NCBI RefSeq assembly: GCF_030384885.1
Contig: NZ_CP128613.1
DNA from: Escherichia coli
GTDB lineage: Bacteria > Pseudomonadota > Gammaproteobacteria > Enterobacterales > Enterobacteriaceae
DNA length: 64,000 nucleotides
Reading direction: 5' to 3' (one strand)
Part shown: one piece after another, positions 1 through 64,000 of the stretch
Position numbering within the stretch: position 1 is the first letter of the stretch
Layout of the letters: every line of letters begins with the position of its first letter
Made by a program: the position numbers and the translations under genes
Notes under the pieces: model-generated
Seen by the model: only the letters and a program-made list of their open reading frames with translations
Database searches by the model: none
What the model was told of the DNA's origin: nothing

Positions 1-1732
1 AAAAGAGATGGTGGATCAGGTGTTTACGCTTAATGTGCTTGATGACAAAAACTACACCCTGAGCAGTGATGGCGGCTTTAGCGCCCGTGGGCAAGCGGGC
101 CAGATGCTGAAAAAAGAAGGCGTCACGCTGATGGTTGAAGCCATTCACGCCAGCCCGGGCAGTGAGTTTACCGTCACTAAATACTCCACGCTGGGGATGA
201 TCAATCAACTGCAAAACAGCCTGACGGTAACAGAGAATGGCAAAGACGCTGGCGTACTGAGCCTGACTTATACCGGTGAAGATCGCGAACAGATCCGCGA
301 CATTCTTAACAGTATCGCCCGTAACTATCAGGAACAAAATATTGAGCGCAAATCGGCGGAAGCGTCGAAAAGCCTCGCCTTCCTCGCGCAACAGTTACCA
401 GAAGTACGCAGCCGCCTTGATGTTGCTGAAAACAAACTGAATGCCTTCCGTCAGGATAAAGATTCTGTTGATCTGCCGCTGGAAGCGAAAGCGGTGCTCG
501 ATTCGATGGTGAACATCGACGCGCAGTTGAACGAACTGACCTTTAAAGAGGCGGAAATCTCCAAGCTGTACACCAAAGTTCACCCGGCGTACCGCACGCT
601 GCTGGAGAAACGTCAGGCGCTGGAAGAAGAGAAAGCCAAACTTAATGGTCGCGTAACGGCGATGCCGAAAACCCAGCAGGAAATTGTCCGTCTGACCCGC
701 GATGTCGAGTCTGGTCAACAGGTCTATATGCAACTGCTGAATAAAGAGCAGGAGCTGAAAATCACCGAAGCCAGCACCGTCGGCGATGTGCGTATTGTTG
801 ACTCGGCAATCACCCAGCCTGGCGTGCTGAAACCGAAGAAAGGGCTGATTATTCTCGGCGCAATCATCCTCGGCCTGATGCTTTCTATTGTGGGTGTGCT
901 GCTGCGCTCGTTGTTCAATCGCGGCATTGAAAGCCCGCAGGTGCTGGAAGAACACGGCATCAGCGTCTATGCCAGCATCCCGCTGTCGGAATGGCAAAAA
1001 GCGCGCGATAGCGTCAAAACCATCAAAGGGGTTAAACGCTATAAACAGAGCCAGCTACTGGCGGTGGGGAATCCAACCGATCTGGCGATTGAAGCCATCC
1101 GTAGTCTGCGTACCAGTTTGCACTTCGCGATGATGCAGGCACAGAACAATGTGTTGATGATGACGGGGGTTAGCCCGTCAATCGGTAAAACCTTTGTCTG
1201 CGCCAACCTGGCGGCGGTCATTAGCCAGACCAATAAACGGGTGTTGTTGATCGACTGTGATATGCGCAAAGGCTACACCCACGAGCTGTTGGGCACCAAT
1301 AATGTCAATGGCCTGTCGGAAATTCTGATTGGTCAGGGCGACATTACTACCGCTGCTAAACCGACCTCTATTGCCAAATTTGACCTGATCCCGCGCGGTC
1401 AGGTACCGCCAAATCCTTCTGAACTGTTGATGAGCGAACGCTTTGCCGAACTGGTGAACTGGGCGAGTAAAAACTACGACCTGGTGTTGATTGATACGCC
1501 GCCGATTCTGGCAGTGACCGATGCGGCAATTGTTGGTCGTCATGTCGGAACCACATTAATGGTGGCGCGTTATGCGGTCAACACCTTGAAAGAAGTGGAA
1601 ACCAGTCTGAGCCGCTTTGAGCAAAACGGAATTCCGGTGAAAGGGGTGATTCTTAACTCCATCTTCCGCCGCGCCAGCGCGTATCAGGATTATGGCTATT
1701 ACGAATACGAATATAAGTCGGATGCGAAATAA
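1..1732 (+). CDS. wzc: Tyrosine autokinase Wzc, 5'-truncated at window edge (C-terminal ~574 aa present)
   Basis: ORF runs to window start; Walker-A-like GVSPSIGKTF, C-terminal tyrosine cluster YQDYGYYEYEYKSDAK; followed by wcaA as in the cps operon. Confidence 0.9.
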   Translation, partial: KEMVDQVFTLNVLDDKNYTLSSDGGFSARGQAGQMLKKEGVTLMVEAIHASPGSEFTVTKYSTLGMINQLQNSLTVTENGKDAGVLSLTYTGEDREQIRDILNSIARNYQEQNIERKSAEASKSLAFLAQQLPEVRSRLDVAENKLNAFRQDKDSVDLPLEAKAVLDSMVNIDAQLNELTFKEAEISKLYTKVHPAYRTLLEKRQALEEEKAKLNGRVTAMPKTQQEIVRLTRDVESGQQVYMQLLNKEQELKITEASTVGDVRIVDSAITQPGVLKPKKGLIILGAIILGLMLSIVGVLLRSLFNRGIESPQVLEEHGISVYASIPLSEWQKARDSVKTIKGVKRYKQSQLLAVGNPTDLAIEAIRSLRTSLHFAMMQAQNNVLMMTGVSPSIGKTFVCANLAAVISQTNKRVLLIDCDMRKGYTHELLGTNNVNGLSEILIGQGDITTAAKPTSIAKFDLIPRGQVPPNPSELLMSERFAELVNWASKNYDLVLIDTPPILAVTDAAIVGRHVGTTLMVARYAVNTLKEVETSLSRFEQNGIPVKGVILNSIFRRASAYQDYGYYEYEYKSDAK

Positions 1733-1734
1733 CG

Positions 1735-1800
1735 AGATCCGCTGTCGGATGCGATGCTGACGCATCTTATCCGACCTACGTTCACGCCGCATCCGGCAAC
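1735..1800. repeat. REP/BIME-type palindromic element in wzc-wcaA intergenic region
   Basis: gtcggatgcgatgctgacgcatcttatccgacctac plus second partial palindrome gccgcatccggc; matches REP consensus GCCGGATGCGGCG...CTTATCCGGCCTAC. Confidence 0.7.
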
Positions 1801-1860
1801 AGAACCTGTAAACCAGCTTATAAACCGGCAGAACATCTCGATACTCCGGGAGAACAACCT

Positions 1861-2700
1861 ATGAAAGACAATCCGCTGATCTCAATCTATATGCCGACCT
1901 GGAACCGCCAACAACTGGCGATTCGGGCGATAAAATCGGTCCTGCGCCAGGACTACAGCAACTGGGAGATGATCATCGTGGATGATTGCTCCACCTCCTG
2001 GGAACAACTGCAACAGTACGTCACCGCCCTCAACGACTCGCGTATTACGTACATTCACAACGACATTAACAGCGGGGCGTGTGCGGTACGTAACCAGGCG
2101 ATTATGCTGGCACAAGGGGAATACATCACCGGGATCGATGACGATGATGAATGGACACCCAACCGCCTGAGCGTCTTCCTCGCCCATAAACAGCAACTGG
2201 TCACACATGCGTTCTTGTACGCCAACGACTACGTTTGCCAGGGGGAAGTCTATTCCCAACCGGCAAGCTTGCCGCTGTATCCCAAATCGCCGTATTCACG
2301 CCGCCTGTTCTACAAACGCAATATCATTGGTAATCAGGTATTTAGCTGGGCGTGGCGTTTCAAAGAGTGCTTGTTCGATACCGAACTGAAAGCGGCACAG
2401 GATTACGACATCTTCCTGCGAATGGTGGTGGAGTACGGCGAACCGTGGAAAGTGGAAGAGGCGACGCAGATCCTGCATATCAATCACGGCGAAATGCAGA
2501 TCACCTCGTCACCGAAAAAATTCTCCGGGTACTTCCACTTTTATCGTAAGCACAAAGACAAATTCGACCGCGCCAGCAAAAAATATCAGTTGTTTACCCT
2601 CTACCAGATCCGCAATAAACGCATGACATGGCGCACTTTGTTGACGTTGCTGTCGGTGCGTAACGGCAAACGTCTGGCTGATGGAATTCGGGGGCGCTAA
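1861..2700 (+). CDS. wcaA: Colanic acid glycosyltransferase WcaA (GT2), 279 aa
   Basis: ORF length and position in cps operon; N-terminal SIYMPTWN and DDxS-type GT2 features. Confidence 0.85.
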   Translation: MKDNPLISIYMPTWNRQQLAIRAIKSVLRQDYSNWEMIIVDDCSTSWEQLQQYVTALNDSRITYIHNDINSGACAVRNQAIMLAQGEYITGIDDDDEWTPNRLSVFLAHKQQLVTHAFLYANDYVCQGEVYSQPASLPLYPKSPYSRRLFYKRNIIGNQVFSWAWRFKECLFDTELKAAQDYDIFLRMVVEYGEPWKVEEATQILHINHGEMQITSSPKKFSGYFHFYRKHKDKFDRASKKYQLFTLYQIRNKRMTWRTLLTLLSVRNGKRLADGIRGR

Positions 2701-2702
2701 AG

Positions 2703-3191
2703 ATGCTGGAAGATCTGCGCGCCAACAGCTGGAGTTTACGCCCGTGCTGCATGGTTCTTGCCTATCGCGTTGCTCATTTTTGTTCAGTGTGGCGCAAAAA
2801 AAACGTCCTCAACAATCTGTGGGCGGCCCCGCTGTTGGTGCTGTATCGCATTATCACCGAATGCTTTTTCGGTTATGAAATCCAGGCCGCCGCGACCATT
2901 GGCCGACGCTTTACTATCCATCACGGCTATGCCGTAGTGATCAATAAAAACGTGGTCGCGGGGGATGATTTCACCATTCGCCACGGCGTCACTATCGGCA
3001 ATCGTGGTGCCGATAACATGGCATGTCCACACATTGGCAACGGCGTCGAACTTGGTGCCAACGTCATTATCCTTGGCGATATCACGATTGGTAACAACGT
3101 CACCGTGGGGGCGGGCAGCGTGGTGCTCGACGCAATCCCGGACAACGCGCTGGTGGTGGGAGAAAAAGCGCGAGTGAAGGTAATTAAATGA
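2703..3191 (+). CDS. wcaB: Colanic acid acetyltransferase WcaB (hexapeptide-repeat), 162 aa
   Basis: Left-handed beta-helix hexapeptide repeats (IGNNVTVGAGSVV); operon position. Confidence 0.85.
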   Translation: MLEDLRANSWSLRPCCMVLAYRVAHFCSVWRKKNVLNNLWAAPLLVLYRIITECFFGYEIQAAATIGRRFTIHHGYAVVINKNVVAGDDFTIRHGVTIGNRGADNMACPHIGNGVELGANVIILGDITIGNNVTVGAGSVVLDAIPDNALVVGEKARVKVIK

Positions 3192-4405
3192 ATATTCTGC
3201 AATTTAATGTGCGACTGGCGGAAGGCGGGGCGGCAGGTGTGGCGTTAGATCTCCACCAGCGCGCGCTGCAACAGGGGCTGGCGTCACATTTTGTCTACGG
3301 CTACGGCAAAGGCGGCAAAGAGAGCGTCAGCCATCAGAACTATCCGCAGGTCATCAAACATACGCCGCGGATGACCGCGATGGCGAACATTGCCCTGTTT
3401 CGTCTGTTTAATCGCGATCTGTTCGGCAATTTCAATGAGTTATATCGCACCATTACTCGCACACCGGGACCGGTAGTCCTGCATTTTCATGTGCTGCACA
3501 GCTACTGGTTGAATCTTAAGAGCGTGGTGCGCTTTTGCGAAAAGGTGAAAAACCACAAACCGGATATCACTTTGGTCTGGACGCTGCACGATCACTGGAG
3601 CGTTACCGGACGCTGCGCCTTTACCGACGGATGCGAAGGCTGGAAAACGGGCTGTCAAAAATGCCCGACCTTAAATAACTATCCGCCGGTGAAGATTGAT
3701 CGCGCGCATCAGCTGGTGGCGGGCAAACGGCAGTTATTTCGCGAGATGCTGGCGCTGGGCTGTCAGTTTATTTCCCCCAGCCAGCATGTAGCTGATGCTT
3801 TCAATAGCCTGTACGGTCCAGGGCGTTGTCGGATTATCAATAACGGTATTGATATGGCAACCGAAGCGATTCTGGCGGACCTGCCTCCGGTGCGTGAAAC
3901 CCAGGGCAAGCCGAAAATCGCGGTGGTGGCGCATGACCTGCGTTACGACGGCAAAACTAACCAGCAACTGGTGCGCGAGATGATGGAGCTGGGTGACAAA
4001 ATAGAACTGCATACCTTTGGTAAGTTCTCGCCGTTCACCGCTGGTAACGTGGTTAATCACGGCTTTGAAACTGACAAGCGCAAGTTGATGAGCGCGCTTA
4101 ATCAGATGGATGCGCTGGTGTTCAGTTCTCGCGTCGATAACTACCCGCTGATTTTGTGTGAGGCGTTATCAATTGGTGTGCCGGTGATTGCCACCCATAG
4201 CGATGCGGCGCGGGAAGTGCTGCAAAAATCCGGCGGTAAAACCGTCAGCGAAGAAGAGGTGCTGCAACTGGTGCAGTTAAGCAAACCGGAAATCGCGCAG
4301 GCGATATTTGGTACCACGCTGGCTGAGTTCAGCCAGCGCAGCCGCGCCGCCTACAGTGGACAACAGATGCTGGAGGAGTATGTCAACTTCTATCAGAATC
4401 TGTAG
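3188..4405 (+). CDS. wcaC: Colanic acid glycosyltransferase WcaC, 405 aa
   Basis: ORF size and synteny; overlaps wcaB stop (translational coupling). Confidence 0.85.
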   Translation: MNILQFNVRLAEGGAAGVALDLHQRALQQGLASHFVYGYGKGGKESVSHQNYPQVIKHTPRMTAMANIALFRLFNRDLFGNFNELYRTITRTPGPVVLHFHVLHSYWLNLKSVVRFCEKVKNHKPDITLVWTLHDHWSVTGRCAFTDGCEGWKTGCQKCPTLNNYPPVKIDRAHQLVAGKRQLFREMLALGCQFISPSQHVADAFNSLYGPGRCRIINNGIDMATEAILADLPPVRETQGKPKIAVVAHDLRYDGKTNQQLVREMMELGDKIELHTFGKFSPFTAGNVVNHGFETDKRKLMSALNQMDALVFSSRVDNYPLILCEALSIGVPVIATHSDAAREVLQKSGGKTVSEEEVLQLVQLSKPEIAQAIFGTTLAEFSQRSRAAYSGQQMLEEYVNFYQNL

Positions 4406-5600
4406 CTACCTGCTGCTGCCGCTGATTTACCTGCTGGTTAACGTCAAAATCGCCCAGCTTGGCGAAAGTTTCCCCATCACCATCGTCACTTTTTTACCTG
4501 TCTTGTTACTGCTGTTTTTAGAGCGCATCAGCGTTAAAAAATTGATGATTGCCTTAGGGATTGGTGCGGGACTCACGGCGTTTAACTACTTGTTTGGTCA
4601 GTCGTTGGATGCCAGTAAATACGTCACTTCAACCATGCTGTTTGTCTATATTGTGATCATTATTGGCATGGTGTGGAGTATTCGCTTTAAAACGATTTCG
4701 CCACACAACCATCGCAAGATATTACGTTTCTTTTATCTGGTGGTGGGGCTGGTGGTGGCGCTGGCGGCGGTGGAGATGGCGCAAATTATCCTCACTGGCG
4801 GCAGCAGTATTATGGAGTCGATTTCGAAATATCTGATTTACAGCAACAGTTATGTGCTGAATTTCATTAAATTCGGCGGCAAGCGCACGACAGCACTTTA
4901 TTTCGAACCGGCATTTTTCGCTCTGGCATTAATCTCAATTTGGCTCAGCATTAAACAGTTTGGTATCAAAACGCCTAAAACCGATGCTATGATTCTCGCA
5001 GGGATAATATTATCCGGATCGTTTTCAGGGGTTATGACCTTTATCCTGTTTTATTTGTTGGAGTGGGCGTTTCAATATCTGAACAAAGAGGCGATTAAGA
5101 AAAAGTTACCGTTAGCATTGATTTCTCTGGCTGTATTCCTGGTTGGTGTGGTAATCGCGTTTCCTTATATTTCCACCCGCTTGGGCGATTTAGGTACGGA
5201 AGGATCGTCATCGTATTATCGCATTGTCGGTCCACTGGTGATGGTCGGTTATTCTTTGAGCCATATTGACGGTGTAGTCAGATTTGGCTCACTTTATGAA
5301 TATGTCGCATCATTCGGAATATTTAACGGTGCGGATGTCGGAAAAACCATAGACAATGGTTTGTATCTGCTGATTATTTATTTTTCCTGGTTCGCAGTGC
5401 TTTTATCACTGTGGTACATGGGGAAAGTGATAAAAATGATGATCAACGCTTTTGGTGATAATCGCAATTTTCGTGTGCAGCTCTATCTTTTTACTCCGGT
5501 GTCGCTGTTTTTTACCGGTTCGATATTTAGCCCGGAATATGCATTTTTAATCGTCTGTCCATTTATTTTGCGAAAAGCGTTAAATATACACCCTAAATAA
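4380..5600 (+). CDS. wcaD: Colanic acid polymerase WcaD (multi-TM), ~406 aa
   Basis: Start moved to in-frame ATG at 4380 (MSTSIRICSYLLLPL...) because the upstream part of the 4308 ORF overlaps wcaC; highly hydrophobic; synteny. Confidence 0.8.
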   Translation: MSTSIRICSYLLLPLIYLLVNVKIAQLGESFPITIVTFLPVLLLLFLERISVKKLMIALGIGAGLTAFNYLFGQSLDASKYVTSTMLFVYIVIIIGMVWSIRFKTISPHNHRKILRFFYLVVGLVVALAAVEMAQIILTGGSSIMESISKYLIYSNSYVLNFIKFGGKRTTALYFEPAFFALALISIWLSIKQFGIKTPKTDAMILAGIILSGSFSGVMTFILFYLLEWAFQYLNKEAIKKKLPLALISLAVFLVGVVIAFPYISTRLGDLGTEGSSSYYRIVGPLVMVGYSLSHIDGVVRFGSLYEYVASFGIFNGADVGKTIDNGLYLLIIYFSWFAVLLSLWYMGKVIKMMINAFGDNRNFRVQLYLFTPVSLFFTGSIFSPEYAFLIVCPFILRKALNIHPK

Positions 5601-5726
<126 letters not shown>

Positions 5727-6473
5727 ATGTTGCTTAGCATAATCACCGTTGCGTTTCGTAACCTCGAAGGGATAGTCAAAACACACGCCTCGCTGGCGCA
5801 TCTGGCGCAGGCTGACGATATCAGCTTCGAATGGATAGTTGTCGATGGCGGTTCCAATGACGGCACCCGTGAGTATCTGGAAAATCTCAATGGTATCTAT
5901 AACCTACGCTTTGTCAGTGAACCAGATAAGGGCATCTACGACGCCATGAACAAAGGCATTGCGATGGCACAAGGCAAGTTTGCGCTGTTTCTCAACTCGG
6001 GCGATATTTTTCATCAGGATGCCGCAAATTTTGTCCGTAAGTTAAAAATGCAAAAAGATAACGTGATGATCACCGGCGATGCGCTGCTGGATTTTGGCGA
6101 CGGGCATAAAATTAAACGTCGCGCTAAACCTGGCTGGTATATTTATCACAGCCTGCCCGCCAGCCATCAGGCGATATTTTTCCCGGTATCCGGCTTGAAA
6201 AAATGGCGTTATGATCTGGAATATAAAGTTTCTTCCGATTACGCGCTGGCGGCCAAAATGTATAAAGCAGGTTATGCATTTAAAAAACTCAATGGCCTGG
6301 TGTCTGAATTTTCTATGGGTGGGGTATCTACCACCAATAATATGGAATTGTGCGCGGACGCGAAAAAAGTCCAACGGCAAATATTACATGTGCCTGGCTT
6401 CTGGGCTGAATTATCCTGGCATTTACGCCAGCGCACGACGGGTAAGACTAAAGCCTTATATAACAAAGTCTGA
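5727..6473 (+). CDS. wcaE: Colanic acid glycosyltransferase WcaE (GT2), 248 aa
   Basis: ORF size and synteny; GT2-like N-terminus. Confidence 0.85.
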
Positions 6474-6488
6474 ATATAAGGAATACCA

Positions 6489-7037
6489 ATGCAAGATTTA
6501 AGCGGTTTCTCGGTGCCGAAAGGGTTCCGGGGCGGCAACGCTATTAAAGTGCAATTGTGGTGGGCAGTACAGGCAACAATATTTGCCTGGTCGCCACAAG
6601 TATTGTATCGCTGGCGGGCATTTTTATTACGTTTATTCGGCGCAAAAATAGGAAAAAACGTAGTTATTCGTCCGTCAGTAAAAATTACCTATCCGTGGAA
6701 ATTAACCTTAGGTGATTACGCGTGGGTCGGCGATGAGGTCAATTTATATACCCTCGGTGAAATAACCATTGGCGCACATTCGGTGATATCGCAAAAAAGT
6801 TATTTATGCACCGGGAGCCACGACCATGCAAGTCGACATTTCACCATAAACGCCACGCCCATTGTGATTGGCGAGAAATGCTGGCTGGCAACCGATGTTT
6901 TTGTTGCTCCTGGCGTCACGATCGGCGACGGCACCGTCGTGGGTGCGCGAAGCAGTGTTTTTAAATCGCTTCCGGCAAATAGAGTTTGCCGGGGGAATCC
7001 CGCAGTGGTGATACGCGAACGCGTTGAAACTGAATAA
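6489..7037 (+). CDS. wcaF: Colanic acid acetyltransferase WcaF (hexapeptide-repeat), 182 aa
   Basis: Hexapeptide repeats; synteny. Confidence 0.85.
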   Translation: MQDLSGFSVPKGFRGGNAIKVQLWWAVQATIFAWSPQVLYRWRAFLLRLFGAKIGKNVVIRPSVKITYPWKLTLGDYAWVGDEVNLYTLGEITIGAHSVISQKSYLCTGSHDHASRHFTINATPIVIGEKCWLATDVFVAPGVTIGDGTVVGARSSVFKSLPANRVCRGNPAVVIRERVETE

Positions 7038-7063
7038 ATTCAAAAAATACAGAGGAATAAGAC

Positions 7064-8185
7064 ATGTCAAAAGTCGCTCTCATCACCGGTGTAACCGGAC
7101 AAGACGGTTCTTACCTGGCAGAGTTTCTGCTGGAAAAAGGTTACGAGGTGCATGGTATTAAGCGTCGTGCATCGTCATTCAACACCGAGCGCGTGGATCA
7201 CATTTATCAGGATCCGCATACCTGTAACCCGAAATTCCATCTGCATTATGGCGACCTGAGTGATACCTCCAACCTGACGCGCATTTTGCGTGAAGTGCAG
7301 CCGGATGAAGTGTACAACCTGGGGGCAATGAGCCACGTTGCGGTTTCTTTTGAGTCACCGGAATATACCGCAGACGTTGATGCGATGGGCACACTGCGTC
7401 TGCTGGAGGCGATCCGCTTCCTTGGTCTGGAAAAGAAAACCCGTTTCTATCAGGCTTCCACTTCTGAACTGTACGGTCTGGTGCAGGAAATTCCGCAGAA
7501 AGAAACCACGCCGTTCTATCCGCGATCTCCATATGCGGTCGCCAAGCTGTATGCCTACTGGATCACCGTTAACTACCGCGAATCCTACGGCATGTACGCC
7601 TGTAACGGCATTCTCTTCAACCATGAATCCCCGCGCCGCGGCGAAACCTTCGTGACCCGCAAAATTACCCGCGCAATCGCCAACATCGCCCAGGGGCTGG
7701 AGTCGTGCCTGTACCTCGGCAATATGGACTCCCTGCGTGACTGGGGCCATGCCAAAGACTACGTAAAAATGCAGTGGATGATGCTGCAACAGGAACAGCC
7801 AGAAGATTTCGTTATTGCCACCGGCGTTCAGTACTCCGTGCGTCAGTTCGTGGAAATGGCGGCAGCACAGCTGGGCATCAAACTGCGCTTTGAAGGCACG
7901 GGCGTTGAAGAGAAGGGCATTGTGGTTTCCGTCACCGGGCATGACGCGCCGGGCGTTAAACCGGGCGATGTGATTATCGCCGTTGACCCGCGTTACTTCC
8001 GTCCTGCTGAAGTAGAAACGCTGCTCGGCGACCCGACCAAAGCGCACGAAAAACTGGGCTGGAAACCGGAAATCACCCTCAGAGAGATGGTATCTGAAAT
8101 GGTGGCTAATGACCTCGAAGCGGCGAAAAAACACTCTCTGCTGAAATCTCACGGCTACGACGTGGCGATCGCGCTGGAGTCATAA
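7064..8185 (+). CDS. gmd: GDP-mannose 4,6-dehydratase, 373 aa
   Basis: N-terminal Rossmann motif [19 protein letters not shown]; SDR catalytic YAVAK; size and synteny. Confidence 0.95.
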
Positions 8186-8187
8186 GC

Positions 8188-9153
8188 ATGAGTAAACAAC
8201 GTATTTTTATCGCTGGCCATCGCGGGATGGTCGGTTCTGCCATCAAGCGACAGCTCGAACAGCGCGGTGATGTGGAACTGGTATTACGCACCCGCGACGA
8301 ACTGAACCTGCTGGACAGCCGCGCGGTGCATGATTTCTTTGCCAGCGAGCGCATTGACCAGGTCTATCTGGCGGCGGCGAAAGTGGGCGGGATTGTCGCC
8401 AACAACACGTATCCGGCGGATTTCATCTACCAGAATATGATGATTGAGAGCAACATCATTCACGCTGCGCATCAGAACGACGTGAACAAACTGCTGTTTC
8501 TCGGATCGTCCTGCATCTACCCAAAACTGGCAAAACAGCCGATGGCAGAAGGCGAGCTGTTACAGGGCACGCTGGAGCCGACCAACGAGCCATACGCCAT
8601 TGCCAAAATCGCCGGGATCAAACTGTGCGAATCTTACAACCGCCAGTATGGACGCGATTACCGCTCTGTCATGCCGACCAACCTGTACGGGCCGCACGAC
8701 AACTTCCATCCAAGTAATTCGCATGTGATCCCCGCATTGCTGCGCCGCTTCCACGAGGCGACGGCACAGAATGCACCGGACGTGGTGGTGTGGGGCAGCG
8801 GTACGCCGATGCGCGAATTTCTGCACGTCGATGATATGGCGGCGGCAAGCATTCATGTCATGGAGCTGGCGCACGAAGTCTGGCTGGAAAACACCCAGCC
8901 GATGCTGTCGCACATTAACGTCGGCACGGGCGTTGACTGCACTATCCGCGAGCTGGCGCAAACCATCGCCAAAGTGGTGGGTTACAAAGGCCGGGTGGTT
9001 TTTGATGCCAGTAAACCGGATGGCACACCGCGCAAACTGCTGGATGTGACGCGCCTGCATCAGCTTGGCTGGTATCACGAAATCTCACTGGAAGCGGGGC
9101 TTGCCAGCACTTACCAGTGGTTCCTTGAGAATCAAGACCGCTTTCGGGGGTAA
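8188..9153 (+). CDS. fcl: GDP-L-fucose synthase (GDP-4-keto-6-deoxymannose epimerase/reductase), 321 aa
   Basis: Rossmann [19 protein letters not shown] motif; immediately downstream of gmd. Confidence 0.95.
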
Positions 9154-9155
9154 TG

Positions 9156-9635
9156 ATGTTTTTACGTCAGGAAGACTTTGCCACGGTAGTGCGCTCCACA
9201 CCGCTTGTCTCTCTCGACTTTATTGTCGAGAACAGTCGCGGCGAGTTTCTGCTTGGCAAAAGAACCAACCGCCCGGCGCAGGGTTACTGGTTTGTGCCGG
9301 GAGGGCGCGTGCAGAAGGACGAAACGCTGGAAGCCGCATTTGAGCGGCTGACGATGGCGGAACTGGGGCTGCGTCTGCCGATAACAGCGGGTCAGTTTTA
9401 CGGTGTCTGGCAGCACTTTTATGACGATAACTTCTCCGGCTCGGATTTTACCACGCACTATGTGGTGCTCGGTTTTCGCATCAGAGTAGCGGAAGAAGAG
9501 CTGTTACTGCCGGATGAGCAACATGACGATTACCGCTGGCTGACGCCGGACGCGTTGCTCGCCAGTGACAATGTTCACGCTAACAGCCGCGCCTATTTTC
9601 TCGCTGAGAAGCGTGCCGGAGTACCCGGATTATGA
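9156..9635 (+). CDS. gmm: GDP-mannose mannosyl hydrolase (Nudix), 159 aa
   Basis: Nudix fold protein following fcl; start placed at second ATG (MFLRQEDF...) overlapping fcl stop. Confidence 0.85.
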
Positions 9636-10855
9636 AAATACTGGTCTACGGCATTAACTACTCGCCGGAGTTAACCGGCATCGGCAAATACACCGGCGAG
9701 ATGGTGGAATGGCTGGCAGCACAAGGTCATGAGGTGCGGGTAATTACCGCACCGCCTTACTACCCGCAGTGGCAGGTGGGCGAGAAATATTCCGCCTGGC
9801 GGTACAAACGAGAAGAGGGGGCCGCTACGGTGTGGCGCTGCCCGCTGTATGTGCCAAAACAGCCGAGCACCCTGAAACGCCTGTTGCATCTCGGCAGTTT
9901 TGCCGTCAGCAGTTTTTTCCCGTTGATGGCGCAACGTCGCTGGAAGCCGGATCGCATTATCGGCGTAGTACCAACGCTGTTTTGCACGCCGGGAATGCGC
10001 CTGCTGGCGAAACTCTCTGGTGCGCGTACTGTGCTGCATATTCAGGATTACGAAGTGGATGCCATGCTGGGGCTGGGCCTTGCCGGAAAAGGTAAAGCCG
10101 GCAAAGTGGCACAGCTGGCGACAGCCTTCGAACGTAGCGGACTGCATAACGTCGATAACGTCTCCACGATTTCGCGTTCGATGATGAATAAAGCTGTCGA
10201 AAAAGGTGTGGCGGCGGAAAACGTCATCTTCTTCCCCAACTGGTCGGAAATTGCTCGTTTTCAGCATGTCGCAGACGCCGATGTTGCTGCCCTTCGTAAC
10301 CAACTTGGCCTGCCGGATAACAAAAAAATCATTCTTTACTCCGGCAATATTGGTGAAAAGCAGGGGCTGGAAAACGTTATTGAAGCTGCCGATCGCCTGC
10401 GCGATGAACCGCTGATTTTTGCCATTGTCGGGCAGGGCGGCGGCAAAGCGCGGCTGGAAAAAATGGCGCAGCAGCGCGGACTGCGCAATATGCAATTTTT
10501 CCCGCTGCAATCGTATGACGCTTTACCCGCACTGCTGAAGATGGGCGATTGCCATCTGGTGGTGCAAAAACGCGGTGCGGCAGATGCCGTATTGCCGTCG
10601 AAACTGACCAATATTCTGGCGGTAGGCGGTAACGCGGTGATTACCGCAGAAGCCCACACAGAACTGTGGCAGCTTTGCGAAACCTTTCCGGGCATTGCGG
10701 TTTGCGTAGAACCGGAATCGGTCGAGGCGCTGGTGGAGGGGATTCGTCAGGCGCTCCTGCTGCCCAAACACAACACGGTGGCACGTGAATATGCCGAACG
10801 CACGCTCGATAAAGAGAACGTGTTACGTCAATTTATACATGATATTCGGGGATAA
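9632..10855 (+). CDS. wcaI: Colanic acid glycosyltransferase WcaI (GT4), 407 aa
   Basis: Size and synteny. Confidence 0.85.
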
Positions 10856-10857
10856 TT

Positions 10858-12294
10858 ATGTCGCAGTCGAAACTCTATCCAGTTGTGATGGCAGGTGGCT
10901 CCGGTAGCCGCTTATGGCCGCTTTCCCGCGTACTTTATCCCAAGCAGTTTTTATGCCTGAAAGGCGATCTTACCATGCTGCAAACCACCATCTGCCGCCT
11001 GAACGGCGTGGAGTGCGAAAGCCCGGTGGTGATTTGCAATGAGCAGCACCGCTTTATTGTCGCGGAACAGCTGCGTCAACTGAACAAACTCACCGAGAAC
11101 ATTATTCTCGAACCGGCAGGGCGTAACACTGCACCTGCCATTGCGTTGGCGGCGCTGGCGGCAGAACGTCATAGCCCGGACAGCGATCCGTTAATGTTGG
11201 TCCTGGCGGCAGATCATGTGATTGCCGACGAAGACGCGTTCCGCGCCGCCGTGCGTAATGCCATGCCGTATGCCGAAGCGGGCAAGCTGGTGACCTTCGG
11301 CATTGTGCCGGATCTACCTGAAACCGGATATGGCTATATTCGTCGCGGTGAAGTGTCGGCGGGTGAGCAGGATACGGTGGCCTTTGAAGTGGCGCAGTTT
11401 GTCGAAAAACCGAATCTGGAAACCGCTCAGGCCTATGTGGCAAGCGGCGAATATTACTGGAACAGCGGCATGTTCCTGTTCCGCGCCGGACGTTATCTCG
11501 AAGAACTGAAAAAATATCGCCCGGATATTCTCGACGCCTGCGAAAAAGCGATGAGCGCCGTCGATCCGGATCTCGATTTTATTCGCGTGGATGAAGAAGC
11601 GTTTCTCGCCTGCCCGGAAGAGTCGGTGGATTACGCGGTCATGGAACGTACGGCAGATGCCGTTGTGGTGCCGATGGATGCGGGCTGGAGCGATGTCGGT
11701 TCCTGGTCCTCTTTATGGGAGATCAGCGCCCACACCGCGGAAGGCAACGTTTGCCACGGCGATGTGATTAATCACAAAACCGAAAACAGCTACGTGTATG
11801 CCGAATCTGGCCTGGTCACCACCGTCGGGGTAAAAGATCTGGTAGTGGTGCAGACCAAAGACGCGGTGCTGATTGCCGACCGTAACGCGGTGCAGGATGT
11901 GAAAAAAGTGGTCGAGCAGATCAAAGCCGATGGTCGCCATGAGCATCGGGTGCATCGCGAAGTGTATCGCCCGTGGGGCAAATATGACTCTATCGACGCG
12001 GGCGACCGCTACCAGGTGAAACGCATCACCGTGAAACCGGGCGAGGGCTTGTCGGTACAGATGCACCATCACCGCGCGGAACATTGGGTAGTGGTCGCGG
12101 GAACGGCAAAAGTCACCATTGACGGTGATATCAAACTGCTTGGTGAAAACGAGTCCATTTATATTCCGCTGGGGGCAAAACACTGCCTGGAAAACCCCGG
12201 GAAAATTCCCCTCGATTTAATTGAAGTGCGCTCCGGCTCTTATCTCGAAGAGGATGATGTGGTGCGCTTCGCGGATCGCTACGGACGGGTGTAG
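10858..12294 (+). CDS. cpsB: Mannose-1-phosphate guanylyltransferase (colanic acid copy), 478 aa
   Basis: N-terminal [16 protein letters not shown] nucleotidyltransferase motif, C-terminal cupin domain; synteny. Confidence 0.95.
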
Positions 12295-12395
12295 TAGTTG
12301 AATAATCAACCGGAATAAATCTCCGGTAAATAACGACAAAAACAAAATTGGCCGTTTCGGTCAGGGCCAATTATTGCCTGAAAAAGGGTAACGAT

Positions 12396-13766
12396 ATGAA
12401 AAAATTAACCTGCTTTAAAGCCTATGATATTCGCGGAAAATTAGGCGAAGAACTGAATGAAGATATCGCCTGGCGTATTGGGCGTGCTTATGGCGAATTT
12501 CTCAAACCGAAAACCATTGTGTTAGGCGGTGACGTCCGTCTCACCAGCGAAACCTTAAAACTGGCGCTGGCAAAAGGGTTACAGGATGCGGGCGTTGACG
12601 TGCTGGATATCGGCATGTCCGGCACCGAAGAGATCTATTTCGCCACGTTCCATCTCGGCGTGGATGGCGGCATCGAAGTTACCGCCAGCCATAATCCGAT
12701 GGATTACAACGGCATGAAACTGGTGCGCGAAGGGGCTCGCCCGATCAGCGGTGATACCGGACTGCGCGACGTCCAGCGTCTGGCAGAAGCCAACGATTTT
12801 CCTCCCGTCGATGAAACCAAACGCGGTCGCTATCAGCAAATCAACCTGCGCGACGCTTACGTTGATCATCTGTTCGGTTATATCAACGTCAAAAACCTTA
12901 CGCCGCTCAAGCTGGTGATCAACTCCGGGAACGGTGCGGCGGGTCCGGTGGTGGACGCCATCGAAGCCCGCTTTAAAGCCCTCGGCGCACCCGTGGAATT
13001 GATCAAAGTACACAACACGCCGGACGGCAATTTCCCCAACGGTATTCCTAATCCATTGCTGCCGGAATGCCGCGACGATACCCGCAATGCGGTCATTAAA
13101 CACGGCGCGGATATGGGTATTGCCTTTGATGGCGATTTTGACCGCTGTTTCCTGTTTGACGAAAAAGGACAGTTTATCGAGGGCTACTACATTGTCGGCC
13201 TGCTGGCAGAAGCGTTCCTCGAAAAAAATCCCGGCGCGAAGATCATCCACGATCCACGTCTTTCCTGGAACACCGTTGATGTAGTGACTGCCGCAGGCGG
13301 CACCCCGGTGATGTCAAAAACCGGACACGCCTTTATTAAAGAACGTATGCGCAAGGAAGACGCCATCTATGGTGGCGAAATGAGCGCCCACCATTACTTC
13401 CGTGATTTCGCTTACTGCGACAGCGGCATGATCCCGTGGCTGCTGGTCGCCGAACTGGTGTGCATGAAAGGGAAAACGCTGGGCGAACTGGTGCGCGACC
13501 GCATGGCGGCATTCCCGGCAAGCGGTGAGATCAACAGCAAACTGGCGCACCCCGGTGAGGCGATTAATCGCGTCGAACAGCATTTTAGCCGCGAGGCGCT
13601 GGCGGTGGATCGCACCGATGGTATCAGCATGACCTTTGCCGACTGGCGCTTTAACCTGCGCTCCTCCAACACCGAACCGGTGGTACGCCTGAATGTGGAA
13701 TCGCGCGGTGATGTGCCGCTGATGGAAGCGCGAACGCGAACTCTGCTGACGTTGCTGAACGAGTAA
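12396..13766 (+). CDS. cpsG: Phosphomannomutase (colanic acid copy), 456 aa
   Basis: Canonical phosphohexomutase loops TASHNP, DGDFDR, GEMSAH; start set to [14 protein letters not shown] at 12396. Confidence 0.95.
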
Positions 13767-13820
13767 TGTCGGATCTTCCCTTACCCCATTGCGGGTAAGG
13801 GGCTAATAACAGGAACAACG

Positions 13821-15215
13821 ATGACAAATCTAAAAAAGCGCGAGCGAGCGAAAACCAATGCATCGTTAATCTCTATGGTGCAACGCTTTTCAGATATCAC
13901 CATCATGTTTGCCGGGCTATGGCTGGTTTGCGAAGTCAGCGGACTGTCATTCCTCTACATGCACCTGTTGGTGGCGCTGATTACGCTGGTGGTGTTCCAG
14001 ATGTTGGGCGGCATCACCGATTTTTATCGCTCATGGCGAGGTGTTCGGGCAACGACAGAATTTGCCCTGCTGCTGCAAAACTGGACCTTAAGCGTGATTT
14101 TTAGCGCCGGACTGGTGGCGTTCAACAATGATTTCGACACGCAACTGAAAATCTGGCTGGCGTGGTATGGGCTGACCAGCATCGGGTTGGTGGCGTGTCG
14201 TTCGTGTATTCGCATTGGTGCGGGCTGGTTGCGTAATCATGGCTATAACAAGCGTATGGTTGCCGTGGCGGGGGATTTAGCTGCCGGGCAAATGCTGATG
14301 GAGAGCTTCCGTAATCAGCCGTGGTTAGGGTTTGAAGTGGTGGGCGTTTACCACGACCCAAAACCGGGCGGCGTTTCTAACGACTGGGCGGGCAATCTGC
14401 AACAGCTGGTCGAGGATGCAAAAGCGGGCAAGATTCACAACGTCTATATCGCGATGCAAATGTGCGACGGCGCACGAGTGAAAAAACTGGTCCATCAACT
14501 GGCGGACACCACCTGTTCGGTGCTGCTGATCCCCGACGTCTTTACCTTCAACATTCTCCATTCACGCCTCGAAGAGATGAACGGCGTTCCGGTGGTGCCG
14601 CTGTACGACACGCCACTTTCCGGGGTTAACCGCCTGATAAAACGTGCGGAAGACATTGTGCTGGCAACGCTGATCTTGCTGCTGATCTCCCCGGTGCTGT
14701 GCTGTATTGCGCTGGCGGTGAAATTCAGTTCACCAGGGCCGGTTATTTTCCGCCAGACTCGCTACGGCATGGATGGCAAGCCGATCAAAGTGTGGAAGTT
14801 CCGTTCCATGAAAGTGATGGAGAACGACAAAGTAGTGACCCAGGCGACGCAGAACGATCCGCGCGTCACCAAAGTGGGGAACTTTCTGCGCCGCACCTCG
14901 CTGGATGAATTGCCGCAGTTTATCAATGTGCTGACCGGGGGGATGTCGATTGTGGGGCCACGTCCGCACGCGGTGGCGCATAACGAACAATATCGCCAGC
15001 TCATTGAAGGCTACATGCTGCGCCACAAAGTGAAACCGGGCATTACCGGTTGGGCGCAGATTAACGGCTGGCGCGGCGAAACCGACACGCTCGAGAAAAT
15101 GGAAAAACGCGTCGAGTTCGACCTTGAGTACATCCGCGAATGGAGCGTCTGGTTCGATATCAAAATCGTTTTCCTGACGGTATTCAAAGGCTTCGTTAAC
15201 AAAGCGGCATATTGA
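13821..15215 (+). CDS. wcaJ: UDP-glucose:undecaprenyl-phosphate glucose-1-phosphate transferase WcaJ, 464 aa
   Basis: Polyprenyl-phosphate hexose-1-P transferase C-terminal domain (SLDELPQFINVLTGGMSIVGPRP); synteny. Confidence 0.9.
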   Translation: MTNLKKRERAKTNASLISMVQRFSDITIMFAGLWLVCEVSGLSFLYMHLLVALITLVVFQMLGGITDFYRSWRGVRATTEFALLLQNWTLSVIFSAGLVAFNNDFDTQLKIWLAWYGLTSIGLVACRSCIRIGAGWLRNHGYNKRMVAVAGDLAAGQMLMESFRNQPWLGFEVVGVYHDPKPGGVSNDWAGNLQQLVEDAKAGKIHNVYIAMQMCDGARVKKLVHQLADTTCSVLLIPDVFTFNILHSRLEEMNGVPVVPLYDTPLSGVNRLIKRAEDIVLATLILLLISPVLCCIALAVKFSSPGPVIFRQTRYGMDGKPIKVWKFRSMKVMENDKVVTQATQNDPRVTKVGNFLRRTSLDELPQFINVLTGGMSIVGPRPHAVAHNEQYRQLIEGYMLRHKVKPGITGWAQINGWRGETDTLEKMEKRVEFDLEYIREWSVWFDIKIVFLTVFKGFVNKAAY

Positions 15216-15216
15216 T

Positions 15217-16695
15217 ATGAGCTTACGTGAAAAAACCATCAGCGGCGCGAAGTGGTCGGCGATTGCCACAGTAATCATCATCGGCCTCGGGCTGGTGCAG
15301 ATGACCGTGCTGGCGCGGATTATCGACAACCACCAGTTCGGTTTGCTTACCGTTTCGCTGGTGATTATCGCGCTGGCAGATACGCTTTCTGACTTCGGTA
15401 TCGCTAACTCGATTATTCAGCGAAAAGAAATCAGCCATCTTGAACTCACCACGCTGTACTGGCTGAACGTCGGGCTGGGGCTTGTGGTGTGTGTGGCGGT
15501 GTTTTTGTTGAGTGATGCCATTGGCGACGTGCTGAATAACCCGGACCTGGCACCGTTGATTAAAACATTGTCGCTGGCGTTTGTGGTGATCCCCCACGGG
15601 CAACAGTTCCGCGCGTTGATGCAAAAGGAGCTGGAGTTCAACAAAATCGGCATGATCGAAACCAGCGCGGTGCTGGCGGGCTTTACTTTTACGGTGGTTA
15701 GCGCCCATTTCTGGCCGCTGGCGATGACCGCGATCCTCGGTTATCTGGTCAATAGTGCGGTGAGAACGCTGCTGTTTGGCTACTTTGGCCGCAAAATTTA
15801 TCGCCCCGGTCTACATTTCTCGCTGGCGTCGGTGGCACCGAACTTACGCTTTGGTGCCTGGCTGACGGCGGACAGCATCATCAACTATCTCAACTCCAAC
15901 CTTTCAACGCTGGTGCTGGCGCGTATTCTCGGTGCGGGCGTAGCAGGGGGGTACAACCTGGCGTACAACGTGGCCGTTGTGCCGCCGATGAAACTGAACC
16001 CGATCATCACCCGCGTGTTGTTTCCGGCGTTTGCCAAAATTCAGGACGACACCGAAAAGCTGCGCGTTAACTTCTACAAGCTGCTGTCGGTGGTGGGGAT
16101 TATCAATTTTCCGGCGCTGCTGGGGCTGATGGTGGTGTCGAATAACTTTGTACCGCTGGTCTTTGGTGAGAAGTGGAACAGCATTATTCCGGTGCTGCAA
16201 TTGCTGTGTGTGGTGGGTCTGCTGCGTTCGGTGGGTAACCCGATTGGTTCGCTGCTGATGGCGAAAGCGCGGGTGGATATCAGCTTTAAATTCAATGTAT
16301 TCAAAACCTTTCTGTTTATTCCGGCGATTGTTATTGGCGGGCAGATGGCGGGTGCAATCGGCGTCACGCTTGGTTTCCTGCTGGTGCAGATTATCAACAC
16401 CATTCTGAGTTATTTCGTGATGATTAAACCGGTGCTCGGTTCCAGTTATCGCCAGTACATCCTGAGTTTATGGCTGCCGTTTTATCTCTCGCTGCCGACG
16501 CTGGTGGTTAGTTATGCGCTGGGCATTGTGCTGAAAGGGCAACTGGTGCTGGGGATGCTGCTGGCGGTGCAAATTATCGCAGGCGTGCTGGCGTTTGTGG
16601 TGATGATCGTGTTGTCGCGCCATCCGCTGGTGGTGGAAGTGAAGCGTCAGTTTTGTCGCAGCGAAAAAATGAAAATGCTTTTACGGGCGGGGTGA
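15217..16695 (+). CDS. wzxC: Colanic acid repeat-unit flippase WzxC, 492 aa
   Basis: Polytopic membrane protein of Wzx/MOP type; synteny. Confidence 0.9.
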   Translation: MSLREKTISGAKWSAIATVIIIGLGLVQMTVLARIIDNHQFGLLTVSLVIIALADTLSDFGIANSIIQRKEISHLELTTLYWLNVGLGLVVCVAVFLLSDAIGDVLNNPDLAPLIKTLSLAFVVIPHGQQFRALMQKELEFNKIGMIETSAVLAGFTFTVVSAHFWPLAMTAILGYLVNSAVRTLLFGYFGRKIYRPGLHFSLASVAPNLRFGAWLTADSIINYLNSNLSTLVLARILGAGVAGGYNLAYNVAVVPPMKLNPIITRVLFPAFAKIQDDTEKLRVNFYKLLSVVGIINFPALLGLMVVSNNFVPLVFGEKWNSIIPVLQLLCVVGLLRSVGNPIGSLLMAKARVDISFKFNVFKTFLFIPAIVIGGQMAGAIGVTLGFLLVQIINTILSYFVMIKPVLGSSYRQYILSLWLPFYLSLPTLVVSYALGIVLKGQLVLGMLLAVQIIAGVLAFVVMIVLSRHPLVVEVKRQFCRSEKMKMLLRAG

Positions 16696-16767
16696 ATAGT
16701 TGTTTTCGGTTCCGGCAACGAACACAACAAACACAGCCTCACCTGGCATCAAATTTATGAGGAAAAA

Positions 16768-18048
16768 ATGAAATTACTGATTCTGGGCAACCACACTTGC
16801 GGCAATCGCGGCGACAGTGCCATCTTGCGCGGCTTACTTGATGCCATCAATATCCTCAATCCACACGCCGAAGTGGACGTAATGAGCCGCTATCCGGTCA
16901 GTTCTTCCTGGCTGCTCAACCGTCCGGTAATGGGCGATCCGCTGTTCCTGCAAATGAAACAACACAACAGCGCGGCGGGTGTTGTCGGGCGCGTAAAAAA
17001 AGTCCTCCGTCGCCGCTATCAACACCAGGTACTGCTCTCACGCGTTACCGATACTGGCAAGCTGCGTAATATCGCCATCGCCCAGGGATTCACCGACTTT
17101 GTGCGCCTGCTGTCAGGTTACGATGCCATTATCCAGGTCGGCGGTTCGTTTTTTGTTGATCTCTACGGCGTGCCGCAGTTTGAACACGCGCTTTGCACTT
17201 TCATGGCGAAAAAGCCGCTGTTTATGATTGGTCACAGCGTCGGCCCGTTCCAGGATGAGCAATTTAACCAACTGGCAAACTACGTATTCGGGCACTGCGA
17301 CGCGCTGATCCTGCGCGAATCGGTCAGCCTGGATCTAATGAAACGCAGCAATATCACTACCGCAAAAGTTGAACATGGCGTCGATACCGCGTGGCTGGTC
17401 GATCACCACACCGAAGACTTCACCGCCAGCTATGCTGTTCAACACTGGCTGGACGTAGCCGCACAGCAGAAAACGGTGGCCATTACCCTGCGCGAACTGG
17501 CACCGTTCGACAAACGTCTCGGCACCACTCAACAAGCGTATGAAAAAGCCTTTGCCGGGGTGGTCAATCGCATTCTCGATGAAGGGTATCAGGTGATTGC
17601 GCTCTCCACCTGTACGGGCATCGACAGCTATAACAAAGACGACCGCATGGTGGCGCTCAACCTGCGTCAGCACATCAGCGATCCTGCCCGTTATCACGTG
17701 GTGATGGATGAACTCAACGATCTGGAAATGGGCAAAATCCTCGGTACCTGTGAACTCACCGTCGGTACGCGCCTGCACTCTGCCATTATCTCGATGAATT
17801 TCTCCACTCCGGCAATTGCCATCAACTACGAACATAAATCCGCCGGGATTATGCAGCAGCTGGGGCTGCAAGAGATGGCGATTGATATTCGCCATTTACT
17901 GGACGGCAGCCTGCAAGCGATGGTTGCGGATACCTTAGGCCAGCTTCCGGAGCTGAATACACGACTTAACGAAGCCGTCAGTCGCGAGCGCCAGGCAGGA
18001 ATGCAGATGGTGCAATCTGTGCTTGAGCGCATCGGGGAGGCGAAATGA
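16768..18048 (+). CDS. wcaK: Colanic acid pyruvyl transferase WcaK, 426 aa
   Basis: Size and synteny. Confidence 0.85.
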   Translation: MKLLILGNHTCGNRGDSAILRGLLDAINILNPHAEVDVMSRYPVSSSWLLNRPVMGDPLFLQMKQHNSAAGVVGRVKKVLRRRYQHQVLLSRVTDTGKLRNIAIAQGFTDFVRLLSGYDAIIQVGGSFFVDLYGVPQFEHALCTFMAKKPLFMIGHSVGPFQDEQFNQLANYVFGHCDALILRESVSLDLMKRSNITTAKVEHGVDTAWLVDHHTEDFTASYAVQHWLDVAAQQKTVAITLRELAPFDKRLGTTQQAYEKAFAGVVNRILDEGYQVIALSTCTGIDSYNKDDRMVALNLRQHISDPARYHVVMDELNDLEMGKILGTCELTVGTRLHSAIISMNFSTPAIAINYEHKSAGIMQQLGLQEMAIDIRHLLDGSLQAMVADTLGQLPELNTRLNEAVSRERQAGMQMVQSVLERIGEAK

Positions 18049-19265
18049 AGGTCGGCTTCTTTTTACTGAAATTTCCGCTGTCGTCGGAAACCTTCGTTCT
18101 CAACCAAATCACTGCGTTTATTGATATGGGCTTTGAGGTGGAGATTGTCGCGCTGCAAAAAGGCGATACGCAAAACACCCACGCGGCATGGACGAAATAT
18201 ACCCTTGCCGCCAGAACTCGCTGGTTACAGGACGAACCACAAGGCAAAGTGGCGAAACTGCGCCACCGCGCCAGCCAGACCTTACGCGGCATTCATCGTA
18301 AAAATACCTGGCAGGCGCTCAACCTCAAACGCTATGGTGCTGAGTCGCGGAACCTGATTTTGTCTGCCATTTGCGGCCAGGTCGCAACACCGTTTCATGC
18401 TGATGTGTTTATCGCACATTTTGGCCCAGCGGGGGTAACCGCAGCAAAACTACGGGAACTGGGTGTCATTCGCGGCAAAATCGCCACTATCTTCCACGGT
18501 ATTGATATCTCCAGTCGGGAAGTGCTCAACCATTACACTCCCGAATATCAACAACTGTTTCGCCGTGGCGACCTGATGTTACCGATTAGCGATCTGTGGG
18601 CCGGAAGGCTGCAAAAAATGGGCTGCCCGAGGGAAAAAATTGCCGTATCGCGCATGGGTGTAGACATGACGCGCTTTAGCCCGCGTCCGGTGAAAGCGCC
18701 CGCAACACCGCTGGAAATCATTTCCGTCGCACGCTTAACCGAGAAAAAAGGCCTGCATGTGGCGATCGAAGCCTGCCGTCAGTTGAAAGAGCAGGGCGTG
18801 GCATTTCGCTATCGCATCCTCGGCATTGGCCCGTGGGAACGACGCCTGCGCACCCTCATCGAACAATATCAACTGGAAGATGTGGTAGAGATGCCGGGCT
18901 TTAAACCGAGCCACGAAGTGAAGGCGATGCTCGACGACGCGGATGTCTTTCTGTTGCCATCGGTAACGGGTGCTGACGGCGATATGGAAGGCATTCCGGT
19001 GGCGCTGATGGAAGCGATGGCGGTCGGCATTCCGGTGGTTTCTACTCTGCATAGCGGAATACCGGAACTGGTGGAGGCCGATAAATCCGGCTGGCTGGTG
19101 CCTGAGAACGATGCTCGCGCACTGGCGCAACGACTGGCGGCGTTTAGCCAACTGGACACCGACGAACTTACTACGGTTGTCAAACGTGCGCGCGAAAAAG
19201 TCGAACACGATTTTAACCAGCAGGTGATTAACCGAGAACTCGCCAGCTTGTTGCAGGCTTTATAG
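18045..19265 (+). CDS. wcaL: Colanic acid glycosyltransferase WcaL (GT4), 406 aa
   Basis: GT4 C-terminal motifs; synteny. Confidence 0.85.
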
Positions 19266-19275
19266 AGGAGAACGC

Positions 19276-20670
19276 ATGCCATTTAAAAAACTCTCCCGAC
19301 GCACCTTCCTGACGGCAAGCTCGGTGCTTGCCTTCCTCCATACCCCTTTCGCCCGTGCAATTCCCGCTCAACAAAGCGTTAACATTAACGACTACAATCC
19401 ACATGACTGGATCGCTTCATTTAAACAAGCCTTCAGCGAAGGGCAAACGGTCGTCGTGCCTGGCGGATTGGTTTGCGACAATATCAACACCGGCATCTTC
19501 ATCCCCCCTGGCAAAACGTTACACATCCTGGGAAGCCTGCGCGGCAACGGCAGAGGGCGATTTGTCTTACAGGACGGCAGCCAGGTGACAGGGGAGAAGG
19601 GCGGCAGTATGCATAACATCACCCTGGATGTGCGCGGCTCTGACTGCACCATTAAAGGGCTGGCCATGAGCGGCTTTGGCCCGGTAACGCAGATTTATAT
19701 TGGCGGCAAAAACAAACGCGTCATGCGCAACCTGACCATCGATAACCTCACCGTTAGCCATGCTAACTACGCTATCTTACGGCAGGGATTTCATAATCAG
19801 ATTATTGGTGCCAACATCACCAACTGTAAGTTCAGCGACTTACAGGGCGACGCTATTGAATGGAACGTGGCGATTAACGACAGTGATATTTTGATATCCG
19901 ACCATCTCATTGAGCGCATTAACTGTACCAACGGCAAAATCAACTGGGGCATCGGCATAGGCCTTGCGGGAAGTACCTACGATAATAATTATCCGGAAAA
20001 CCAGGCAGTGAAAAACTTTGTCGTTGCGAATATCACGGGATCAGATTGTCGGCAACTGATCCATGTTGAAAATGGTAAACATTTTGTTATTCGTAATATC
20101 AAAGCCCGCAATATCACGCCGGATTTCAGTAAGAAAGCAGGCATTGATAACGCGACAGTTGCTATTTACGGTTGTGACAATTTCGTGATTGATAATATTG
20201 AAATGATTAATAGCGCCGGGATGTTAATCGGTTATGGGGTAATTAAAGGCAAATATCTCTCGATACCGCAGAATTTCCGAGTGAATAATATTCAACTGGA
20301 TAATACCCACCTTGCTTACAAATTGCGCGGCATCCAAATCTCCGCCGGGAATGCCGTCTCCTTTGTGGCACTGACTAACATTGAGATGAAGCGTGCCTCG
20401 CTGGAGCTTCACAATAAACCGCAACACCTTTTTATGCGCAATATCAAGGTGATGCAGGAATCCTCTGTTGGACCTGCATTGAGCATGAACTTCGACATGC
20501 GCAAAGACGTTCGTGGCGTGTATATGGCGAAAAAAGAAACACTGCTGTCTCTTGCAAATGTTCATGCGGTGAATGAAAGAGGGCAAAGCTCCGTCGATAT
20601 CGACAGGATTAATCACCATATTGTTAATGTGGAAAAGATTAACTTTAGATTGCCGGAACGGAGGGAGTAG
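19276..20670 (+). CDS. wcaM: Colanic acid biosynthesis protein WcaM (signal peptide, beta-helix-like), 464 aa
   Basis: N-terminal twin-arginine-like signal sequence ([13 protein letters not shown]); last gene of cps operon by synteny. Confidence 0.85.
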
Positions 20671-20844
20671 ATTTGCGACCATTCCTGGAAAAATGGAGCC
20701 ATACTTAGGAACAATGCTACTGCAATCCACAACGAAGCGGCGTAACATCACAAGTAATTCAGTAATCAATTCAGGGTAATTGATGCTGGCGAAAAAAATC
20801 GAACAAGCTATAATTCAGCAACCATTTTACAGGTGGATGAAATA

Positions 20845-21738
20845 ATGACGAATTTAAAAGCAGTTATTCCTGTAGCGGGTCTTGGGATGCATATGTTGCC
20901 TGCCACTAAGGCGATTCCCAAAGAGATGCTACCGATCGTCGACAAGCCAATGATTCAGTACATTGTTGACGAGATTGTGGCTGCAGGGATCAAAGAAATC
21001 CTCCTGGTAACTCACGCGTCCAAGAACGCGGTCGAAAACCACTTCGACACCTCTTATGAATTAGAATCTCTCCTTGAACAGCGCGTGAAGCGTCAACTGC
21101 TGGCGGAAGTGCAGTCTATCTGTCCGCCGGGCGTGACCATTATGAACGTGCGTCAGGGCGAACCTTTAGGTTTAGGCCACTCCATTTTGTGTGCACGACC
21201 CGCCATTGGTGACAACCCATTTGTTGTGGTATTGCCGGACGTTGTGATCGACGACGCCAGTGCCGACCCGCTGCGCTACAACCTTGCTGCCATGATTGCG
21301 CGCTTCAACGAAACGGGCCGCAGCCAGGTGCTGGCAAAACGTATGCCGGGTGACCTCTCTGAATACTCCGTCATCCAGACCAAAGAGCCGCTGGACCGCG
21401 AAGGTAAAGTCAGCCGCATTGTTGAATTTATCGAAAAACCGGATCAGCCACAGACGCTGGACTCAGACATCATGGCCGTAGGTCGCTATGTGCTTTCTGC
21501 CGATATTTGGCCGGAACTTGAACGAACTCAACCTGGCGCATGGGGACGTATTCAACTGACTGATGCCATTGCTGAACTGGCGAAAAAACAGTCCGTTGAT
21601 GCCATGCTGATGACTGGTGACAGCTACGACTGCGGTAAAAAAATGGGTTATATGCAGGCATTTGTGAAGTATGGACTACGCAACCTGAAAGAAGGGCCAA
21701 AGTTCCGTAAGAGCATTGAGAAGTTGCTCGGGGAATAG
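20845..21738 (+). CDS. galF: UTP-glucose-1-phosphate uridylyltransferase-like regulatory subunit GalF, 297 aa
   Basis: GalU/GalF nucleotidyltransferase motif [29 protein letters not shown]; start at 20845 with RBS aggtgg. Confidence 0.9.
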
Positions 21739-21992
21739 ATCCAAGCCAATGTAACAATAATTTAGATAAATAGCGGCAGCTAACATCCCGGCGTCTATGC
21801 TTTAAACAAAGGAATGTTACTGTCGTTTTTCTTTTTAAAACAAAGAATAACAACGAGTTAACCTACTAAGTTTAATCTATTTTTTGTTGGATTTATCCTT
21901 GTTTCTGACAGCATTTGGTAAGACAATTGGCGTTTGAATTTAAGATAGCTTTGCGATAGCTAGCGGGGCGGAGTACATCTTTGGCATTTTGC

Positions 21993-22031
21993 TAGTGCAC
22001 TGGTAGCTGTTAAGCCAGGGGCGGTAGCGTG
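21993..22031 (+). promoter_or_regulatory. JUMPstart element with ops (RfaH-dependent antitermination) upstream of the O-antigen cluster
   Basis: agtgcactggtagctgttaagccaggggcggtagcgtg; ops core ggcggtag at 22020-22027. Confidence 0.85.
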
Positions 22032-22130
22032 GTAAGATTGTGTTTATATGATGCGTTCTCAAAATAAGAAATAATAATCCTGACTATCTTTATACTATTG
22101 ATAATATCTGAAATAAACTTAAGAGCAAAC

Positions 22131-23135
22131 ATGAAAGTAATTGTAAATAATTTTTTTGATGGTATTTTGAAAAGAGGAATACCGATCTATACTTCTGAAC
22201 TTGTGCAAAAGTTAAGAGACAATAATGTTCAGGTTATTTATGTTGCATGTCCAAAAGCATTCCATAAGCTGCCTTCATGGTTTCTGAATGTTCTTTTTAT
22301 AATAGTAGAGCAGCTTTTAATACCAATTATGGGTATATTTTATAGAACTAAGTATAATATATATCCCTATAATAGTAGTTCCATCATTGACTTGTTATTA
22401 GGTAAGGCAATTGTTATAATTCATGACTTCATTAGTCTTAAGAAAAATAAACGAAACCTTGCTGCCATTTATGTGAAAGTCTGTATTTATTTTTCATCTT
22501 TTTTAGCAAAGAAAGTAATATTTATTTCTCAAAGCACTCAGCGAGTATCTAAGAGAATATCGCTATTTAAGCGTATAGAATCTATCCTGCTCCCAAATCC
22601 ATTTTTCTCATTTGAGAAAATTGCTAATGTTACCGAAATAAAAGATCTTGGATATTTACTTCTAGTTTCAGGTTTAGGGGATAATAAGGATCTAGGCACA
22701 GCTCTGGACTATTATTTTTCAATCCCAAGGGAAGAAAGAATACCATTAAAAATATTAGGTTGTGGGAATGGTATTAGCAAGGTTAACGACTTAATTGATG
22801 GGCGGGATACAGATAAAGAAATTGAAATTATTGGTTTTGTTTCTTTAGAGGAAGTCGTCAAACTATATTGTAATTCTAAAATTGTTTGGGCTCATTCGCT
22901 TGCCGAGGGGTATGGCAGGACTTTAGCTGAAGCAAAACTCACATGCAAAAATGTTATATGCACACGGATCTCTGCTTTCCGCGAACAAAAGGATTCGAAT
23001 ATTTTCTTTTATACTTACTATTCTGAGTATTATGAAGTCTATTCATACTTGGTAGATAATTCACCCAGTGTCGAAAGGAAAGCTCTGCATGAACATATTT
23101 TATTTGAAAATGAATTGAGAAAGATTTATGAGTAA
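22131..23135 (+). CDS. O-antigen glycosyltransferase, GT4-like (likely mannosyltransferase), ~334 aa
   Basis: Low-GC ORF; C-terminal E-x7-E-type motif (AHSLAEGYGRTLAEAK); start set to MKVIVNN at 22131 with RBS aagag. Confidence 0.6.
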   Translation: MKVIVNNFFDGILKRGIPIYTSELVQKLRDNNVQVIYVACPKAFHKLPSWFLNVLFIIVEQLLIPIMGIFYRTKYNIYPYNSSSIIDLLLGKAIVIIHDFISLKKNKRNLAAIYVKVCIYFSSFLAKKVIFISQSTQRVSKRISLFKRIESILLPNPFFSFEKIANVTEIKDLGYLLLVSGLGDNKDLGTALDYYFSIPREERIPLKILGCGNGISKVNDLIDGRDTDKEIEIIGFVSLEEVVKLYCNSKIVWAHSLAEGYGRTLAEAKLTCKNVICTRISAFREQKDSNIFFYTYYSEYYEVYSYLVDNSPSVERKALHEHILFENELRKIYE

Positions 23136-24330
23136 TATTGATATAAATAAGAAACAGATATTAGTTTTGACTCCACGGTTCCCATTTCCTGTCATTGGTG
23201 GGGATCGATTACGTATCTATAAGATCTGTAAAGAACTGTCTAAGCATTATGATCTTACGTTGCTGAGTCTGTGTGATAAACGCGAAGAGCTCAACTATGA
23301 ATATGATCGTGAAGTTTTTAGTAGTGTTCACAGAGTATATCTTTCAAAGAAAAAATCTGTTTTAAATGTCATATTCTCTTTGTTTTCAAATACACCCCTA
23401 CAGATTGGGTATTATAAATCTAAAGAATTTGAAGATAAACTTAAGCAGTTATTACCTGAACATTCTGCAACTCTTTCACATTTGATAAGGGTTGGTGATT
23501 ATGTGAAAGAGAATAAAGATATAAATTTTTTAGAGATGACCGATGCCATTTCACTTAATTATAAACGAGTAAAGGAAAAAGCATCTTTATTGAGTTTAAA
23601 AACATTTGTATATTCTTTTGAACAAAAAAGACTCGAACGATATGAGCGAACTATAAATAACAAGTTCAGCTTGACTACTTTGGTATCACAGGTTGACTCC
23701 GATTATTTATATCCAGAGCGTCCGAATAATGTATTAGTTTGTGGAAATGGTGTTGATGCCGTTAGCTTACCTTTTTCAGAACGAAAAATAGCTAAAGATA
23801 AAAAGATAACCCTTGTATTTATAGGTAATTTATATTCTTTGCAAAATATGGATGGTGTGAGATGGTTCACCAAGGAAGTTTTACCATTTCTGAACAAGCA
23901 TGGTAATTTTGAATTTAAGGTCATCGGACGTATTACAGATAAAGATAAGAGTTGGTTAGAAAGCCAGCCTGGCGTTGTTGTCACAGGTGAAGTTGATAGC
24001 ATAACTTATGCAGCAGCTGATGGGCATATTGGTGTGTGTCCTATTAGATTAGGGGCAGGTATCCAAAATAAGGTACTTGAATATATGGCGTTGGGATTAC
24101 CTTGTATATCTTCTACTGTAGGCTTTGAAGGCTTGGGAGCAGAGGAGGGTAAGGAGATTTATGTTGCCAATACAAAAGAAGAATATTTACGTGTATTAAA
24201 TTATTTTATAACAAATCTGGATAAATATACCGAAACAGCATTAGTTGCGAAAAAGTTTATCGATGAGAATTTTTCATGGGAAGCTAAATTGAGCCCATAT
24301 ATCCAGAAAATTAAGGAGTCTGTTAAATAA
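23128..24330 (+). CDS. O-antigen glycosyltransferase, GT4 family, 400 aa
   Basis: GT4 signature region [43 protein letters not shown]; 8-nt overlap with upstream GT. Confidence 0.7.
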
Positions 24331-24331
24331 A

Positions 24332-25747
24332 ATGATTATCCCAATTATTATGGCCGGTGGTTCTGGGACTCGCTTATGGCCTCTTTCGCGTTCGTTATAC
24401 CCGAAACAATTTTTATCATTGACTAATGAAAATAGTTTGCTCCAGGAAACGTTGAAGCGACTTGATGGATTAAATTGTTTGCCTCCTGTCATTGTTAGCA
24501 ATAATGAGCATAGATTTATTGTTGCTGAACAATTGCGACAGTTCGGTGTGGATGACTTCCAGATTATTCTAGAACCTGTAGGTAGAAATACTGCGCCCGC
24601 CGTTGCGCTGGCTGCTCTAAAGGCTCTGGAACTCCATGGCGATCATCATATGCTGGTTCTTGCTGCTGACCATGCTATTCAGGATATTGAAGCCTTCCAT
24701 GCAGCTGTTTTAGCTGCAGAACAAGAGTCCGTTGACAATAAGTTAGTGACTTTTGGCATCGTCCCGACCAAACCTGAAACTGGGTATGGCTATATTAAAA
24801 AGGGCGAACAAGTTAAAAACTCCGTATTTAAAGTAAATTCTTTCGTCGAAAAACCTGATTTAGAAACGGCTAAAAATTATCTCGAACAAAAATGCTATTT
24901 GTGGAATAGTGGTATGTTCATGTTCAAGGCGAGCGTATATTTAGATGAATTGAAAAAATTTCGCCCTGATATTTTAGCAGCGTGTAAAGAGTCGCTTTCC
25001 AGTGCTAGTACTGATCTAGATTTTATCAGATTAAATTCTGATGTCTTTGCAGAATGTCCCGATGAGTCAATTGATTATGCGGTAATGGAAAAAACTCAGG
25101 ATTGTGTAGTTATTCCACTTGATGCTGACTGGAGTGACATCGGATCATGGACATCACTTTGGGAAATATCAGAGAAAGATGAACATGAAAACGTATCGCA
25201 TGGTGATGTAATTAACTATAACAGCAGGAACAACTACATTTACTCTGAAGGTTCACTGATCAGCACTGTTGGAGTTAATAACCTTATTATAGTTCAAACT
25301 AAAGATGCGCTCCTGGTAGCACAGCAAGACAACGTACAAGACATAAAGAAAATTGTCGAAATTCTTAAAAAACAAAAACGTAGCGAACATATATCCCATC
25401 GCGAAGTCTATCGTCCTTGGGGACGTTATGATTCTGTAGAACGTGGCGACCGTTATCAGGTAAAACGTATTACCGTTAAGCCTGGTGAATGTCTCTCAAC
25501 ACAAATGCATCATCATCGAGCTGAGCATTGGGTGGTTGTCGCTGGTACTGCAAAGGTGACTTGCGGCGAACGCACTTATTTCGTCACTGAAAATGAGTCA
25601 ACTTTCATACCAATTGGCACAGTTCATACCTTGGAAAATCCAGGAAAGATACCATTAGAAGTAATTGAGATTCAGTCGGGTGTATATCTAGGTGATGATG
25701 ATATTGTGCGCCTAAGTGATAAATATGGTCGTGTTGAGGATAAATAA
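24332..25747 (+). CDS. manC: Mannose-1-phosphate guanylyltransferase (O-antigen copy), 471 aa
   Basis: [16 protein letters not shown] motif and cupin C-terminus; paralog of cpsB in this window but low GC. Confidence 0.9.
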
Positions 25748-25751
25748 TTAT

Positions 25752-27173
25752 ATGAATATTACCAATGATGTAATTAAAAATAGCGGAATTGCATTTGGTA
25801 CAAGTGGTGCTCGTGGATTAGTGAAAGATTTTACACCCAACGTGTGTGCTGCATTCACTTATGCTTTTATCGATGTAATGATGAAGGATTTTTCTTTTAA
25901 AGAGGTTGCGCTCGCAATAGATAATCGCCCAAGCAGCTATGCTATGGCACAAGCTTGCGCAGCAGCATTGTTGGAATGTAGTATTAAACCTATTTACTAC
26001 GGTGTAATTCCAACTCCAGCTTTGGCAAATCAAGCGATTGCCGATGGGATTCCTGCAATAATGGTTACTGGAAGTCATATTCCATTTGATAGAAATGGTT
26101 TGAAATTCTATCGTCCAGACGGGGAAATTTCAAAAGAAAATGAGAACAGCATTATACATGCTGAAAAAGAATATCCTGATGTAACTGTATTGCCAGAATT
26201 ACAATGTTCAAAGCGTGCCGCTGATACTTATATCGAGAGAAACACTTCAATTTTTTCAAATATATTTAAAGGTAAACGTATCGGGATTTATGAACATTCA
26301 AGTGCGGGACGGGATCTTTATCCAGAAATATTCAGTAAGCTTGGTGCTGAAGTTGTAAGTATTGGTAGAAGTGATGAGTTTGTGCCTATTGATACTGAAG
26401 CAGTATCAAAAGAAGATGAAGAAAAAGCTTTACACTGGTCATCTGAGTATGACCTCGATATGATTTTTTCTACCGATGGTGATGGCGATCGTCCTTTGGT
26501 TGCTGACGAAAATGGCGTTTGGTTACGGGGTGATATATTAGGACTATTTTGCTCAAAGGCAATGAATATTGAAGCGGTAGCTGTACCTGTAAGTTGTAAT
26601 ACGGTTATTCAGACCTGCGGGTGGTTTAATCATGTAACGCTGACTAAAATTGGTTCACCATACGTCATTTCAGCGTTTGATTCTCTGAATAATAGTTTTG
26701 ATAGTGTTGCAGGGTTTGAGGCTAACGGTGGGTATCTTTTAGGTAGCGATGTAAATTATAACAGCGGTATGATTAAAGCGCTTCCAACAAGAGATGCTGT
26801 TTTGCCTGCTTTAATGGTACTGGCACTGGCTATAAAAAATAATGTGACTATTTCAAAACTTTTGGCGGAGTTGCCACCACGATTTACCTATTCAAATAGA
26901 GTTCAAAATTTTGCAACAAGCAAAAGCAAAAGCATTATCGCGTCAGCTCAAGAAAATCCTCAAGAATTTATCGAAAGAATAGGCTTTGTCGACCTTCATG
27001 TACAATCGGTGGATACAATTGACGGGTTAAGATTGACACTAAGTGATGGTTCAATAATCCATTTGCGACCGTCAGGCAACGCACCTGAATTGCGATGCTA
27101 TGCAGAAGCAGATAACATAATAAAAGCTGAGAAATTAGTGTTAGAAATTTTGCATAAAGTTACTCTTTTGTAA
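25752..27173 (+). CDS. manB: Phosphomannomutase-like alpha-D-phosphohexomutase (O-antigen copy), ~473 aa, divergent from cpsG
   Basis: Phosphohexomutase loops present but atypical: TGSHIP (phosphoserine loop), DGDGDR (metal), GFEANGG (sugar), RPSGNAPE (phosphate); start set to MNITNDV at 25752. Confidence 0.75.
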
Positions 27174-27356
27174 AAAAATATAAACTTTTTTCTACTCTTG
27201 AGCGGTTTGTCATTGAACCGCTCAGTAATAGATTATTTTTAACTTGTTTATATTTAGCATTGGTGTTTTTATTTGCGTTCATCCCGAATAAGAGATTGTA
27301 AAATTAACTGTTTCTTGTTTTTCAAATGAGTTACTTCACTAGCAAAGCTAATTACT

Positions 27357-28688
27357 ATGCATAAGCAATATTATTCATTATTGTGCAATAAAATACAGTT
27401 TAAACATCTGGCTATATATTTTTCTGTATTTCTTTCACTATCCTCATGTTTCTTGTGGGGAGGGGCGGATACATTTGTATCGCAAGTGTATATTGATATT
27501 TTAGCCACTATATCTACAGCTCTATTAGTTATTTTGATGTTCTATTATTATATTAATAGAGTTCGCTATTTATCACTAACCTTACTTTTTGCATTCGTTT
27601 TTTCTTTGATTATTGGTTTGCCATCGATTTATCTTTACTATTTTAAAAACGCAAATCATGGGTTTGAAATAATTTGTATCTGGGGGATGTTGATCAATTC
27701 CATCCTTTACTTGCAAACAACAGAGACTGTCATAAAAGAAGAAAAAAGATATTTAACTAGTTTATTTTATATTTTGTTTTCTATTGTTGCACTGTGTCAA
27801 TTATGCAAAATATTAATTTATCTTATGTTTATATTGAATTCAGGAGAAGGGCATTTAGCAATTTATACTGAAAGCGAAGAATTGCTATCCCAAGTTCCAT
27901 TTTTTATTCGTGCTATTAGTGGTTTTGCAGTTGTAATGTCATTGTCCACTTTTTATTTTAAAACACCGACCTACATTAAAGTTATTGCATTTATTTTACT
28001 TGCATCTGATTTAGCTATTGGAATACGTAATAAGTTTTTCTTTTCAGTGATTTGTATTTTTATACTATATATGTACTCTAATGAGTATAGAGTAAGGAAT
28101 TTATTTAAGCAGCTCTCAAAACCAATATTTCTCATCGCGGGTTTTTTATGCTTCTCGATGGTATCGTATTTCCGTGAAGGGTACCAAATCGATTTTATGA
28201 ATTATATTGGCATTGTTTTAGATTCGCTATCCTCTACTCTTGGGGGGATGCAGAATTTGTTTGATATGCAATCATCAGGATGGGATCAACTTCATCCCGC
28301 TGTGGTATTCACACAAGTATTACCGCTAAGCGGTCTTGGTTTTCTTGATGATCAACAAATCGCAAAAGATTTTTCAATAATTGTTTTAGGTGATGTATCC
28401 TCTGGTATTGCGTTGTCATCTTCAGGATTGTTAGAGTCATCGTTGCTGAGTCTAAATTTGGGAGTGATTATTTATTTACTGTATTTATCAGGGGTGATGC
28501 TATTTATTAAATGGGGACTAAATAATCAACGGATAATAATAAACTTTGTTGCCATCTCCATGATATCTGGATTTTTTTATGCTGTTCGTGGTGAACTGAT
28601 TTTGCCATTGGCTTTTCTTCTAAAATCATTGCCGATTGTTCTTATATCTCCATTACTTGTTAAAAATAAAATTTATCATGGTCAGTAA
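27357..28688 (+). CDS. wzy: Putative O-antigen polymerase Wzy (polytopic membrane protein), 443 aa
   Basis: Very hydrophobic, low-GC, poor RBS, lies next to wzx in the O-antigen cluster; assignment by elimination. Confidence 0.55.
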   Translation: MHKQYYSLLCNKIQFKHLAIYFSVFLSLSSCFLWGGADTFVSQVYIDILATISTALLVILMFYYYINRVRYLSLTLLFAFVFSLIIGLPSIYLYYFKNANHGFEIICIWGMLINSILYLQTTETVIKEEKRYLTSLFYILFSIVALCQLCKILIYLMFILNSGEGHLAIYTESEELLSQVPFFIRAISGFAVVMSLSTFYFKTPTYIKVIAFILLASDLAIGIRNKFFFSVICIFILYMYSNEYRVRNLFKQLSKPIFLIAGFLCFSMVSYFREGYQIDFMNYIGIVLDSLSSTLGGMQNLFDMQSSGWDQLHPAVVFTQVLPLSGLGFLDDQQIAKDFSIIVLGDVSSGIALSSSGLLESSLLSLNLGVIIYLLYLSGVMLFIKWGLNNQRIIINFVAISMISGFFYAVRGELILPLAFLLKSLPIVLISPLLVKNKIYHGQ

Positions 28689-28729
28689 GTGGTTTATTTT
28701 TCGACCAGGATCTCACCAGTAGGCATGAC

Positions 28730-29965
28730 ATGATCAAAGAAATTTTCTCCGATGGCATTTTTTCGCTATTTAATAAAATATGTTACTTCGGTTTTAAAAC
28801 ACTTGCAATAATTCTGATTACTCGTTCCTTAGGAGAAGATGTAGGCGGAGAGTTCATTTTTTTAGTTGGTTTTCTCGAAGTCCTTCGGGTGGTTACTGAT
28901 TTTGGTGTGGATCTGTTTGTTATAAAAAAATATAATGATTCTACAGATAAAATAAAACTATTAAATGTAACGTTTGCACAAAAAATTCTTTCTGGAGTAA
29001 TTGTTTCACTACTGTTTTGTTTGTATTCTTTTGTTCATGGTTATCAATATAATGTCTATATTCCTATTGTGTTAGCCTTACCTGTTGCTTTATTTTTTAA
29101 TTTCTCAAATAGCTATTTTCAATCTCTCAATTCCAATAAATCCCTCACGTTTCCGATCGCAATTGCATCTATTGCAACGTGTACGATCTTCGCTATTCAG
29201 TATTTTTTAAACGTTAAATTTAACGCATGGGATTACCTGTGTGTTGAACTATTATTCGTATCGCTGGTTACACTAAAACTATTCGTTAGTGTCAAGTTTA
29301 GGTTTATTAGAACGTCAGCTTTTGATGTGCTAATGTCAATTCTTTCTTTATATAAATATACATTAAGTATAGGTCTTACAGCTGTTGTTGTAATTATTTA
29401 TAGCCGTGTAGATAATTTTTATCTCAAGACATTTGCCCCAGGGGATCTTGCAGCATATGGCCAGATATTTAGGATGGTTGATCCACTGGTTATGGTTTCT
29501 TCTGTATTTTCTACAGTTGCCTATGCAAGATTTTGCCGAATTAACTTACAAGAAAAAAATGCTTTTACTAAGGTGTTTCAGTTCCTGTTATGTATTGTGG
29601 CATATGGCGTGCTGAGTTCATTAGTTTATTTCTTTATAATAAAATACCTGGGTCATTTTGTGTTGATTTCTAATGTTAATAATGATTTCTTGATAATGAT
29701 GTTCTTGATTGTTGCATGTGTGAAATGTATCAATGGTGGTACAACTGCAATAATTCAGTCACAGGGGTTTTATAAAGTGGGTTTGTATGTTTCGTATGTT
29801 TGCATTTTGACATCGATACCAACTATGTATTTCTTAATAATGAAGTACGGTGTTAAAGGTGCTGCTATGACGATTCTGCTTGTAGAGTGTATTAGTTTCA
29901 TATTACTTCTCTGCAGCTTTTTTATGATAAAAAAGATGCGTCCTAAAAAAACATTCGAAATGTAA
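28730..29965 (+). CDS. wzx: Putative O-antigen flippase Wzx, 411 aa
   Basis: N-terminal region LAIILITRSLGEDVGGEFIFLVG...DFGVDLFVIKK parallels the wzxC N-terminus (LARIIDNHQFGLLTV...DFGIANSIIQRK); about 12 hydrophobic segments. Confidence 0.65.
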   Translation: MIKEIFSDGIFSLFNKICYFGFKTLAIILITRSLGEDVGGEFIFLVGFLEVLRVVTDFGVDLFVIKKYNDSTDKIKLLNVTFAQKILSGVIVSLLFCLYSFVHGYQYNVYIPIVLALPVALFFNFSNSYFQSLNSNKSLTFPIAIASIATCTIFAIQYFLNVKFNAWDYLCVELLFVSLVTLKLFVSVKFRFIRTSAFDVLMSILSLYKYTLSIGLTAVVVIIYSRVDNFYLKTFAPGDLAAYGQIFRMVDPLVMVSSVFSTVAYARFCRINLQEKNAFTKVFQFLLCIVAYGVLSSLVYFFIIKYLGHFVLISNVNNDFLIMMFLIVACVKCINGGTTAIIQSQGFYKVGLYVSYVCILTSIPTMYFLIMKYGVKGAAMTILLVECISFILLLCSFFMIKKMRPKKTFEM

Positions 29966-30117
29966 TCAATGAGTCCTCTTTGAATAGAATTAGTTTGTTC
30001 TATTTATGAACACTTAGCTTGAGTAAGTTCTAACATAGATTACTAATTGTTTGATACTATCTGCTTTACAAGCATAACCGCGTATGTCGCGGTGACCACA
30101 CCTGACAGGAGTATGTA

Positions 30118-31524
30118 ATGTCCAAGCAACAGATCGGCGTCGTCGGTATGGCAGTGATGGGGCGCAACCTGGCGCTCAACATCGAAAGCCGTGGTTATAC
30201 CGTCTCCGTCTTCAACCGCTCCCGCGAAAAAACTGAAGAAGTTGTTGCCGAGAACCCGGGTAAGAAACTGGTTCCTTATTACACGGTGAAAGAGTTTGTC
30301 GAGTCTCTTGAAACCCCACGTCGCATCCTGTTAATGGTGAAAGCAGGTGCAGGCACGGATGCTGCTATTGATTCCCTCAAGCCATACCTCGATAAAGGTG
30401 ACATCATCATTGATGGTGGTAATACCTTCTTCCAGGACACCATTCGTCGTAACCGTGAGCTTTCTGCAGAAGGCTTTAACTTCATCGGTACCGGTGTTTC
30501 CGGCGGTGAAGAAGGTGCGCTGAAAGGACCTTCCATTATGCCTGGTGGGCAGAAAGAAGCCTATGAACTGGTTGCGCCGATCCTGACCAAAATCGCCGCC
30601 GTTGCTGAAGATGGCGAACCGTGCGTTACCTATATCGGTGCTGATGGCGCAGGCCATTATGTGAAGATGGTTCACAACGGTATTGAATACGGTGATATGC
30701 AACTGATTGCTGAAGCCTATTCTCTCCTGAAAGGCGGCCTGAATCTCTCTAACGAAGAACTGGCACAGACCTTTACCGAGTGGAATAACGGTGAACTAAG
30801 CAGCTACCTGATCGACATCACCAAAGACATCTTCACTAAAAAAGATGAAGACGGTAACTACCTGGTTGATGTGATCCTGGATGAAGCGGCTAACAAAGGT
30901 ACTGGTAAATGGACCAGCCAGAGCGCGCTGGATCTCGGCGAACCGCTGTCACTGATTACCGAGTCTGTGTTTGCCCGTTATATCTCTTCTCTGAAAGATC
31001 AGCGCGTTGCCGCGTCTAAAGTTCTCACTGGCCCGAAAGCGCAGCCAGCAGGCGATAAGGCTGAGTTTATCGAGAAAGTTCGTCGTGCGCTGTATCTGGG
31101 CAAAATCGTTTCTTACGCTCAGGGCTTCTCTCAGCTACGCGCCGCGTCTGAAGAGTACAACTGGGATCTGAACTACGGCGAAATCGCGAAGATTTTCCGT
31201 GCTGGCTGCATCATCCGTGCGCAGTTCCTGCAGAAAATCACCGATGCATACGCCGAAAATCCGCAGATCGCTAACCTGCTGCTGGCTCCGTACTTCAAGC
31301 AAATTGCCGATGACTACCAGCAGGCGCTGCGTGATGTCGTTGCTTATGCTATACAGAACGGTATCCCGGTTCCGACCTTCGCCGCTGCGGTTGCCTATTA
31401 TGACAGCTACCGTGCCGCTGTTCTGCCTGCAAACCTGATCCAGGCACAGCGTGACTATTTCGGTGCGCATACTTATAAGCGCATTGATAAAGAAGGTGTG
31501 TTCCATACTGAATGGCTGGATTAA
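30118..31524 (+). CDS. gnd: 6-phosphogluconate dehydrogenase (decarboxylating), 468 aa
   Basis: N-terminal [20 protein letters not shown]-binding motif; size; position downstream of the O-antigen cluster. Confidence 0.97.
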
Positions 31525-31551
31525 TCTGATTTAACCAACAATAAAATTGAG

Positions 31552-31583
31552 GCCCGGCGTATATTGCACCGGGCTTTTTTTTT
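31552..31583 (+). terminator. Rho-independent terminator after gnd
   Basis: Hairpin gcccggcgtatattgcaccgggc followed by T9. Confidence 0.8.
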
Positions 31584-31764
31584 GCCAAATATCTTATAGA
31601 CTAAATTTCACTGCTTAATATTAACTTAATAAATATCAGCTATTCTTATAAAGAAAATCTGAATTGTTTTTCGTTGCGTTGACCATCTGACAACGTAGCG
31701 TTAAAACTTTTAACTCTTATCAGGATGCTAAAAACATCATGATTCACAGTTAAGTTAATTCTGA

Positions 31765-32940
<1,176 letters not shown>

Positions 32941-33085
32941 CATCTTGTTATCAGGGCTATTTACGCCCTGATTGTCTTTTGTTACTTACACAATAATTCA
33001 TTATTTTTATCATTTATCCTATAGCATTCACGAGGATTATCGCTAAACTATGCGGACTTGGAAATTTCCGTCAGTTAGGGTAATG

Positions 33086-34063
33086 ATGAGAGTAGAAAAT
33101 AATAATGTTTCTGGGCAAAACCATGACCCGGAACAGATTGATTTGATTGATTTACTGGTCCAACTATGGCGTGGCAAGATGACTATCATCATTTCCGTCA
33201 TTGTGGCTATTGCCCTGGCTATTGGATATTTGGCAGTAGCGAAGGAGAAATGGACGTCAACAGCAATTATCACTCAGCCCGATGTGGGGCAAATTGCTGG
33301 CTATAACAATGCCATGAATGTTATCTATGGTCAGGCTGCACCGAAAGTATCGGATTTGCAGGAGACGTTAATTGGTCGCTTCAGTTCTGCCTTCTCTGCA
33401 TTAGCAGAAACGCTGGATAATCAGGAAGAACCAGAAAAACTTACCATCGAACCTTCTGTTAAGAACCAGCAATTACCATTGACTGTTTCTTATGTTGGGC
33501 AAACTGCAGAGGGCGCACAAATGAAGTTGGCCCAATACATTCAGCAAGTTGACGATAAAGTGAATCAAGAGCTAGAAAAGGATCTCAAGGACAACATTGC
33601 TCTGGGACGGAAAAACTTGCAGGACTCTTTAAGAACACAGGAAGTGGTTGCGCAGGAACAGAAAGATCTGCGTATCCGTCAAATTCAGGAAGCGTTGCAG
33701 TATGCGAATCAGGCGCAGGTGACAAAGCCACAGGTTCAGCAGACTGAAGATGTGACGCAAGATACGTTATTCCTTTTGGGTAGCGAAGCGCTGGAGTCGA
33801 TGATTAAGCACGAGGCGACCCGTCCGTTGGTGTTCTCGCCAAACTACTATCAGACTCGTCAAAACCTGCTGGATATCGAAAACTTAAAGGTTGATGATCT
33901 TGATATTCATGCTTACCGTTATGTGATGAAACCGACGTTACCTATTCGTCGCGATAGCCCGAAAAAGGCAATTACCTTGATTCTGGCGGTGCTGCTGGGC
34001 GGCATGGTTGGCGCGGGGATTGTGTTGGGGCGTAACGCTCTGCGTAATTACAACGCGAAGTAA
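33086..34063 (+). CDS. wzzB: O-antigen chain-length determinant WzzB (Cld), ~325 aa
   Basis: N-terminal TM, periplasmic coiled-coil region, C-terminal TM with G-rich LLGGMVGAGIVLG; start at MRVENNN. Confidence 0.9.
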   Translation: MRVENNNVSGQNHDPEQIDLIDLLVQLWRGKMTIIISVIVAIALAIGYLAVAKEKWTSTAIITQPDVGQIAGYNNAMNVIYGQAAPKVSDLQETLIGRFSSAFSALAETLDNQEEPEKLTIEPSVKNQQLPLTVSYVGQTAEGAQMKLAQYIQQVDDKVNQELEKDLKDNIALGRKNLQDSLRTQEVVAQEQKDLRIRQIQEALQYANQAQVTKPQVQQTEDVTQDTLFLLGSEALESMIKHEATRPLVFSPNYYQTRQNLLDIENLKVDDLDIHAYRYVMKPTLPIRRDSPKKAITLILAVLLGGMVGAGIVLGRNALRNYNAK

Positions 34064-34080
34064 TCTTTTCGGTTTTAAAG

Positions 34081-34118
34081 AAAAAGGGCAGGGTGGTGAC
34101 ACCTTGCCCGTTTTTTTT
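34081..34118. terminator. Bidirectional rho-independent terminator (wzzB on +, his operon on -)
   Basis: aaaaagggcagggtggtgacaccttgcccgtttttttt: stem flanked by A-run and T-run; followed by a second palindrome ccggatgcgacaacaacatcgcatccgg. Confidence 0.75.
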
Positions 34119-34159
34119 GCCGGATGCGACAACAACATCGCATCCGGTCAGCACGCAAC

Positions 34160-34764
34160 TCACTGATGCCGTTTACGCAGGTTCTCAATCACCGTTGTTA
34201 AATCCAGATCCTGATCCTGCAACAACACCAGCAGGTGATACATCAAATCAGACGCCTCGTTGGTTAGCTCAAAGCGATCATGTACTGTCGCGGCCAGTGC
34301 GGTTTCCACGCCTTCTTCGCCCACTTTCTGCGCAATGCGTTTGGTGCCGCTGGCATACAGTTTGGCAGTGTAAGAGGTTTCCGGGTCGGCAGATTTGCGT
34401 TCGGCGAGCAGTTGTTCCAGTTGATAAAGGAACAGCCACTGGTGAGCGGTGTCGCCGAAGCAGCTGCTGGTGCCTTTGTGGCAGGTCGGGCCGATGGGAT
34501 TCGCCAGCAACAGTAACGTGTCGTTGTCGCAGTCCGGCGTAATATTTACTACGTTGAGGAAATTGCCCGACGTTTCGCCTTTGGTCCACAGTCGCTGTTT
34601 AGTGCGCGAGAAGAAGGTGACTTTGCCACTTTCGATGGTTTTGTCTAAGGCTTCCGGGTTCATATAGCCCAGCATTAACACTTCGCCGGATACCGCGTGT
34701 TGCACAATCACCGGCAGCAGTCCGTCGGTTTTTTCCCAGTCCAGTTCGCGACGTTGTTGTTCTG

Positions 34765-34771
<7 letters not shown>
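34160..34771 (-). CDS. hisI: Bifunctional phosphoribosyl-AMP cyclohydrolase / phosphoribosyl-ATP pyrophosphatase, 203 aa
   Basis: Size and position as last gene of the his operon. Confidence 0.95.
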
Positions 34772-36849
<2,078 letters not shown>

Positions 36850-36850
<1 letters not shown>

Positions 36851-37916
36851 TACAGCACTCCTTTAGACGAGGGCAGGGTGTCGCCTTCCACGCGGATAGC
36901 TTGGCGCAGGGTGCGACCAAAAGCTTTGAACAGGCTCTCTACACGGTGGTGATCGTTTTTACCTTTGGTTTTCAGGTGCAGGGTCACGCCCATGGTGTAT
37001 GAAAGCGAACGGAAGAAGTGCTCGATCATCTCGGTGCTGAGATCGCCCACGCGCTGGTAGGTAAACTCGGCTTTATATTCCAGGTGCGGGCGACCAGAGA
37101 TATCCAGCGCGCAGCGGGCAAGGCATTCGTCCATCGGCAGCACAAAACCGAAGCGGCAAATACCGCGTTTGTCGCCAAGAGCTATTTTTAACGCTTCGCC
37201 CAGCGCCAGACCGGTATCTTCGACAGTGTGGTGATCGTCGATATAGAGGTCGCCTTTAACGTTGATTTCCATACGGAAGCCGCCGTGGGTAGCAATCTGA
37301 TCCAGCATGTGATCAAAGAAGCCAACGCCGGTGTTAATCTTGCTGCCACCCTCGCGATCCAGCCACACCTGAACGTCAATCTGCGTCTCTTTGGTGTTGC
37401 GCACTACATGGGCATAACGATCGCGTTTAGTGAGCTGTTCGCCAATCATCGGCCAGTTCAGAGTATCGCGGTCGTAACGTAAACCATTAATGCCCATGTT
37501 TTCGGCCAGTTGAATATCGGTCGCGCGATCGCCAATAACATAACTGTTGGCACGATCCATCGCTTGCTCAGCCAGATAACGCTCCACCAGTTTGACTTTC
37601 GGCTTACGGCAGTCGCACTCATCGGCGGGCAGGTGTGGACAAATCAGCACTTCATCAAACTGCACGCCTTGCGAGGTGAAGATCTGCAACATCAGGTTGT
37701 GCGGGCCATCAAAATCCGCCTGCGGGAAACTTTGTGTTCCAAGACCATCCTGATTAGTGATCATCACCAGCTTGTAGCCCGCTTTTTGCAGCTTCAGCAG
37801 TTCCGGGATCACGCCCGGTTCAAAGGCGAGTTTGTCAAAACGGTCCACCTGAAAATCACTCGGCGGTTCGCTAATCAGGGTTCCATCGCGATCGATAAAA
37901 AGATACTTCTGACTCA

Positions 37917-37917
<1 letters not shown>
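36850..37917 (-). CDS. hisB: Bifunctional histidinol-phosphatase / imidazoleglycerol-phosphate dehydratase, 355 aa
   Basis: N-terminal HAD motif FIDRDGTL, C-terminal IGPD domain; start set to ATG at 37915-37917. Confidence 0.95.
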
Positions 37918-40288
<2,371 letters not shown>

Positions 40289-40293
40289 GGCGA

Positions 40294-41193
40294 TCACTCC
40301 ATCATCTTCTCAATCGGCAGGACCAGAATCGAACTGGCACCCAGCGCTTTCAGTTTTTCCATCGTTTCCCAGAACAGGGTTTCGCTACTGACCATGTGCA
40401 TCGCTACGCGCTGTTGATCACCCGCCAGCGGTAGAATGGTTGGGCGTTCGGCACCTGGCAGCAGAGCGATGACTTCATCCAGTCGGTCGGTTGGTGCGTG
40501 CATCATGATGTATTTTGATTCGCGCGCCTGGATCACGCCCTGAATACGCGTCAGCAGTTTGTCGATCAGTTGCTGTTTGGATTCTTCCATTTCGCCATCG
40601 CGTTGGATCAGGCAGGCTTTCGAGCGGTAGATAACTTCGACTTCGCGCAGGCCGTTAGCTTCCAGCGTGGCACCGGTGGAAACCAGATCGCAAATCGCAT
40701 CCGCCAGGCCGGCGCGCGGCGCAACTTCGACAGAACCGTTCAGTAAGCAGGATTTAAAAGAGATGCCTTTCTGATCGAGATAACGCTTGAGCAGGTGAGG
40801 ATAAGAGGTGGCGATACGTTTACCGTTTAAGGAGAGCGGGCCGTCCCAGGCTTCATCAACCGGCGTTGCCAGCGAAAGGCGGCAGCCTCCGAAATCCAGA
40901 CGACGCAGGGTAAAGTAGCGCGGATCTTCACCCTGGGCGCGGCGGTTAAGCAGCTCTTCTTCCAGCACGTTTTCGCCGATAATCCCAAGGTCAACCACGC
41001 CGTCCATTACCAGACCGGGAATGTCGTCGTCACGTACGCGCAGAATATCAATCGGCATGTTTTCTGCCATCGCGATCAGGCGCTGGGTGTGAAGATTAAT
41101 TTTAATGCCGCAGCGCGCCAGTAATTCGCGTGAGTCATCACTTAAACGGCCGGATTTCTGCATAGCTATGCGTAAACGAGTGTTGTCTGTCAT
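40294..41193 (-). CDS. hisG: ATP phosphoribosyltransferase, 299 aa
   Basis: Start set to [17 protein letters not shown]; ORF upstream extension crosses the attenuator and is rejected. Confidence 0.95.
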
Positions 41194-41239
41194 TTTCTTA
41201 TTCCTCTTTAAACCTGTCTGAACCGTTAACAACCGCGCA

Positions 41240-41276
41240 ATAAAAAAGCCCCCGGAAGGTGATCTTCCGGGGGCTT
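41240..41276 (-). terminator. his attenuator (rho-independent terminator between hisL and hisG)
   Basis: On - strand: gcccccggaagatcaccttccgggggc followed by ttttttatt. Confidence 0.9.
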
Positions 41277-41338
41277 TCTCATGCGTTCATGCACCACTGG
41301 AAGATCTGAATGTCTTCCAGCACACATCGCCTGAAAGA

Positions 41339-41389
41339 CTAGTCAGGATGATGGTGATGATGGTGGTGTTTAAATTGAACGCGTGTCAT
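41339..41389 (-). CDS. hisL: his operon leader peptide MTRVQFKHHHHHHHPD
   Basis: 16-codon ORF with seven consecutive His codons, read directly from the reverse complement of 41339-41389. Confidence 0.95.
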   Translation of the reverse strand: MTRVQFKHHHHHHHPD

Positions 41390-41610
41390 AAAAGTCTCTG
41401 TGAATGTTTATTCAACTGATGTCTTTTAACCTAAACCACTTTCACGTTAGAAAGCAAGGGCTTTTTTATATATTTTATGGCGATGGATTTGTTTAATGAA
41501 TGAGCGGGGAAAGGAGAGGGCCAGGAGTGGCTACGTTAAAAAAGTAATCGTGAAAATATGTCTTTAAAACCCTCAAGAACATTGTGTTCTGTAACTAAAG
41601 TGGGCTTGGT

Positions 41611-41715
41611 TCCTGCCGGATGCGGCGTGAATGCCTTATCTGGTCTACAAATGTTGCCTAAATTCAATATATTGATGTTTTTGTAGGACTGATAAGCGGA
41701 GCGCATCAGGCAATT
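41611..41715. repeat. BIME: two REP palindromes in the hisL-yeeZ intergenic region
   Basis: gcctgccggatgcggcgtgaatgccttatctggtctac and inverted copy gtaggactgataagcggagcgcatcaggc. Confidence 0.75.
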
Positions 41716-41815
41716 GTATATTTGCTAACAGTTTCGATTTCATTCATAGAATGAATTGTCAGTTTTGATACGCTAGCGTAGCCTTATAGATCTAAGGTGT
41801 ATCAGGAGATAACGG

Positions 41816-42640
41816 ATGAAAAAGGTCGCAATTGTCGGGTTAGGGTGGTTAGGCATGCCGCTGGCGATGTCACTTTCAGCGCGAGGCTGGCAAGTCACCG
41901 GGAGTAAAACCACACAAGATGGCGTCGAAGCGGCCCGAATGAGTGGCATTGATAGTTATCTGCTTCGTATGGAACCTGAGTTAGTTTGCGATTCTGACGA
42001 TCTGGATGCCCTGATGGATGCTGATGCGCTGGTCATCACGCTTCCGGCACGTCGTAGCGGCCCCGGCGATGAGTTCTATTTACAAGCGGTACAAGAGTTA
42101 GTGGATAGTGCGCTGGCTCATCATATTCCCCGCATTATTTTTACCAGCTCAACGTCTGTCTATGGCGACGCACAAGGCACCGTTAAAGAAACCACCCCGC
42201 GTAATCCGGTGACCAACAGTGGACGAGTATTAAAAGAACTTGAAGACTGGCTGCACAATTTACCCGGTACTTCAGTCGATATTCTGCGTCTTGCGGGCCT
42301 GGTCGGGCCGGAACGTCATCCTGGTCGCTTTTTTGCCGGAAAAACCGCACCTGATGGTGAACATGGTGTCAATTTAGTCCATTTAGAAGATGTTATTGGC
42401 GCTATCACCCTGTTGTTACAGGCACCTAAAGGCGGACACATCTATAATATATGTGCGCCAGCTCACCCTGCGCGTAATGTTTTCTATCCGCAAATGGCCC
42501 GTTTACTGGGGCTTGAACCTCCGCAGTTCAGAAATAGTCTGGACAGCGGCAAAGGTAAGATTATTGATGGCAGCCGGATTTGTAATGAACTGGGATTTGA
42601 ATACCAGTATCCCGATCCGCTGGTAATGCCGCTGGAGTAA
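41816..42640 (+). CDS. yeeZ: NAD(P)-binding epimerase/dehydratase-family protein YeeZ, 274 aa
   Basis: N-terminal VAIVGLGWLG Rossmann-like motif; size and synteny. Confidence 0.85.
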   Translation: MKKVAIVGLGWLGMPLAMSLSARGWQVTGSKTTQDGVEAARMSGIDSYLLRMEPELVCDSDDLDALMDADALVITLPARRSGPGDEFYLQAVQELVDSALAHHIPRIIFTSSTSVYGDAQGTVKETTPRNPVTNSGRVLKELEDWLHNLPGTSVDILRLAGLVGPERHPGRFFAGKTAPDGEHGVNLVHLEDVIGAITLLLQAPKGGHIYNICAPAHPARNVFYPQMARLLGLEPPQFRNSLDSGKGKIIDGSRICNELGFEYQYPDPLVMPLE

Positions 42641-42685
42641 ACGATCACGCCAGCAGGACGCCGCATGCACTGCAAGGGGGCGTGT

Positions 42686-43615
42686 ATGAAACCACTGCTG
42701 GATGTATTGATGATCCTCGATGCCTTAGAAAAAGAAGGCAGTTTTGCGGCGGCGTCGGCCAAACTCTATAAGACGCCGTCCGCACTGAGTTACACCGTTC
42801 ACAAGCTGGAAAGCGACCTTAACATTCAATTGCTTGATCGTAGCGGTCACCGCGCAAAATTCACCCGCACCGGAAAAATGTTATTAGAGAAGGGGCGGGA
42901 AGTTCTGCATACCGTGCGAGAACTGGAAAAGCAGGCGATAAAACTGCATGAAGGCTGGGAAAACGAGCTGGTGATTGGCGTGGACGACACCTTCCCTTTT
43001 TCTCTTCTCGCGCCACTCATTGAAGCTTTTTATCAACATCATAGCGTGACGCGCCTGAAGTTTATCAATGGCGTGCTCGGTGGTTCCTGGGATGCCCTGA
43101 CTCAGGGACGAGCGGATATTATTGTTGGTGCGATGCATGAGCCACCATCTTCCAGTGAGTTTGGTTTTTCACGGTTGGGCGATCTTGAACAAGTCTTTGC
43201 GGTCGCGCCCCATCATCCGTTAGCCCAGGAAGAAGAACCGTTAAACCGTCGTATCATTAAGCGATATCGGGCGATTGTGGTAGGGGATACTGCGCAGGCA
43301 GGCGCTTCTACGGCCTCGCAACTTCTCGACGAACAAGAAGCCATTACCGTTTTCGATTTTAAAACCAAGCTGGAGCTGCAAATTAGCGGCCTTGGCTGCG
43401 GCTATTTACCCCGTTATCTGGCGCAACGTTTTCTCGATAGTGGCGCGTTAATCGAGAAGAAAGTGGTCGCCCAAACTCTCTTTGAACCTGTCTGGATTGG
43501 CTGGAACGAACAGACCGCAGGACTTGCCAGCGCCTGGTGGCGAGACGAGATTTTAGCAAATAGTGCGATCGCCGGTGTTTATACAAAATCTGATGACGGA
43601 AAATCAGCCATTTAA
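42686..43615 (+). CDS. yeeY: LysR-family transcriptional regulator YeeY, 309 aa
   Basis: N-terminal HTH (SFAAASAKLYKTPSALSYTVHKLE); start set to MKPLLDVL at 42686. Confidence 0.85.
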   Translation: MKPLLDVLMILDALEKEGSFAAASAKLYKTPSALSYTVHKLESDLNIQLLDRSGHRAKFTRTGKMLLEKGREVLHTVRELEKQAIKLHEGWENELVIGVDDTFPFSLLAPLIEAFYQHHSVTRLKFINGVLGGSWDALTQGRADIIVGAMHEPPSSSEFGFSRLGDLEQVFAVAPHHPLAQEEEPLNRRIIKRYRAIVVGDTAQAGASTASQLLDEQEAITVFDFKTKLELQISGLGCGYLPRYLAQRFLDSGALIEKKVVAQTLFEPVWIGWNEQTAGLASAWWRDEILANSAIAGVYTKSDDGKSAI

Positions 43616-43700
43616 AGAAAAATTATTATGACAAGCCTCTCATTCTCTTGTCATTTCCCCCCCATTTAGGCACAATGCGCCGCTGTCAAAAAATGACTAA

Positions 43701-43734
43701 AAACCGACGTTTAATTAGCGTCGGTTATTTTTTG
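43701..43734 (+). terminator. Rho-independent terminator after yeeY
   Basis: aaccgacgtttaattagcgtcggtt followed by attttttg. Confidence 0.7.
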
Positions 43735-43881
43735 CTTCAAACCAATCATTCATACCAAGAGGCCGGGCTTCGTACCGGATAGATATTTACTAAAAATCGA
43801 CAGTTGTTGTCGCTGAGGAATCCAAAAAAATGGGGCAATTTTTTGCTTACGCGACGGTTATTACCGTAAAGGAGAATGACC

Positions 43882-45240
43882 ATGTCGCATAACGTTACTC
43901 CAAACACCTCTCGCGTGGAATTGCGTAAAACGCTTACGTTAGTTCCGGTTGTAATGATGGGTCTTGCCTATATGCAGCCGATGACGCTGTTTGATACATT
44001 TGGTATCGTTTCAGGCCTCACGGATGGTCATGTGCCGACAGCCTATGCGTTCGCATTGATTGCGATCCTGTTTACGGCTCTGAGCTACGGGAAGCTGGTT
44101 CGCCGCTATCCTTCTGCTGGCTCTGCATACACTTACGCCCAGAAATCCATTAGCCCGACCGTCGGCTTTATGGTGGGTTGGTCTTCTCTGCTCGACTATC
44201 TGTTCGCGCCGATGATCAACATTCTGCTGGCGAAAATCTATTTTGAAGCTCTGGTGCCTTCCATTCCATCGTGGATGTTTGTGGTGGCGCTGGTGGCCTT
44301 TATGACCGCCTTTAACCTGCGTAGTCTGAAATCCGTAGCGAACTTCAACACCGTCATCGTGGTGTTGCAGGTAGTGCTGATCGCGGTAATTCTGGGCATG
44401 GTAGTTTACGGCGTATTTGAAGGTGAAGGCGCTGGTACGCTGGCGAGCACTCGTCCGTTCTGGTCTGGTGATGCACATGTCATTCCGATGATCACTGGTG
44501 CGACGATTCTGTGCTTCTCCTTTACCGGCTTTGACGGCATCAGCAACTTGTCGGAAGAAACCAAAGATGCAGAGCGCGTGATCCCGCGTGCAATTTTCCT
44601 GACCGCGCTTATCGGTGGCATGATCTTCATCTTTGCAACTTACTTCCTGCAACTGTACTTCCCGGATATCTCTCGCTTTAAAGATCCGGATGCGTCACAG
44701 CCTGAAATCATGCTGTATGTTGCGGGTAAAGCGTTCCAGGTCGGCGCGCTGATCTTCTCCACCATTACCGTACTGGCGTCCGGTATGGCGGCGCACGCAG
44801 GCGTAGCGCGTCTGATGTACGTAATGGGTCGTGACGGCGTGTTCCCGAAAAGCTTCTTCGGTTATGTGCACCCGAAATGGCGTACTCCGGCAATGAACAT
44901 CATCCTGGTTGGCGCGATTGCCCTGCTGGCAATCAACTTTGACCTGGTAATGGCTACGGCGCTGATTAACTTTGGTGCGCTGGTGGCGTTCACCTTCGTT
45001 AACCTGTCGGTTATCTCGCAGTTCTGGATCCGTGAGAAGCGTAACAAGACGTTGAAAGATCACTTCCAGTATCTGTTCCTGCCGATGTGTGGTGCGCTGA
45101 CCGTTGGTGCGCTGTGGGTTAACCTGGAAGAAAGCTCAATGGTTCTGGGTTTGATCTGGGCGGCAATCGGTCTGATTTACTTGGCTTGTGTCACCAAGAG
45201 CTTCCGTAACCCGGTTCCGCAGTACGAAGACGTTGCATAA
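43882..45240 (+). CDS. plaP: Putrescine importer PlaP (APC family), 452 aa
   Basis: 12-TM amino acid/polyamine permease; start [11 protein letters not shown] with RBS aaggag 7 nt upstream. Confidence 0.9.
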
Positions 45241-45278
45241 TCTTACAAGCCGGATGACATAATCATCCGGTAAATCTC

Positions 45279-45310
45279 AAAAAGCCGGAGTTTGTCGCTC
45301 CGGCTTTTTT
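45279..45310. terminator. Bidirectional rho-independent terminator between convergent plaP and sbcB
   Basis: aaaaagccggagtttgtcgctccggctttttt (perfect 7-bp stem flanked by A5 and T6). Confidence 0.85.
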
Positions 45311-45313
45311 GTT

Positions 45314-46741
45314 TCAGACGATCTCTTCCGCGTACTGCCAAAGCGCTTTTAACAGCGCCACTTTCTCTTTGTCATCGGCATATTGTTGTGCCAGCATCTG
45401 CAATTCATCAGCATAGCCCTGCAAAAACTCTGGCGTGAAAACCTGGCGGCGGTGCTCCAGCCAGCGTTGCTGCTCGGCATAATCCAGCGTCCCCGGGAAG
45501 TTGCGCGCCCGATAATTGAACAACAGCTTTTCAATCCGTTTATCAACAAAAGTGATATCCAGTGCCGGTAAATTACGCGGCTCGGTTTCCAGCACAATTT
45601 TCATTGCTGCACGATCGGCGTCACTGAAAAAGCCATTATAAAGCTGTGCATCCACGTTATCTGAAGGCGTAAACGGTTCGGCTTCGGCGAATATCGCCAC
45701 CACTTTTTCACGCACTTGCGGATTTTCACGCAGAATTTTCAGGTTATCGAGGCAATGCTGACGATTAATTCCCAGTCGGTCGGCATCTTCCGGGCGTAGC
45801 GTATTCGCCTGGGCCAGCACCGGACATTTATTGATATGCACCAGTTTAACCGGAACGGCGGCGTTATCGCCAAGATCGGCTTTTGCGGTATATAAACGCT
45901 CGCGCAATGTGTCGCTATCCAGCTCCAGTAATGGCGAAATGTCTCCTGCCAAATCCACCATAATTACGGCATTGCGATTTTCAGGATGCCACGCCAGCGG
46001 TGCCACCCAGCTGGTATTGCCACGCCATGCCCCAAACATTCCGGAAACGTGAACCAGGGGTTTCATCTGCGGAACATCAATCAACGCCATCAGTTTGTGT
46101 TTATTACGATGGGTAAAGAGATAATCAAACAGGCGTGGCTGACGCGTTTTTACCAGTTTCGCCATCGCAATAGTGGCGTACACATCAGCCATCGCATCGT
46201 GGGCGTTGCTATGTTCAATACCATTCGCTTTGGTTAAATGCTCAAGGCGAAAGCTCGGTAGACCGTCATCATTTTCAGGCCAGTTTATTCCTTCCGGGCG
46301 CAGGGCATAACAGGCACGCATAACATCCAGTAAATCCCAGCGCGAGTTATCATGCTGCCAGCTCCAGGCGTAAGGATCGTAGAAATTACGATAAAAAACG
46401 TTGCGTGTGACTTCGTCGTCGAAACGCACATTGTTGTAGCCCAGAATACAGGTCTTCGGTACGGTAAAAAGCGAGTGAATACGGGCGGCAAACGCGGCTT
46501 CGTTTTCTCCTTTCGCCCGTGCCTCCTGCGGGGTAATACCGGTAATTAATACTGCTTCAGGCTGGGGTAAATAGTCATCCGCGGGCTTGCAGTAAAAGAC
46601 TTCGGGTTCGCCGATGACATTGAATTCGTTATCAGTGCGAATGGCTGCGAACTGTGCAGGGCGATCTAACGCGGGGTGCGTTCCAAAGGTTTCGTAATCG
46701 TGAAACAAAAAGGTAGATTGTTGCTTACCGTCATTCATCAT
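45314..46741 (-). CDS. sbcB: Exodeoxyribonuclease I, 475 aa
   Basis: DnaQ-like exonuclease N-terminus FLFHDYETFGTHPALDRPAQFAAIRTD; start set to MMNDGKQQ. Confidence 0.95.
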   Translation of the reverse strand: MMNDGKQQSTFLFHDYETFGTHPALDRPAQFAAIRTDNEFNVIGEPEVFYCKPADDYLPQPEAVLITGITPQEARAKGENEAAFAARIHSLFTVPKTCILGYNNVRFDDEVTRNVFYRNFYDPYAWSWQHDNSRWDLLDVMRACYALRPEGINWPENDDGLPSFRLEHLTKANGIEHSNAHDAMADVYATIAMAKLVKTRQPRLFDYLFTHRNKHKLMALIDVPQMKPLVHVSGMFGAWRGNTSWVAPLAWHPENRNAVIMVDLAGDISPLLELDSDTLRERLYTAKADLGDNAAVPVKLVHINKCPVLAQANTLRPEDADRLGINRQHCLDNLKILRENPQVREKVVAIFAEAEPFTPSDNVDAQLYNGFFSDADRAAMKIVLETEPRNLPALDITFVDKRIEKLLFNYRARNFPGTLDYAEQQRWLEHRRQVFTPEFLQGYADELQMLAQQYADDKEKVALLKALWQYAEEIV

Positions 46742-46949
46742 TAGGTTAAATCCGTTATTTCTGCTGTCTGCCAGAGTATCAAATATCACCGTGCTAATCA
46801 GCTTTAGCGCGACAATTTGGCAGCGAGTGGCAACAGATCATGTCAGATAAAAATGAGATAGTAGTCACATTTTCTTGCACTTTATTCCAGCCAGTTCATA
46901 AGTATTTCCGTAAAAAGAACAGCTATTTGAAACACCTGAGGGTTTGCTG

Positions 46950-48116
46950 TTGAAACGCCGTCTTATTATTGCTGCTTCTTTGTTCGTTTTTAATTTATCG
47001 TCTGGTTTTGCGGCGGAAAACATTCCTTTTTCACCTCAGCCTCCAGAGATTCATGCCGGGTCCTGGGTATTGATGGATTACACCACCGGTCAGATTCTCA
47101 CCGCGGGTAATGAGCATCAACAGCGCAATCCCGCCAGCCTGACAAAGCTGATGACGGGCTATGTTGTGGATCGCGCTATCGATAGTCATCGCATTACGCC
47201 AGACGATATTGTCACCGTGGGGCGTGATGCGTGGGCGAAAGATAATCCGGTGTTTGTCGGTTCTTCACTGATGTTTTTGAAAGAGGGCGATCGCGTATCG
47301 GTACGTGATTTAAGCCGTGGTTTAATTGTGGATTCCGGAAATGACGCTTGTGTTGCACTGGCTGACTATATTGCCGGTGGGCAACGGCAGTTTGTTGAAA
47401 TGATGAACAACTATGCCGAGAAGCTGCATCTCAAGGATACGCATTTTGAAACAGTGCATGGTCTGGATGCACCTGGCCAGCATAGCTCGGCTTATGATTT
47501 AGCTGTGCTTTCTCGCGCTATCATCCACGGCGAGCCCGAGTTTTATCATATGTACAGTGAGAAAAGCCTCACCTGGAACGGTATCACCCAGCAAAACCGT
47601 AACGGGTTATTGTGGGATAAAACCATGAATGTTGACGGCCTGAAAACGGGTCATACTTCTGGTGCCGGGTTTAATCTCATTGCTTCGGCTGTAGACGGGC
47701 AGCGTCGCCTCATTGCAGTGGTAATGGGTGCTGACAGCGCAAAAGGTCGTGAGGACGAGGCAAGAAAATTACTGCGTTGGGGGCAACAAAACTTTACTAC
47801 GGTGCAAATTTTGCACCGTGGGAAAAAGGTCGGGACGGAACGTATCTGGTATGGCGATAAAGAAAATATCGCCCTGGGAACGGAACAAGAGTTCTGGATG
47901 GTGCTACCTAAAGCCGAAATTCCACATATCAAAGCCAAATATACCCTTGATGGTAAAGAACTCACCGCGCCAATTAGCGCCCATCAGCGGGTAGGGGAAA
48001 TTGAACTTTACGACCGTGATAAACAGGTGGCGCACTGGCCGCTGGTTACCCTGGAATCTGTCGGGGAAGGCAGCATGTTTTCCCGCCTGAGTGATTATTT
48101 CCACCATAAGGCCTGA
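46950..48116 (+). CDS. dacD: D-alanyl-D-alanine carboxypeptidase DacD (PBP6b), 388 aa
   Basis: SxxK motif (SLTKLM), SGN, KTG motifs; apparent TTG start. Confidence 0.9.
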   Translation: MKRRLIIAASLFVFNLSSGFAAENIPFSPQPPEIHAGSWVLMDYTTGQILTAGNEHQQRNPASLTKLMTGYVVDRAIDSHRITPDDIVTVGRDAWAKDNPVFVGSSLMFLKEGDRVSVRDLSRGLIVDSGNDACVALADYIAGGQRQFVEMMNNYAEKLHLKDTHFETVHGLDAPGQHSSAYDLAVLSRAIIHGEPEFYHMYSEKSLTWNGITQQNRNGLLWDKTMNVDGLKTGHTSGAGFNLIASAVDGQRRLIAVVMGADSAKGREDEARKLLRWGQQNFTTVQILHRGKKVGTERIWYGDKENIALGTEQEFWMVLPKAEIPHIKAKYTLDGKELTAPISAHQRVGEIELYDRDKQVAHWPLVTLESVGEGSMFSRLSDYFHHKA

Positions 48117-48234
48117 CCTTTCTTTTGCAGCAGACTGGCAGGAGTGCGAGTCTGCTCGCATAATCAACACTCATTCCTTGTGGTTTTAATATTGCAACTA
48201 TACTGTATATAAAAACAGTATTGGTGGAGGTGTC

Positions 48235-48708
48235 ATGAACTACGAGATTAAGCAGGAAGATAAACGTACCGTTGCAGGTTTCCATCTTGTTGGCCCGTGG
48301 GAGCAGACGGTAAAGAAAGGTTTTGAGCAGTTGATGATGTGGGTAGATAGCAAAAATATCGTGCCGAAGGAGTGGGTTGCTGTCTATTACGACAATCCAG
48401 ATGAAACACCCGCCGAAAAATTACGCTGCGACACCGTCGTGACGGTACCGAATAACTTTACGCTCCCCGAAAACAGTGAGGGCGTCATTCTGACAGAAAT
48501 TTCAGGTGGTCAGTATGCGGTGGCGGTGGCGCGTGTAGTCGGTGATGATTTTGCTAAACCCTGGTATCAGTTCATTAATAGCCTCTTGCAGGACAGTGCT
48601 TATGAAATGTTACCAAAGCCCTGCTTTGAGGTTTATTTGAACAATGGCGCGGAAGAGGGGTACTGGGATATCGAAATGTATGTTGCGGTGCAGCCAAAAC
48701 ATCACTAA
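48235..48708 (+). CDS. sbmC: DNA gyrase inhibitor SbmC/GyrI, 157 aa
   Basis: Size, synteny, GyrI-like fold sequence. Confidence 0.9.
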
Positions 48709-48905
48709 TTCATCTCAGGGCGGTGTGTAACGCGATGACCACTCTTTTTTTGAAAGCGAAAAGAGTAAGATGCGCCTTTCAAATTTTTCGCTCCTGCCGG
48801 GAAATTACACTGTTCCCGGTATGTCCGTCGGATAATTCAGAGGCGCGCCTTCTGGCCGACAGATGTGTTATGAGCGCTTTTAATCTTCATTAACGGAGTT
48901 TCTGC

Positions 48906-49964
48906 GTGCGTGCCGATAAGTCATTAAGCCCGTTTGAAATCCGGGTATACCGCCATTACCGCATTGTGCATGGTACTCGGGTCGCGCTGGCATTCCTGCT
49001 CACTTTTCTCATTATCCGCCTGTTTACTATCCCGGAAAGCACCTGGCCGCTGGTCACCATGGTGGTGATTATGGGGCCAATCTCGTTCTGGGGTAACGTT
49101 GTCCCTCGCGCCTTTGAACGTATTGGCGGTACGGTGTTGGGGTCGATTTTAGGTCTTATCGCTCTGCAACTGGAGTTAATCTCGTTACCTCTGATGTTGG
49201 TCTGGTGCGCGGCGGCCATGTTCCTTTGTGGTTGGCTGGCGCTGGGCAAGAAACCGTATCAAGGTTTATTGATTGGGGTGACGCTGGCAATTGTTGTTGG
49301 TTCCCCGACAGGTGAAATTGATACGGCGTTATGGCGAAGCGGCGATGTGATCCTCGGCTCTTTACTGGCAATGTTGTTTACCGGTATCTGGCCACAAAGG
49401 GCGTTCATCCACTGGCGCATTCAACTGGCGAAAAGTCTGACCGAGTATAATCGGGTCTATCAATCTGCATTCTCACCGAACTTACTCGAACGCCCACGTC
49501 TGGAAAGCCATCTACAAAAACTCCTGACCGATGCCGTGAAAATGCGTGGGCTGATTGCGCCCGCCAGCAAAGAAACCCGTATTCCCAAATCGATATATGA
49601 AGGTATCCAGACCATTAATCGCAATCTGGTTTGTATGCTGGAGTTGCAAATCAATGCATACTGGGCCACGCGCCCCAGCCATTTCGTGTTATTGAACGCG
49701 CAAAAACTTCGTGATACCCAGCACATGATGCAGCAAATACTGCTGAGCCTTGTTCATGCGCTGTACGAAGGTAATCCGCAGCCGGTTTTTGCCAATACGG
49801 AAAAATTGAACGATGCTGTGGAAGAGCTGCGTCAGTTGCTCGATAACCACCATGACCTGAAAGTCGTGGAAACACCAATCTATGGTTATGTGTGGCTGAA
49901 CATGGAAACAGCGCATCAGCTTGAATTGCTATCGAATCTGATTTGCCGGGCCTTGCGCAAATAA
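48906..49964 (+). CDS. yeeA: FUSC-family inner membrane protein YeeA, 352 aa
   Basis: Size and synteny; N-terminal TM region. Confidence 0.85.
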   Translation: MRADKSLSPFEIRVYRHYRIVHGTRVALAFLLTFLIIRLFTIPESTWPLVTMVVIMGPISFWGNVVPRAFERIGGTVLGSILGLIALQLELISLPLMLVWCAAAMFLCGWLALGKKPYQGLLIGVTLAIVVGSPTGEIDTALWRSGDVILGSLLAMLFTGIWPQRAFIHWRIQLAKSLTEYNRVYQSAFSPNLLERPRLESHLQKLLTDAVKMRGLIAPASKETRIPKSIYEGIQTINRNLVCMLELQINAYWATRPSHFVLLNAQKLRDTQHMMQQILLSLVHALYEGNPQPVFANTEKLNDAVEELRQLLDNHHDLKVVETPIYGYVWLNMETAHQLELLSNLICRALRK

Positions 49965-50135
49965 TTCCTGAACTTCAGAATCATCTTGCTGCTGCTTCGA
50001 TTCAGCAAGGATAAAGGGTATGATAGTGAAAAGGGATAAAAGCATTGTCATCTGCGGCAGCTATGAGTAATGTTGGCCCTAACGAATAGCGGTTGCTTAA
50101 ACGAATCCGACTCTCACATTATCAGGGGTATAAAA

Positions 50136-50465
50136 ATGGAAACTACCAAGCCTTCATTCCAGGATGTACTGGAATTTGTTCGTCTGTTCCGTCGTAAGAA
50201 CAAACTGCAACGTGAAATTCAGGACGTTGAGAAAAAGATCCGTGACAACCAGAAGCGCGTCCTGCTGCTGGACAACCTGAGTGATTACATCAAGCCGGGG
50301 ATGAGCGTTGAAGCAATCCAGGGCATCATCGCCAGCATGAAAGGTGACTATGAAGATCGCGTTGACGATTACATCATCAAAAATGCCGAGCTCTCCAAAG
50401 AACGCCGCGATATCTCCAAAAAGCTGAAAGCTATGGGCGAAATGAAAAACGGCGAAGCGAAGTAA
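50136..50465 (+). CDS. yeeX: UPF0265/DUF496 protein YeeX, 109 aa
   Basis: Start set to [14 protein letters not shown]; ORF upstream extension lacks RBS. Confidence 0.85.
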
Positions 50466-50479
50466 TTCCTGTTTTATTC

Positions 50480-50506
50480 AATGAGGGTTGCCCGGTAACC
50501 CTCATT
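50480..50506 (+). terminator. Hairpin terminator after yeeX
   Basis: aatgagggttgcccggtaaccctcatt (10-bp perfect stem) followed by T-rich tract. Confidence 0.65.
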
Positions 50507-50565
50507 GCTCATTGTTTCTTTTCTGTGTATCACCGTCATCACTCCCATCTGATAACCTATTGAAA

Positions 50566-50841
50566 TTAGCGACAGCCTTCTTCTGTATGCAGCAAGGCAA
50601 AAAGTTCTGTAACTCCATTGTTATTAACCGCACTGGTTACTAACACGTTGTGCGCTCCAGCTTCCCGTAACCAACATTTCACCAAAGATATTTGTTCCAT
50701 ACTGGCTAAATCTGCTTTGGTTACTACTCCAATGACCGGGCGATTCATTGACGAGGTAAAGCCTGGCGAAAAAGGTGACCACGGTGCGTCCGCATTAAGT
50801 ACCAGCGCGATAATGTCTGCTTCGCAGGCACTGACCAACAA
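50566..50841 (-). pseudogene. yoeF: C-terminal fragment of an EutP/PduV-family GTPase (yoeF-like remnant)
   Basis: 91-aa ORF resembling the C-terminal half of EutP/PduV (…[12 protein letters not shown]…); no P-loop N-terminus present. Confidence 0.5.
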
Positions 50842-51200
50842 TGCACTGTAAAGGCGGCGATTTTATTGGTGAGGACTGGCAGCAAGATTTCCAGCCTCTT
50901 AACGGTGGGCCTGTGCAATCGTTATCAGATGCGTATAGCGATTATTCAGTGCTGCTATTGATAGCAGCTGAAAGCGAGATATCCGTTCCAGAATGGTTCC
51001 CTCATTCTGAGGGAACGACGGTAATTTTGATTGCAGAACACAATGCCCGTTTGCTGAATGGTCCGGCTGGTGGGGCTGTAGCATTAATCCATTATTTGAA
51101 TGAAATCTGTCATGCCAGAGAAACCGCTGTCAATGACGCATTTTGTCGGACGTTAACACGAGGAAGTCTGGCTATTCCGCAATGCCATCTTCTTTCGTAA
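50841..51200 (+). pseudogene. Possible 3' remnant of cbiP (cobyric acid synthase) immediately upstream of cobU
   Basis: 119-aa ORF co-directional with and directly upstream of cobU, where cbiP sits in Salmonella; identity not verified. Confidence 0.25.
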
Positions 51201-51333
51201 TGGATTGAGAATGCTGGATTTTTAATTATATTACGCGCAGTATTAATCGCGTAAATGTTTTGCGGTCAGCAACGGTGGGGGATCCATTGTTCTGTTCAAT
51301 GAATACCATCATACAATTGAATCAGGAGTCGGT

Positions 51334-64000: not shown

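Follow-up and report, generated by a model that had tools for sequence, protein, structure and literature searches.

The stretch of E. coli DNA analysed here (the window, 64,000 nucleotides) very probably has the standard layout of the species, with two self-contained GDP-mannose supply modules that have separate evolutionary histories. One module, cpsB-cpsG, lies among the wca genes (GC about 0.55) and would provide GDP-mannose for colanic acid, both directly and through gmd and fcl to GDP-fucose. The other, manC-manB, belongs to a low-GC O-antigen cassette whose transcription probably proceeds from a JUMPstart/ops leader of its own, downstream of galF, and would supply three mannose residues per O-unit. 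The O-antigen manB of the O17/O44/O73/O77/O106 family has very probably not been swapped for a cpsG-like copy, leaving the two loci without usable DNA homology and the manB/cpsG deletion and gene-conversion route of other serogroups unavailable here. The two-pair arrangement has long been known, as has the manB/cpsG mechanism, and both are ordinary biology. The initial annotation's observation of two distinct pairs was confirmed, and its interpretation was supported in part.

The two gene pairs and their loci

The window covers the E. coli wca (colanic acid)/O-antigen/gnd/his region. Strain 2013C-4282 differs from it by 2 bases in 48.5 kb, and NZ_CP027579.1, which has 2 mismatches over 48.5 kb overall, is a 100% match for positions 21700-30200; the RefSeq annotation of NZ_CP027579.1 names wca, galF, gnd, ugd, wzzB and his genes throughout. 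The conserved 5' and 3' boundaries of the O-antigen locus are galF (20845..21738, + strand; TIGR01105, 685.7 bits against a cut-off of 659.2, and annotation) and gnd (30118..31524, +; TIGR00873, 769.9 bits). Membership in the O17/O44/O73/O77/O106 ('O77g') cluster was judged by more than 99% DNA identity to recognised members and by location between galF and gnd. The window's cluster belongs there: about 92 complete genomes with wzx/wzy of this family show 99.3-100% DNA identity over 8.5 kb, and one of the matches above 99% is a strain named O17_K12a. Within the family the clusters share more than 99% identity, and the side-branch gtr genes are prophage-borne (PMC7685785); because these genes lie outside the window, it identifies the family rather than the member.

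All four GDP-mannose genes lie on the + strand where the initial annotation had placed them. The two pairs had been described as 12 kb apart; the gene families stand, and the distance is approximate, since the pairs start about 13.5 kb from each other, with about 10.6 kb lying between the cpsG end and the manC start. In the colanic-acid operon, gmd, fcl and gmm (7064..9635, +; named as in RefSeq NZ_CP027579.1; GC 0.54-0.56), which consume or regulate GDP-mannose in the GDP-fucose branch, adjoin wcaI and cpsB on the upstream side. The mannose-1-phosphate guanylyltransferase gene cpsB (10858..12294, +) encodes a protein that matches the CpsB equivalog NF012004 over positions 1-478 of 478 (1112.5 bits, cut-off 859), belongs to the TIGR01479 GMP_PMI family (810.9 bits, cut-off 372.95, profile 1-467 of 467), and has the Pfam domains NTP_transferase, ManC beta-helix (ManC_GMP_beta-helix), MannoseP_isomer and Cupin_2. 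The phosphomannomutase gene cpsG (12396..13766, +) was assigned the ATG at 12396, as in RefSeq, because NF011943 ('phosphomannomutase CpsG') begins at residue 17 of the reading frame that opens with TTG at 12348. CpsG is a member of NF011943 (1053.5 bits, cut-off 801), with PGM_PMM domains I-IV above the Pfam cut-offs and the motifs TASHNP and DGDFDR. Its nearest PDB relatives, 5bmn/6nn2 (Xanthomonas XanA, 576 bits), together with AlgC (1k35, 194 bits), place it in an AlgC/XanA-like sublineage. There is only one cpsG-like place in the window's genome.

The O-antigen cassette begins with two GT4-type glycosyltransferase genes (22131..24330, +; Pfam Glycos_transf_1/Glyco_trans_1_4; GC 0.32-0.34), whose products are presumed mannosyltransferases, and ends with wzy and wzx of the O17/O44/O73/O77/O106 family (27357..29965, +; RefSeq product names and weak Wzy and Polysacc_synt Pfam matches; GC 0.32). 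Between them lies manC (24332..25747, +), for a bifunctional mannose-1-phosphate guanylyltransferase/mannose-6-phosphate isomerase. ManC has the same four Pfam domains as CpsB, the nucleotidyltransferase N-terminal and the isomerase cupin C-terminal, and belongs to TIGR01479 (756.6 bits, same cut-off, profile 1-467 of 467); it scored 709.8 bits against the CpsB equivalog, under the cut-off of 859, and is therefore a family member rather than a CpsB orthologue. The manB start codon follows 4 nt past the manC stop (25752..27173, +); the GTG at 25716 proposed initially falls within manC, and the annotated ATG at 25752 suits relatives of 473 aa. The presence of manC-manB, and a demand for GDP-mannose, are explained by an O-unit backbone that holds three mannose residues (PMC7685785).

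ManB has all four PGM_PMM domains (I-IV) above the Pfam cut-offs and the motifs TGSHIP, DGDGDR, GFEANGG and RPSGNAP. With these domains and the loops for the catalytic phosphoserine and for metal binding, CpsG and ManB both belong to the alpha-D-phosphohexomutase superfamily. Against the CpsG model NF011943 it scored 22.1 bits, far under the 801 of membership; its best NCBIfam match was Arch_GlmM (173.5 bits, cut-off 439), and it reached no equivalog cut-off. These GlmM-type top matches, all under cut-off, together with the 22-bit CpsG score, would fit a ManB that is another phosphohexomutase, e.g., a phosphoglucosamine mutase or phosphoglucomutase, with O-antigen GDP-mannose relying on cpsG. 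We consider this very improbable. The nearest solved protein, 4hjh_A from Brucella, was deposited as a phosphomannomutase (E = 9e-96, 324 bits, residues 10-463; AlgC, 29 bits), and over 100 relatives carry the name phosphomannomutase in their sources, these names being annotations rather than assays. Further, manB is set immediately behind manC in a cassette whose product is three mannoses and the unit-starting GlcNAc, with no further sugar; Aeromonas members of the lineage sit with gmd, fcl, gmm and manC; and the catalytic motifs are all intact. From this context, the names of its relatives and its motifs, we infer that ManB is a phosphomannomutase, of a sublineage resembling Brucella 4HJH. 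The B. melitensis enzyme aligns with ManB over its full length and shares TGSHIP, DGDxDR, GFEANGG and a further motif, but it comes from a distant organism and another polysaccharide context, and the likeness is one of sequence similarity only.

Ancestry of the pairs

CpsB and ManC are co-linear and identical at 286 of 473 residues (60%; BLASTP E = 0), and the similarity noted initially, including the motifs quoted for it, is borne out. CpsG and ManB align in part, with 24-25% protein identity (24.7%; E = 1e-8), and do fall, as suggested, in different phosphohexomutase sublineages, Xanthomonas XanA/AlgC-like and Brucella 4HJH-like, respectively. The very different composition ascribed to manC and cpsB is also real: GC3 is 0.322 in manC vs 0.630 in cpsB, and GC is 0.402 and 0.559. 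The corresponding GC and GC3 values are 0.551 and 0.635 for cpsG, and 0.381 and 0.262 for manB. A GC and GC3 profile across the window gave GC of about 0.55 and GC3 of 0.60-0.70 for most wca genes vs GC of 0.32-0.40 and GC3 of 0.26-0.32 for the six O-antigen genes, all of the galF-gnd cassette.

The cassette has a collinear counterpart in Salmonella. On contig logan:SRR1384994_31, which we presume to be serogroup O:6,14, the order GT-GT-manC-manB-wzy-wzx is the same, at 70-84% protein identity (76-79% for the glycosyltransferases) and a GC of 0.29-0.37; its galF and gnd share 94-96% identity with those of the window. The S. enterica cluster differs in carrying IS remnants between wzx and gnd, which the window lacks. 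ManB is 75% identical to its Salmonella relative, the next relatives being those of Photobacterium, Aeromonas and Vibrio (about 65%). In Aeromonas the ManB lineage is grouped with gmd, fcl, gmm and manC.

Had cpsB-cpsG been duplicated locally in the E. coli lineage and the copies then diverged, this might account for the guanylyltransferase-then-mutase order common to both pairs, their equal strand and the neighbouring operons. Such an origin is extremely unlikely, and effectively already refuted. The mutases are about 25% identical and differ in their nearest structural relatives; the third-position identity of cpsB and manC, 34%, is near saturation, and their GC3 gap is 0.31; the composition and cross-species collinearity of manC-manB go with the O-antigen neighbours and not with wca; and in the cross-species comparison ManC is no nearer to CpsB (59.5%) than is Aeromonas ManC (59.2%). 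Membership in the low-GC cassette, Salmonella collinearity and the distinct mutase relatives instead support the separate origins proposed in the initial annotation, with the two pairs probably being ancient paralogues that have separate histories.

Probable separate control of the pairs

As is established for the colanic-acid system, the wca genes are under Rcs control and are not switched on in normal growth; the wza promoter falls outside the window. In the spacer between cpsB and cpsG we found the algC RNA motif (Rfam RF02929; 12342..12391, +) at 73.9 bits, against a gathering score of 33.8 (E = 1.8e-14). The motif ends 4 nt ahead of the cpsG start codon, and its predicted fold has two hairpins (-16.7 kcal/mol, z = -2.24). 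It also precedes the colanic-acid cpsG of REL606, and was not found upstream of the O-antigen manB copies. It may act as a cis-regulatory leader of the cpsG copy alone. The O-antigen operon has a JUMPstart element (21993..22031, +; Rfam RF01707, 59.2 bits vs 35) with the ops match GGCGGTAG at 22020-22027, which marks it as an RfaH/JUMPstart-controlled operon with an RfaH-dependent leader. Because of this leader, control of manC-manB would differ from that of cpsB-cpsG, and differential regulation may be why both pairs are retained.

Recombination between the loci and comparison with other serogroups

It had been proposed that the manC/cpsB similarity offers a homologous stretch for recombination or deletion between the colanic-acid locus and the O-antigen locus. 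The genes are indeed co-linear, homologous direct repeats 13.5 kb apart, and manB/cpsG provide documented cases of this kind in REL606 and O14, but such a role for manC/cpsB is very unlikely. Pairwise alignment of 10858-12294 with 24332-25747 gave a codon-aware DNA identity of 59.9% (third positions, 33.8%), and identical runs reached 12 nt at most, none being as long as 20 nt; the proposal thereby fails the limit preset for it (below 75% identity with no runs over 20 bp). The best blastn segments reached 73% identity across 164 nt and 76% across 78-79 nt, and cpsB and manC share a single direct repeat, 57 nt long and 77% identical. In experiments, the shortest identical segments needed for recombination measured 25-90 bp, and the rate drops exponentially with divergence (PMC9650840). 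In REL606, cpsB and manC are as divergent (57.8%, 12-nt run), and the gene-to-gene deletions reported there ran through manB/cpsG, not manC/cpsB. Further, at 95% identity or more manC-manB is full length in 93/93 complete genomes carrying the pair. In this screen for hybrid genes, which covered complete genomes, the remaining 60 megablast matches were to a 53-nt stretch only; that stretch lies in a gene labelled cpsB by PGAP in all five sampled, of which one, looked at individually, is the O75 O-antigen manC.

The mutase genes are more divergent still, with a cpsG/manB DNA identity of 37.9% and a longest identical run of 9 nt. A recombination substrate of the manB-cpsG type was defined by direct repeats of high DNA identity with identical runs no shorter than about 25 bp, and neither gene combination in the window is of this kind. 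No tract of synonymous-site identity above chance was found between the pairs (maximum 0.64, permutation P = 0.16), and the window has no wca/O-antigen direct repeats of at least 18 nt with more than 85% identity. In principle, RecA-independent illegitimate recombination could occur at the 9-12 nt microhomologies, independently of the manC/cpsB relationship.

The known O17/O44/O73/O77/O106 cluster (Wang et al. 2007, reviewed by Liu et al. 2019, PMC7685785), which adjoins the wca cluster, has its six genes, their order and the galF-gnd site all as in the window. The window carries the 2013C-4282 allele, about 0.7% different from the common allele of the family, with otherwise nothing substantial to set it apart. 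E. coli B REL606 (O7) likewise has two GDP-mannose pairs as direct repeats in wca and the O-antigen locus, in the same chromosomal layout; its manB, unlike that of the window, is a cpsG-like copy that recombines. In our positive control, REL606 cpsG/manB, DNA identity reached 94.6%, with an identical run of 122 nt and 22 runs of at least 20 nt. Deletions driven by this pair recur in the long-term evolution experiment (LTEE; PMC4173774), and manB/cpsG was likewise the route by which the O14 type strain's O-antigen cluster was lost (PMC7685785). In O157, as in the window, the O-antigen cluster next to wca includes a manC-manB pair of its own; according to Samuel et al. 2004, as cited in PMC3158064, cpsG replaced or converted the O157 manB (>95% identical), whereas the window's manB bears no trace of conversion. 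Recombination between the colanic-acid locus and the O-antigen locus is thus documented elsewhere through manB/cpsG genes about 95% identical, and does not apply to the window, where the REL606-type route is closed because manB belongs to a different sublineage.

The two gene pairs and their setting

Chromosomal placement was determined from an ORF map and a megablast of window positions 21700-30200 against complete E. coli genomes. RefSeq annotation was transferred from strain 2013C-4282 (NZ_CP027579.1), which shows 2 base differences from the window in the 48.5 kb compared; window coordinates are those of the 2013C-4282 stretch (L001) + 1699. In this annotation the colanic-acid operon has the order wzc, wcaA-F, gmd, fcl, gmm, wcaI, cpsB, cpsG, wcaJ, wzxC, wcaK-M, and galF lies between it and the O-antigen genes, which are labelled "O17/O44/O73/O77/O106 family" and consist of two glycosyltransferase genes, manC, manB, wzy and wzx. 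To their 3' side are gnd, ugd, wzzB and then the his operon. In the megablast, about 92 other complete genomes matched this O-antigen cluster at 99.3% identity.

The initial annotation described two GDP-mannose gene pairs, and both were confirmed, with differences in two start coordinates. The cpsB product (10858-12294) is a full-length match to CpsB equivalog NF012004 (1112 bits versus a cut-off of 859), and that of cpsG matches NF011943 (1053 bits versus 801). The manC product (24332-25747) matches TIGR01479 GMP_PMI (757 bits versus 373) and falls below the CpsB-equivalog cut-off, while ManB has all four PGM_PMM domains and reaches only 22 bits against the CpsG model. Judged from sequence, cpsG likely starts at ATG 12396, because the profile starts at residue 17 of the ORF opening at TTG 12348; TTG 12348, the ORF-finder's start, was rejected on the profile, the homologue alignment and the RefSeq annotation. 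For manB, ATG 25752 is the likely start, 4 nt past the manC stop codon. The initially proposed GTG 25716 lies inside manC, and profile, homologue alignment and RefSeq annotation all favour ATG 25752.

Several other features of the region were observed. The segment 22131-24330 holds only two glycosyltransferase genes for an O-unit with three mannosyl linkages and one Wzy-made linkage, and presumably one glycosyltransferase makes both alpha-1,2 mannose links. The hisL-yeeZ interval (about 41390-41815) has no annotated gene, and an E. coli with an O75 cluster (L003) has yefM directly after hisL; the YefM-YoeB toxin-antitoxin pair appears to be missing from the window. An STnc240 sRNA match lies at 43661-43735 (+), between yeeY and yoeI, and a truncated EutP/PduV pseudogene (about 50566-50862, -) adjoins cobU-cobS-cobT. 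Three tRNA-Asn genes lie around nac, cbl and yeeO (54766-54838, -; 57175-57247, -; 58996-59068, +), and in the window no island is inserted at any of them.

Ancestry of manC-manB

CpsB and ManC are co-linear, as had been claimed, with 60% protein identity that takes in the motifs first quoted. The genes are also of very different nucleotide composition, again in agreement with the initial annotation: GC is 0.559 for cpsB and 0.551 for cpsG versus 0.402 for manC and 0.381 for manB, and the corresponding GC3 values are 0.630 and 0.635 versus 0.322 and 0.262. The six galF-gnd genes as a group have GC of 0.32-0.40 and GC3 of 0.26-0.32, and most wca genes have GC of 0.54-0.56 and GC3 of 0.60-0.70. 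Lower-GC patches occur within wca at 4380-7037 and 19276-20670 (wcaD, 0.425; wcaE, 0.465; wcaF, 0.486; wcaM, 0.473), which suggests that the colanic-acid cluster is itself a mosaic.

The matches listed in a ManC homologue search were near-identical E. coli and Citrobacter entries, uninformative as outgroups, and ManC ancestry was judged by direct comparison with Salmonella and Aeromonas neighbour proteins. A Salmonella contig (logan:SRR1384994_31, L005) also has two glycosyltransferase genes, manC, manB, wzy and wzx between galF and gnd; the cassette proteins are 70-84% identical to those of the window and GC is just as low, and for the flanking galF and gnd the identity is 94-96%. Between its wzx and gnd (12359-13944) are IS/transposase remnants (DUF4096, DDE_3), unlike the window, where this interval (29966-30117) is only a 152-nt spacer. 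Because the Salmonella cassette is collinear and equally low in GC, manC-manB travel with the O-antigen cassette and not with wca. ManC is no nearer to CpsB (59.5% identity) than is an Aeromonas ManC (59.2%), and third-position identity between cpsB and manC, at 34%, is saturated. The contrast in GC and GC3, the Salmonella collinearity, the saturated third positions and the nearly equal identities exclude local duplication for practical purposes, and the initial proposal of separate origins stands.

The two mutases likewise belong to different phosphohexomutase sublineages, as first suggested, and align at 24% protein identity. The solved structures nearest CpsG are the Xanthomonas phosphogluco/phosphomannomutase XanA (5bmn/6nn2, 576 bits) and then Pseudomonas AlgC (194 bits). 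Among solved structures, ManB is nearest to Brucella phosphomannomutase 4HJH (324 bits over residues 10-463), with which it has the GFEANGG and RPSGNAP motifs in common; AlgC scores only 29 bits. The catalytic phosphoserine and metal loops are intact in both mutases (CpsG: TASHNP, DGDFDR; ManB: TGSHIP, DGDGDR). Outside E. coli, the closest ManB relatives are from Salmonella (75% protein identity), followed by Photobacterium, Aeromonas, Vibrio and Moritella (about 62-66%), and 239 further E. coli genomes of other serogroups carry the same manB lineage at about 65% DNA identity.

Recombination potential between the pairs

The initial annotation had also suggested that the manC/cpsB similarity could serve as a substrate for recombination or deletion, to be given up if identity were <75% with no runs >20 bp. 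In codon-aware alignments cpsB and manC were 59.9% identical in DNA, and no identical run exceeded 12 nt; for cpsG/manB the identity was 37.9% and the longest run 9 nt. The top blastn segments were 73% over 164 nt and 76% over 78-79 nt. Within positions 1-32000, the search for repeats gave a single cpsB/manC family, 57 nt at 77%, and the other direct repeat families shared by wca and the O-antigen genes were chance-level matches of 18-31 nt. Homologous recombination is reported to need identical segments of at least 25-90 bp and to fall off exponentially as sequences diverge (PMC9650840). By its own criterion, then, the suggestion is refuted for this genome. A hidden gene-conversion tract between cpsB and manC was also considered. 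Identical-codon frequency among conserved degenerate codons was scanned in 25-codon windows with a permutation test, and this synonymous-site scan was negative (P = 0.16; top window 0.64, permutation 95th percentile 0.64).

As a positive control, the same script was run on E. coli B REL606 (O7). There the colanic-acid cpsG and the O7 manB have 94.6% identity; one identical run extends over 122 nt, and 22 runs are at least 20 nt long. The REL606 cpsB/manC are as divergent as the window pair (57.8%, longest run 12). In the long-term evolution experiment, manB-cpsG recombination (96% identity) gave seven rearrangements, and 10 of 12 populations lost the region by deletion (PMC4173774). A passage in PMC7685785, citing Jensen and Reeves 2004, describes loss of the O-antigen cluster in the O14 type strain by recombination between two manB-type genes, and a passage in PMC3158064 describes O157 manB as replaced or converted by cpsG. 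From the control and this literature, therefore, the imagined mechanism is real and known. It works through cpsG-like manB copies, and the window cluster is without such a copy.

The manC-manB pair is full-length in all 93 complete genomes carrying the window-type pair at 95% identity or more. The other 60 manC megablast matches were a 53-nt stretch, which in five of five sampled cases lay in genes that PGAP labels cpsB. Whether these were manC-derived tracts in colanic-acid cpsB was considered; the one examined was an O75 O-antigen manC with the conserved 53 nt, and no hybrid. O-antigen manC/manB of O75 (L003 15586-18463) and O7 (REL606 locus L002, 6434-7798) are labelled "cpsB" or "colanic acid biosynthesis phosphomannomutase CpsG" by RefSeq/PGAP because of their high similarity to the colanic-acid copies, a naming artefact that can mislead searches.

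Among 5,426 complete E. coli genomes, 4,685 have cpsG-like sequence, at 5,704 places in all (about 1,000 extra copies, or an extra copy in about one-fifth of genomes), and 4,683 have cpsB-like sequence, at 4,813 places (about 130 extra). Extra cpsG-like copies are therefore about eight times as common, and thus a cpsG-like manB is far commoner in O-antigen clusters than a cpsB-like manC. About 740 genomes match neither gene, and the window genome has a single cpsG-like place. At 99% identity or more, the strain's cpsG allele was found in only 1 of the 5,426 genomes (itself) and its cpsB allele in only 5 (cpsB-cpsG, 10858-13766). The wca 3' region seems to be highly polymorphic, with no coupling to the O-antigen type shared by the roughly 92 genomes.

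Supply, control and comparison with known loci

The arrangement itself is already known and ordinary, adjacent duplicate GDP-mannose pathways being a textbook feature of enterobacterial polysaccharide loci. With one metabolite needed for two polymers, each module most likely supplies its own polymer under separate control. The O-antigen operon has a JUMPstart/ops leader (21993-22031), with the manB start codon just 4 nt past manC; cpsB-cpsG are placed behind gmd, fcl, gmm and wcaI in the wca operon, which is known to be under Rcs control and mostly silent at 37 C and whose wza promoter lies outside the window. The O-antigen cassette would have its own manC-manB because the O-unit backbone contains three mannose residues for each GlcNAc (PMC7685785). 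An algC RNA motif (Rfam RF02929; 12342-12391, +; 73.9 bits versus a gathering score of 33.8) fills the spacer between cpsB and cpsG, its 3' end lying 4 nt short of the cpsG start codon. The motif also precedes the REL606 colanic-acid cpsG (L002 31102-31151) and is absent 5' of manB in the window and of the cpsG-like manB genes of O7 and O75. It might provide post-transcriptional control of colanic-acid cpsG that has no counterpart in the O-antigen copy.

The O17/O44/O73/O77/O106 family (O77g) includes the recently reported HUS-associated O77g STEC. Because its two pairs are without usable DNA homology, O-antigen loss or remodelling by recombination between them is not expected, and manB and manC of this cluster could be used as serogroup-family markers that do not cross-match cpsB or cpsG. 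We consider it possible, if on balance somewhat doubtful, that O77g kept an "unconverted" non-CpsG manB, so lacks a recombination-competent wca repeat and is immune to the recurrent manB/cpsG deletion or conversion that removes or remodels O-antigen clusters in serogroups such as O7, O14 and O157, with the algC motif giving cpsG-only post-transcriptional control. If so, the stability of an O-antigen locus would be predictable from its manB lineage. A corollary of the results is that serogroups which, as here, keep a non-CpsG-type manB do not have the repeat by which the O-antigen locus is destabilised in other serogroups. Recombination between GDP-mannose pairs is documented where manB resembles cpsG, and the outcome here is negative and specific, namely that the two pairs of the O77g family have no usable DNA homology. 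The O7 cluster of REL606 has a cpsG-like manB, unlike the window manB, which is of a non-CpsG lineage.

Follow-up and report, generated by a model that had tools for sequence, protein, structure and literature searches.

The O-antigen locus of an Escherichia coli cryptic clade I chromosome is very probably a known O77-group gene cluster

The O77 group of Escherichia coli, also referred to as Iguchi Gp9, OG9 or O77g, comprises the serogroups O17, O44, O73, O77 and O106. The five reference O-antigen clusters of this group differ among themselves by less than 1% (PMC7685785), and the same paper gives their backbone as ->6)-a-Man-(1->2)-a-Man-(1->2)-b-Man-(1->3)-a-GlcNAc-(1-> and reports that one transferase adds two of the mannoses (PMC7685785). 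Diversification of the group by gtr genes has been described (PMC7685785; PMC4379981; PMC4732683), with some members bearing two glucose branches (PMC4732683). The same four-sugar backbone is reported, in one paper and in the title of another, for Salmonella enterica O:6,14 (group H) (PMC4732683; Wang et al., 2007), a different species that is likened here by its published backbone and not by its gene cluster. In Shigella flexneri, serotypes likewise arise on a common backbone when prophage-borne gtrA and gtrB act with a type-specific gtrC that adds glucose, although the backbone there is Rha3-GlcNAc, as opposed to Man3-GlcNAc in the O77 group. The classical sites of the S. flexneri gtr phages are argW and thrW. 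The mannan cluster of E. coli O9/O9a (manC, manB and WbdA/B/C) shares with the O77-group cluster the GDP-mannose genes and a mannosyltransferase that transfers more than a single mannose, whereas O9 is a homopolymer made by the Wzm/Wzt ABC-transporter route and the O77-group cluster builds a GlcNAc-containing repeat by the Wzx/Wzy route.

The stretch of DNA analysed here, a window of 64 kb, shows 4 differences to the chromosome of the STEC strain 2013C-4282 (cryptic clade I, NZ_CP027579.1). Between galF (20845..21738, + strand, placed by the PGAP annotation of this near-identical record) and gnd (30118..31524, + strand, likewise from PGAP) lie six co-oriented genes on the + strand, in the order glycosyltransferase, glycosyltransferase, manC, manB, wzy and wzx. 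Their coordinates are those of the first-pass annotation, and with a GC content of 34.7% for 22098-29965 against 50.3% in the rest of the window, its description of an AT-rich six-gene O-antigen block at this site is borne out. When an 8.5-kb segment (21700-30200), reaching from the end of galF through the cluster to the beginning of gnd, served as a megablast query, the match to NZ_CP027579.1 was 100.0% (rounded, with one SNP within the query at window position 27993), and about 90 other genomes, including that of the O17 reference strain K12a, matched at 99.3%. The cluster of K12a (O17:H18) lies at the same site and agrees in its six genes, their order and their lengths, with nucleotide identities of 99.08-99.70% per gene, and its wzy and wzx carry the same PGAP names. 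The wzy-wzx pair was found in 93 of 5,426 complete E. coli genomes, and 2013C-4282 itself has been typed in silico as clade I, OG9 (O17/O44/O73/O77/O106):H45 (PMC10100065 supplement). The block is almost certainly the known O77-group O-antigen cluster, carried here by 2013C-4282 or by a near-identical isolate, and nothing that was found speaks against this identity. The locus had been described at first as being of unassigned serogroup, a reading that fails because wzy and wzx are 99.25% and 99.60% identical to the alleles of a characterised serogroup (O17 K12a) and bear the family names in PGAP. Genoserotyping takes an identity of at least about 98% to a reference wzx/wzy allele as its criterion; the first-pass annotation had itself named identity above 98% as the mark of a known cluster, and this is what was found.

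The locus is thus an ordinary, already well-characterised cluster, and its value lies in typing rather than in discovery. On its own it cannot separate O17, O44, O73, O77 and O106, and calls that use only wzx and wzy should therefore name the group as a whole (O77g/OG9). Its clinical relevance stems from ST69 uropathogens and the O77g:H18 STEC HUS outbreak of 2025 in France (PMC13188871). No gtr genes are present in the window. The chromosome of 2013C-4282 has one gtrAB-like locus only, a gtrABC cassette between ybhB and ybhC (positions 1827009-1829749 of NZ_CP027579.1), whereas the two sites familiar from S. flexneri are devoid of gtr genes in this strain, argW holding only an intS remnant and thrW only an integrase fragment. 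Three types of gtrC occupy this one prophage slot at ybhB-ybhC, and all three are nearly confined to genomes with the O77-group cluster. O17 K12a carries type 1 and the O44:H18 strain 042 (NC_017626.1) type 2; neither is present in 2013C-4282, as judged by a chimeric-query megablast for the former and at the sensitivity of megablast for the latter. Type 3 is the one found in 2013C-4282, and every carrier of it (24/24) also has the O77-group cluster; one Salmonella protein falls into the same 90%-identity cluster as type-3 GtrC. Since the types track the O17 and O44 reference strains and are nearly confined to carriers of the cluster, gtrC typing could sharpen in-silico serogrouping inside the O77 group.

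Which member of the group the strain represents depends on the state of its type-3 gtrC. The copy in 2013C-4282 has a 1-bp deletion, A7 as opposed to A8 in the aligned intact copies (C4, ST3), in a poly-A tract at codons 6-8, and the resulting frame runs into a stop after 17 codons; the other 21 type-3 copies were taken to be intact from the length of their matches (1,512 bases, compared with the 1,511-base query). The leading reading, tentative as it is, holds that this frameshift inactivates the sole gtrC and that the unbranched O77 antigen is expressed. It is based on the deletion and early stop in a chromosome with a single gtrAB-like locus and neither the O17-type nor the O44-type gtrC, and 471-aa forms of type-3 GtrC on 8 other contigs speak in its favour. 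However, the missing base belongs to a homopolymer in an assembly built from long reads and may reflect a mistake of sequencing, and restart at a TTG would yield a 471-aa protein that lacks only 17 residues, the gene being annotated as intact by PGAP. It is also possible, and ranks second in our assessment, that a functional type-3 GtrC gives rise to a glucosylated form, O73 or O106. Such a form would fit the complete gtrA-gtrB-gtrC cassette, the restriction of type 3 to genomes with the cluster, as expected of a modifier of its backbone, and the assignment of types 1 and 2 to K12a and 042. Against this stand the frameshift and the fact that type 3 leads to O73 or O106 by elimination only, since a reference genome for neither serogroup was identified in the genome collection; moreover, the two-branch members of the group (PMC4732683) imply that one cassette may not equal one serogroup. 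Judged from the sequence, the serogroup would be an unbranched, O77-like one if the frameshift is real, and otherwise possibly O73 or O106. We consider it unlikely that the poly-A tract acts as a slipped-strand switch between unbranched O77 and a glucosylated serogroup, but if it did, this would be a phase variation of gtr cassettes unlike the Dam/OxyR switch, the known phase-variation mechanism of such cassettes in Salmonella. That the strain belongs to O17 or O44 is very improbable: the O-antigen cluster is common to both, but the gtrC of K12a and that of 042 are each absent from the chromosome at megablast sensitivity, and this assignment was rejected on gtrC type.

Nothing but its clade-I allele sets the O77-group cluster described here apart from the known one. 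This allele is a distinct one, about 0.7% from the reference, and of the 93 carriers 2013C-4282 is the only one with a match of about 100%. In a SNP map against O17 K12a, a low-divergence tract extends over 21691..30317, with about 0.7% divergence from the allele of E. coli sensu stricto, while the flanks in the clade I chromosome diverge by 4-6%; dense flank differences stop at 21690 and resume at 30318. The galF gene is 96.0% identical to that of K12a at the nucleotide level, its protein accession nevertheless being the same in both strains, and gnd is 95.6% identical, its first 200 bp being without differences. The tract would appear to be the unit of horizontal exchange. Within the cluster the most divergent stretch is the spacer between manB and wzy (27174..27356, + strand, 183 bp), with 6 differences per 183 bp to K12a, and Wzy has several amino-acid changes relative to the reference allele; a V213I change is private to the copy in the window. 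A new, unassigned O serogroup could be read into this non-identity, which amounts to about 59 differences in the 8.6-kb tract, and into the failure of wzx to match any curated NCBIfam model. Such a reading is highly improbable given that all genes are 99.1-99.7% identical to those of the O17 reference strain, that PGAP puts wzy and wzx in a known family, that the published typing is OG9, and that the five reference clusters themselves show differences of less than 1% (PMC7685785).

The gene content of the O77-group cluster agrees with a Wzx/Wzy pathway, and the cluster is of a type other than that of K-12. The six-gene block contains none of rml, gmd and fcl, as had been proposed, gmd and fcl being located upstream in the colanic-acid cluster. 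The assignment to the Wzx/Wzy pathway is upheld by the Pfam matches of both membrane proteins (PF01943 and PF14296), by the proximity of wzzB (33086..34063, + strand, PGAP annotation), whose product acts together with Wzy and regulates O-antigen chain length, and by gene content, no wzm or wzt being present in the O-antigen cluster. An ABC-transporter-dependent mannan of the O8/O9 kind, which the mannose-only gene content (manC, manB, transferases) might suggest, was rejected on gene content and is hardly credible, since wzx and wzy are present, wzm and wzt are absent, and the repeat described in the literature is a heteropolymer with GlcNAc (PMC7685785).

The first glycosyltransferase (22131..23135, + strand, 334 aa) is a candidate for the first mannosyltransferase. 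PGAP names it simply 'glycosyltransferase' and starts it at 22131, whereas the longest open reading frame opens at a TTG at 22098; it matches PF00534 (E=1.9e-10), has only weak NCBIfam matches and an EX7E motif at residues 259-267, and is 99.70% identical to its counterpart in O17 K12a. The second (23128..24330, + strand, 400 aa), a candidate second mannosyltransferase that PGAP calls 'glycosyltransferase family 4 protein', scores 211 bits with TIGR03087, which is under the cut-off, shows no EX7E motif in the C-terminal domain and is 99.25% identical to that of K12a. A PDB sequence search with both transferases returned nothing at E<=0.01. GT4 enzymes in the CAZy classification are retaining, whereas formation of beta-Man-(1->3)-GlcNAc from GDP-alpha-Man requires an inverting enzyme. 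It is for this reason doubtful that both transferases belong to GT4, as had been assumed; the PGAP name of the second protein agrees with that assumption, but the first is not so named and the inverting step is a misfit. The count of only two transferases stands, yet it does not imply an extension by two sugars, as one of them reportedly adds two mannoses. Downstream, manC (24332..25747, + strand) encodes a mannose-1-phosphate guanylyltransferase/mannose-6-phosphate isomerase for GDP-mannose synthesis (TIGR01479, 756.6 bits, cut-off 373). ManC and CpsB, the latter from the colanic-acid cluster that the window also contains, are 59% identical in amino acids. The phosphomannomutase gene manB (25752..27173, + strand, PGAP name) starts at an ATG in PGAP, while the longest frame runs from a GTG at 25716. 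ManB is of a type distant from CpsG of the same window (24% identity), and its closest solved relative is the phosphomannomutase 4hjh (E=9e-96).

From published work on the cluster and standard Wzx/Wzy biology we have drawn a scheme for the assembly of the O antigen. RfaH at ops would carry transcription from upstream of JUMPstart through the low-GC operon, ManB and ManC would make GDP-mannose, and WecA, which is encoded elsewhere, would load GlcNAc-1-P onto undecaprenyl phosphate. One transferase would then add the beta-1,3 mannose and the other the two alpha-1,2 mannoses, the division of labour between them being conjectural. Wzx would flip each Man3-GlcNAc across to the periplasmic face, where Wzy is expected to polymerise the units through an alpha-GlcNAc-(1->6)-Man bond to a chain length set by WzzB. 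Outside the cluster, a prophage gtrABC cassette adds glucose side branches in the periplasm, and these determine whether the product is O17, O44, O73, O77 or O106. The genes had led to the prediction of a short repeat of mannose built on GlcNAc as primer, and the published Man3-GlcNAc unit (PMC7685785) bears it out.

Ahead of the block lies a JUMPstart element of 39 bp (21993..22031, + strand) with 2 mismatches to the consensus; the scan gave this one match in the sequence and 0/100 in shuffled sequences. It contains the ops octamer GGCGGTAG, read directly at 22020-22027, and the element noted there in the first reading is therefore real. JUMPstart/ops is the signal for RfaH-dependent antitermination, which would act here on the operon that follows. 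The manB-wzy spacer has a hairpin with an 8-bp stem (27200-27223) that the consensus scan did not call a terminator, and in the same scan of 21700-30200 promoter and terminator sites were no more numerous than in shuffled sequence.

The O-antigen polymerase gene wzy (27357..28688, + strand) is placed by its PGAP name in the O17/O44/O73/O77/O106 family and matches PF14296 at E=5.7e-4; with TIGR04370 it scores 33.6 bits, under the cut-off of 40, and its family call leans mainly on the identity of about 99% to the K12a allele. The gene for the O-unit flippase, wzx (28730..29965, + strand), has a PGAP name of the same family and matches PF01943 at E=9.5e-7. NCBIfam gave no match for wzx and a sub-threshold one only for wzy; weak family matches are usual for such highly divergent proteins. 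A Kyte-Doolittle scan finds 8-14 hydrophobic segments in Wzy and 10-12 in Wzx, and the original calls of both genes, for which many membrane helices were anticipated, stand. The exact Wzx protein is present on 556 public contigs.

The O-antigen genes between galF and gnd (21993-29965), which the first-pass annotation had left without a serogroup, belong to a known cluster. A megablast search of 5,426 complete E. coli genomes with window positions 21700-30200 returned a full-length match to NZ_CP027579.1, the record of STEC strain 2013C-4282, at a reported 100.0% (rounded, since one SNP is present), and about 90 further genomes matched at 99.3%. In all matching genomes the last two genes carry the PGAP name "O17/O44/O73/O77/O106 family O-antigen polymerase/flippase", and the six genes are 99.08-99.70% identical to those of the O17:H18 reference strain K12a. 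Because identity to a characterised serogroup exceeds 98%, the level that the first-pass annotation itself had named as marking a known cluster, the locus counts as already described. As a discovery it is of little interest. Its type of wzy-wzx pair is found in 93 of the 5,426 genomes. Strain 2013C-4282 is a stx1a-positive member of cryptic clade I, typed in silico as OG9 (O17/O44/O73/O77/O106):H45 (PMC10100065 supplement). Only this strain matches the allele among complete genomes, and the exact proteins of the allele occur on >500 public contigs. Four single-base differences separate the window from the record in 64 kb (20522, 27993, 54738 and 61868); at all four the window has A or T and the record T or G. 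The one at 27993 gives Wzy V213I in the window, the residue being V in 2013C-4282 and K12a alike.

Both the ORFs of the window and the RefSeq features of the near-identical record agree with the six-gene content originally proposed, all on the plus strand: glycosyltransferases of 334 aa (22131-23135) and 400 aa (23128-24330), manC (24332-25747), manB (25752-27173), wzy (27357-28688) and wzx (28730-29965). The block is preceded by galF (20845-21738) and followed by gnd (30118-31524), ugd and wzzB (33086-34063). The low GC content of the block also held up (0.347 vs 0.503 in the remaining window), as did the JUMPstart/ops element: the 39-bp JUMPstart at 21993-22031 has two mismatches to the consensus, was matched by 0 of 100 shuffles and contains the ops sequence GGCGGTAG at 22020-22027. 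A second exact copy of this ops-like octamer lies at 10618-10625 inside wcaI; a total of two over 64 kb is compatible with chance (mean 1.2).

The gene calls and the Wzx/Wzy pathway read from them were right. On a Kyte-Doolittle scan both membrane proteins are multi-segment, with 10-12 hydrophobic segments in Wzx and 8-14 in Wzy; Wzx matches PF01943 and Wzy, weakly, PF14296. ManC matches TIGR01479 at 757 bits, and the two ManC/CpsB proteins of the window are 59% identical. The window also encodes two phosphomannomutases, the O-antigen ManB and the colanic-acid CpsG (12396-13766), that share just 24% identity. ManB is closest to phosphomannomutase PDB 4hjh and resembles GlmM-like mutases rather than CpsG; it is unusual for E. 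coli. The first transferase matches PF00534 and is the only one of the two with an EX7E motif, and sequence searches found no solved relative of either. That there are two transferases stands, but placing both in GT4 is questionable: members of that family are retaining enzymes, and a beta-mannosidic bond needs an inverting one. The five serogroup clusters are >99% identical to one another and specify a common backbone, ->6)-a-D-Man-(1->2)-a-D-Man-(1->2)-b-D-Man-(1->3)-a-D-GlcNAc-(1->, in which two mannoses are added by one transferase of the cluster; O77 is unbranched, and the remaining four bear glucose side branches added by gtr genes located elsewhere, in most cases on a prophage (PMC7685785; PMC4379981; PMC4732683). 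The predicted GlcNAc-primed short mannose unit was thus right in kind, although two transferases still build a three-mannose extension. The same backbone occurs in Salmonella O:6,14 (PMC4732683). The first glycosyltransferase shares a 90%-identity protein cluster with a Citrobacter portucalensis protein, and the protein cluster of one GtrC (type 3, below) is represented by a Salmonella enterica protein, which suggests that backbone genes and backbone modifier both circulate beyond Escherichia.

Compared with K12a, the window diverges by about 0.7% across 21691-30317 and by 4-6% in wcaL, wcaM, most of galF, gnd and ugd, with sharp steps close to where galF ends and some 200 bp inside gnd. Judged from this profile, the steps probably mark the limits of recombination around the O-antigen cluster. 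The pattern fits whole-cluster exchange by homologous recombination into the divergent clade I chromosome, a reading that also agrees with the reported scatter of the same cluster across phylogroups (PMC4379981). Positions 20665-21098 (434 bp, comprising the wcaM-galF spacer plus ~250 bp from the start of galF) show zero differences from K12a. Within the cluster, divergence from K12a peaks in the manB-wzy spacer (27174-27356), with 6 differences in 183 bp; it holds a hairpin with an 8-bp stem, GAGCGGTT...AACCGCTC (27200-27223), where a consensus scan called no terminator.

No gtr genes lie within the 64-kb window. Classical integration sites of gtr-bearing phages are the argW and thrW tRNA genes; in 2013C-4282 these sites hold no gtr genes and only integrase fragments (81161-82170 and 2432034-2432278 of NZ_CP027579.1). 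To query single genomes within the large collection, the window wzy-wzx was joined to a test gene, so that the strain's record stayed at the top of the matches, and matching places were counted per record. With K-12 gtrAB, one extra locus each appeared in 2013C-4282 and K12a, and none in several other carriers. The cassette of 2013C-4282 (record 1827009-1829749) lies outside the window, in a decayed prophage that sits between ybhB and ybhC (1827009-1838958) with tail/baseplate genes, an IS3 insertion, a truncated integrase, gtrA, gtrB and gtrC. In other cluster carriers an identical GtrA is followed in this slot by other gtrC genes, giving three unrelated genes in one slot (retrieved loci L008 7001-9763, L009 6001-8749 and L011 1260-4001). 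Type 1 (K12a, many ST69 strains) was found at 35 places, 33 of them in cluster carriers; type 2 (O44:H18 strain 042, LP26-E1-261) in 12 genomes, 10 of them carriers; and type 3 (C4, ST3) in 24 genomes, all carriers. Outside cluster carriers the types are almost never seen (2, 2 and 0 genomes), and they track this O-antigen cluster. Together with the clade-I allele and the sharp recombination boundaries, the three types in one prophage slot are by-products of typing value only.

Since 2013C-4282 lacks types 1 and 2 and has type 3, it is, by gtrC type at megablast sensitivity, neither O17-type nor O44-type. Its type-3 gtrC has A7 in the poly-A tract of codons 6-8 vs A8 in the aligned intact copies of C4 and ST3 (the other 21 copies being judged intact from match length), and this 1-bp deletion brings a stop after 17 codons. 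A genuine deletion predicts an unbranched, O77-like strain; an assembly error in the homopolymer would leave O73 or O106 as possibilities, reached purely by elimination. PGAP annotates this gtrC as a 471-aa remnant with a TTG start, and 471-aa versions of type-3 GtrC are also present in other public assemblies.

Follow-up and report, generated by a model that had tools for sequence, protein, structure and literature searches.

The O-antigen gene cluster of this Escherichia coli genome includes a manB gene whose predicted active-site loops differ from those encoded by cpsG, the phosphomannomutase gene located among the colanic-acid genes of the same window (the whole stretch of 64,000 nucleotides that was analyzed). 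This arrangement raises two questions. Do the loops mark the O-antigen enzyme as an aberrant phosphohexomutase, and which sugar phosphate does it convert? RefSeq annotation of the window gives the order colanic-acid genes (cpsB and cpsG included), galF, two glycosyltransferase genes, manC, manB, wzy, wzx, gnd, ugd, wzzB and the his operon. The individual features on which our answers depend are as follows.

12396..13766, plus strand: cpsG, colanic-acid phosphomannomutase and a paralogue of the PMM/PGM type (RefSeq; 1053.7 bits with the NCBIfam CpsG model, cut-off 801)
[quoted passage not shown]
22131-23135 and 23128-24330, plus strand: two O-antigen glycosyltransferase genes (RefSeq), reported as GDP-mannose users
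24332..25747, plus strand: manC, mannose-1-phosphate guanylyltransferase / mannose-6-phosphate isomerase, with its stop codon 4 nucleotides before the manB ATG
25752..27173, plus strand: manB of the O17/O44/O73/O77/O106 O-antigen cluster, ATG start, 473 amino acids, no internal stop
26067..26084, plus strand: phosphoserine loop TGSHIP of manB (residues 106-111), with predicted catalytic Ser108
26475..26492, plus strand: predicted metal-binding loop DGDGDR (residues 242-247), with Asp242, Asp244 and Asp246
26712..26732, plus strand: predicted sugar-binding loop GFEANGG (residues 321-327), with Glu323 and Asn325
27066..27089, plus strand: predicted phosphate-binding loop RPSGNAPE (residues 439-446), with Arg439, Ser441 and Asn443, followed by Arg448
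27357-28688, plus strand: wzy, 'O17/O44/O73/O77/O106 family' (RefSeq)
28730-29965, plus strand: wzx, 'O17/O44/O73/O77/O106 family' (RefSeq)

The manB reading frame is an exact match to the RefSeq coding sequence WP_001027883.1, annotated as 'phosphomannomutase' (E. coli 2013C-4282; 100%). A GTG codon at position 25716 was considered as an alternative start and rejected, as it would overlap manC by 32 nucleotides and is disfavored by the approximately 8-14 residues that precede FGTSG in homologs; RefSeq likewise begins the gene at the ATG at 25752. All four loop motifs picked out in the earlier note on this DNA are present at the positions listed above. In a multiple alignment they pair with the loops of CpsG, GlmM, Pgm, the archaeal protein 1WQA and the Brucella protein 4HJH, and they follow the pattern of the superfamily at large, namely T-x-S-H-x-P, D-x-D-x-D-R, a sugar loop that contains Glu, and R-x-S-G/N.

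The cpsG product carries TASHNP (12681-12698), DGDFDR (13128-13145), GEMSAH (13374-13391) and RSSNTEP (13659-13679), the motifs that had been described before. The two proteins are only 24% identical by BLASTP (E 2e-10), and the earlier claim that manB has no N-terminus alignable with cpsG is accurate for such a pairwise comparison, wherein the alignment begins at residue 50/39. It does not hold when profiles are used. Pfam domain PGM_PMM_I spans residues 14-136 in manB and 7-130 in cpsG, and the FGTSGARG sequence of manB pairs with FKAYDIRG of cpsG in the multiple alignment, and therefore the manB N-terminus can be aligned by profile.

Assignment of manB to a family was approached with the profile search and the phylogeny that the earlier note had proposed. 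All four PGM_PMM domains are found in manB in the expected order and above their gathering cut-offs (PF02878, 79.4 bits; PF02879, 45.7; PF02880, 33.4; PF00408, 27.8). No NCBIfam equivalog model reaches its cut-off for this protein. The best match is the archaeal GlmM model TIGR03990, with 173.6 bits versus a cut-off of 439, and the scores are 112.5 versus 447.55 for GlmM (TIGR01455), 61.5 versus 618 for PMM/PGM (NF007088) and 22.2 versus 801 for CpsG (NF011943). These values are so far under the cut-offs that manB does not belong to either the CpsG or the GlmM type of enzyme.

Searching 1.84 billion cluster representatives exhaustively, we recovered a manB-like family of 572 clusters at E<=1e-30. 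To assess conservation, we aligned the query manB with 126 full-length proteins, each representing a 50%-identity cluster (n=127). In manB numbering, T106, S108, N115, D246, G326 and G327 are kept in all 127 sequences, while H109, D242, D244, E323, N325, R439 and S441 are kept in 126. N443 and P445 are present in 124 sequences, and I110 and A444 in 120. The resulting subfamily signature, TGSHIP / G[FY]EANGG / RxSGNAPE[LF]R, is carried by manB itself. Retention of the catalytic serine and of the metal loop, as the earlier note had proposed, is borne out both by the loop alignment and by this pattern of conservation. Four proteins (P0142, P0193, P0231 and P0240) contain a full ManB-type region within chains of 824, 1021, 1109 and 4372 amino acids, and these may be fusions or gene-calling artefacts.

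In a neighbor-joining tree built on Poisson distances, the query manB, 4HJH and the family representatives form one clade in 200/200 bootstraps, with E. coli CpsG, GlmM and Pgm and archaeal 1WQA on the outside. Identity is 27-75% inside the family and 16-28% to the outgroups. The Conserved Domain Database (CDD) lists a ManB subfamily, cd03088 (Table 1, PMC9426568), which we infer to be the clade that holds 4HJH. The view that manB belongs to a phosphohexomutase lineage other than that of cpsG was correct, given the separate clade and the low identity. The description of its loops as non-canonical was not, since these loops are nearly invariant across a large subfamily with a solved structure. 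The 'divergent, non-canonical' reading is the product of comparing manB to cpsG alone. We conclude that manB is typical of its lineage, a large, named ManB group of already known type, and that the finding is ordinary because the odd-looking loops are the normal signature of this lineage. A full-text literature search with the loop strings TGSHIP, GFEANGG and SGNAPE returned no relevant paper.

The closest solved structure to manB is 4HJH from Brucella melitensis, which is 40% identical over 458 residues (E 9e-96 and 4e-105) and has the loops TGSHIP, DGDADRP and GFEANGG plus a phosphate loop of the R[AP]SGNAPELR type. A family profile built from 37 members scores 4HJH at 583 bits, 1WQA at 163, GlmM structures at about 140 and AlgC-type structures at about 91. 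Likewise, an AlphaFold2 model of manB (pLDDT 95.6) superimposes on 4HJH with a TM score of 0.90, compared with 0.7-0.78 for archaeal, GlmM and AlgC structures. The site residues published for 4HJH are 104/242/244/246 for the metal, and 322/324/326 and 436/438/439/440/445 for the substrate (PMC7762576). When counted on the 4HJH sequence, the metal list corresponds to the catalytic Ser and three Asp residues, the first substrate group falls within FEANGG (E, N and G), and the second falls on the phosphate loop (R, S, G, N and the R that trails it). Every one of these residues is conserved in E. coli manB.

The naming of 4HJH is inconsistent in this unpublished entry, which is titled phosphoglucomutase and has Phosphomannomutase as its molecule name. 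One paper terms 4HJH a 'paralog' of BMEII0899 (PMC7762576). In our hands 4HJH fits BMEII0899 itself, as judged by the matching numbering of Gly103 and Ile130 and by its context on chromosome II adjacent to manC.

Membership in the ManB lineage leads to the question of substrate, and here the gene cluster is informative. The O17, O44, O73, O77 and O106 antigens share the backbone ->6)-Man-(a1->2)-Man-(a1->2)-Man-(b1->3)-GlcNAc-(a1->, their gene clusters are >99% identical to one another, and one transferase of the group has been proposed to add two mannoses (PMC7685785). With an O unit of Man3-GlcNAc, the cluster needs no dedicated precursor other than GDP-mannose, and manC and manB would be the genes that provide it. 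Together with the family assignment, this makes it very probable that manB encodes a ManB-type phosphomannomutase that feeds ManC.

Our data demonstrate the family, the fold, the conserved residues, the genomic context and the purifying selection on manB, whereas the mannose preference and the individual steps of catalysis are inferred. The catalytic cycle that we propose is taken from the superfamily. ManB would convert mannose-6-phosphate to mannose-1-phosphate, from which the ManC protein encoded immediately upstream would make GDP-mannose, the source of the three mannoses in each O unit. Phospho-Ser108 in TGSHIP is expected to give its phosphate to the sugar phosphate to form a mannose-1,6-bisphosphate intermediate, which would then reorient and hand its other phosphate back to Ser108. 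During this process, Mg2+ would be held by Asp242, Asp244 and Asp246, the sugar hydroxyls would be bound by Glu323 and Asn325 of GFEANGG, and the distal phosphate would be bound by Arg439, Ser441, Asn443 and Arg448. The low-GC manC-manB pair would thereby constitute the O-antigen operon's own supply of GDP-mannose, apart from the colanic-acid cpsB/cpsG pair, although mannose-1-phosphate might in principle also come from the cpsG product of this genome.

Genetic data from Brucella point in the same direction. The 4HJH protein falls in a 90%-identity cluster of 477-amino-acid proteins from Brucella chromosome II, one member of which is encoded immediately upstream of a bifunctional manC. This context fits the published description of manBcore, which lies on chromosome II next to manC (PMC1435926). 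The LPS of manBcore mutants of B. melitensis is deep-rough and, by NMR, lacks the mannose residue and its branch (PMC4817197). The earlier note had held that the loops of manB would be unremarkable if homologs with the same loops had demonstrated phosphomannomutase activity. Such a homolog exists at the level of in vivo function in Brucella manBcore, whereas our literature search found no assay with purified enzyme, and no kinetics for any member of the subfamily.

We also considered the genes that accompany manB homologs in other bacteria. A scan of one genome per species yielded 80 loci with 43-66% identity to manB, from Vibrio, Shewanella, Pseudoalteromonas, Photorhabdus, Enterobacter, Halomonas, Thauera, Sphingomonads, Anaeromyxobacter and others. 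Of these 80 loci, 38 have a manC homolog within 8 kb, and in approximately 31 the two genes are immediate neighbors with the same orientation. A strict count of GDP-mannose genes (manC, or gmd/fcl at least 50% identical) gives 43 of 80. About half of the loci of more distant family members have no GDP-mannose gene within 8 kb. For ten distant loci that lack manC, a Pfam scan of the neighbors revealed no consistent alternative pathway (GSCFA, phosphoesterases, Ugd-like, GT1 and UvrC proteins were seen), and we regard the mixed contexts of such distant members as uninformative rather than contradictory.

Several individual cases were encountered in these searches. Vreelandella aquamarina strain 558 has two ManB-type copies on different contigs (53% and 51% identity), one adjacent to manC and the other with manC 6.4 kb away on the opposite strand. 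Deletion and complementation of manB in V. cholerae O1 (PMC4870250) was set aside as evidence, because the V. cholerae family member (P0278; 48% identity, at a locus without adjacent gmd/per) could not be tied to the O1 gene. In E. coli, manB homologs of 60-80% nucleotide identity occur in another 239 genomes, and all are annotated as phosphomannomutase. At two O loci that were inspected (one of the O141 family, one untyped), a homolog of 60-67% nucleotide identity directly follows manC, and the O141 homolog retains the loops of manB. Two of the 332 E. coli matches, at 60-80% nucleotide identity, are on records classed as plasmids (for example, H29, NZ_JBSAOW010000005.1, 52 kb).

Might manB instead be chiefly a phosphoglucomutase (PGM), or a bifunctional PMM/PGM that mainly supplies glucose-1-phosphate? 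Many alpha-D-phosphohexomutases, including AlgC and archaeal 1WQA, use both mannose and glucose phosphates. Some database entries name members of the family phosphoglucomutase. The 4HJH entry bears this name in its title and was crystallized with glucose-6-phosphate, which makes a PGM side activity plausible for manB. As the principal role, however, glucose-1-phosphate supply is improbable. A dedicated Pgm exists in E. coli, and the partner conserved across species is manC, often with gmd and fcl, and not galU or galF. Moreover, the Brucella mutant phenotype is a loss of mannose (PMC4817197), and the O77-group cluster makes a Man3-GlcNAc unit, the glucose side branches of related serogroups being attributed to gtr genes located elsewhere (PMC7685785). 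The earlier judgment that the substrate is uncertain from sequence therefore stands insofar as a PGM side activity is plausible, but the uncertainty has been much reduced by gene context and by manBcore genetics.

The proposal that manB is an amino-sugar phosphate mutase, similar to GlmM or to acetylglucosamine-phosphate mutase, fares worse, and we consider it very unlikely. Its appeal derives from the two GlmM models being the top NCBIfam matches, from a few database records that call family members phosphoglucosamine mutase, and from the FEANG-like sugar loop of eukaryotic acetylglucosamine-phosphate mutases. Yet both of these models score far under their cut-offs, and the family clade is separate from E. 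coli GlmM in every one of the 200 bootstraps. In addition, UDP-GlcNAc supply is a housekeeping function whose glmM gene resides elsewhere, adjoining folP, and the conserved neighbor of manB is manC.

The ManB-type phosphomannomutase that we favor is most likely an active enzyme, as the earlier note had presumed, judging from the intact frame, the full complement of catalytic residues and the substitution pattern of the gene. Of 5426 complete E. coli genomes, 93 (strain 042 among them) have a gene at least 95% identical to manB, and in 90 genomes the identity is at least 99%. The dN/dS ratio is 0.14 relative to E. coli 042 and 0.05 relative to the Salmonella orthologue (for which dS is saturated), values that indicate strong purifying selection. 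It is accordingly hard to credit that manB is a decaying or redundant copy without function merely because cpsG, a second phosphomannomutase gene 12 kb upstream in the window, already provides this activity, when its frame and catalytic residues are intact, its sequence is so uniform and so constrained among genomes, and the manC-manB pair has been kept in the counterpart cluster of Salmonella.

A more speculative proposal concerns the breadth of substrates used by the lineage. The subfamily differs from its relatives in having Ile for the usual Asn in TGSHIP, and Asn for the usual Ser in FEANGG. We entertain, with considerable doubt, the idea that ManB-type enzymes are strictly mannose-specific, and that these fixed loops set specificity or activation in a manner unlike that of the bifunctional AlgC and CpsG enzymes. 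The E. coli protein could then be used as the first member of the subfamily to be modeled biochemically, which would address a gap in characterization and not a new kind of system. This widespread subfamily includes genes required for smooth LPS in Brucella and for the O antigens of O77-group STEC, yet apparently has no published kinetics. Beyond annotation hygiene the significance of our findings is small, and RefSeq already uses the name phosphomannomutase.

Other characteristics of the cluster bear on its history and expression. The G+C content is 0.56/0.55 for cpsB/cpsG, 0.40/0.38 for manC/manB and 0.32-0.34 for the glycosyltransferase genes, wzy and wzx, and these steps suggest that the manCB module and the serogroup-specific genes may have had different histories. 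The ops motif lies where one would be expected in a JUMPstart/RfaH-dependent operon, and it probably has this role. The GGCGGTAG sequence has a second copy at 10618-10625 inside wcaI, and the 8-mer alone occurs at chance level in the window. Finally, the spacer between manB and wzy can form an RNA hairpin (27191-27232) that begins about 20 nucleotides past the manB stop codon, with a perfect 12-bp core and a minimum free energy of -23.7 kcal/mol (z -5.9 versus shuffled sequences). This hairpin did not match the intrinsic terminator consensus when tested against it, and its role may be to stabilize the mRNA or to mark a module boundary. The homologous cluster of Salmonella has a hairpin in the corresponding position, though with another sequence (locus L006, 9448-9486).

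This Salmonella enterica cluster is among the known systems to which the E. coli locus can be compared. Its manB product is 75% identical in amino acid sequence to that of E. coli and has the same loops, and the gene order GT-GT-manC-manB-wzy-wzx-gnd is kept. The O antigens of the E. coli O77 group and of Salmonella have been linked by a common backbone in a review. The dS value of approximately 3 between the two genes is saturated, and therefore the two genes either split long ago or were acquired separately. In Salmonella, wzx and gnd are separated by small ORFs related to IS elements (DUF4096, DDE_3; L006 12359-13944), whereas none lie there in the E. coli window.

Brucella 4HJH shares with manB its four-domain fold and its loops, and both genes are adjacent to manC. 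Brucella, however, has manB ahead of manC in a stand-alone locus that serves the LPS core and the perosamine O chain, whereas in the E. coli window manC precedes manB and both belong to a Wzx/Wzy O-antigen operon. The archaeal PMM/PGM enzymes 1WQA (Pyrococcus horikoshii) and 9DU5 (Thermococcus) are the next-best matches in structure and sequence, with TM scores of 0.74-0.77. Their sugar loop, GGEENGG, has the E-x-N-G-G pattern in common with GFEANGG of manB, but they are only about 24% identical, their other loops include TASHNP and RASGTEP, and they branch outside the clade of the family.

Lastly, PMM/PGM enzymes of the CpsG/AlgC type (CDD cd03089) share with manB the superfamily, the four domains and presumably the reaction, but they are just 19-24% identical and occupy a separate clade. 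The TASHNP, GEMSAH and RSSNTEP loops of CpsG stand opposite TGSHIP, GFEANGG and RPSGNAPE in manB. AlgC-type enzymes, whose motif is TGSHNP (PMC9537760), resemble manB in having Gly before the catalytic Ser. E. coli O-antigen clusters thus hold two manB lineages that seem unrelated at first sight, one of the cpsG-like PMM/PGM type and one of the low-GC ManB type, and therefore divergence from cpsG should not be read as a loss or change of function.

Follow-up and report, generated by a model that had tools for sequence, protein, structure and literature searches.

The window, that is, the whole 64,000-nucleotide stretch of Escherichia coli DNA that was analysed, contains an O-antigen gene cluster, and the region is 100% identical to the record of E. 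coli 2013C-4282 (NZ_CP027579.1). In the RefSeq annotation of this identical record, the genes are ordered galF, two glycosyltransferase genes, manC, manB, wzy, wzx, gnd, ugd, wzzB and the his operon. The annotation of wzy and wzx assigns the cluster to the O17/O44/O73/O77/O106 family, serogroups that have one common gene cluster for a Man-Man-Man-GlcNAc backbone (PMC7685785). The five reference serogroup clusters are described as more than 99% identical to each other, unlike the window allele when it is set against other carriers. None of the 5426 complete E. coli genomes besides that of the window strain has the same cluster allele (22131-29965); over a 751-bp junction query, identity to it is 95-99% in the other 92 carriers (approximately 98.5% in the records listed).

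The leader of the operon contains a JUMPstart element with an ops site, 5.2 kb upstream of the manB-wzy hairpin that is the subject of this analysis. The presence of JUMPstart and ops in the leader indicates that the O-antigen operon is of the RfaH type. The main features of the locus are as follows.

21993..22031, plus strand: JUMPstart element that includes the ops site; lies in the leader, after galF and ahead of the first transferase gene (Rfam RF01707, 59.2 bits, E 1e-11)
22020-22031, plus strand: ops site GGCGGTAGCGTG, the RfaH loading site (read from the sequence)
25752..27173, plus strand: manB, phosphomannomutase of 473 amino acids, 'long' non-CpsG type (RefSeq annotation; PGM_PMM-type NCBIfam matches, weak CpsG match)
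27174..27356, plus strand: non-coding spacer, 183 bp, 28% GC, single-copy (ORF list, annotation, blastn)
27357..28688, plus strand: wzy, O-antigen polymerase of the O17/O44/O73/O77/O106 family (annotation, homology)
28730..29965, plus strand: wzx, O-antigen flippase of the O17/O44/O73/O77/O106 family (RefSeq annotation)

The spacer and stem-loop between manB and wzy

The manB gene is the final gene of the glycosyltransferase/GDP-mannose block. The first-pass annotation described a 183-bp gap between manB and wzy, and both limits were confirmed: the manB stop codon (TAA) occupies 27171-27173 and the wzy ATG begins at 27357. An extended wzy reading frame, named there as a possible refutation, was rejected, as the frame is closed by an in-frame stop at 27327-27329, 30 nt upstream, and contains no later start codon before 27357. 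The statement that all other junctions of the cluster overlap or are separated by a few bases holds for the two glycosyltransferase genes (-8 bp), for the second of these and manC (1 bp) and for manC and manB (4 bp), but not for wzy and wzx, which are 41 bp apart.

The sole open reading frame within the gap is a low-complexity antisense frame of 40 amino acids (27160-27282), judged spurious, and no insertion sequence (IS) or gene remnant was found there by similarity search of E. coli genomes or by ORF search. Rfam 15 covariance models gave no match in 27174-27356 at E values up to 1. Between 20000 and 35000, the only Rfam matches were JUMPstart and a chance, sub-threshold match inside wzy to the archaeal snoRNA sR14 (28399-28447, minus strand; 22 bits against a gathering threshold of 38, E 0.025).

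By blastn (word size 11, E up to 1), the spacer was found in 93 of 5426 complete E. coli genomes, at one place per genome and always between manB and wzy. A REP/BIME element, a MITE, an IS end or any other dispersed palindromic repeat was rejected as an identity for the spacer, which is single-copy. The window allele differs from the common E. coli allele at 6 of 183 positions; the hairpin arms carry none of these differences, the loop carries one and the T-rich stretch downstream of the hairpin three. Between E. coli alleles, 3.3% of spacer sites and 1-3% of 4-fold sites differ, and constraint is thus not visible at this short range.

The stem-loop itself starts 25 nt after the manB stop codon.

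27198..27225, plus strand: stem-loop UUGAGCGGUUUG-UCAU-UGAACCGCUCAG (RNAfold; perfect 9-bp core at 27199-27224)

RNAfold predicts 12 pairs, G·U pairs included, over 27198-27225, at about -15.7 kcal/mol. The arms reported earlier, gagcggtt at 27200-27207 and aaccgctc at 27216-27223, were recovered exactly; the perfect 8-bp inverted repeat is present where it had been placed, although the perfect stem is in fact 9 bp long (27199-27224). In dinucleotide shuffles of the gap, a perfect inverted repeat of at least 8 bp with a loop of 3-10 nt occurs in 6% and one of at least 9 bp in 1.6%, while a G+C-rich perfect 8-bp repeat (at least 5 G:C pairs) occurs in 0.02%. The best 44-nt local fold has a free energy of -18.5 kcal/mol, whereas the shuffles average -8.4 +/- 2.2 (z -4.6) and 0 of 100 are as stable. 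Of the 42 tiles of the low-GC O-antigen cluster, the one with the hairpin also has the strongest local fold. Its absolute energy is ordinary relative to the GC-richer rest of the window, where 55 of 349 tiles are as stable, and the whole window holds 27 perfect 8-bp-type hairpins. The manB-wzy hairpin is non-random.

An outer perfect 10-bp A/T inverted repeat, AAATATAAAC at 27176-27185 and GTTTATATTT at 27246-27255, brackets the hairpin and appears in the minimum free energy fold of the gap. This outer repeat is not kept in the related locus L006 (see below) and is probably due to chance.

Related loci and selection on the stem-loop

Relatives were found by a Wzy protein search (88% down to 32% identity), and their genomic contexts were retrieved. 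Twelve related loci, representing about eight lineages, were compared. Type A (the window, L002, L006, L007 and L014) has a manB product of 473-475 amino acids, and type B (L008, L009, L010, L011, L012, L016 and L017) has a CpsG-type manB product of 456 amino acids. The loci include those of Escherichia, Salmonella Cerro, Citrobacter freundii, Enterobacter bugandensis, Ewingella and Xenorhabdus. All have the layout of two glycosyltransferase genes, manC, manB, a gap, wzy and wzx, with wzy identity from 99% down to 48%. The manB-wzy gap measures 112-213 bp in all 12, and its strongest local fold is in every case a stem-loop that begins 3-25 nt after the manB stop codon. These stem-loops have free energies of -13 to -19 kcal/mol and z values of -2.5 to -6.7 relative to dinucleotide shuffles; type B sequences could not be aligned into a single alignment or consensus structure, and each locus was folded and compared with its own shuffles. 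The first-pass annotation had posed conservation of the spacer as a unit with its flanking genes in many serogroups as a ground for refutation. Such conservation was indeed found; it speaks for a function and leaves the finding intact.

As a control, other gaps of at least 40 bp within these clusters (manC>manB, wzy>wzx, wzx>gnd, wzx>acyltransferase and others) were put through the same procedure, and z exceeded -2 in 17 of these 18 gaps. Scores similar to those of manB>wzy were obtained for gnd>ugd, where a terminator-like hairpin lies. The positive control, the wzc>wcaA gap in the colanic acid cluster of the same window, also scored (-19.4 kcal/mol, z -2.8). The strong fold at manB>wzy, not seen at other internal gaps, suggests that the stem-loop is specific to that junction. 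A wzy profile search of genome contigs added a single distant Serratia locus (L013), in which wzy abuts the preceding open reading frame.

Two other observations concern the loci L018 and L007. In a Yersinia pseudotuberculosis locus (L018, 4924-6000), a wzy homologue follows a 1077-bp gap without a called gene. This gap begins with tandem 7-nt repeats (TATCGTA) and contains no strong hairpin relative to shuffles, and the manB>wzz junction of the same locus is also without a hairpin. In the cluster with 70% Wzy identity (L007, 8625-8894), an 89-amino-acid HTH_29 open reading frame, which may be an IS remnant, lies between wzx and gnd.

L002, L006 and L007 keep the stem-loop, with changes that are compensatory or give G·U pairs. 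Between the window and L006 (88% Wzy identity), the spacer is 79% identical, compared with 65-69% at 4-fold sites. Between the window and L007 (70% Wzy identity), 4-fold sites have reached saturation (32-35% identity), and only the hairpin part of the spacer can still be aligned. Here, double changes convert a G-C pair to A-U and a U-A pair to G-U, single changes convert two G-C pairs to G-U, the outermost pair alternates between U-G and U-A, and all 10 outer pairs remain intact. These pairing-preserving changes, at a distance at which 4-fold sites are saturated, suggest that the pairing of the hairpin is under apparent selection; the covariation support comes from four alignable sequences. 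Elsewhere, L009 and L016 share common flanks and have largely rewritten stems with pairing intact in both, and L014 (60% Wzy identity) has an unrelated textbook terminator, AAAAAGGTAATAAC...GTTATTGCCTTTTTAT, at the same offset. Non-homologous hairpins of this kind could arise by repeated swapping-in of manB-plus-hairpin cassettes.

The two strands were compared by the best fold per gap, without hairpin limits chosen beforehand from the sense fold. The sense fold is more stable than the antisense fold in 9 of 12 gaps, by a mean of approximately 3 kcal/mol. The sense strand is favoured because G·U pairs become A·C on the other strand. Taken by itself, the window allele does not tell the strands apart, its sense and antisense folds being equally stable.

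Possible roles and origin of the stem-loop

The window hairpin has the stable G+C-rich stem-loop of an intrinsic terminator. Of the 8 nt that follow the stem (tail TAATAGAT), 3 are T, and a terminator scan that requires five or more T within an 8-nt stretch beginning 0-2 nt past the stem did not list the manB-wzy hairpin of the window. A T5 run lies 13 nt downstream of the stem and is not conserved in the majority E. coli allele. A canonical intrinsic terminator was rejected for the window allele, as it fails on the U-tract. U-rich tails directly 3' of a G+C-rich stem are present in 5 of 8 lineages (L014, L011, L009, L016 and, in part, L008), and the lineage of E. coli, L006 and L007 is without one. 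The earlier proposal of an internal terminator or attenuator is supported by the comparison, in that a strong stem-loop follows manB in 12 of 12 loci and is not a property of the other gaps; the missing U-tract of the window allele weakens it. A role of the window hairpin as an internal terminator or attenuator is plausible on these sequence features.

On balance, comparison of the loci leans towards an intercistronic attenuator or mRNA-stabilising stem-loop in an operon controlled by RfaH and ops. RNA polymerase starting upstream of JUMPstart/ops, with RfaH loaded at ops, would transcribe through manB, and the nascent sense-strand hairpin would form in the untranslated gap approximately 25 nt after manB. 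In relatives with a U-rich tail, the hairpin may act as a partial intrinsic terminator that ends a fraction of transcripts. The window allele, without an adjacent U-tract, would be at most a weak terminator or a hairpin-dependent pause, and may serve mainly as a barrier to 3'-exonucleases that stabilises the upstream mRNA segment. In vitro, hairpin-dependent pausing is suppressed by RfaH, which also aids anti-termination at both intrinsic and Rho-dependent terminators (PMC2871177); the RfaH-modified polymerase would be expected to read through the hairpin. The predicted net effect is that wzy and wzx are expressed less than the precursor and transferase genes, in an RfaH-dependent manner. The hairpin would separate the expression of the genes for cytoplasmic enzymes (two glycosyltransferases, manC and manB) from that of the membrane-protein genes wzy and wzx. 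The same junction is also a historical recombination boundary of exchangeable modules.

The history of the junction bears on the main alternative, in which a wzy-wzx module was joined to a glycosyltransferase-manCB module and the hairpin is an inert scar, the old terminator of a unit that ended in manB, with no present role. Between types A and B, Wzy is 48-56% and Wzx 49-50% identical in amino acid sequence, while ManB is 21-24% and the glycosyltransferases are 25-35% identical, the latter with swapped order. As judged from these identities, the manB-wzy gap is a boundary between blocks of unlike history, which bears out the module boundary proposed earlier. These differing flank histories favour the scar, as do a mild GC step across the gap (about 0.39 to 0.30) and the position of long-type manB, which in other E. 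coli O-antigen clusters usually comes last, ahead of gnd. Further, non-coding regions of O-antigen clusters have been reviewed as anomalies that mark relatively recent events (PMC7685785). However, an unselected hairpin would be expected to decay, whereas 12 of 12 loci keep one, with pairing preserved where 4-fold sites are saturated, and the gap contains no IS or gene remnant. The inert remnant of a recombination junction, as put forward in the first-pass annotation, is not favoured, given that gap and hairpin persist across genera with pairing-preserving changes, and is regarded as possible but unlikely.

Clusters in which manB is terminal also speak against a carried-over terminator, which predicts the opposite of what they contain. 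The hairpin after terminal long-type manB is weak in the family of L020, L021 and L025-L028 (about -10 kcal/mol, z about 0) and absent in L022. Where manB is followed by a further gene, the hairpin is strong, as before wzx of O126 (L023), before acyltransferase genes (L019 and plasmid L024) and between cpsG and wcaJ in the window. In this small sample, a hairpin that is weak or absent at terminal manB and strong at internal manB points away from an inert leftover. A general selected rule for Wzy-dependent clusters can be formulated, in which a stem-loop would act as a 'step-down valve' wherever the last cytoplasmic precursor gene precedes membrane genes (wzy, wzx, wcaJ or acyltransferase genes) and would be weak or absent at a cluster-ending manB; such a rule is at present speculative and rather doubtful.

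Two of these junctions have features of their own. In the window, the 54-bp gap between the colanic acid manB gene (cpsG) and wcaJ contains, at 13778-13801, a G+C-rich hairpin with a perfect 9-bp stem, CCCTTACCC-CATTGC-GGGTAAGGG, that has no U-tract (-17.1 kcal/mol, z -4.0). The locus L024 is a 52-kb E. coli plasmid, p21AR0133D, with an O-antigen-like fragment (glycosyltransferase gene, manC, manB and acyltransferase gene) that has a strong hairpin after manB and adjoins ISKpn13 and ISAs1 transposase genes.

Another alternative concerns the part of the gap downstream of the hairpin, which has the following features.

27226..27356, plus strand: AT-rich wzy leader, 131 nt, without a recognisable Shine-Dalgarno sequence (sequence, promoter and motif scans)
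27326..27364, plus strand: 12-codon upstream open reading frame (uORF), MSYFTSKANYYA and a stop codon, overlapping the wzy ATG, which lacks a Shine-Dalgarno sequence, by 8 nt (kept in L002 and L006)

This alternative takes the gap to serve mainly as promoter and 5' leader for an independently expressed wzy-wzx unit; the hairpin would end the upstream transcript, and a promoter, a uORF-coupled start or both would lie in the leader. In line with it, at least 76 nt separate the hairpin from wzy at every locus, and the spacer identity between the window and L006 is higher than that at 4-fold sites. TATAAT-like boxes occur in some relatives (L011 and L010), yet promoter-like sites, with 49 found against 41 +/- 6.6 in shuffles, are not above chance, the promoter matches within the gap are of the 9-of-12 grade only and overlap the hairpin loop, and comparison across loci found no motif common to the leaders. 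Short uORFs over the wzy ATG are present in 3 of 8 lineages, those outside the window lineage ending in an ATGA overlap (MLREI and a stop codon in L009/L016, MLGSIKFL and a stop codon in L010/L017). Against this, no uORF was found in L007 (ATG), L014, L011 or L012, that is, in 4 of 8 lineages (L008, in which the wzy start is mis-set, was not counted), the amino acid changes of the uORF are non-synonymous, and in the Serratia homologue wzy directly abuts the preceding frame. The uORF may be a coupling device or may be due to chance, and an independent wzy-wzx unit is considered improbable.

That the hairpin is a chance palindrome of an AT-rich spacer, without meaning, is highly improbable and effectively refuted by the comparative data: some perfect 8-bp repeat does arise in 6% of shuffles and 27 such hairpins are spread across the window, but a GC-rich stem is found in only 0.02% of shuffles and all 12 loci have a hairpin in this position.

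Comparison with known intra-operon hairpins

The manB-wzy hairpin, read as an attenuator or mRNA-stabilising stem-loop, is most likely a known kind of element and not a new kind. The features expected of the attenuator type are present, namely ops/JUMPstart in the 5' leader and a co-directional stem-loop between blocks that is kept in all 12 loci. No description of a manB-wzy hairpin was found in the literature searched, the coverage of which was incomplete.

A stem-loop transcriptional attenuator is located after wzc, between wzc and wbaP, in the E. coli group 1 and Klebsiella cps clusters, and likewise after wzc in the colanic acid operon (PMC3438125, PMC2516531). The manB-wzy hairpin is similar in being an intergenic stem-loop of a JUMPstart/ops (RfaH) polysaccharide operon at the border of functional blocks. 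For the wzc attenuator, reduced transcription of the distal block is predicted (PMC3438125, PMC2516531), and by analogy the same effect is proposed for manB-wzy. In contrast to the wzc attenuator, the manB-wzy junction lies in an O-antigen cluster, its sequence is unrelated and the window allele is without a U-tract. The blocks also differ, as the wzc junction divides export genes from serotype-specific genes, whereas the manB-wzy junction divides cytoplasmic enzymes from polymerase and flippase.

An intra-operon terminator between hlyA and hlyB of hlyCABD, overcome by RfaH, is cited in PMC2871177. By analogy, the manB-wzy hairpin would resemble it as an internal hairpin of an ops-bearing operon ahead of membrane-protein genes. 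According to work by Koronakis in 1988 and by Leeds and Welch in 1996, the hlyA-hlyB hairpin terminator reportedly keeps expression of the distal membrane-protein genes low as long as RfaH is not loaded. It differs from the manB-wzy hairpin in being a demonstrated Rho-independent terminator; the latter is at most a putative one and misses a U-tract in the window allele.

Intercistronic hairpins that stabilise mRNA include the REP sequences between malE and malF and the stem-loops of the puf operon. Such hairpins give differential stability of mRNA segments, and hence protein stoichiometry, within one operon. Like these, the manB-wzy hairpin is a stable hairpin at the 3' end of the upstream cistron without a U-tract; unlike REP elements, which are multi-copy, it is single-copy.

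The gap is also comparable with the non-coding anomalies described in O-antigen clusters (PMC7685785), as an unusually long non-coding stretch where the histories of blocks differ. Those anomalies are interpreted as signs of relatively recent events, whereas the manB-wzy gap is old and shared across genera, with a structure under apparent selection. Thus, a non-coding 'anomaly' in an O-antigen cluster can be old and constrained and is not necessarily a recent scar.

If the attenuator or mRNA-stabilising reading is correct, the hairpin would set how much of the sugar-precursor and transferase enzymes is made relative to O-antigen polymerase and flippase. Expression of wzy and wzx would then be tied to RfaH in a family that includes pathogenic E. 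coli of serogroups O17/O44/O73/O77/O106, such as EAEC 042 and the O77g lineage, to which HUS cases in 2025 have been linked. Should the step-down rule also hold, the dosage of polymerase and flippase would depend specifically on RfaH read-through. Overall, the finding is a modest, incremental addition to the biology of RfaH and attenuators and introduces no new principle.

The colanic acid cluster of the same window offers a related observation. Its wzc>wcaA gap (1733-1860) holds, at 1744-1775, a REP-like imperfect palindrome, GTCGGATGCGATGCTGACGCATCTTATCCGAC, which is the fold scored above as the positive control (-19.4 kcal/mol, z -2.8). The stem-loop attenuator of the colanic acid operon has been placed in the gap after wzc (PMC2516531), the position of this palindrome.

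Follow-up and report, generated by a model that had tools for sequence, protein, structure and literature searches.

An intact his operon leader peptide gene and attenuator in a 64,000-nucleotide stretch of an Escherichia coli genome

The minus strand of the window, i.e., the whole 64,000-nucleotide stretch of E. coli DNA that was analysed (NCBI RefSeq assembly GCF_030384885.1, contig NZ_CP128613.1), carries at 41389..41240 the ordinary and intact leader peptide gene and attenuator of the E. coli his operon, an element that is already known. We put the probability that this feature is the classical ribosome-mediated transcription attenuator of the hisLGDCBHAFI operon at about 0.97, and no sequence contradiction to this explanation was found. 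The reading is carried by the elements themselves (Table 1), their identity with those of K-12, the energetics and footprint dependence of the alternative RNA pairings, and the conservation and synteny of the leader. An earlier note on this DNA had called the locus a textbook attenuation module, intact in this strain; this description is supported by the Rfam match, K-12 identity, the RefSeq annotation, the mutually exclusive pairings and the conservation of these pairings. The span that it gave without a strand, 41240-41389, is bounded exactly by the first base of hisL and the last base of the Rfam His_leader match.

Identity and layout of the his leader

The Rfam family RF00514 (His_leader) was the top RNA-family match of the whole-window scan, aligning to 41363..41240 (-) from the first to the last of its 126 model positions with 131.6 bits (gathering score 49; E = 3.6e-23). 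Thr_leader and the other leader models were far below the Rfam threshold at the his leader. The 185-nt leader folded at -69.8 kcal/mol compared with -40.5 ± 4.2 kcal/mol in 200 dinucleotide shuffles (z = -7.0), none of which was as good. A 701-bp query over the element was 100% identical to E. coli strain 2013C-4282 (NZ_CP027579.1), from which positions 1-50000 of the window differ at only two bases. In window coordinates, the features that PGAP annotates in NZ_CP027579.1 comprise hisL (41339-41389), a "His leader region" (41240-41363) and hisG (40294-41193). The structural genes hisGDCBHAF-IE follow the leader without interruption, reaching 34160. In a 371-nt alignment with K-12 MG1655, in which hisL (b2018) and hisG are curated, differences were found only at 41517, 41482, 41229 and 41197; thus no base differs from 41481 to 41230, a stretch that takes in the promoter, hisL, every stem segment and the terminator.

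The 185-nt leader was found in 5423 of 5426 complete E. coli genomes, with at least 99% identity in 4820, and these matches are annotated "His leader region | hisL"; the remaining three genomes had no match to this query. One of the 5430 matches in the collection was plasmid-borne, and some genomes contained up to six places matching the query. As the element matches the K-12 his leader at every base and is present in almost all E. coli genomes, it implies no new biology. Its value is that of a positive control only, in which a textbook regulatory element was recognised from raw sequence and its coordinates, alternative structures, pause site and conservation were all recoverable by computation.

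The leader peptide with seven His codons that had been read from the letters was confirmed, as 41389..41339 (-) translates to MTRVQFKHHHHHHHPD*. Its RNA reads AUG ACA CGC GUU CAA UUU AAA CAC CAC CAU CAU CAC CAU CAU CCU GAC UAG, and the run of His codons is regulatory, sensing the supply of His-tRNA(His) (PMC4046918). A longer alternative hisL ORF was ruled out because the in-frame upstream codons meet a TAA at 41410-41408. An ORF of 23 aa, MMVMMVVFKLNACHKSLCECLFN, lies antisense to hisL at 41348-41419 (+); it is almost certainly not a gene but the mirror of the His-codon run, in which CAT and CAC read backwards as ATG and GTG.

Transcription of the operon probably starts at A41420, approximately 31 nt upstream of hisL. 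This position was chosen to fit a published numbering from +1 (PMC10989985), since only with it do the DnaA-like boxes of the window fall at 46-56 and 126-134. It would give a terminated leader RNA of ca. 180 nt together with plausible TTGCTT and TAGGTT hexamers. The promoter region matches that of K-12 except at one base, 41482. A consensus promoter scan did not call the his promoter, since its -35 element fits the consensus at only three of six positions; this reflects a limitation of the tool and is not evidence of absence.

The predicted pause RNA at 41347..41319 (29 nt) is identical to RNA29, CCUGACUAGUCUUUCAGGCGAUGUGUGCU, the scaffold RNA for the E. coli his paused elongation complex (hisPEC) (PMC5842316). 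G41328, U41319 and G41318 agree with the G-10 Y-1 G+1 pause consensus (PMC9291695), and the sequence contains the complete set of marks of a class I, hairpin-dependent his pause, i.e., the pause hairpin, an 11-nt spacer and G-10 Y-1 G+1. Pausing at this site would be expected from the literature (PMC9291695).

Table 1. Coordinates of the his leader features and of other RNA elements in the window.
Feature	Position	Strand	Details
Probable his promoter	41428..41457	-	-35 TTGCTT 41457-41452, 18-nt spacer, -10 TAGGTT 41433-41428; inferred, read from sequence
hisL, his operon leader peptide CDS	41339..41389	-	16 codons + UAG, MTRVQFKHHHHHHHPD; WP_001364200.1 in NZ_CP027579.1, b2018 in K-12
Seven consecutive His codons	41348..41368	-	CAC CAC CAU CAU CAC CAU CAU, codons 8-14; from sequence
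his transcriptional pause site (predicted)	41319	-	RNA 3' end U41319, incoming G41318, G at -10 = 41328
Segment A	41356-41344	-	Overlaps His codons 12-14 and Pro15
Segment B	41340-41321	-	Starts inside stop codon
Segment C	41320-41312	-	
Segment D	41307-41297	-	
Segment E	41279-41261	-	
Segment F	41258-41240	-	
A:B helix	41321..41356	-	MFE structure; duplex -10.7 kcal/mol; 94% of cells paired in 52 leaders
his pause hairpin	41347-41330	-	Apical part of A:B (CCUGA...UCAGG)
C:D helix	41297..41320	-	-11.3 kcal/mol; 98.1% of cells paired in 52 leaders; forms with B in A:B or under the ribosome
B:C helix, first antiterminator helix	41339-41331 with 41320-41312	-	9 bp including one G-U; -12.0 kcal/mol; 98.3% of cells paired in 52 leaders
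D:E helix, antiterminator sequestering the terminator 5' arm	41306-41297 with 41270-41261	-	-12.2 kcal/mol; 94.4% of cells paired in 52 leaders
E:F intrinsic terminator (attenuator)	41240..41279	-	16-bp stem 41279-41264 / 41258-41243, loop AUCAC; -30.1 kcal/mol; 97.4% of cells paired in 52 leaders
hisG, ATP phosphoribosyltransferase	40294..41193	-	299 aa; first structural gene under the attenuator; PGAP and K-12 annotation
algC RNA motif	12342-12391	+	Above Rfam threshold; just upstream of cpsG (phosphomannomutase), colanic acid cluster
JUMPstart element	21993-22031	+	Above Rfam threshold; upstream of O-antigen cluster
STnc240	43661-43735	+	Above Rfam threshold; upstream of yoeI/plaP

The start of hisG required correction in a mechanical ORF list that allows ATG, GTG and TTG starts; it extends the gene to 40294..41232 (312 aa) with a TTG start, 13 codons beyond the annotated ATG at 41193. 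The earlier note had stated that the hisG ORF in its track was artificially extended upstream through the attenuator. An over-extension, by 13 codons, was borne out, but the called ORF does not cross the attenuator because its TTG at 41232 sits 8 nt downstream of the last attenuator base. The stop-free frame of hisG does reach back across E:F to a TGA at 41289-41287, and the part of this frame upstream through E:F contained no ATG, GTG or TTG, the only candidate being an ATT at 41241. A Shine-Dalgarno sequence (GAGG) is located at 41206-41203, and its spacing, together with the K-12 and PGAP annotations, supports 41193 as the true hisG start. Naive calling of the longest ORF thus over-extends hisG.

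Alternative pairings, ribosome position and conservation

The his attenuator has been described as six segments, A to F, that form five helices, in which A:B, C:D and E:F compete with B:C and D:E; mutational evidence for this attenuation model is also available (PMC4046918). The scheme is that of Johnston, Barnes, Chumley, Bossi and Roth (1980) for Salmonella and E. coli, as relayed in PMC4046918, and the stem-loop names AB, CD and EF are also used in PMC10989985. All six segments and five helices were located in the window (Table 1). The GC-rich hairpin and U-tract said to precede hisG correspond to the E:F hairpin at 41279..41243 and the U-run at 41247..41242, with the hisG ATG at 41193. The core of E:F comprises 11 bp (41274-41264 / 41258-41248), with nine G-C and two A-U pairs and a 5-nt loop, and the 3' end of the hairpin reads UUUUUUAUU, 46 nt upstream of the hisG ATG. 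An automatic terminator scan did not call E:F, because the stem reaches into the U-tract and leaves no T-run after it; as with the promoter, this is a limitation of the tool and not evidence of absence.

The earlier note had proposed folding the leader transcript for alternative 1:2, 2:3 and 3:4 structures. When this check was run, mutually exclusive pairings were indeed found, but they follow the A-F scheme and not the trp-style one. The nascent transcript was folded with its 3' end at 41259, before segment F is made (pre-F), and with a ribosome footprint of ca. 28 nt. The minimum free energy (MFE) structure without a ribosome contained A:B and C:D and left E unpaired, and the structure with the footprint centred on His codons 8-13 contained B:C (9 bp) and D:E (9 bp). 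The pre-F base-pair probabilities described the same switch: D:E had a probability of 0.97-1.00 when any of the seven His codons was occupied by the ribosome, against 0.00 for the ribosome-free transcript and 0.08 for a ribosome positioned at the stop, and the D core (CUUCC) paired with C at probabilities of 1.00 (no ribosome) and 0.92 (ribosome at the stop codon). In the folding model, the predicted pre-F pairing is therefore the behaviour that the classical model requires, i.e., termination without translation or with unimpeded translation, and read-through on a stall at the His codons.

The constraints on this reading come from the folding model. Lengthening the footprint at the stop codon (+15) gave a pre-F MFE structure with D:E instead of C:D. 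In transcripts ending just past segment D, the local C:D hairpin won the MFE structure with or without a ribosome, but this was a badly designed test that is given no weight. In full-length equilibrium folding with ribosome masks, the terminator formed at every ribosome position, as a kinetic switch should behave. Such folding carries no information on attenuation, as the choice is made before F has been transcribed; since the terminator always wins at equilibrium, the switch is demonstrable only on truncated, kinetically relevant transcripts.

Homologous leaders were sought in one genome per species as at least six His codons followed by Pro-Asp-stop, which gave at least 120 loci spanning many genera of Enterobacterales as well as Aeromonas and Pasteurella. 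Among the matches listed (120), all were short leader-type ORFs ending in H6-10 P D. Where the flank was long enough among these listed matches, a HisG homologue (69%-99% identity) lay 3' of the leader on the same strand in every case (111/111), at a distance of 121-293 nt (median 145). The number of His codons varied, with six in many genera, seven in the Escherichia/Klebsiella-like group and 10 in one locus (L092). Several Enterobacter and Citrobacter loci had an in-frame upstream ATG, giving a potentially longer leader peptide (e.g., MNKHSSRIYMTRVQFKHHHHHHHPD).

For 108 homologous leaders among the matches listed, the mean pre-F probability of D:E was 0.18 without a ribosome, ca. 0.8 with the ribosome on the His codons and 0.38 with it at the stop. 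When E-arm bases sequestered in pre-F MFE structures were counted among the matches listed, at least seven were sequestered in 93 of 109 homologues with the ribosome, and at least eight in 12 of 109 without it; only 69 of 109 switched cleanly under a strict two-sided MFE criterion. The MFE-based count is noisy, and base-pair probabilities were therefore used instead.

An alignment of 52 diverse representatives from the matches listed (Enterobacterales, Aeromonas and Pasteurella, pairwise < 90% identical) indicated that both states are conserved, as the terminator-state helices were paired in 96.4% of cells and the antiterminator-state helices likewise in 96.4%. In a control in which the 3' partners were slid by 1-3 columns, the value was 37%-57%, a contrast that is somewhat inflated, since the structures tested came from the window sequence itself. 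Compensatory double changes occurred mostly in E:F and at the ends of D:E; in the same 52 leaders, E:F exchanged G-C and A-U in 12 sequences and C-G and U-A in 18, and three pairs of D:E were changed on both sides. At column 166, where E changes from C to U, F carries a matching G-to-A change in 18 sequences and D:E accommodates the change as a G-U pair in 16, which shows the dual constraint on E. The covariation support is modest because most paired columns are invariant, and such invariance is what segments with two alternative partners are expected to show.

Strain-specific surroundings and other elements in the window

Upstream of the promoter, similarity to K-12 stops at 41527, 107 nt upstream of the probable transcription start. 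The divergent yefM-yoeB toxin-antitoxin genes, which lie between yeeZ and hisL in K-12 (ca. 650 bp; L003 1207-1858), are absent from the window and replaced by a 211-bp segment (41528-41738) between hisL and yeeZ. By eye, this segment shows two imperfect REP-like units in opposite orientations, GCCTGATGCG...TACA and TGTAGACCAGATAAGGCATTCACGCCGCATCCGGC (minus strand); a search of the hisL-yeeZ spacer for inverted repeats with a 9-nt exact seed returned none. In 1193 of 5423 E. coli genomes, E. coli B and O157:H7 among them, the arrangement without yefM-yoeB was matched over at least 80% of the query, so the replacement is a common polymorphism. Downstream of the terminator, the spacer before hisG carries two SNPs relative to K-12, namely T for A at 41229 and G for C at 41197, the second of which precedes the hisG ATG by 4 nt. 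In strain Y5, the base at 41197 is that of the window, and the base at 41229 is not. The SNP at 41229 falls within "DnaA box 4", as proposed in PMC10989985.

We regard it as very unlikely that this strain context, i.e., the REP-like segment in place of yefM-yoeB and the promoter of those genes, together with the two spacer SNPs, measurably alters his regulation relative to K-12. If it did, the effect might concern the basal activity of the his promoter or the proposed DnaA input, with the attenuator itself unchanged.

Elsewhere in the window, the algC, JUMPstart and STnc240 elements (Table 1) were all found in their expected contexts. In the O-antigen cluster (22131-29965, galF to gnd), the annotation assigns wzy and wzx to the O17/O44/O73/O77/O106 family. 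The cluster further encodes a mannose-1-phosphate guanylyltransferase and a phosphomannomutase of its own, duplicating the cpsB/cpsG functions of the colanic acid cluster next to it. A stretch of 4.3 kb contains three tRNA-Asn (GTT) genes, all with the same Rfam score, at 54763-54838 (-), 57172-57247 (-) and 58996-59071 (+). Asn tRNA genes are classic integration sites of genomic islands.

Proposed mechanism, rival explanations and known systems

Under the classical model, RNA polymerase would halt at U41319 behind the pause hairpin until a ribosome starts hisL. When charged tRNA(His) is plentiful, the ribosome would clear the seven His codons to the UAG and cover A and B; C:D would then form, followed by E:F, which with the U-tract would terminate transcription ca. 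180 nt from its start, before hisG. When charged tRNA(His) is scarce, the ribosome would stall at the His codons and mask only A, so that B:C and D:E could form, the terminator would be blocked and the polymerase would continue into hisG-hisI. Without translation, A:B, C:D and E:F would form and transcription would terminate. The response of the his operon to His-tRNA(His) charging via translation of the leader is known in Salmonella and E. coli K-12 (PMC4046918). The same response is assigned, by inference, to the window leader because its sequence is identical to that of K-12, and pausing and termination in vivo would likewise be expected from the literature.

Yao et al. (2023, PMC10989985), drawing on reporter, RIP and mutant data from E. 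coli K-12, proposed that the his leader is a "DnaA-dependent riboswitch", in which DnaA binds putative "rDnaA boxes" in the leader RNA. Since the window leader is identical to that of K-12, boxes 1-3 are present here as well, at offsets 46-54, 48-56 and 126-134 from the probable transcription start. However, each of these boxes has two mismatches to TTWTNCACA, and sites with at most two mismatches number 1311 in the whole window against 1209 ± 32 expected, i.e., approximately one per 50 nt; the 291-nt his control region has eight such matches against ca. 5.5 expected. By sequence, the boxes thus cannot be told from chance. In addition, T at 41229, where K-12 has A, introduces a third mismatch into box 4 in the window strain, and the classical model explains the structure without DnaA. 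We consider it unlikely that DnaA acts on this leader as proposed.

Rather less probable still is a second role for the terminated leader RNA of ca. 180 nt, in which it would act in trans as a small regulatory RNA besides its role in cis. An attenuator is expected to yield an abundant short transcript, and weak matches to sRNA families were found over the terminator (RcsR1, 25.6 bits against a threshold of 60; Spot_42, 22.3 against 80). These scores are far under the gathering scores and driven by a generic terminator hairpin, and all Rfam matches at the terminator (RcsR1, Spot_42, Thr_leader and miRNA models) were rejected as sub-threshold hits to such a hairpin. We therefore judge a trans-acting role highly improbable. 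The commonness of short ORFs is the sole point in favour of reading the locus as a chance His-rich mini-ORF beside an ordinary terminator, with no regulatory coupling. Against it stand the Rfam match (E = 3.6e-23), the short leader ORF at all 120 listed H6-P-D-stop loci in other genera with hisG downstream at all 111 that could be assessed, the reproduced footprint-dependent switch and the fact that both alternative structures are conserved. Conservation and synteny together refute a chance origin, the probability of which is negligible. The classical attenuator therefore remains by far the preferred reading.

Compared with the his leader of K-12 and Salmonella enterica (RF00514), the window has the same peptide, MTRVQFKHHHHHHHPD, the same A-F segments and pause site, and the same position upstream of hisG; relative to K-12, there is no difference inside the element, the SNPs (41229, 41197, 41482 and 41517) lying only outside it. 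The proposed DnaA-dependent riboswitch (PMC10989985) concerns the same locus and the same RNA and adds a protein cofactor. The trp operon leader (trpL) shares the underlying principle, in which stalling of the ribosome at regulatory codons selects between antiterminator and terminator and a polymerase pause couples transcription to translation. We know of no trp-type repressor described for the his operon. The two leaders also differ in architecture: trpL has four segments (1:2, 2:3 and 3:4) and two Trp codons, and this four-segment layout was not recovered in the his leader, in which we found six segments and five helices as well as a run of seven His codons.

Follow-up and report, generated by a model that had tools for sequence, protein, structure and literature searches.

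In Escherichia coli K-12, the yefM-yoeB toxin-antitoxin (TA) pair occupies the spacer between yeeZ and hisL, and the locus described here raises the question of what is found at this site in a strain without the pair, and whether the module has been lost from the site or has never been there. The DNA that was analysed is a continuous stretch of 64 kb (hereafter the window). A preliminary description of it had placed the TA pair of K-12 between yeeZ and hisL, had reported its absence from this interval of the window and had noticed a BIME in its place. The map position agrees exactly with the record of K-12 MG1655, in which the gene order is yeeZ, yoeB, yefM, hisL and the yeeZ-hisL spacer, including the yefM-yoeB module (b2017/b4539), is 867 bp long. 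TA modules have been described as horizontally transferred units consisting of a promoter/operator and two ORFs, which lack a terminator and are located between core genes (Ramisetty et al., PMC5120126). Moreover, reviews regard the TA modules of K-12 as accessory, and none of them is conserved across the strains MG1655, W, EDL933 and UTI89 (PMC7167474). The absence of the TA genes together with the presence of REP sequences in the yeeZ-hisL spacer is already known, as both were published in 2011 for E. coli O157:H7 Sakai, which was reported to be devoid of yoeB and yefM between yeeZ and hisL (Iguchi et al. 2011, PLoS One, PMC3158064). The Sakai spacer has the same arrangement as that of the window, whereas the O antigen of the window strain belongs to the O17/O44/O73/O77/O106 family. 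What the present analysis adds to the published one-line description are counts of the two spacer types in 5426 genomes (22% and 78%), precisely mapped junctions, the limits of the cassette as delineated by plasmid copies and the polarity suggested by outgroups.

The absence of the TA pair from the interval between hisL and yeeZ (positions 41390-41815) was confirmed in all reading frames. A tblastn search with the antitoxin YefM (YefM/Phd family) and the toxin YoeB (YoeB/Txe family) of K-12 against all 64 kb of the window yielded nothing better than an E value of about 1, the matches being scattered fragments of 15-57 amino acids. When the 867-bp spacer of K-12 was compared with the window by blastn, matches were obtained at its two ends only: positions 1-77 of the K-12 spacer correspond to 41815-41739 of the window with 100% identity, and positions 730-867 correspond to 41527-41390 with 97% identity. 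The alignment thereby mapped the junctions exactly. The central 652 bp of the K-12 spacer, which comprise yoeB, yefM, the promoter/operator and a further stretch, lie opposite 211 unrelated base pairs in the window (41528-41738). Thus, the window has the same neighbouring genes and flanks as the K-12 locus, and the 652 bp of K-12 are represented by an unrelated segment that carries the BIME. The same breakpoints, 41527 and 41739, recur in the comparison of the window with E. coli 042. Relative to K-12, one segment stands in for another between fixed junctions, which is a replacement and not a clean deletion. A decayed remnant of yefM-yoeB was not detected in the 211 bp, neither by tblastn with E values of up to 100 nor by blastn with a word size of 7. 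In K-12, the region upstream of yefM contains an autoregulated promoter and operator with TGTACA palindromes. When the K-12 sequence that includes this region (spacer positions 78-729) was compared by blastn, it produced only chance hits of 12-23 nt elsewhere in the window. The locus in the window is therefore not a YefM-YoeB module by any of these comparisons. The preliminary description had also given the interval as about 425 bp without an ORF. The length is 426 bp, and mechanical ORFs of up to 56 amino acids are present and overlap the repeat. None of the ORFs in the interval has a significant match in Pfam, the single sub-threshold hit (E 0.12) being attributable to chance, and RefSeq annotates no gene at this place in a near-identical genome or in the sampled genomes with the 211-bp segment.

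The interval is a divergent spacer, as can be deduced from the sequence and the ORF list. The his operon is encoded on the minus strand of the window, with hisG at 40294-41193, and yeeZ followed by yeeY is encoded on the plus strand. The his operon leader RNA with the attenuator (41240-41363, minus strand) is a full-length match to the Rfam family RF00514 (His_leader); its score of 131.6 bits (gathering score 49, E value 2.6e-23) assigns it to the His operon leader family. It overlaps the gene of the leader peptide and is situated adjacent to, and just outside, the interval 41390-41815. RefSeq annotates a "His leader region" also in the near-identical E. coli strain 2013C-4282. The hisL gene (41339-41389, minus strand, start codon at 41387-41389) is annotated in 2013C-4282 and in K-12, and its translation confirmed the histidine-rich leader peptide MTRVQFKHHHHHHHPD. 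Upstream of hisL, the his promoter region and the start of the 5' untranslated region (41390-41468, minus strand) are highly conserved in alignments reaching from Escherichia to Salmonella, Citrobacter, Enterobacter and Klebsiella. We take the hexamers TAGGTT (41433-41428) and TTGCTT (41457-41452) to be the putative -10 and -35 elements of the his promoter, respectively. A promoter scan did not report the his promoter because TTGCTT fits the -35 consensus at only three of six positions.

The promoter region is followed by a spacer of about 59 bp (41469-41527) that is specific for Escherichia. It is shared by the spacers with and without the TA module, forms part of the 97% match to K-12 and is missing from the aligned outgroups outside Escherichia. 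The next 211 bp (41528-41738), whose boundaries were set by blastn against both K-12 and E. coli 042, have a GC content of 39%. The remaining 77 bp upstream of yeeZ (41739-41815, plus strand), which are common to both types of spacer and partly conserved in other genera, harbour the palindrome ATTCAT-AGA-ATGAAT (41742-41756) and the ribosome-binding site AGGAG (41804-41808). Furthermore, the promoter scan revealed a promoter-like site, CTAACA-16 nt-TAGAAT (41725-41752), which spans the junction between the 211-bp segment and the shared DNA. The yeeZ gene (41816-42640, plus strand, ATG at 41816), which bears this name also in the annotations of K-12 and 2013C-4282, encodes an SDR-family oxidoreductase or epimerase of 274 amino acids. 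The nucleotide sequences of yeeZ and hisG are 96.4% and 96.7% identical to those of K-12, respectively.

What, then, are the 211 bp made of? As stated in the preliminary description, the site holds a BIME (41611-41715) with two inverted REP sequences, which were located at 41615-41648 and 41683-41711. REP 1 is of the Y type, with its CTAC head at 41645-41648; it matches a Y consensus at 31 of 34 positions, that is, with three mismatches, and agrees with the Y sequence printed in the literature (PMC2817692). REP 2 has the opposite orientation, with its GTAG head at 41683-41686, and matches a short-loop Z consensus with two mismatches. As REP 2 does not contain the seven extra loop bases of the REP that is named Z2 in PMC2817692, it would by elimination be a candidate Z1 sequence. 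Neither consensus was ever matched in shuffled sequences. The two REPs are also supported by two inverted-repeat pairs, both REP stems carry mismatches to the consensus, and the GTAG heads face inward across a linker of 34 nt (41649-41682). No further REP consensus match with up to three mismatches exists in the 64 kb, and the REP pair is a single copy rather than a tandem array. Within the linker, a regex scan identified the sequence CATCAATATATTG (41665-41677, minus strand), which fits 12 of the 13 positions of the IHF consensus WATCAANNNNTTR. It is the only relaxed IHF match in the interval, 13 such matches being present on both strands of the whole 64 kb, and its consensus positions are kept in four other Escherichia alleles without the TA module. 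BIME-1 elements have been defined as single-copy combinations of y and z1 sequences with a long L linker, which often contains an IHF site (PMC3333891). Judged by these definitions, the repeat of the window has BIME-1 architecture at the level of its sequence, including an L linker with a predicted IHF site.

Similar elements are known from other loci. The 34-nt linker can be aligned with that of the REP-linker-REP element between yaaX and yaaA of K-12 through the sequence AATTCAATATATTG; this K-12 element is presumably RIP, and the K-12 record that was used has no annotated repeat features. Furthermore, other genomes have a copy of the BIME with 81-82% identity in the intergenic region of the convergent genes cmoB and torZ. 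The BIME-1 (RIP/RIB) elements at yaaX-yaaA and cmoB-torZ share with the window the inward-facing REP heads, the long linker carrying AATTCAATATATTG with an IHF-like core and the single copy number. The locations differ: the cmoB-torZ copy is flanked by convergent genes, whereas in the window the BIME separates the 5' ends of the divergent genes hisL and yeeZ and is situated upstream of both promoters, which is unusual for this class of elements. Classical RIP/RIB elements are found at the 3' ends of transcription units, according to the title of the work by Boccard and Prentki from 1993, and this 3'-end location, which is typical of the family but not a strict requirement, does not apply to the window. 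When folded as RNA, the BIME was no more stable than shuffled sequences (z = -0.93). A match to the Rfam family naRNA4 (E 0.74) was dismissed as weak, because it reflects only the similarity of REP sequences.

To look beyond the window, use was made of the genome of E. coli 2013C-4282 (NZ_CP027579.1), which shows only 3 mismatches to the window in 40.7 kb. This strain was isolated from human stool, and its O-antigen cluster belongs to the O17/O44/O73/O77/O106 family. A chimeric query consisting of 800 bp of the wzy gene of the window strain and the 652-bp TA segment of K-12 was searched in a sensitive blastn mode. In the chromosome of 2013C-4282, the query matched a single place, which corresponds to the wzy part, and no DNA similar to yefM-yoeB was detected down to about 65-70% identity. 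The absence of yefM-yoeB from the whole genome is thus a statement on DNA similarity in the chromosome of 2013C-4282. The same chimeric query matched no plasmid in the whole collection.

A survey of 5426 complete E. coli genomes revealed that the hisL-yeeZ spacer commonly occurs as one of two alleles, of which the window carries the TA-free one. The 211-bp segment is present with at least 80% coverage in 1196 genomes (22%), with a median of one place per genome and without an annotated feature under the matches listed. The 652-bp TA segment of K-12 is present in 4212 genomes (78%), always on the chromosome, and the two allele classes together account for 99.7% of the genomes. When the whole spacer of the window served as the query, it was contiguous in 1193 genomes and split in about 4230; the two parts of a split match lie about 1152 bp from each other and enclose yoeB and yefM. 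Within E. coli, copies of the TA allele itself differ by up to about 4.6%. Genomes of O157:H7 carry the 211-bp segment with 96.7% identity to the copy of the window and a length change of 1 bp. Among the matches listed, 60 genomes possess the wzy gene of the window; the TA segment is absent from 39 of them and present in 21. Moreover, E. coli 042 has a wzy gene of the same family (98.9%), yet it carries the TA module at this site. Therefore, the allele is not tied to the O type. The flanks of the window and of 042 are 96.4-96.9% identical over 7.3 kb, the divergence being roughly even. A recent replacement of a local patch was considered and rejected, as this level of identity is maintained throughout and shows no sign of a recent local event. 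Two genomes with unusual spacers were inspected as well. The spacer of HH97, a candidate for a third allele, is an interleaved mix of both alleles without an ORF and probably represents an assembly artefact rather than a decaying TA module. The strain MEI4BO-21, another candidate for a third allele, does not have a decaying module either but carries a Kluyvera georgiana-like import with a short spacer of the ancestral type.

The direction of the change was addressed with 80 yeeZ loci from species-representative genomes, in which the content between yeeZ and hisG was measured; this set did not extend to the chromosomal loci of E. fergusonii, E. marmotae and E. ruysiae. All 74 informative loci from other genera (Salmonella, Citrobacter, Enterobacter, Klebsiella, Raoultella, Kluyvera, Kosakonia and others) have yeeZ-hisG gaps of 349-634 bp, mostly 355-382 bp, and are devoid of both the TA genes and the 211 bp. 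In the alignment with the outgroups, about 260 bp (roughly 41469-41728) stand out as an insertion specific to Escherichia, the first 59 bp of which occur in both alleles. Within Escherichia, the 211-bp allele was found in E. albertii (89.1% identity to the window), in the "E. coli" strain E69 (99.5%) and in E1V33 (95.3%) and MOD1-EC7003 (93.4%), the representatives of two further Escherichia species. E. albertii is usually placed as an early-branching member of the genus. E. whittamii has the TA allele, which is 96.6% identical to that of K-12 at the nucleotide level, its flanks being 93-95% identical. Towards yeeZ, the 211-bp segment ends in CAGTTTCGAT, which is similar to CATTTCG found there in the outgroups; this is weak evidence, as the similarity extends over only about 7 bp.

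Further information comes from plasmids. Copies of yefM-yoeB with 74-86% nucleotide identity to K-12 are present on the Salmonella IncFII plasmid NZ_CP030176.1, on pEM148 of E. marmotae and on plasmids of Citrobacter, Enterobacter and Pantoea. Their similarity to K-12 begins about 5 bp past the yoeB stop codon and ends about 65-85 bp upstream of yefM, and their flanks are unrelated to the his-yeeZ spacer. The plasmid cassettes thus indicate the extent of the mobile unit that the window lacks: it would comprise the promoter and the two genes, which may have taken the place of the 211 bp. The similarity stops short of the 59-bp spacer that both alleles share. Therefore, the 59 bp appear to be chromosomal, and they are contiguous with the 211 bp in the species that lack the TA module. 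About 65 bp on the TA side fall outside the cassette as defined by the plasmids, which weakens the case for a single clean integration event. The TA-free allele is probably the older state in Escherichia, and the window haplotype would never have held the module, because the outgroups are devoid of it, E. albertii and three further Escherichia genomes carry the 211 bp and the plasmid copies delimit a cassette. The preliminary description had left undecided whether the module was never acquired or lost, and the comparisons with outgroups and plasmids favour the former. The TA allele of E. whittamii suggests that this allele, too, is old or has crossed species boundaries, and the polarity therefore rests mainly on E. 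albertii and the plasmids.

Taking all comparisons together, we consider it quite likely that the window contains the TA-free allele of a two-allele polymorphism, that this allele is the older of the two and that the cassette was integrated later. Read from hisL towards yeeZ, the TA-free allele is composed of the his promoter region, the shared spacer of about 59 bp, the 211 bp with the BIME as their core and the 77 shared base pairs. The 652 bp of the other allele represent a promoter-yefM-yoeB cassette of about 590 bp, akin to the plasmid copies, together with about 65 bp of further DNA. The cassette may have been integrated by illegitimate recombination, an event that would have removed the 211 bp, and both alleles may then have spread by homologous recombination in the recombination-prone neighbourhood of the his and O-antigen loci. 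On this reading, the module would never have been present in the window haplotype. Recombination also blurs the allele history of any single strain.

The opposite direction of change would require that yefM-yoeB is ancestral in Escherichia and that the 211-bp segment took its place later, by deletion of the module and the arrival of repeat-containing DNA, for instance through the activity of a REP-associated transposase or through illegitimate recombination. We judge such a loss at the level of the haplotype to be unlikely. It would be in line with the majority status of the TA allele (78%) and with its age, as suggested by the divergence of about 4.6% within E. coli and by its presence in E. 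whittamii. Moreover, BIMEs undergo processing by TnpA-REP and are known to generate polymorphism between genes (PMC3333891), and the exact junctions shared by the two alleles are symmetric as to the direction of the exchange. However, neither protein nor DNA comparisons disclosed a trace of yefM or yoeB in the 211 bp. Furthermore, the 211-bp allele of E. albertii has diverged to the degree expected between species (89%), the module is missing from all 74 loci of other genera and the cassette as defined by the plasmids leaves out the 59-bp spacer, which is contiguous with the 211 bp in the TA-free species. A mis-assembly or a collapsed repeat as the cause of the short spacer has a negligible probability. 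The artefact-like interleaving in HH97 indicates that assembly errors do occur at this site, but the 211-bp allele recurs in 1196 complete genomes that are independent of each other, and four other Escherichia representatives have it with graded divergence. As the same arrangement has also been reported from the finished sequence of O157:H7 Sakai (PMC3158064), this explanation is effectively refuted.

A loss could also have occurred at the level of the strain, if a TA-bearing ancestor of the window strain had imported a TA-free his-yeeZ haplotype by homologous recombination, possibly along with a switch of the O antigen. We give this course of events a modest chance of being correct. The exchange of the O-antigen region between lineages is documented (PMC3158064, PMC5359238), and the flanks of the spacer are unusually diverged, both from K-12 (96.7% for hisG and 96.4% for yeeZ) and from 042 (96.4-96.9% over 7.3 kb). 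The TA module of 042 despite its closely related wzy gene (98.9%) and the mixed condition of the 60 listed wzy sharers (21 with and 39 without the TA segment) point in the same direction. However, a recombination breakpoint was not found near the spacer; over the 7.3 kb compared, the window and 042 differ to a similar degree throughout. Vertical inheritance of a TA-free haplotype would fit these data equally well, and the identity of the sequence at the locus is the same in either case.

It has also to be considered whether the two alleles differ in function. Neutral filler is the default reading of the BIME. If the element is active at all, its effect is probably neutral or mildly structural, by way of predicted IHF binding and the potential to form hairpins. 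A far-reaching alternative, which we regard as very improbable, is that the alleles form a long-lived dimorphism that crosses species boundaries and is kept by selection instead of drift, the BIME-1 acting as an IHF-bound insulator or tuner of the his and yeeZ promoters and replacing the input from the yefM promoter. This idea derives from the occurrence of both alleles in more than one Escherichia species and from their divergence of several percent within E. coli.

The consequences for the window strain are straightforward. No YoeB mRNA interferase and no YefM repressor can be produced from the hisL-yeeZ locus. In K-12, yeeZ is listed among the genes that are likely to be co-transcribed with yefM-yoeB (PMC5120126), whereas such co-transcription is impossible in the window. 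We infer that yeeZ, being devoid of read-through from the yefM promoter, must use its own upstream signals, and the gene may be regulated differently in strains with one or the other allele. Moreover, phenotypes that depend on YoeB, such as Lon-triggered mRNA cleavage, heat stress and bladder colonisation, are inapplicable to about 22% of the strains, including O157:H7. The finding as such is ordinary and matters little by itself. In a wider sense, chromosomal type II TA modules are accessory cassettes in the spacers of the core genome, and the content of K-12 must not be equated with that of E. coli. The locus could serve as a worked example of TA integration by replacement. A comparable case has been mentioned for another site: Mine and co-workers reportedly described in 2009 the presence or absence of the ccdO157 TA module between folA and apaH in E. 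coli. The phenomenon is the same as in the window, with a TA module in an intergenic spacer of some strains and a short TA-free spacer in others, while the TA family and the locus are different.

The O-antigen gene cluster at 22131-29965 of the window belongs to the O17/O44/O73/O77/O106 family according to the wzy and wzx annotation of the near-identical strain 2013C-4282. Genomes that carry the wzy gene of the window divide into those with the TA-free and those with the TA-bearing hisL-yeeZ allele. The locus of 'E. coli strain E69' (CP089930.1) shares the 211-bp TA-free segment with the window at 99.5% identity, and the flanking genes yeeZ and hisG are only 93.0% and 95.4% identical, respectively. 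The hisG-spacer-yeeZ pattern of E69 is thus mosaic, consistent with recombination breakpoints near the spacer.

Two further public genomes carry atypical spacers. In the E. coli strain HH97 (NZ_CP116409.1), which has been deposited as a 'complete' genome, the hisL-yeeZ spacer comprises 649 bp (2276-2924 of the extracted locus L087) and reads as though the 211-bp allele and the TA allele had been interleaved into a single consensus. No intact ORF was found in this spacer. Rather than a decaying TA module, the HH97 spacer is most likely an assembly artefact derived from a mixed sample. In the E. coli soil isolate MEI4BO-21 (NZ_CM149565.1), the hisG-yeeZ-plaP stretch (1568-4100 of locus L088) lacks yeeY and is 93-99% identical to Kluyvera georgiana, and its hisL-yeeZ spacer has the short form of 178 bp that is typical of other genera. 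This stretch looks like an inter-genus import adjoining the O-antigen region.

Downstream of the spacer, the window also differs from K-12 in gene content. The tmaR-cobU interval (50466-51333) contains nothing but a pseudogene of the EutP/PduV family and a gene for a hypothetical protein of 119 amino acids. Since the matching position in K-12 is occupied by the CP4-44 prophage with flu, cbtA and other genes, this prophage appears to be missing from the window. Likewise, the K-12 genes tsuA and tsuB (also designated yeeE and yeeD) are missing between plaP (43882-45240) and sbcB (45314-46741) in the window. The gap is only 73 bp long (45241-45313); within it, a GC-rich hairpin precedes a run of T residues. 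The same arrangement was observed in E. coli 042, and strains lacking yeeD and yeeE have been described previously (Iguchi et al. 2011; PMC3158064).

In K-12, the his-side junction of the TA allele, where the spacer sequence common to both alleles gives way to TA-specific DNA, is spanned by a hairpin whose 11-bp stem is perfectly paired (GCTAAGAGGAC-A-GTCCTCTTAGC; 5844-5866 of the K-12 locus L001). One of its arms is located mostly in the common sequence and the other in the TA-specific sequence. The hairpin, which is degenerate in the TA allele of E. whittamii, may be an integration footprint or else have arisen by chance. The perfect palindrome ATTCAT-AGA-ATGAAT (41742-41756), which precedes the start of yeeZ by 60-74 bp, is common to both alleles and partially conserved in other genera. 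Its T-N11-A form is that of a LysR-type regulator box, and yeeY, which follows as the next gene downstream, is a member of the LysR family; the palindrome may be a regulator site. Another perfect palindrome, AGAACA-TTG-TGTTCT (41575-41589), is located inside the 211-bp allele-specific segment upstream of the BIME, and its counterpart in E. albertii is imperfect.

Follow-up and report, generated by a model that had tools for sequence, protein, structure and literature searches.

A widespread empty-site allele of the tsuAB (yeeED) locus, with plaP and sbcB converging on a putative shared terminator, in Escherichia coli

The genes plaP and sbcB are direct neighbours in the stretch of DNA analyzed here (64,000 nucleotides, in the following called the window), which matches the chromosome of E. 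coli 2013C-4282 (NZ_CP027579.1, a closed genome of 5.03 Mb) with 100% identity. This fully sequenced, stx1-positive strain belongs to Escherichia cryptic clade I (PMC10100065). The annotated gene order around the junction is hisC, hisD, hisG, hisL / yeeZ, yeeY, yoeI, plaP / sbcB / dacD, sbmC, yeeA, tmaR. NCBIfam, by which SbcB, DacD, SbmC and TmaR are named, and the RefSeq annotation are concordant on the identities of the genes. The features of the junction are as follows.

43882-45240, + strand: plaP (yeeF), putrescine/H+ symporter (RefSeq annotation of the identical record NZ_CP027579.1)
45238-45240, + strand: plaP stop codon TAA (read from the sequence)
45241-45313: spacer of 73 bp, the 'empty-site' allele of the tsuAB (yeeED) locus (BLAST against K-12)
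45249-45271: hairpin 1, GCCGGATGA-CATAA-TCATCCGGT, with REP-like ends and no clean U-tract (RNA folding)
45279-45310, both strands: hairpin 2, putative bidirectional intrinsic terminator common to plaP and sbcB (both strands fold; conservation, RNAalifold)
45279-45283: A5 tract of hairpin 2 (T5 on the - strand)
45284-45290: stem GCCGGAG
45291-45297: loop TTTGTCG
45298-45304: stem CTCCGGC
45305-45310, + strand: T6 tract
45313/45314: counterpart of the site where IS200C is inserted in ST131-type genomes (the window has no IS)
45314-45316, - strand: sbcB stop codon TGA (read from the sequence)
45314-46741, - strand: sbcB, exodeoxyribonuclease I (NCBIfam NF008746, 816 bits; RefSeq annotation)

An earlier sequence-only reading of the window had described plaP and sbcB as directly convergent and separated by only 73 bp, and both statements are correct. 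The two genes lie on opposite strands with their stop codons facing each other, and because the plaP stop ends at 45240 and the sbcB stop starts at 45314, the spacer measures exactly 73 bp. The same reading had placed two hairpins in the spacer, and folding returned precisely these two, at 45249-45271 and 45279-45310.

Some observations were made on the genes around the junction. The yefM-yoeB toxin-antitoxin pair, which K-12 and E. whittamii carry between yeeZ and hisL, is missing between hisG/hisL and yeeZ of the window (41233-41815), where tblastn gave no match and none is annotated; it is likewise missing in O157 Sakai (Iguchi et al. 2011, PMC3158064). Downstream of tmaR (50566-51879) a truncated EutP/PduV-family pseudogene and a hypothetical gene are followed by cobU and cobS, while in K-12 the CP4-44 cryptic prophage remnant adjoins tmaR. 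In the middle of plaP (about 44257-44632) the window shows 10–12 differences per 150 bp from K-12 as well as from EC958 and only 3–6 per 150 bp from E. whittamii. Judged from these divergences, the patch looks like a recombination mosaic, despite a PlaP protein that is 100% identical to the one of K-12.

Hairpin 2 reads A5-GCCGGAG-TTTGTCG-CTCCGGC-T6, and the A5 and T6 tracts around it would thus provide a U-tract on both transcripts. RNA folding of 45238-45320 gave -19.6 kcal/mol on the + strand and -18.3 kcal/mol on the - strand for this hairpin (45279-45309/10), with z of about -5.4 to -5.9. Over all folds z ranged from -5.4 to -6.6, and in every case 0 of 200 shuffles were as stable as the native folds. 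Folding was used in place of a consensus terminator pattern scan, which did not pick up hairpin 2, probably because its A- and T-tracts pair together and so use up the tail that the scan needs. An Rfam scan of 44900-45700 returned nothing but a chance match (UCA1, E = 0.84).

Hairpin 1 consists of the arms GCCGGAUGA and UCAUCCGGU around a 5-nt loop (9 pairs, -14.4 kcal/mol, z = -6.1), and its pattern has a single match in the window. REP elements were defined as imperfect palindromes of about 35 bp with the ends GCCGGATG...ATCCGGC and many copies; the ends of hairpin 1 (GCCGGATGA...TCATCCGGT) fit those of REP elements, its length being only 23 nt. The sole other CCGGATG...CATCCGG palindrome in the window (34120-34147, CCGGATGCGACAACAACATCGCATCCGG) is REP-like in the same manner, and full-length REP-like palindromes occupy the position of hairpin 1 in the spacers of Enterobacter and some Citrobacter. 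In E. whittamii one arm of hairpin 1 carries a mismatch, and the hairpin itself was not found in the empty spacers of other genera. A role as 3'-end stabiliser or back-up barrier is possible, which we put forward with low confidence; given the mismatch in E. whittamii and the lack of the hairpin in other genera, it may also be without function.

In MG1655 the order is sbcB (b2011), tsuB/yeeD (b2012), tsuA/yeeE (b2013) and plaP (b2014), with a stop-to-stop spacer of 1520 bp between sbcB and plaP. This agrees with the statement of the sequence-only reading that yeeE and yeeD lie between the two genes in K-12, and their suspected absence at this position of the window is borne out. A BLAST comparison of 44700-45900 with the K-12 locus returned two blocks (96.7% and 97.8% identity), of which one extends 2 nt beyond the plaP stop and the other ends at the sbcB stop, so that homology to K-12 breaks off at both stop codons. 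When K-12 TsuA and TsuB were searched against the whole 64-kb window by tblastn, no homologue was found (best E-values 2.7 and 0.56). A TsuA/TsuB pair, i.e. a PF04143 gene next to a TusA-family PF01206 gene, is not present in the window; in tsuAB-positive contigs this pair is called between plaP and sbcB. An exact-protein look-up of PlaP led to E. coli contexts only, all of them tsuAB-positive, and to no outgroups.

Within the spacer, the only similarity to the 1520 bp of K-12 is a 14-nt match, GCTCCGG(C/T)TTTTTT, which is the core of the terminator adjoining plaP. Gene residues or K-12-type flank residues, as a deletion scar would leave them, were not found at the junction.

The distribution of the two arrangements in E. 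coli was determined in a sample of 5426 complete genomes, 5424 of which match the flanks. The plaP-sbcB junction was present as one contiguous place, either contiguous or IS-interrupted, in 1213 of the 5426 genomes (about 22%), and it was uninterrupted in 782. The K-12 tsuAB spacer DNA was found in 4209 of the 5426, with a median of one place each and 4220 places altogether, only one of which is on a plasmid. Both classes add up to 5422 of the 5424 flank-matching genomes; in effect the locus thus has two alleles, and a genome with the empty junction has no tsuAB at another place. From these counts we infer that a copy of tsuAB elsewhere in the genome of 2013C-4282 is very unlikely. They bear equally on the suggestion that tsuAB has moved within the genome or that the junction is an assembly artefact, which is hardly conceivable given that NZ_CP027579.1 is closed and that the junction recurs in 1213 independent complete genomes. 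Nothing about the window supports such an artefact, even though the related record CP078573.1 does show a run of Ns at this site.

That record (L097, 4929-6446) has a gap between sbcB and plaP of 1520 bases, exactly the length of the K-12 spacer, and was considered as a tsuAB-positive relative. It was rejected as such because the gap is filled with Ns; their probable source is a reference-guided assembly that padded the missing tsuAB region. The same record carries a 1.3-kb insert in dacD.

The 73-bp spacer is identical in the loci L096 and L098 and near-identical in the B2 strain EC958. Among 24 contigs with an identical SbcB, three distinct places were shown, two with the identical 73-bp spacer and a third filled with Ns; another 21 places were grouped with one of the three on account of their similarity. 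In EC958 (ST131, B2; L083 2115-2824) an IS200C element lies between ...CTCCGGCTTTTTTGTT, the T-tract of the terminator, and the sbcB stop codon, and thereby parts sbcB from the terminator. IS200C is located at the junction in roughly 430 complete genomes (1213 minus 782). The arrangement has been in print since 2011, when E. coli strains without yeeD/yeeE (O157:non-H7) and another with an IS200-like element between sbcB and yeeF were reported (Iguchi et al. 2011, PMC3158064).

For the situation outside E. coli, an SbcB scan of species-representative genomes was used, which gave at least 80 Enterobacteriaceae loci in which the neighbour genes were placed by tblastn; E. coli, E. albertii, E. fergusonii, E. 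marmotae and Salmonella are not among the matches listed. About 70 other Enterobacteriaceae species among the matches listed display both states at exactly the same site. In detail, tsuB-tsuA was found between sbcB and plaP in 21 of the listed loci, including some Citrobacter, Kluyvera, some Kosakonia, Superficieibacter, Pseudocitrobacter, Huaxiibacter, Siccibacter and Trabulsiella. A further 51 of the listed loci are devoid of tsuAB, including those of E. whittamii, the C. freundii complex, Enterobacter, Phytobacter, other Kosakonia, Lelliottia, Leclercia and Pseudescherichia. Even a single genus may contain both states, as Citrobacter, Kosakonia, Kluyvera, Enterobacter and others show each of them at the identical site. 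E. whittamii (L004) has the same 73-bp spacer as the window, with differences at 4 of 73 positions.

In the tsuAB-positive species, DNA identity to K-12 is 72–80% for tsuA and 74–86% for tsuB, compared with 75–82% for the flanking sbcB and 72–80% for dacD. The cassette has diverged in step with sbcB and dacD and has thus long been resident at the site. Occupied loci contain a separate GC-rich hairpin beside tsuB which faces sbcB, and in empty lineages the distance from the sbcB stop to the A-tract ranges from 3 nt to about 70 nt. Other genes are found in the gap as well: an EF-G paralogue together with a helix-turn-helix gene in Klebsiella/Raoultella (L049 8430-11420), and in Pseudocitrobacter vendiensis (L064 8430-14210) a 5.8-kb lipid-metabolism gene cluster comprising a CDP-alcohol phosphatidyltransferase, a cytidylyltransferase, an acyltransferase, a hydrolase-methyltransferase and a phosphatase. 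In Escherichia sp. MOD1-EC7003 (L003 8426-8709) the contig ends within an IS256-family transposase gene just after sbcB.

A separate observation concerns plaP itself. When compared with K-12, PlaP of the loci L004-L082 falls into two classes irrespective of the genus, with 96–100% or 85–90% identity of the protein and about 87–89% or 80–84% of the DNA. Both classes occur within Citrobacter, Enterobacter and Kluyvera (e.g. L046 8491-9846 versus L048 5275-6630), the DNA identity of sbcB being uniformly 75–82%. This pattern suggests that two old plaP allele classes may have been exchanged between genera.

The order A-tract, CCGGAG-type stem, variable loop, complementary stem and T-tract adjoins plaP in 72 of 73 loci, empty and occupied alike. 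RNAalifold on 40 distinct versions of the terminator gave 9 pairs, 5 of them with double-sided compensatory changes such as GCCAGC/GCTGGC or GGCTCC/GGAGCC in place of CCGGAG/CTCCGG. The most economical reading of these sequences is that 45279-45310 acts as a two-way intrinsic terminator for both convergent genes. The bidirectional terminator put forward in the sequence-only reading is supported to this extent, the stem-loop being predicted to fold on both transcripts with a U-tract 3' of it on either strand and being conserved with covariation.

The length of the sbcB-sense T-run differs between the two states, its median being 6 where the site is empty (51 loci) and 3 where tsuAB is present (21 loci; Mann-Whitney p = 4e-7, with kinship ignored), while the plaP-sense run is about 7 nt in both. 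In the CCGGAG terminator of K-12 the sbcB-sense T-run amounts to 3, in the window to 5. This relation between sbcB-sense T-tract length and tsuAB occupancy is the sole new quantitative observation of our analysis.

As to how the empty state arose, one suggestion would be that yeeE-yeeD was deleted recently and in this strain only, the ancestor having been K-12-like. The genes are indeed present here in K-12 and in most E. coli genomes, and genuine recent deletions occur: in E. coli HH45 (L084 4179-5031) an internal part of the cassette has been lost, leaving only an N-terminal tsuA fragment (a pseudogene) and a shortened TusA-family gene. The 73-bp spacer, however, contains no such gene remnant and no K-12-type flank, the sbcB stop differs by allele (TGA here, TAA in K-12), and the examined closest relatives of 2013C-4282 lack tsuAB too. 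The same spacer is moreover shared by 1213 genomes, by ST131 of phylogroup B2 and, with the few differences given above, by the separate species E. whittamii. A similarity to TACTGRCTG in the empty spacers of other genera, noted by eye and considered as a remnant of the tsuA promoter, was rejected since it was not significant against shuffles (p = 0.14–0.76), and this speaks against a recent deletion as well. Because remnants are missing, the spacer is common to several lineages and species, and the partial deletion of HH45 looks different, we regard a fresh deletion as excluded for practical purposes, retaining for it a very small likelihood only. The claim of the sequence-only reading that the absence of yeeE-yeeD is a strain-specific difference has consequently to be dropped, as about 22% of complete E. 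coli genomes share the allele with E. whittamii and many other Enterobacteriaceae, and as it has been known in print since 2011.

Two older histories are left. The empty state might be derived. In this case the ancestor from which Escherichia, Citrobacter, Kluyvera and Kosakonia descend would have had tsuAB at the site; at least one loss would have followed, and homologous recombination, to which the his/O-antigen neighbourhood is prone, would have spread the empty allele. The divergence of tsuA and tsuB from K-12, which tracks that of the flanking sbcB and dacD, is what long vertical residence predicts, and 21 species of many genera among the matches listed have the cassette in exactly the same place. 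Independent breakpoints would in addition account for the variable distance from the sbcB stop to the A-tract, and large fragments including the his operon are known to be transferred with O-antigen clusters (PMC3158064). However, no empty spacer contains a statistically supported remnant of the cassette, and all of them are uniformly clean in appearance. We give this history about an even chance.

Alternatively, the empty state might be ancestral, and a single ancient insertion might have placed tsuAB between the sbcB stop and the plaP terminator, followed by exchange through recombination. Empty loci outnumber occupied ones among the matches listed (51 versus 21) and have kept a fully bidirectional terminator; the cassette resembles a self-contained module with its own promoter and terminator, and the same gap holds other cargo in Klebsiella/Raoultella and in P. 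vendiensis. On the other hand, there are no mobile-element signatures (repeats, integrase) around the cassette, and since the divergence of tsuAB tracks that of the flanking genes, any insertion must pre-date the genera. This origin appears credible to us at somewhat less than even odds. In a sliding-window comparison that also included E. whittamii, the last 150 bp of sbcB group by allele, with 2 differences between the window and EC958 versus 7 between the window and K-12, and plaP does not group in this manner. This hints at a linkage of the sbcB 3'-end to the allele class without being decisive.

Tentatively, the gap between sbcB and plaP may be viewed as an ancient cargo slot of the Enterobacteriaceae, in which tsuAB would represent a presence/absence polymorphism across species, maintained through recombination and perhaps also through balancing selection on the use of thiosulfate in the gut. 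The plaP terminator might then co-evolve with the occupancy of the slot, being two-way when it is empty and effectively one-way when it is filled.

The explanation we favour for the junction itself, with a probability of about 0.9, is that the window carries the empty-site allele of the tsuAB locus, in which plaP and sbcB share a two-way terminator and the TsuA/TsuB route is missing. This allele appears to be old and widespread, plaP and sbcB abutting on each other with one presumably Rho-independent terminator between them. The T6 run of the hairpin at 45279-45310 would end the plaP transcript and the T5 run on the other strand the sbcB transcript. The alternative allele, found in K-12 and in about 78% of complete E. 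coli genomes, has a cassette of 1.45 kb between sbcB and the same terminator. This cassette comprises the tsuA promoter, tsuA, tsuB and a separate GC-rich terminator, in which case the CCGGAG hairpin would stop plaP only. The segment 45279-45310 thus may offer a tidy natural case of a terminator that is two-way or one-way depending on the surrounding gene arrangement. The observation which started this analysis is correct, and the arrangement is a common, already described and ordinary natural variation.

Thiosulfate is imported by TsuA together with TsuB and by the CysP/CysUWA ABC system, and a Delta-cysPUWA Delta-yeeE double mutant does not grow on thiosulfate as sole sulfur source (PMC11073785). 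The sequence-only reading had expected a difference in sulfur-source transport capacity. This holds insofar as a strain without tsuAB is without the TsuA/TsuB route, but the effect is probably modest, since CysP/CysUWA also imports thiosulfate. The cysPUWAM genes, which encode the main thiosulfate/sulfate importer, are present at at least 80% coverage in 5425 of the 5426 complete E. coli genomes; the strain therefore very probably keeps the CysP/CysUWA route, and the functional loss is probably small. Only a redundant transport route is removed, and no more than a subtle phenotype is to be expected of the empty allele. Strains lacking tsuAB would rely on CysP/CysUWA alone for thiosulfate import, which could slightly alter sulfur assimilation where thiosulfate is abundant, e.g. 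in the inflamed gut. In addition, whether the junction is empty or occupied can serve as a simple marker close to the his/O-antigen recombination hot spot, and the tsuAB-less arrangement is now shown in a stx1-positive strain of cryptic clade I, as in the ST131 (B2) strain EC958 and in E. whittamii.

In comparison with the K-12 locus, the window has the same flanking genes (yeeZ, yeeY, yoeI, plaP / sbcB, dacD, sbmC, yeeA, tmaR) in the same order and orientation, with 96.8% DNA identity for plaP and 98.0% for sbcB, and both have the CCGGAG-stem terminator adjoining plaP. Unlike the window, K-12 contains the 1520-bp spacer with tsuA, tsuB, a promoter region and a second GC-rich terminator (CCTCCGCCG...CGGCGGAGG) beside sbcB, and its sbcB ends with TAA instead of TGA. 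The TsuA/TsuB (YeeE/YeeD) system is thus the occupant of the site in the alternative allele and is missing from the window. Iguchi et al. (2011, PMC3158064) reported the same presence/absence difference at the same locus, and their IS200-like element matches that of EC958. Their report is a passing mention in a study on the transfer of O-antigen clusters, in which the spacer, the shared terminator and the distribution outside E. coli are not described, and the strain of the window differs from theirs in belonging to cryptic clade I and in having no IS at the site.

Finally, the predicted terminator can be compared with a known class of elements. Bidirectional intrinsic terminators are known to occur between convergent bacterial genes, as seen in full-length RNA profiling of E. 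coli. Like these, the element at 45279-45310 is a GC-rich hairpin with a flanking A- and T-tract which is located between convergent stop codons and folds on both strands, and it shows nothing unusual beyond the longer sbcB-sense T-tract in species without the tsuAB cassette.

Follow-up and report, generated by a model that had tools for sequence, protein, structure and literature searches.

How did the cobinamide-salvage genes of Escherichia coli come to lie next to tmaR in some strains, and what are the broken reading frames left between them? In the chromosome analyzed here (the window: 64,000 nucleotides of contig NZ_CP128613.1, assembly GCF_030384885.1), tmaR and cobU are separated by 868 bp (50466-51333), in line with the gap of about 870 bp given in the original prediction. 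That prediction proposed that the interval is the scar of an ancestral deletion of the cbi-pdu region and, in addition, an empty site of the CP4-44 prophage. Comparison with longer haplotypes of the same locus leads us to a modified answer: the tmaR-cobU interval is very probably a deletion scar made of two pseudogene stumps, one derived from pduV and the other from a remnant of cbiG.

Both anchors of the interval are intact. On the left, tmaR (yeeX; 50136-50465, + strand) matches Pfam DUF496 (E=2.3e-45) and is named tmaR in a near-identical record. On the right, cobU (51334-51879, + strand; Pfam CobU, E=2.1e-64) opens an intact cobinamide-salvage operon, cobU-cobS-cobT (51334-53710, + strand), in which cobS (51876-52619, + strand) and cobT (52631-53710, + strand) are complete according to the list of open reading frames (ORFs) and the annotation. 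That list also contains the two ORFs previously described inside the interval, one of 91 codons on the minus strand (50566-50841) and one of 119 codons on the plus strand (50841-51200). A scan for terminator-like sites revealed a hairpin with a 13-bp stem (50479-50507) between the converging ends of tmaR and the minus-strand fragment, which is likely a terminator common to both; the same inverted repeat is also found in the pdu-positive strain DS566. The near-identical record, E. coli 2013C-4282 (NZ_CP027579.1), is collinear with the window at 99.98-99.996% identity, and its NCBI annotation describes the segment at 50566-50862 as an EutP/PduV pseudogene ("incomplete, missing N-terminus") and that at 50841-51200 as a "hypothetical protein." Neither the ORFs nor the annotation of the 868-bp interval include Ag43, CbtA/CbeA, or IS genes, only the two stumps; as anticipated, the strain thus lacks Ag43 and the CbtA/CbeA module at this locus.

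The minus-strand fragment matches the Pfam family PduV-EutP (PF10662) with 85.3 bits (cut-off, 21 bits; E=4.5e-24), over profile positions 58-142 of 143. TIGR02528 gives 83 bits, under its whole-protein cut-off of 138, because just 60% of the PduV protein is present. Against the 147-residue PduV of DS566, the fragment is identical at 96 of 98 positions, covering residues 50-147, and its identity to the protein designated PduV in Salmonella is 71%, in keeping with its earlier description as a PduV C-terminal fragment. At the DNA level, it is 98% identical to the DS566 gene that follows pduU and adjoins tmaR. Given this orthologous position in the pdu operon and the identity with Salmonella PduV, the fragment can be identified as PduV. 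The PduV-like stretch reaches position 50862/50864, slightly past the TTG start of the ORF at 50841, and the pseudogene pduV' (50566-50864, - strand) thereby comprises codons 50-147 and part of codon 49. Since the N-terminal 49 residues are missing, no working protein is to be expected, and the piece is best described as a pseudogene fragment rather than a functional member of the PduV/EutP family.

What the undeleted locus looks like can be seen in DS566 (locus L005). In this strain, tmaR is followed at the same site by the oppositely oriented genes pduV to pduA, then by pduF and pocR, a cobalamin riboswitch, a cbiG stump of 145 codons, and finally cobUST; its pduV is the last pdu gene, with neither pduW nor pduX. 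The window aligns to this locus in two blocks, both at 98% identity: 50300-50864 corresponds to L005 9253-9816, and 50861-51500 corresponds to L005 25523-26162. In the window, the two blocks overlap by 4 bp, TTTT (50861-50864; GTTTT in other alleles), a motif common to both parental flanks. The window therefore equals the pdu-positive layout minus 15,706 bp, and the missing segment includes the 5' part of pduV, pduU to pduA, pduF, STnc230, pocR, the riboswitch, a leader ORF, and codons 1-33 of the cbiG stump (cbiG'). The truncations are complementary, the window holding PduV 50-147 and CbiG' 34-145, and the pdu-positive strains holding the missing halves. Neither target-site duplications nor mobile-element ends were seen at L005 9816 and 25523.

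These observations suggest a simple scenario. The ancestral Escherichia site would have consisted of tmaR, pduV-pduA on the opposite strand, pduF, pocR, the riboswitch, a short leader ORF, a cbiG of about 145 codons, and cobUST. This layout would already have been without the cbi genes for de novo B12 synthesis, with only the N-terminal domain of cbiG remaining. One illegitimate recombination at the 4- to 5-bp microhomology (GTTTT) very probably then took out 15.7 kb, cutting from pduV codon 49 to codon 33 of the cbiG stump. What remained of pduV, read antisense, was thereby joined in frame to cbiG', and this in-frame join accounts for the existence of a 119-codon ORF.

Indeed, the plus-strand ORF (50841-51200) reads as a chimera: an ATG and 7 codons run antisense through pduV' and are followed in frame by cbiG' codons 34-145 (50862-51200). 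A Pfam scan of the ORF yielded no match, and an NCBIfam scan yielded a single weak one, NF004463 (cobalt-precorrin-5A hydrolase, CbiG; E=2.6e-4), covering positions 41-126 of the 351-position profile. A homology search with the ORF returned relatives in Escherichia and Shigella only, many of them 144-145 residues long and carrying the upstream extension "MKTIKPESIALFCL...". With this extension, the intact 145-residue allele matches NF004463 at E=1.7e-21 (profile positions 1-126 of 351), and intact alleles are 37% identical to residues 1-125 of a 358-residue CbiG that has all three Pfam CbiG domains. The stump thus appears to encode only the N-terminal region of CbiG, roughly the first third, located behind the B12 riboswitch and the short leader ORF. 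In the intact stump, neither CbiG_mid nor CbiG_C was found, and Pfam CbiG_N was not detected at E<=1; at best, the stump reaches 77 bits against the NF004463 equivalog cut-off of 546. By these measures, it is a remnant and not a CbiG enzyme.

The predicted fold is compatible with this assignment. An AlphaFold model of the 145-residue allele (pLDDT 77.4, pTM 0.71) superposes best on 3eeq_B, a solved CbiG homologue (TM 0.53, rmsd 3.3 A over 121 columns). The match has a probability of 0.99 but a Foldseek E value of 0.036, it stands among many Rossmann-like matches, and nothing was retrieved by Foldseek at E<=0.001. A CbiG-like fold of the modeled stump is therefore consistent with a cbiG origin without being decisive. 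Since the CbiG_N model is blind to the remnant and the fold match is weak, support for the cbiG identity comes from the full-length NCBIfam model and from pairwise alignments, the latter owing part of their score to the first 14 residues, which are very conserved. A hint from a MAFFT alignment that the tail of the stump (residues 118-145) derives from the C-terminal domain of CbiG was not borne out, local-alignment scores being no better than those of shuffled sequences (p 0.13-1.0).

In the lineages that retain it whole, the stump does not behave like debris. Its frame is open in E. coli, E. albertii, E. marmotae, and E. fergusonii despite dS values of 0.4-1.4, and not one of 20,000 neutral simulations run at the observed dS left the frame intact in all three lineages. 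E. fergusonii has retained the stump despite the loss of its cobUST genes. Pairwise dN/dS values range from 0.32 to 0.42 in all comparisons among these four species, and from 0.02 to 0.09 for the comparison genes pocR, pduF, cobS, and ldtA. Upstream of the stump, a conserved ribosome-binding site and an ATG-GCG-GCA start open a short ORF whose stop, in DS566, overlaps the ATG of the stump (ATGA). This start may be that of cbiA itself, as it resembles the beginning of Salmonella CbiA. Searches with NCBIfam and tblastn between the riboswitch and the start of cbiG' in pdu-positive strains found no significant trace of a cbiA or cbiF remnant, and at the DNA level, the comparison with an intact locus from a metagenomic contig (L019) is too distant (68% identity in pocR). 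In strain LF82, the stump is annotated as CbiG (LF82_328) and is seen in RNA-seq data (PMC4509574). We tentatively suggest, at somewhat less than even confidence, that the 144- to 156-codon cbiG stump is kept open by selection in pdu-positive Escherichia, either for a stand-alone role or as a translated spacer, rather than being a dead pseudogene. If so, it may have its own role in corrinoid salvage or in Pdu function, or it may relay riboswitch control downstream; the window strain, K-12, and most E. coli strains would then have lost a small functional gene and not just junk.

Could the chimeric ORF of the window have retained part of such a function and still be expressed? Its frame is open to the native stop in the window and in the STEC2018-553, F344, and Shigella dysenteriae alleles, and selection seems to act on the intact stump in the pdu-positive lineages. 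However, with alleles diverging by only about 3%, an open frame is expected by chance. The chimera is devoid of the 33 most conserved N-terminal codons, the ribosome-binding site, the riboswitch leader, and the promoter region, and no Shine-Dalgarno sequence precedes the ATG at 50841. Moreover, the F344 allele has lost this ATG, the S. dysenteriae allele has an internal deletion, and K-12-type strains keep 48 codons only. A useful chimeric product is therefore improbable. Since the first 33 codons and all upstream signals are lost, the window copy is best seen as broken.

The plus-strand ORF had been interpreted instead as the 3' end of cbiP, with cbi and pdu lost together from the interval in one ancestral deletion that spared cobUST. 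A cbiP tail would be the natural expectation, as cbiP lies directly upstream of cobU in intact loci such as L019, and the NCBI name of the corresponding K-12 fragment, merely "cobalamin biosynthesis protein," leaves room for it. We searched the interval by tblastn with the 14 Cbi proteins of the intact operon on L019. CbiG alone scores, its E value being 4.6e-5 for the window and 1.3e-19 for the intact allele, while the 518-residue CbiP reaches at best E=1.3. No CbiP family of Pfam or NCBIfam matches the 119-codon ORF or the translated spacer, stop-free translations of 51090-51336 match no Pfam or NCBIfam family at all, and the NCBIfam match places the stump at positions 1-126 of CbiG. The ORF is accordingly assigned to a truncated cbiG remnant and not to a cbiP tail, which corrects a tempting misannotation: what precedes cobU is the head of one gene, not the tail of another. 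The single-deletion part of the proposal faces a separate difficulty: pdu-positive Escherichia strains are already without cbiA-F and cbiH-P, so the cbi and pdu losses are separate. Taken as a whole, we consider the cbiP-based explanation very unlikely.

The distribution of the long haplotype helps to order these losses. The pduF-pocR-cbiG'-cob part, as far as cobS, is the same in E. albertii and E. marmotae. In E. fergusonii, the order pduF-pocR-riboswitch-cbiG' is kept as far as the cbiG' remnant, and cobUST is gone. The loci compared in these three species extend about 10 kb upstream of cbiG', short of the pduV/tmaR end. The same pduF-pocR-riboswitch-cbiG' order is also present in a second E. 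coli allele class. In all four Escherichia species examined, the stump of cbiG is the only cbi gene, and both pdu-positive E. coli and the three other species have lost cbiA-F and cbiH-P and kept pdu. As every species has the stump only, the loss of cbi would be older than the diversification of the genus. The comparison thus resolves two layers of loss, an old one of cbi, before the genus diversified, and a later one, within E. coli, of pdu together with pocR and the riboswitch. The proposed scar of an ancestral cbi-pdu deletion hence holds in one respect, the interval being a scar of pdu loss, and fails in the other: cbi would have disappeared earlier, and the pduV'::cbiG' junction would have formed later, within E. 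coli.

We infer that deletion, rather than insertion, was the direction of change, based on the outgroups and on the complementary truncated genes. Indeed, the short form is best regarded as derived because the longer haplotype supplies the missing gene halves and is also the form seen in three outgroup species.

The junction is shared with other strains. The unrelated strains STEC2018-553 and F344 have the same 868-bp interval, the same junction, and the same derived A at 50865, although their sequences depart from that of the window at 24-31 further sites. A single old event, with drift and recombination thereafter, is the likely origin. In a census of 5,426 complete E. coli genomes, the interval is contiguous in 199, and a 102-bp junction probe found a match, at megablast sensitivity, in 137. 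Intact pduV-pduU is present in 644 genomes (about 12%), and most of the remaining genomes have a left boundary of the K-12 type. Other breakpoints also occur, among them ones at window positions 51074 and 51146. In strain 48, a larger deletion has eliminated cbiG' altogether, and the pduV stump of 177 nt lies about 180 bp away from cobU. A candidate for carrying the island together with an intact cbiG', strain WEM25, turned out simply to have the pdu-positive haplotype.

In K-12, the same interval contains the CP4-44 element, as previously stated, with agn43, yeeR-W, cbeA/cbtA, IS2, and IS5 all located there. Measured between the stop codon of tmaR and the start codon of cobU, it spans 13,267 bp, less than the estimate of about 20 kb. 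K-12 has the same two stumps, anchor genes, and orientation as the window, but its stumps are shorter: a 60-codon EutP/PduV fragment beside tmaR and, before cobU, a 48-codon pseudogene named "cobalamin biosynthesis protein," with about 12.7 kb of island and IS DNA between them. The EutP/PduV fragment probably corresponds to yoeF, going by the coordinates in PMC11551758. The intervening DNA comprises a transposase fragment, yeeW, cbtA, cbeA, yeeT, yeeS, yeeR', agn43, a GTPase fragment, receptor fragments, IS2, and IS5, and no pdu or pocR remnants were found inside the island.

Since the same tmaR-cobU interval holds an island in K-12 and in most E. coli, the window might be thought to descend from a K-12-like chromosome by excision of a CP4-44-type island, leaving an empty attachment site. 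However, K-12 aligns to the pdu-positive layout only up to L005 9700 (window 50748) and again from L005 25691 (window 51029) onward, so that K-12 lacks window positions 50749-51028, 280 bp that include the junction (116 bp of pduV and 168 bp of cbiG'). Excision cannot restore DNA absent from K-12, and because the window has kept these 280 bp, it is not a K-12-like excision product. In addition, the right stump of K-12 is marked by a 9-nt deletion, by a premature stop, and by three SNPs, which are common to the pdu-positive allele L017 and absent from window-type alleles; the latter share a DS566-like allele. With the K-12 right flank in a different allele class, the interval of the window is not the empty CP4-44 site that had been proposed, and we regard excision as extremely improbable. 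The CP4-44-type island, which fills the same interval in most E. coli, probably arose instead on a different haplotype, and the window strain need never have carried it. The simplest reading is that K-12 and the window represent two independent pdu losses on different haplotypes, a picture that recombination could blur. On this comparison, E. coli would have lost pdu at least twice, by the microhomology deletion described here and by CP4-44-type island replacement in K-12-like strains.

The converse idea, that the short interval is ancestral and that other strains gained the pdu operon as an island at this site, would fit the low share of complete E. coli genomes carrying pdu (only about 12%) and the hypothesis of Lawrence and Roth of loss and reacquisition of cob-pdu in enterics (as cited in PMC3158058), but it has next to no chance of being correct, since an insertion cannot supply the missing halves of two truncated genes and the pdu-positive layout is present in E. 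albertii, E. marmotae, and E. fergusonii.

The deletion would have changed the surroundings of cobUST as well. As judged from its gene content, the locus is without propanediol microcompartment genes, PocR, STnc230, and a B12 riboswitch in front of cobUST, and no Pdu microcompartment could be built from the tmaR-cobU locus of the window strain. The cobalamin riboswitch RF00174 gave no match at E<=1 in window positions 46000-56000; in all pdu-positive loci, it scores 105-113 bits (109 bits in DS566). With the riboswitch leader gone, the 133-bp spacer before cobU (51201-51333, + strand) becomes the likely source of cobUST transcription. The spacer, which carries the cobU ribosome-binding site, is nearly invariant among E. 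coli alleles, showing one SNP across five alleles versus many SNPs in the body of cbiG'. A sigma-70-like site with 10 of 12 matching positions (TTGAGA-16-TATATT, 51205-51232) lies within it, the number of such sites being not above that of a shuffled control. We therefore propose that cobUST may be transcribed from this spacer without B12 control.

That E. coli strains differ in whether they carry pdu is known (PMC4509574, PMC9220930), and the loss of cob-pdu in E. coli goes back as a concept to Lawrence and Roth (through the citation in PMC3158058). Our literature search found no paper on this junction, the cbiG identity, the two-route loss, or selection on the stump. The details of the junction are thus unreported in the literature searched but unsurprising in kind: the scar is an ordinary gene-loss polymorphism, most of it annotated before, and the stumps themselves have been annotated by the NCBI pipeline. 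The significance of the scar goes little beyond bookkeeping, and the wider interest lies in a cbiG stump that seems to be selected across the genus.

Among the known systems close to the window are the pdu-positive E. coli strains DS566, WEM25, and LF82, whose flanks are 98% identical to those of the window and which represent its undeleted parent state; they hold the 15.7 kb that are gone from the window. The intact enterobacterial locus of the Salmonella, Citrobacter, and Klebsiella type, here represented by L019, shows the same order as Escherichia (pduA, pduF, pocR, leader, cbi genes, cobUST), but it has the full cbiA-P set, including a 358-residue three-domain CbiG, which Escherichia lacks. 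In Salmonella, pduX stands at the end of the cluster (PMC3158058); it is missing in Escherichia DS566. A parallel to the scar itself is that of Salmonella bongori, in which cobT and pduX fragments are all that is left of cob-pdu (PMC3158058): likewise a large deletion with truncated end genes at a homologous position. The S. bongori event is nevertheless independent and has other end points, cobU and cobS having been lost there, whereas in the window the end genes are pduV and cbiG and cobUST is intact.

The truncated cbiG found upstream of cobU, present in the window in broken, chimeric form as the ORF at 50841-51200 (+), is intact at 25425-25862 of the pdu-positive E. coli DS566 locus (L005) and at 10001-10435/10471 of the loci from E. 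albertii (L007), E. marmotae (L009), and E. fergusonii (L018). In each of these four Escherichia species it has an open frame of 144 to 156 codons. The dN/dS ratio of the truncated gene is 0.32 to 0.42, compared with 0.02 to 0.09 for neighboring genes, and in a neutral simulation of the frame in E. coli, E. albertii, and E. marmotae, none of 20,000 replicates left it open in all three simulated lineages (P<5e-5). The truncated cbiG looks like a small ORF under selection rather than a dead pseudogene.

A cobalamin riboswitch precedes the cbiG start at a constant 218 nt, both in L005 (riboswitch-to-cbiG region, 25207-25430) and in the corresponding region of L007, L009, L018, and a second pdu-positive E. 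coli allele class (L017). Between the two, a conserved ribosome-binding site and ATGGCGGCA start an ORF of 44 to 48 codons. In DS566, the stop of this leader ORF overlaps the cbiG ATG (ATGA), and in allele P0003 the two are joined as one in-frame fusion. The leader ORF may be what is left of the cbiA start; a comparison with cbiA gave no significant match.

The stretch directly 5' of cobU (window 51193-51333) is nearly invariant, with one SNP across five E. coli alleles, while the same alleles differ at many sites in the adjoining body of the truncated cbiG; this contrast suggests that the stretch would act as a conserved promoter or leader of cobUST. As for the genes themselves, in E. fergusonii (L018 10001-11624) ldtA directly follows the cbiG stump, indicating that cobUST is gone, and in the E. 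albertii strain (L007 10435-11877) only cobS is left, cobT being missing and cobU being decayed, with a CTG start codon and no gene called.

The tmaR-cobU interval has been eroded more than once. In E. coli strain 48 (L012 19919-20277), a 177-nt pduV stump lies about 180 bp from cobU without any truncated cbiG, and hit tables of sequence searches placed the right-hand breakpoints of other variants at window positions 51074, 51146, 51147, 51194, and 51206. All pdu-positive loci examined encode the small RNA STnc230 (Rfam RF02075, 65 to 76 bits) between pduF and pocR (L003 4360-4443; about 8430-8550 in L007, L009, L017, and L018); the RNA is absent from the window, removed along with the deletion. 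In DS566, the diol dehydratase reactivase genes pduG and pduH are annotated as truncated pseudogenes (L005 17880-18504), and its pdu operon may thus itself be decaying.

Elsewhere, the window departs from K-12 between hisL and yeeZ (41390-41815), where the toxin-antitoxin pair yefM-yoeB is missing, and between plaP and sbcB (45241-45313), where tsuA/tsuB (yeeE/yeeD) is missing. Between galF and gnd (22131-29965) lies the O-antigen cluster, whose wzy and wzx belong to the O17/O44/O73/O77/O106 family, as assigned from the annotation of the near-identical record of E. coli 2013C-4282 (NZ_CP027579.1). Downstream of ldtA, three tRNA-Asn genes (54763-54838, 57172-57247, and 58996-59071) have no adjoining integrase or island. 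In strain WEM25 (L014), the first of these tRNA-Asn genes is accompanied by an integrase pseudogene and copies of IS1.
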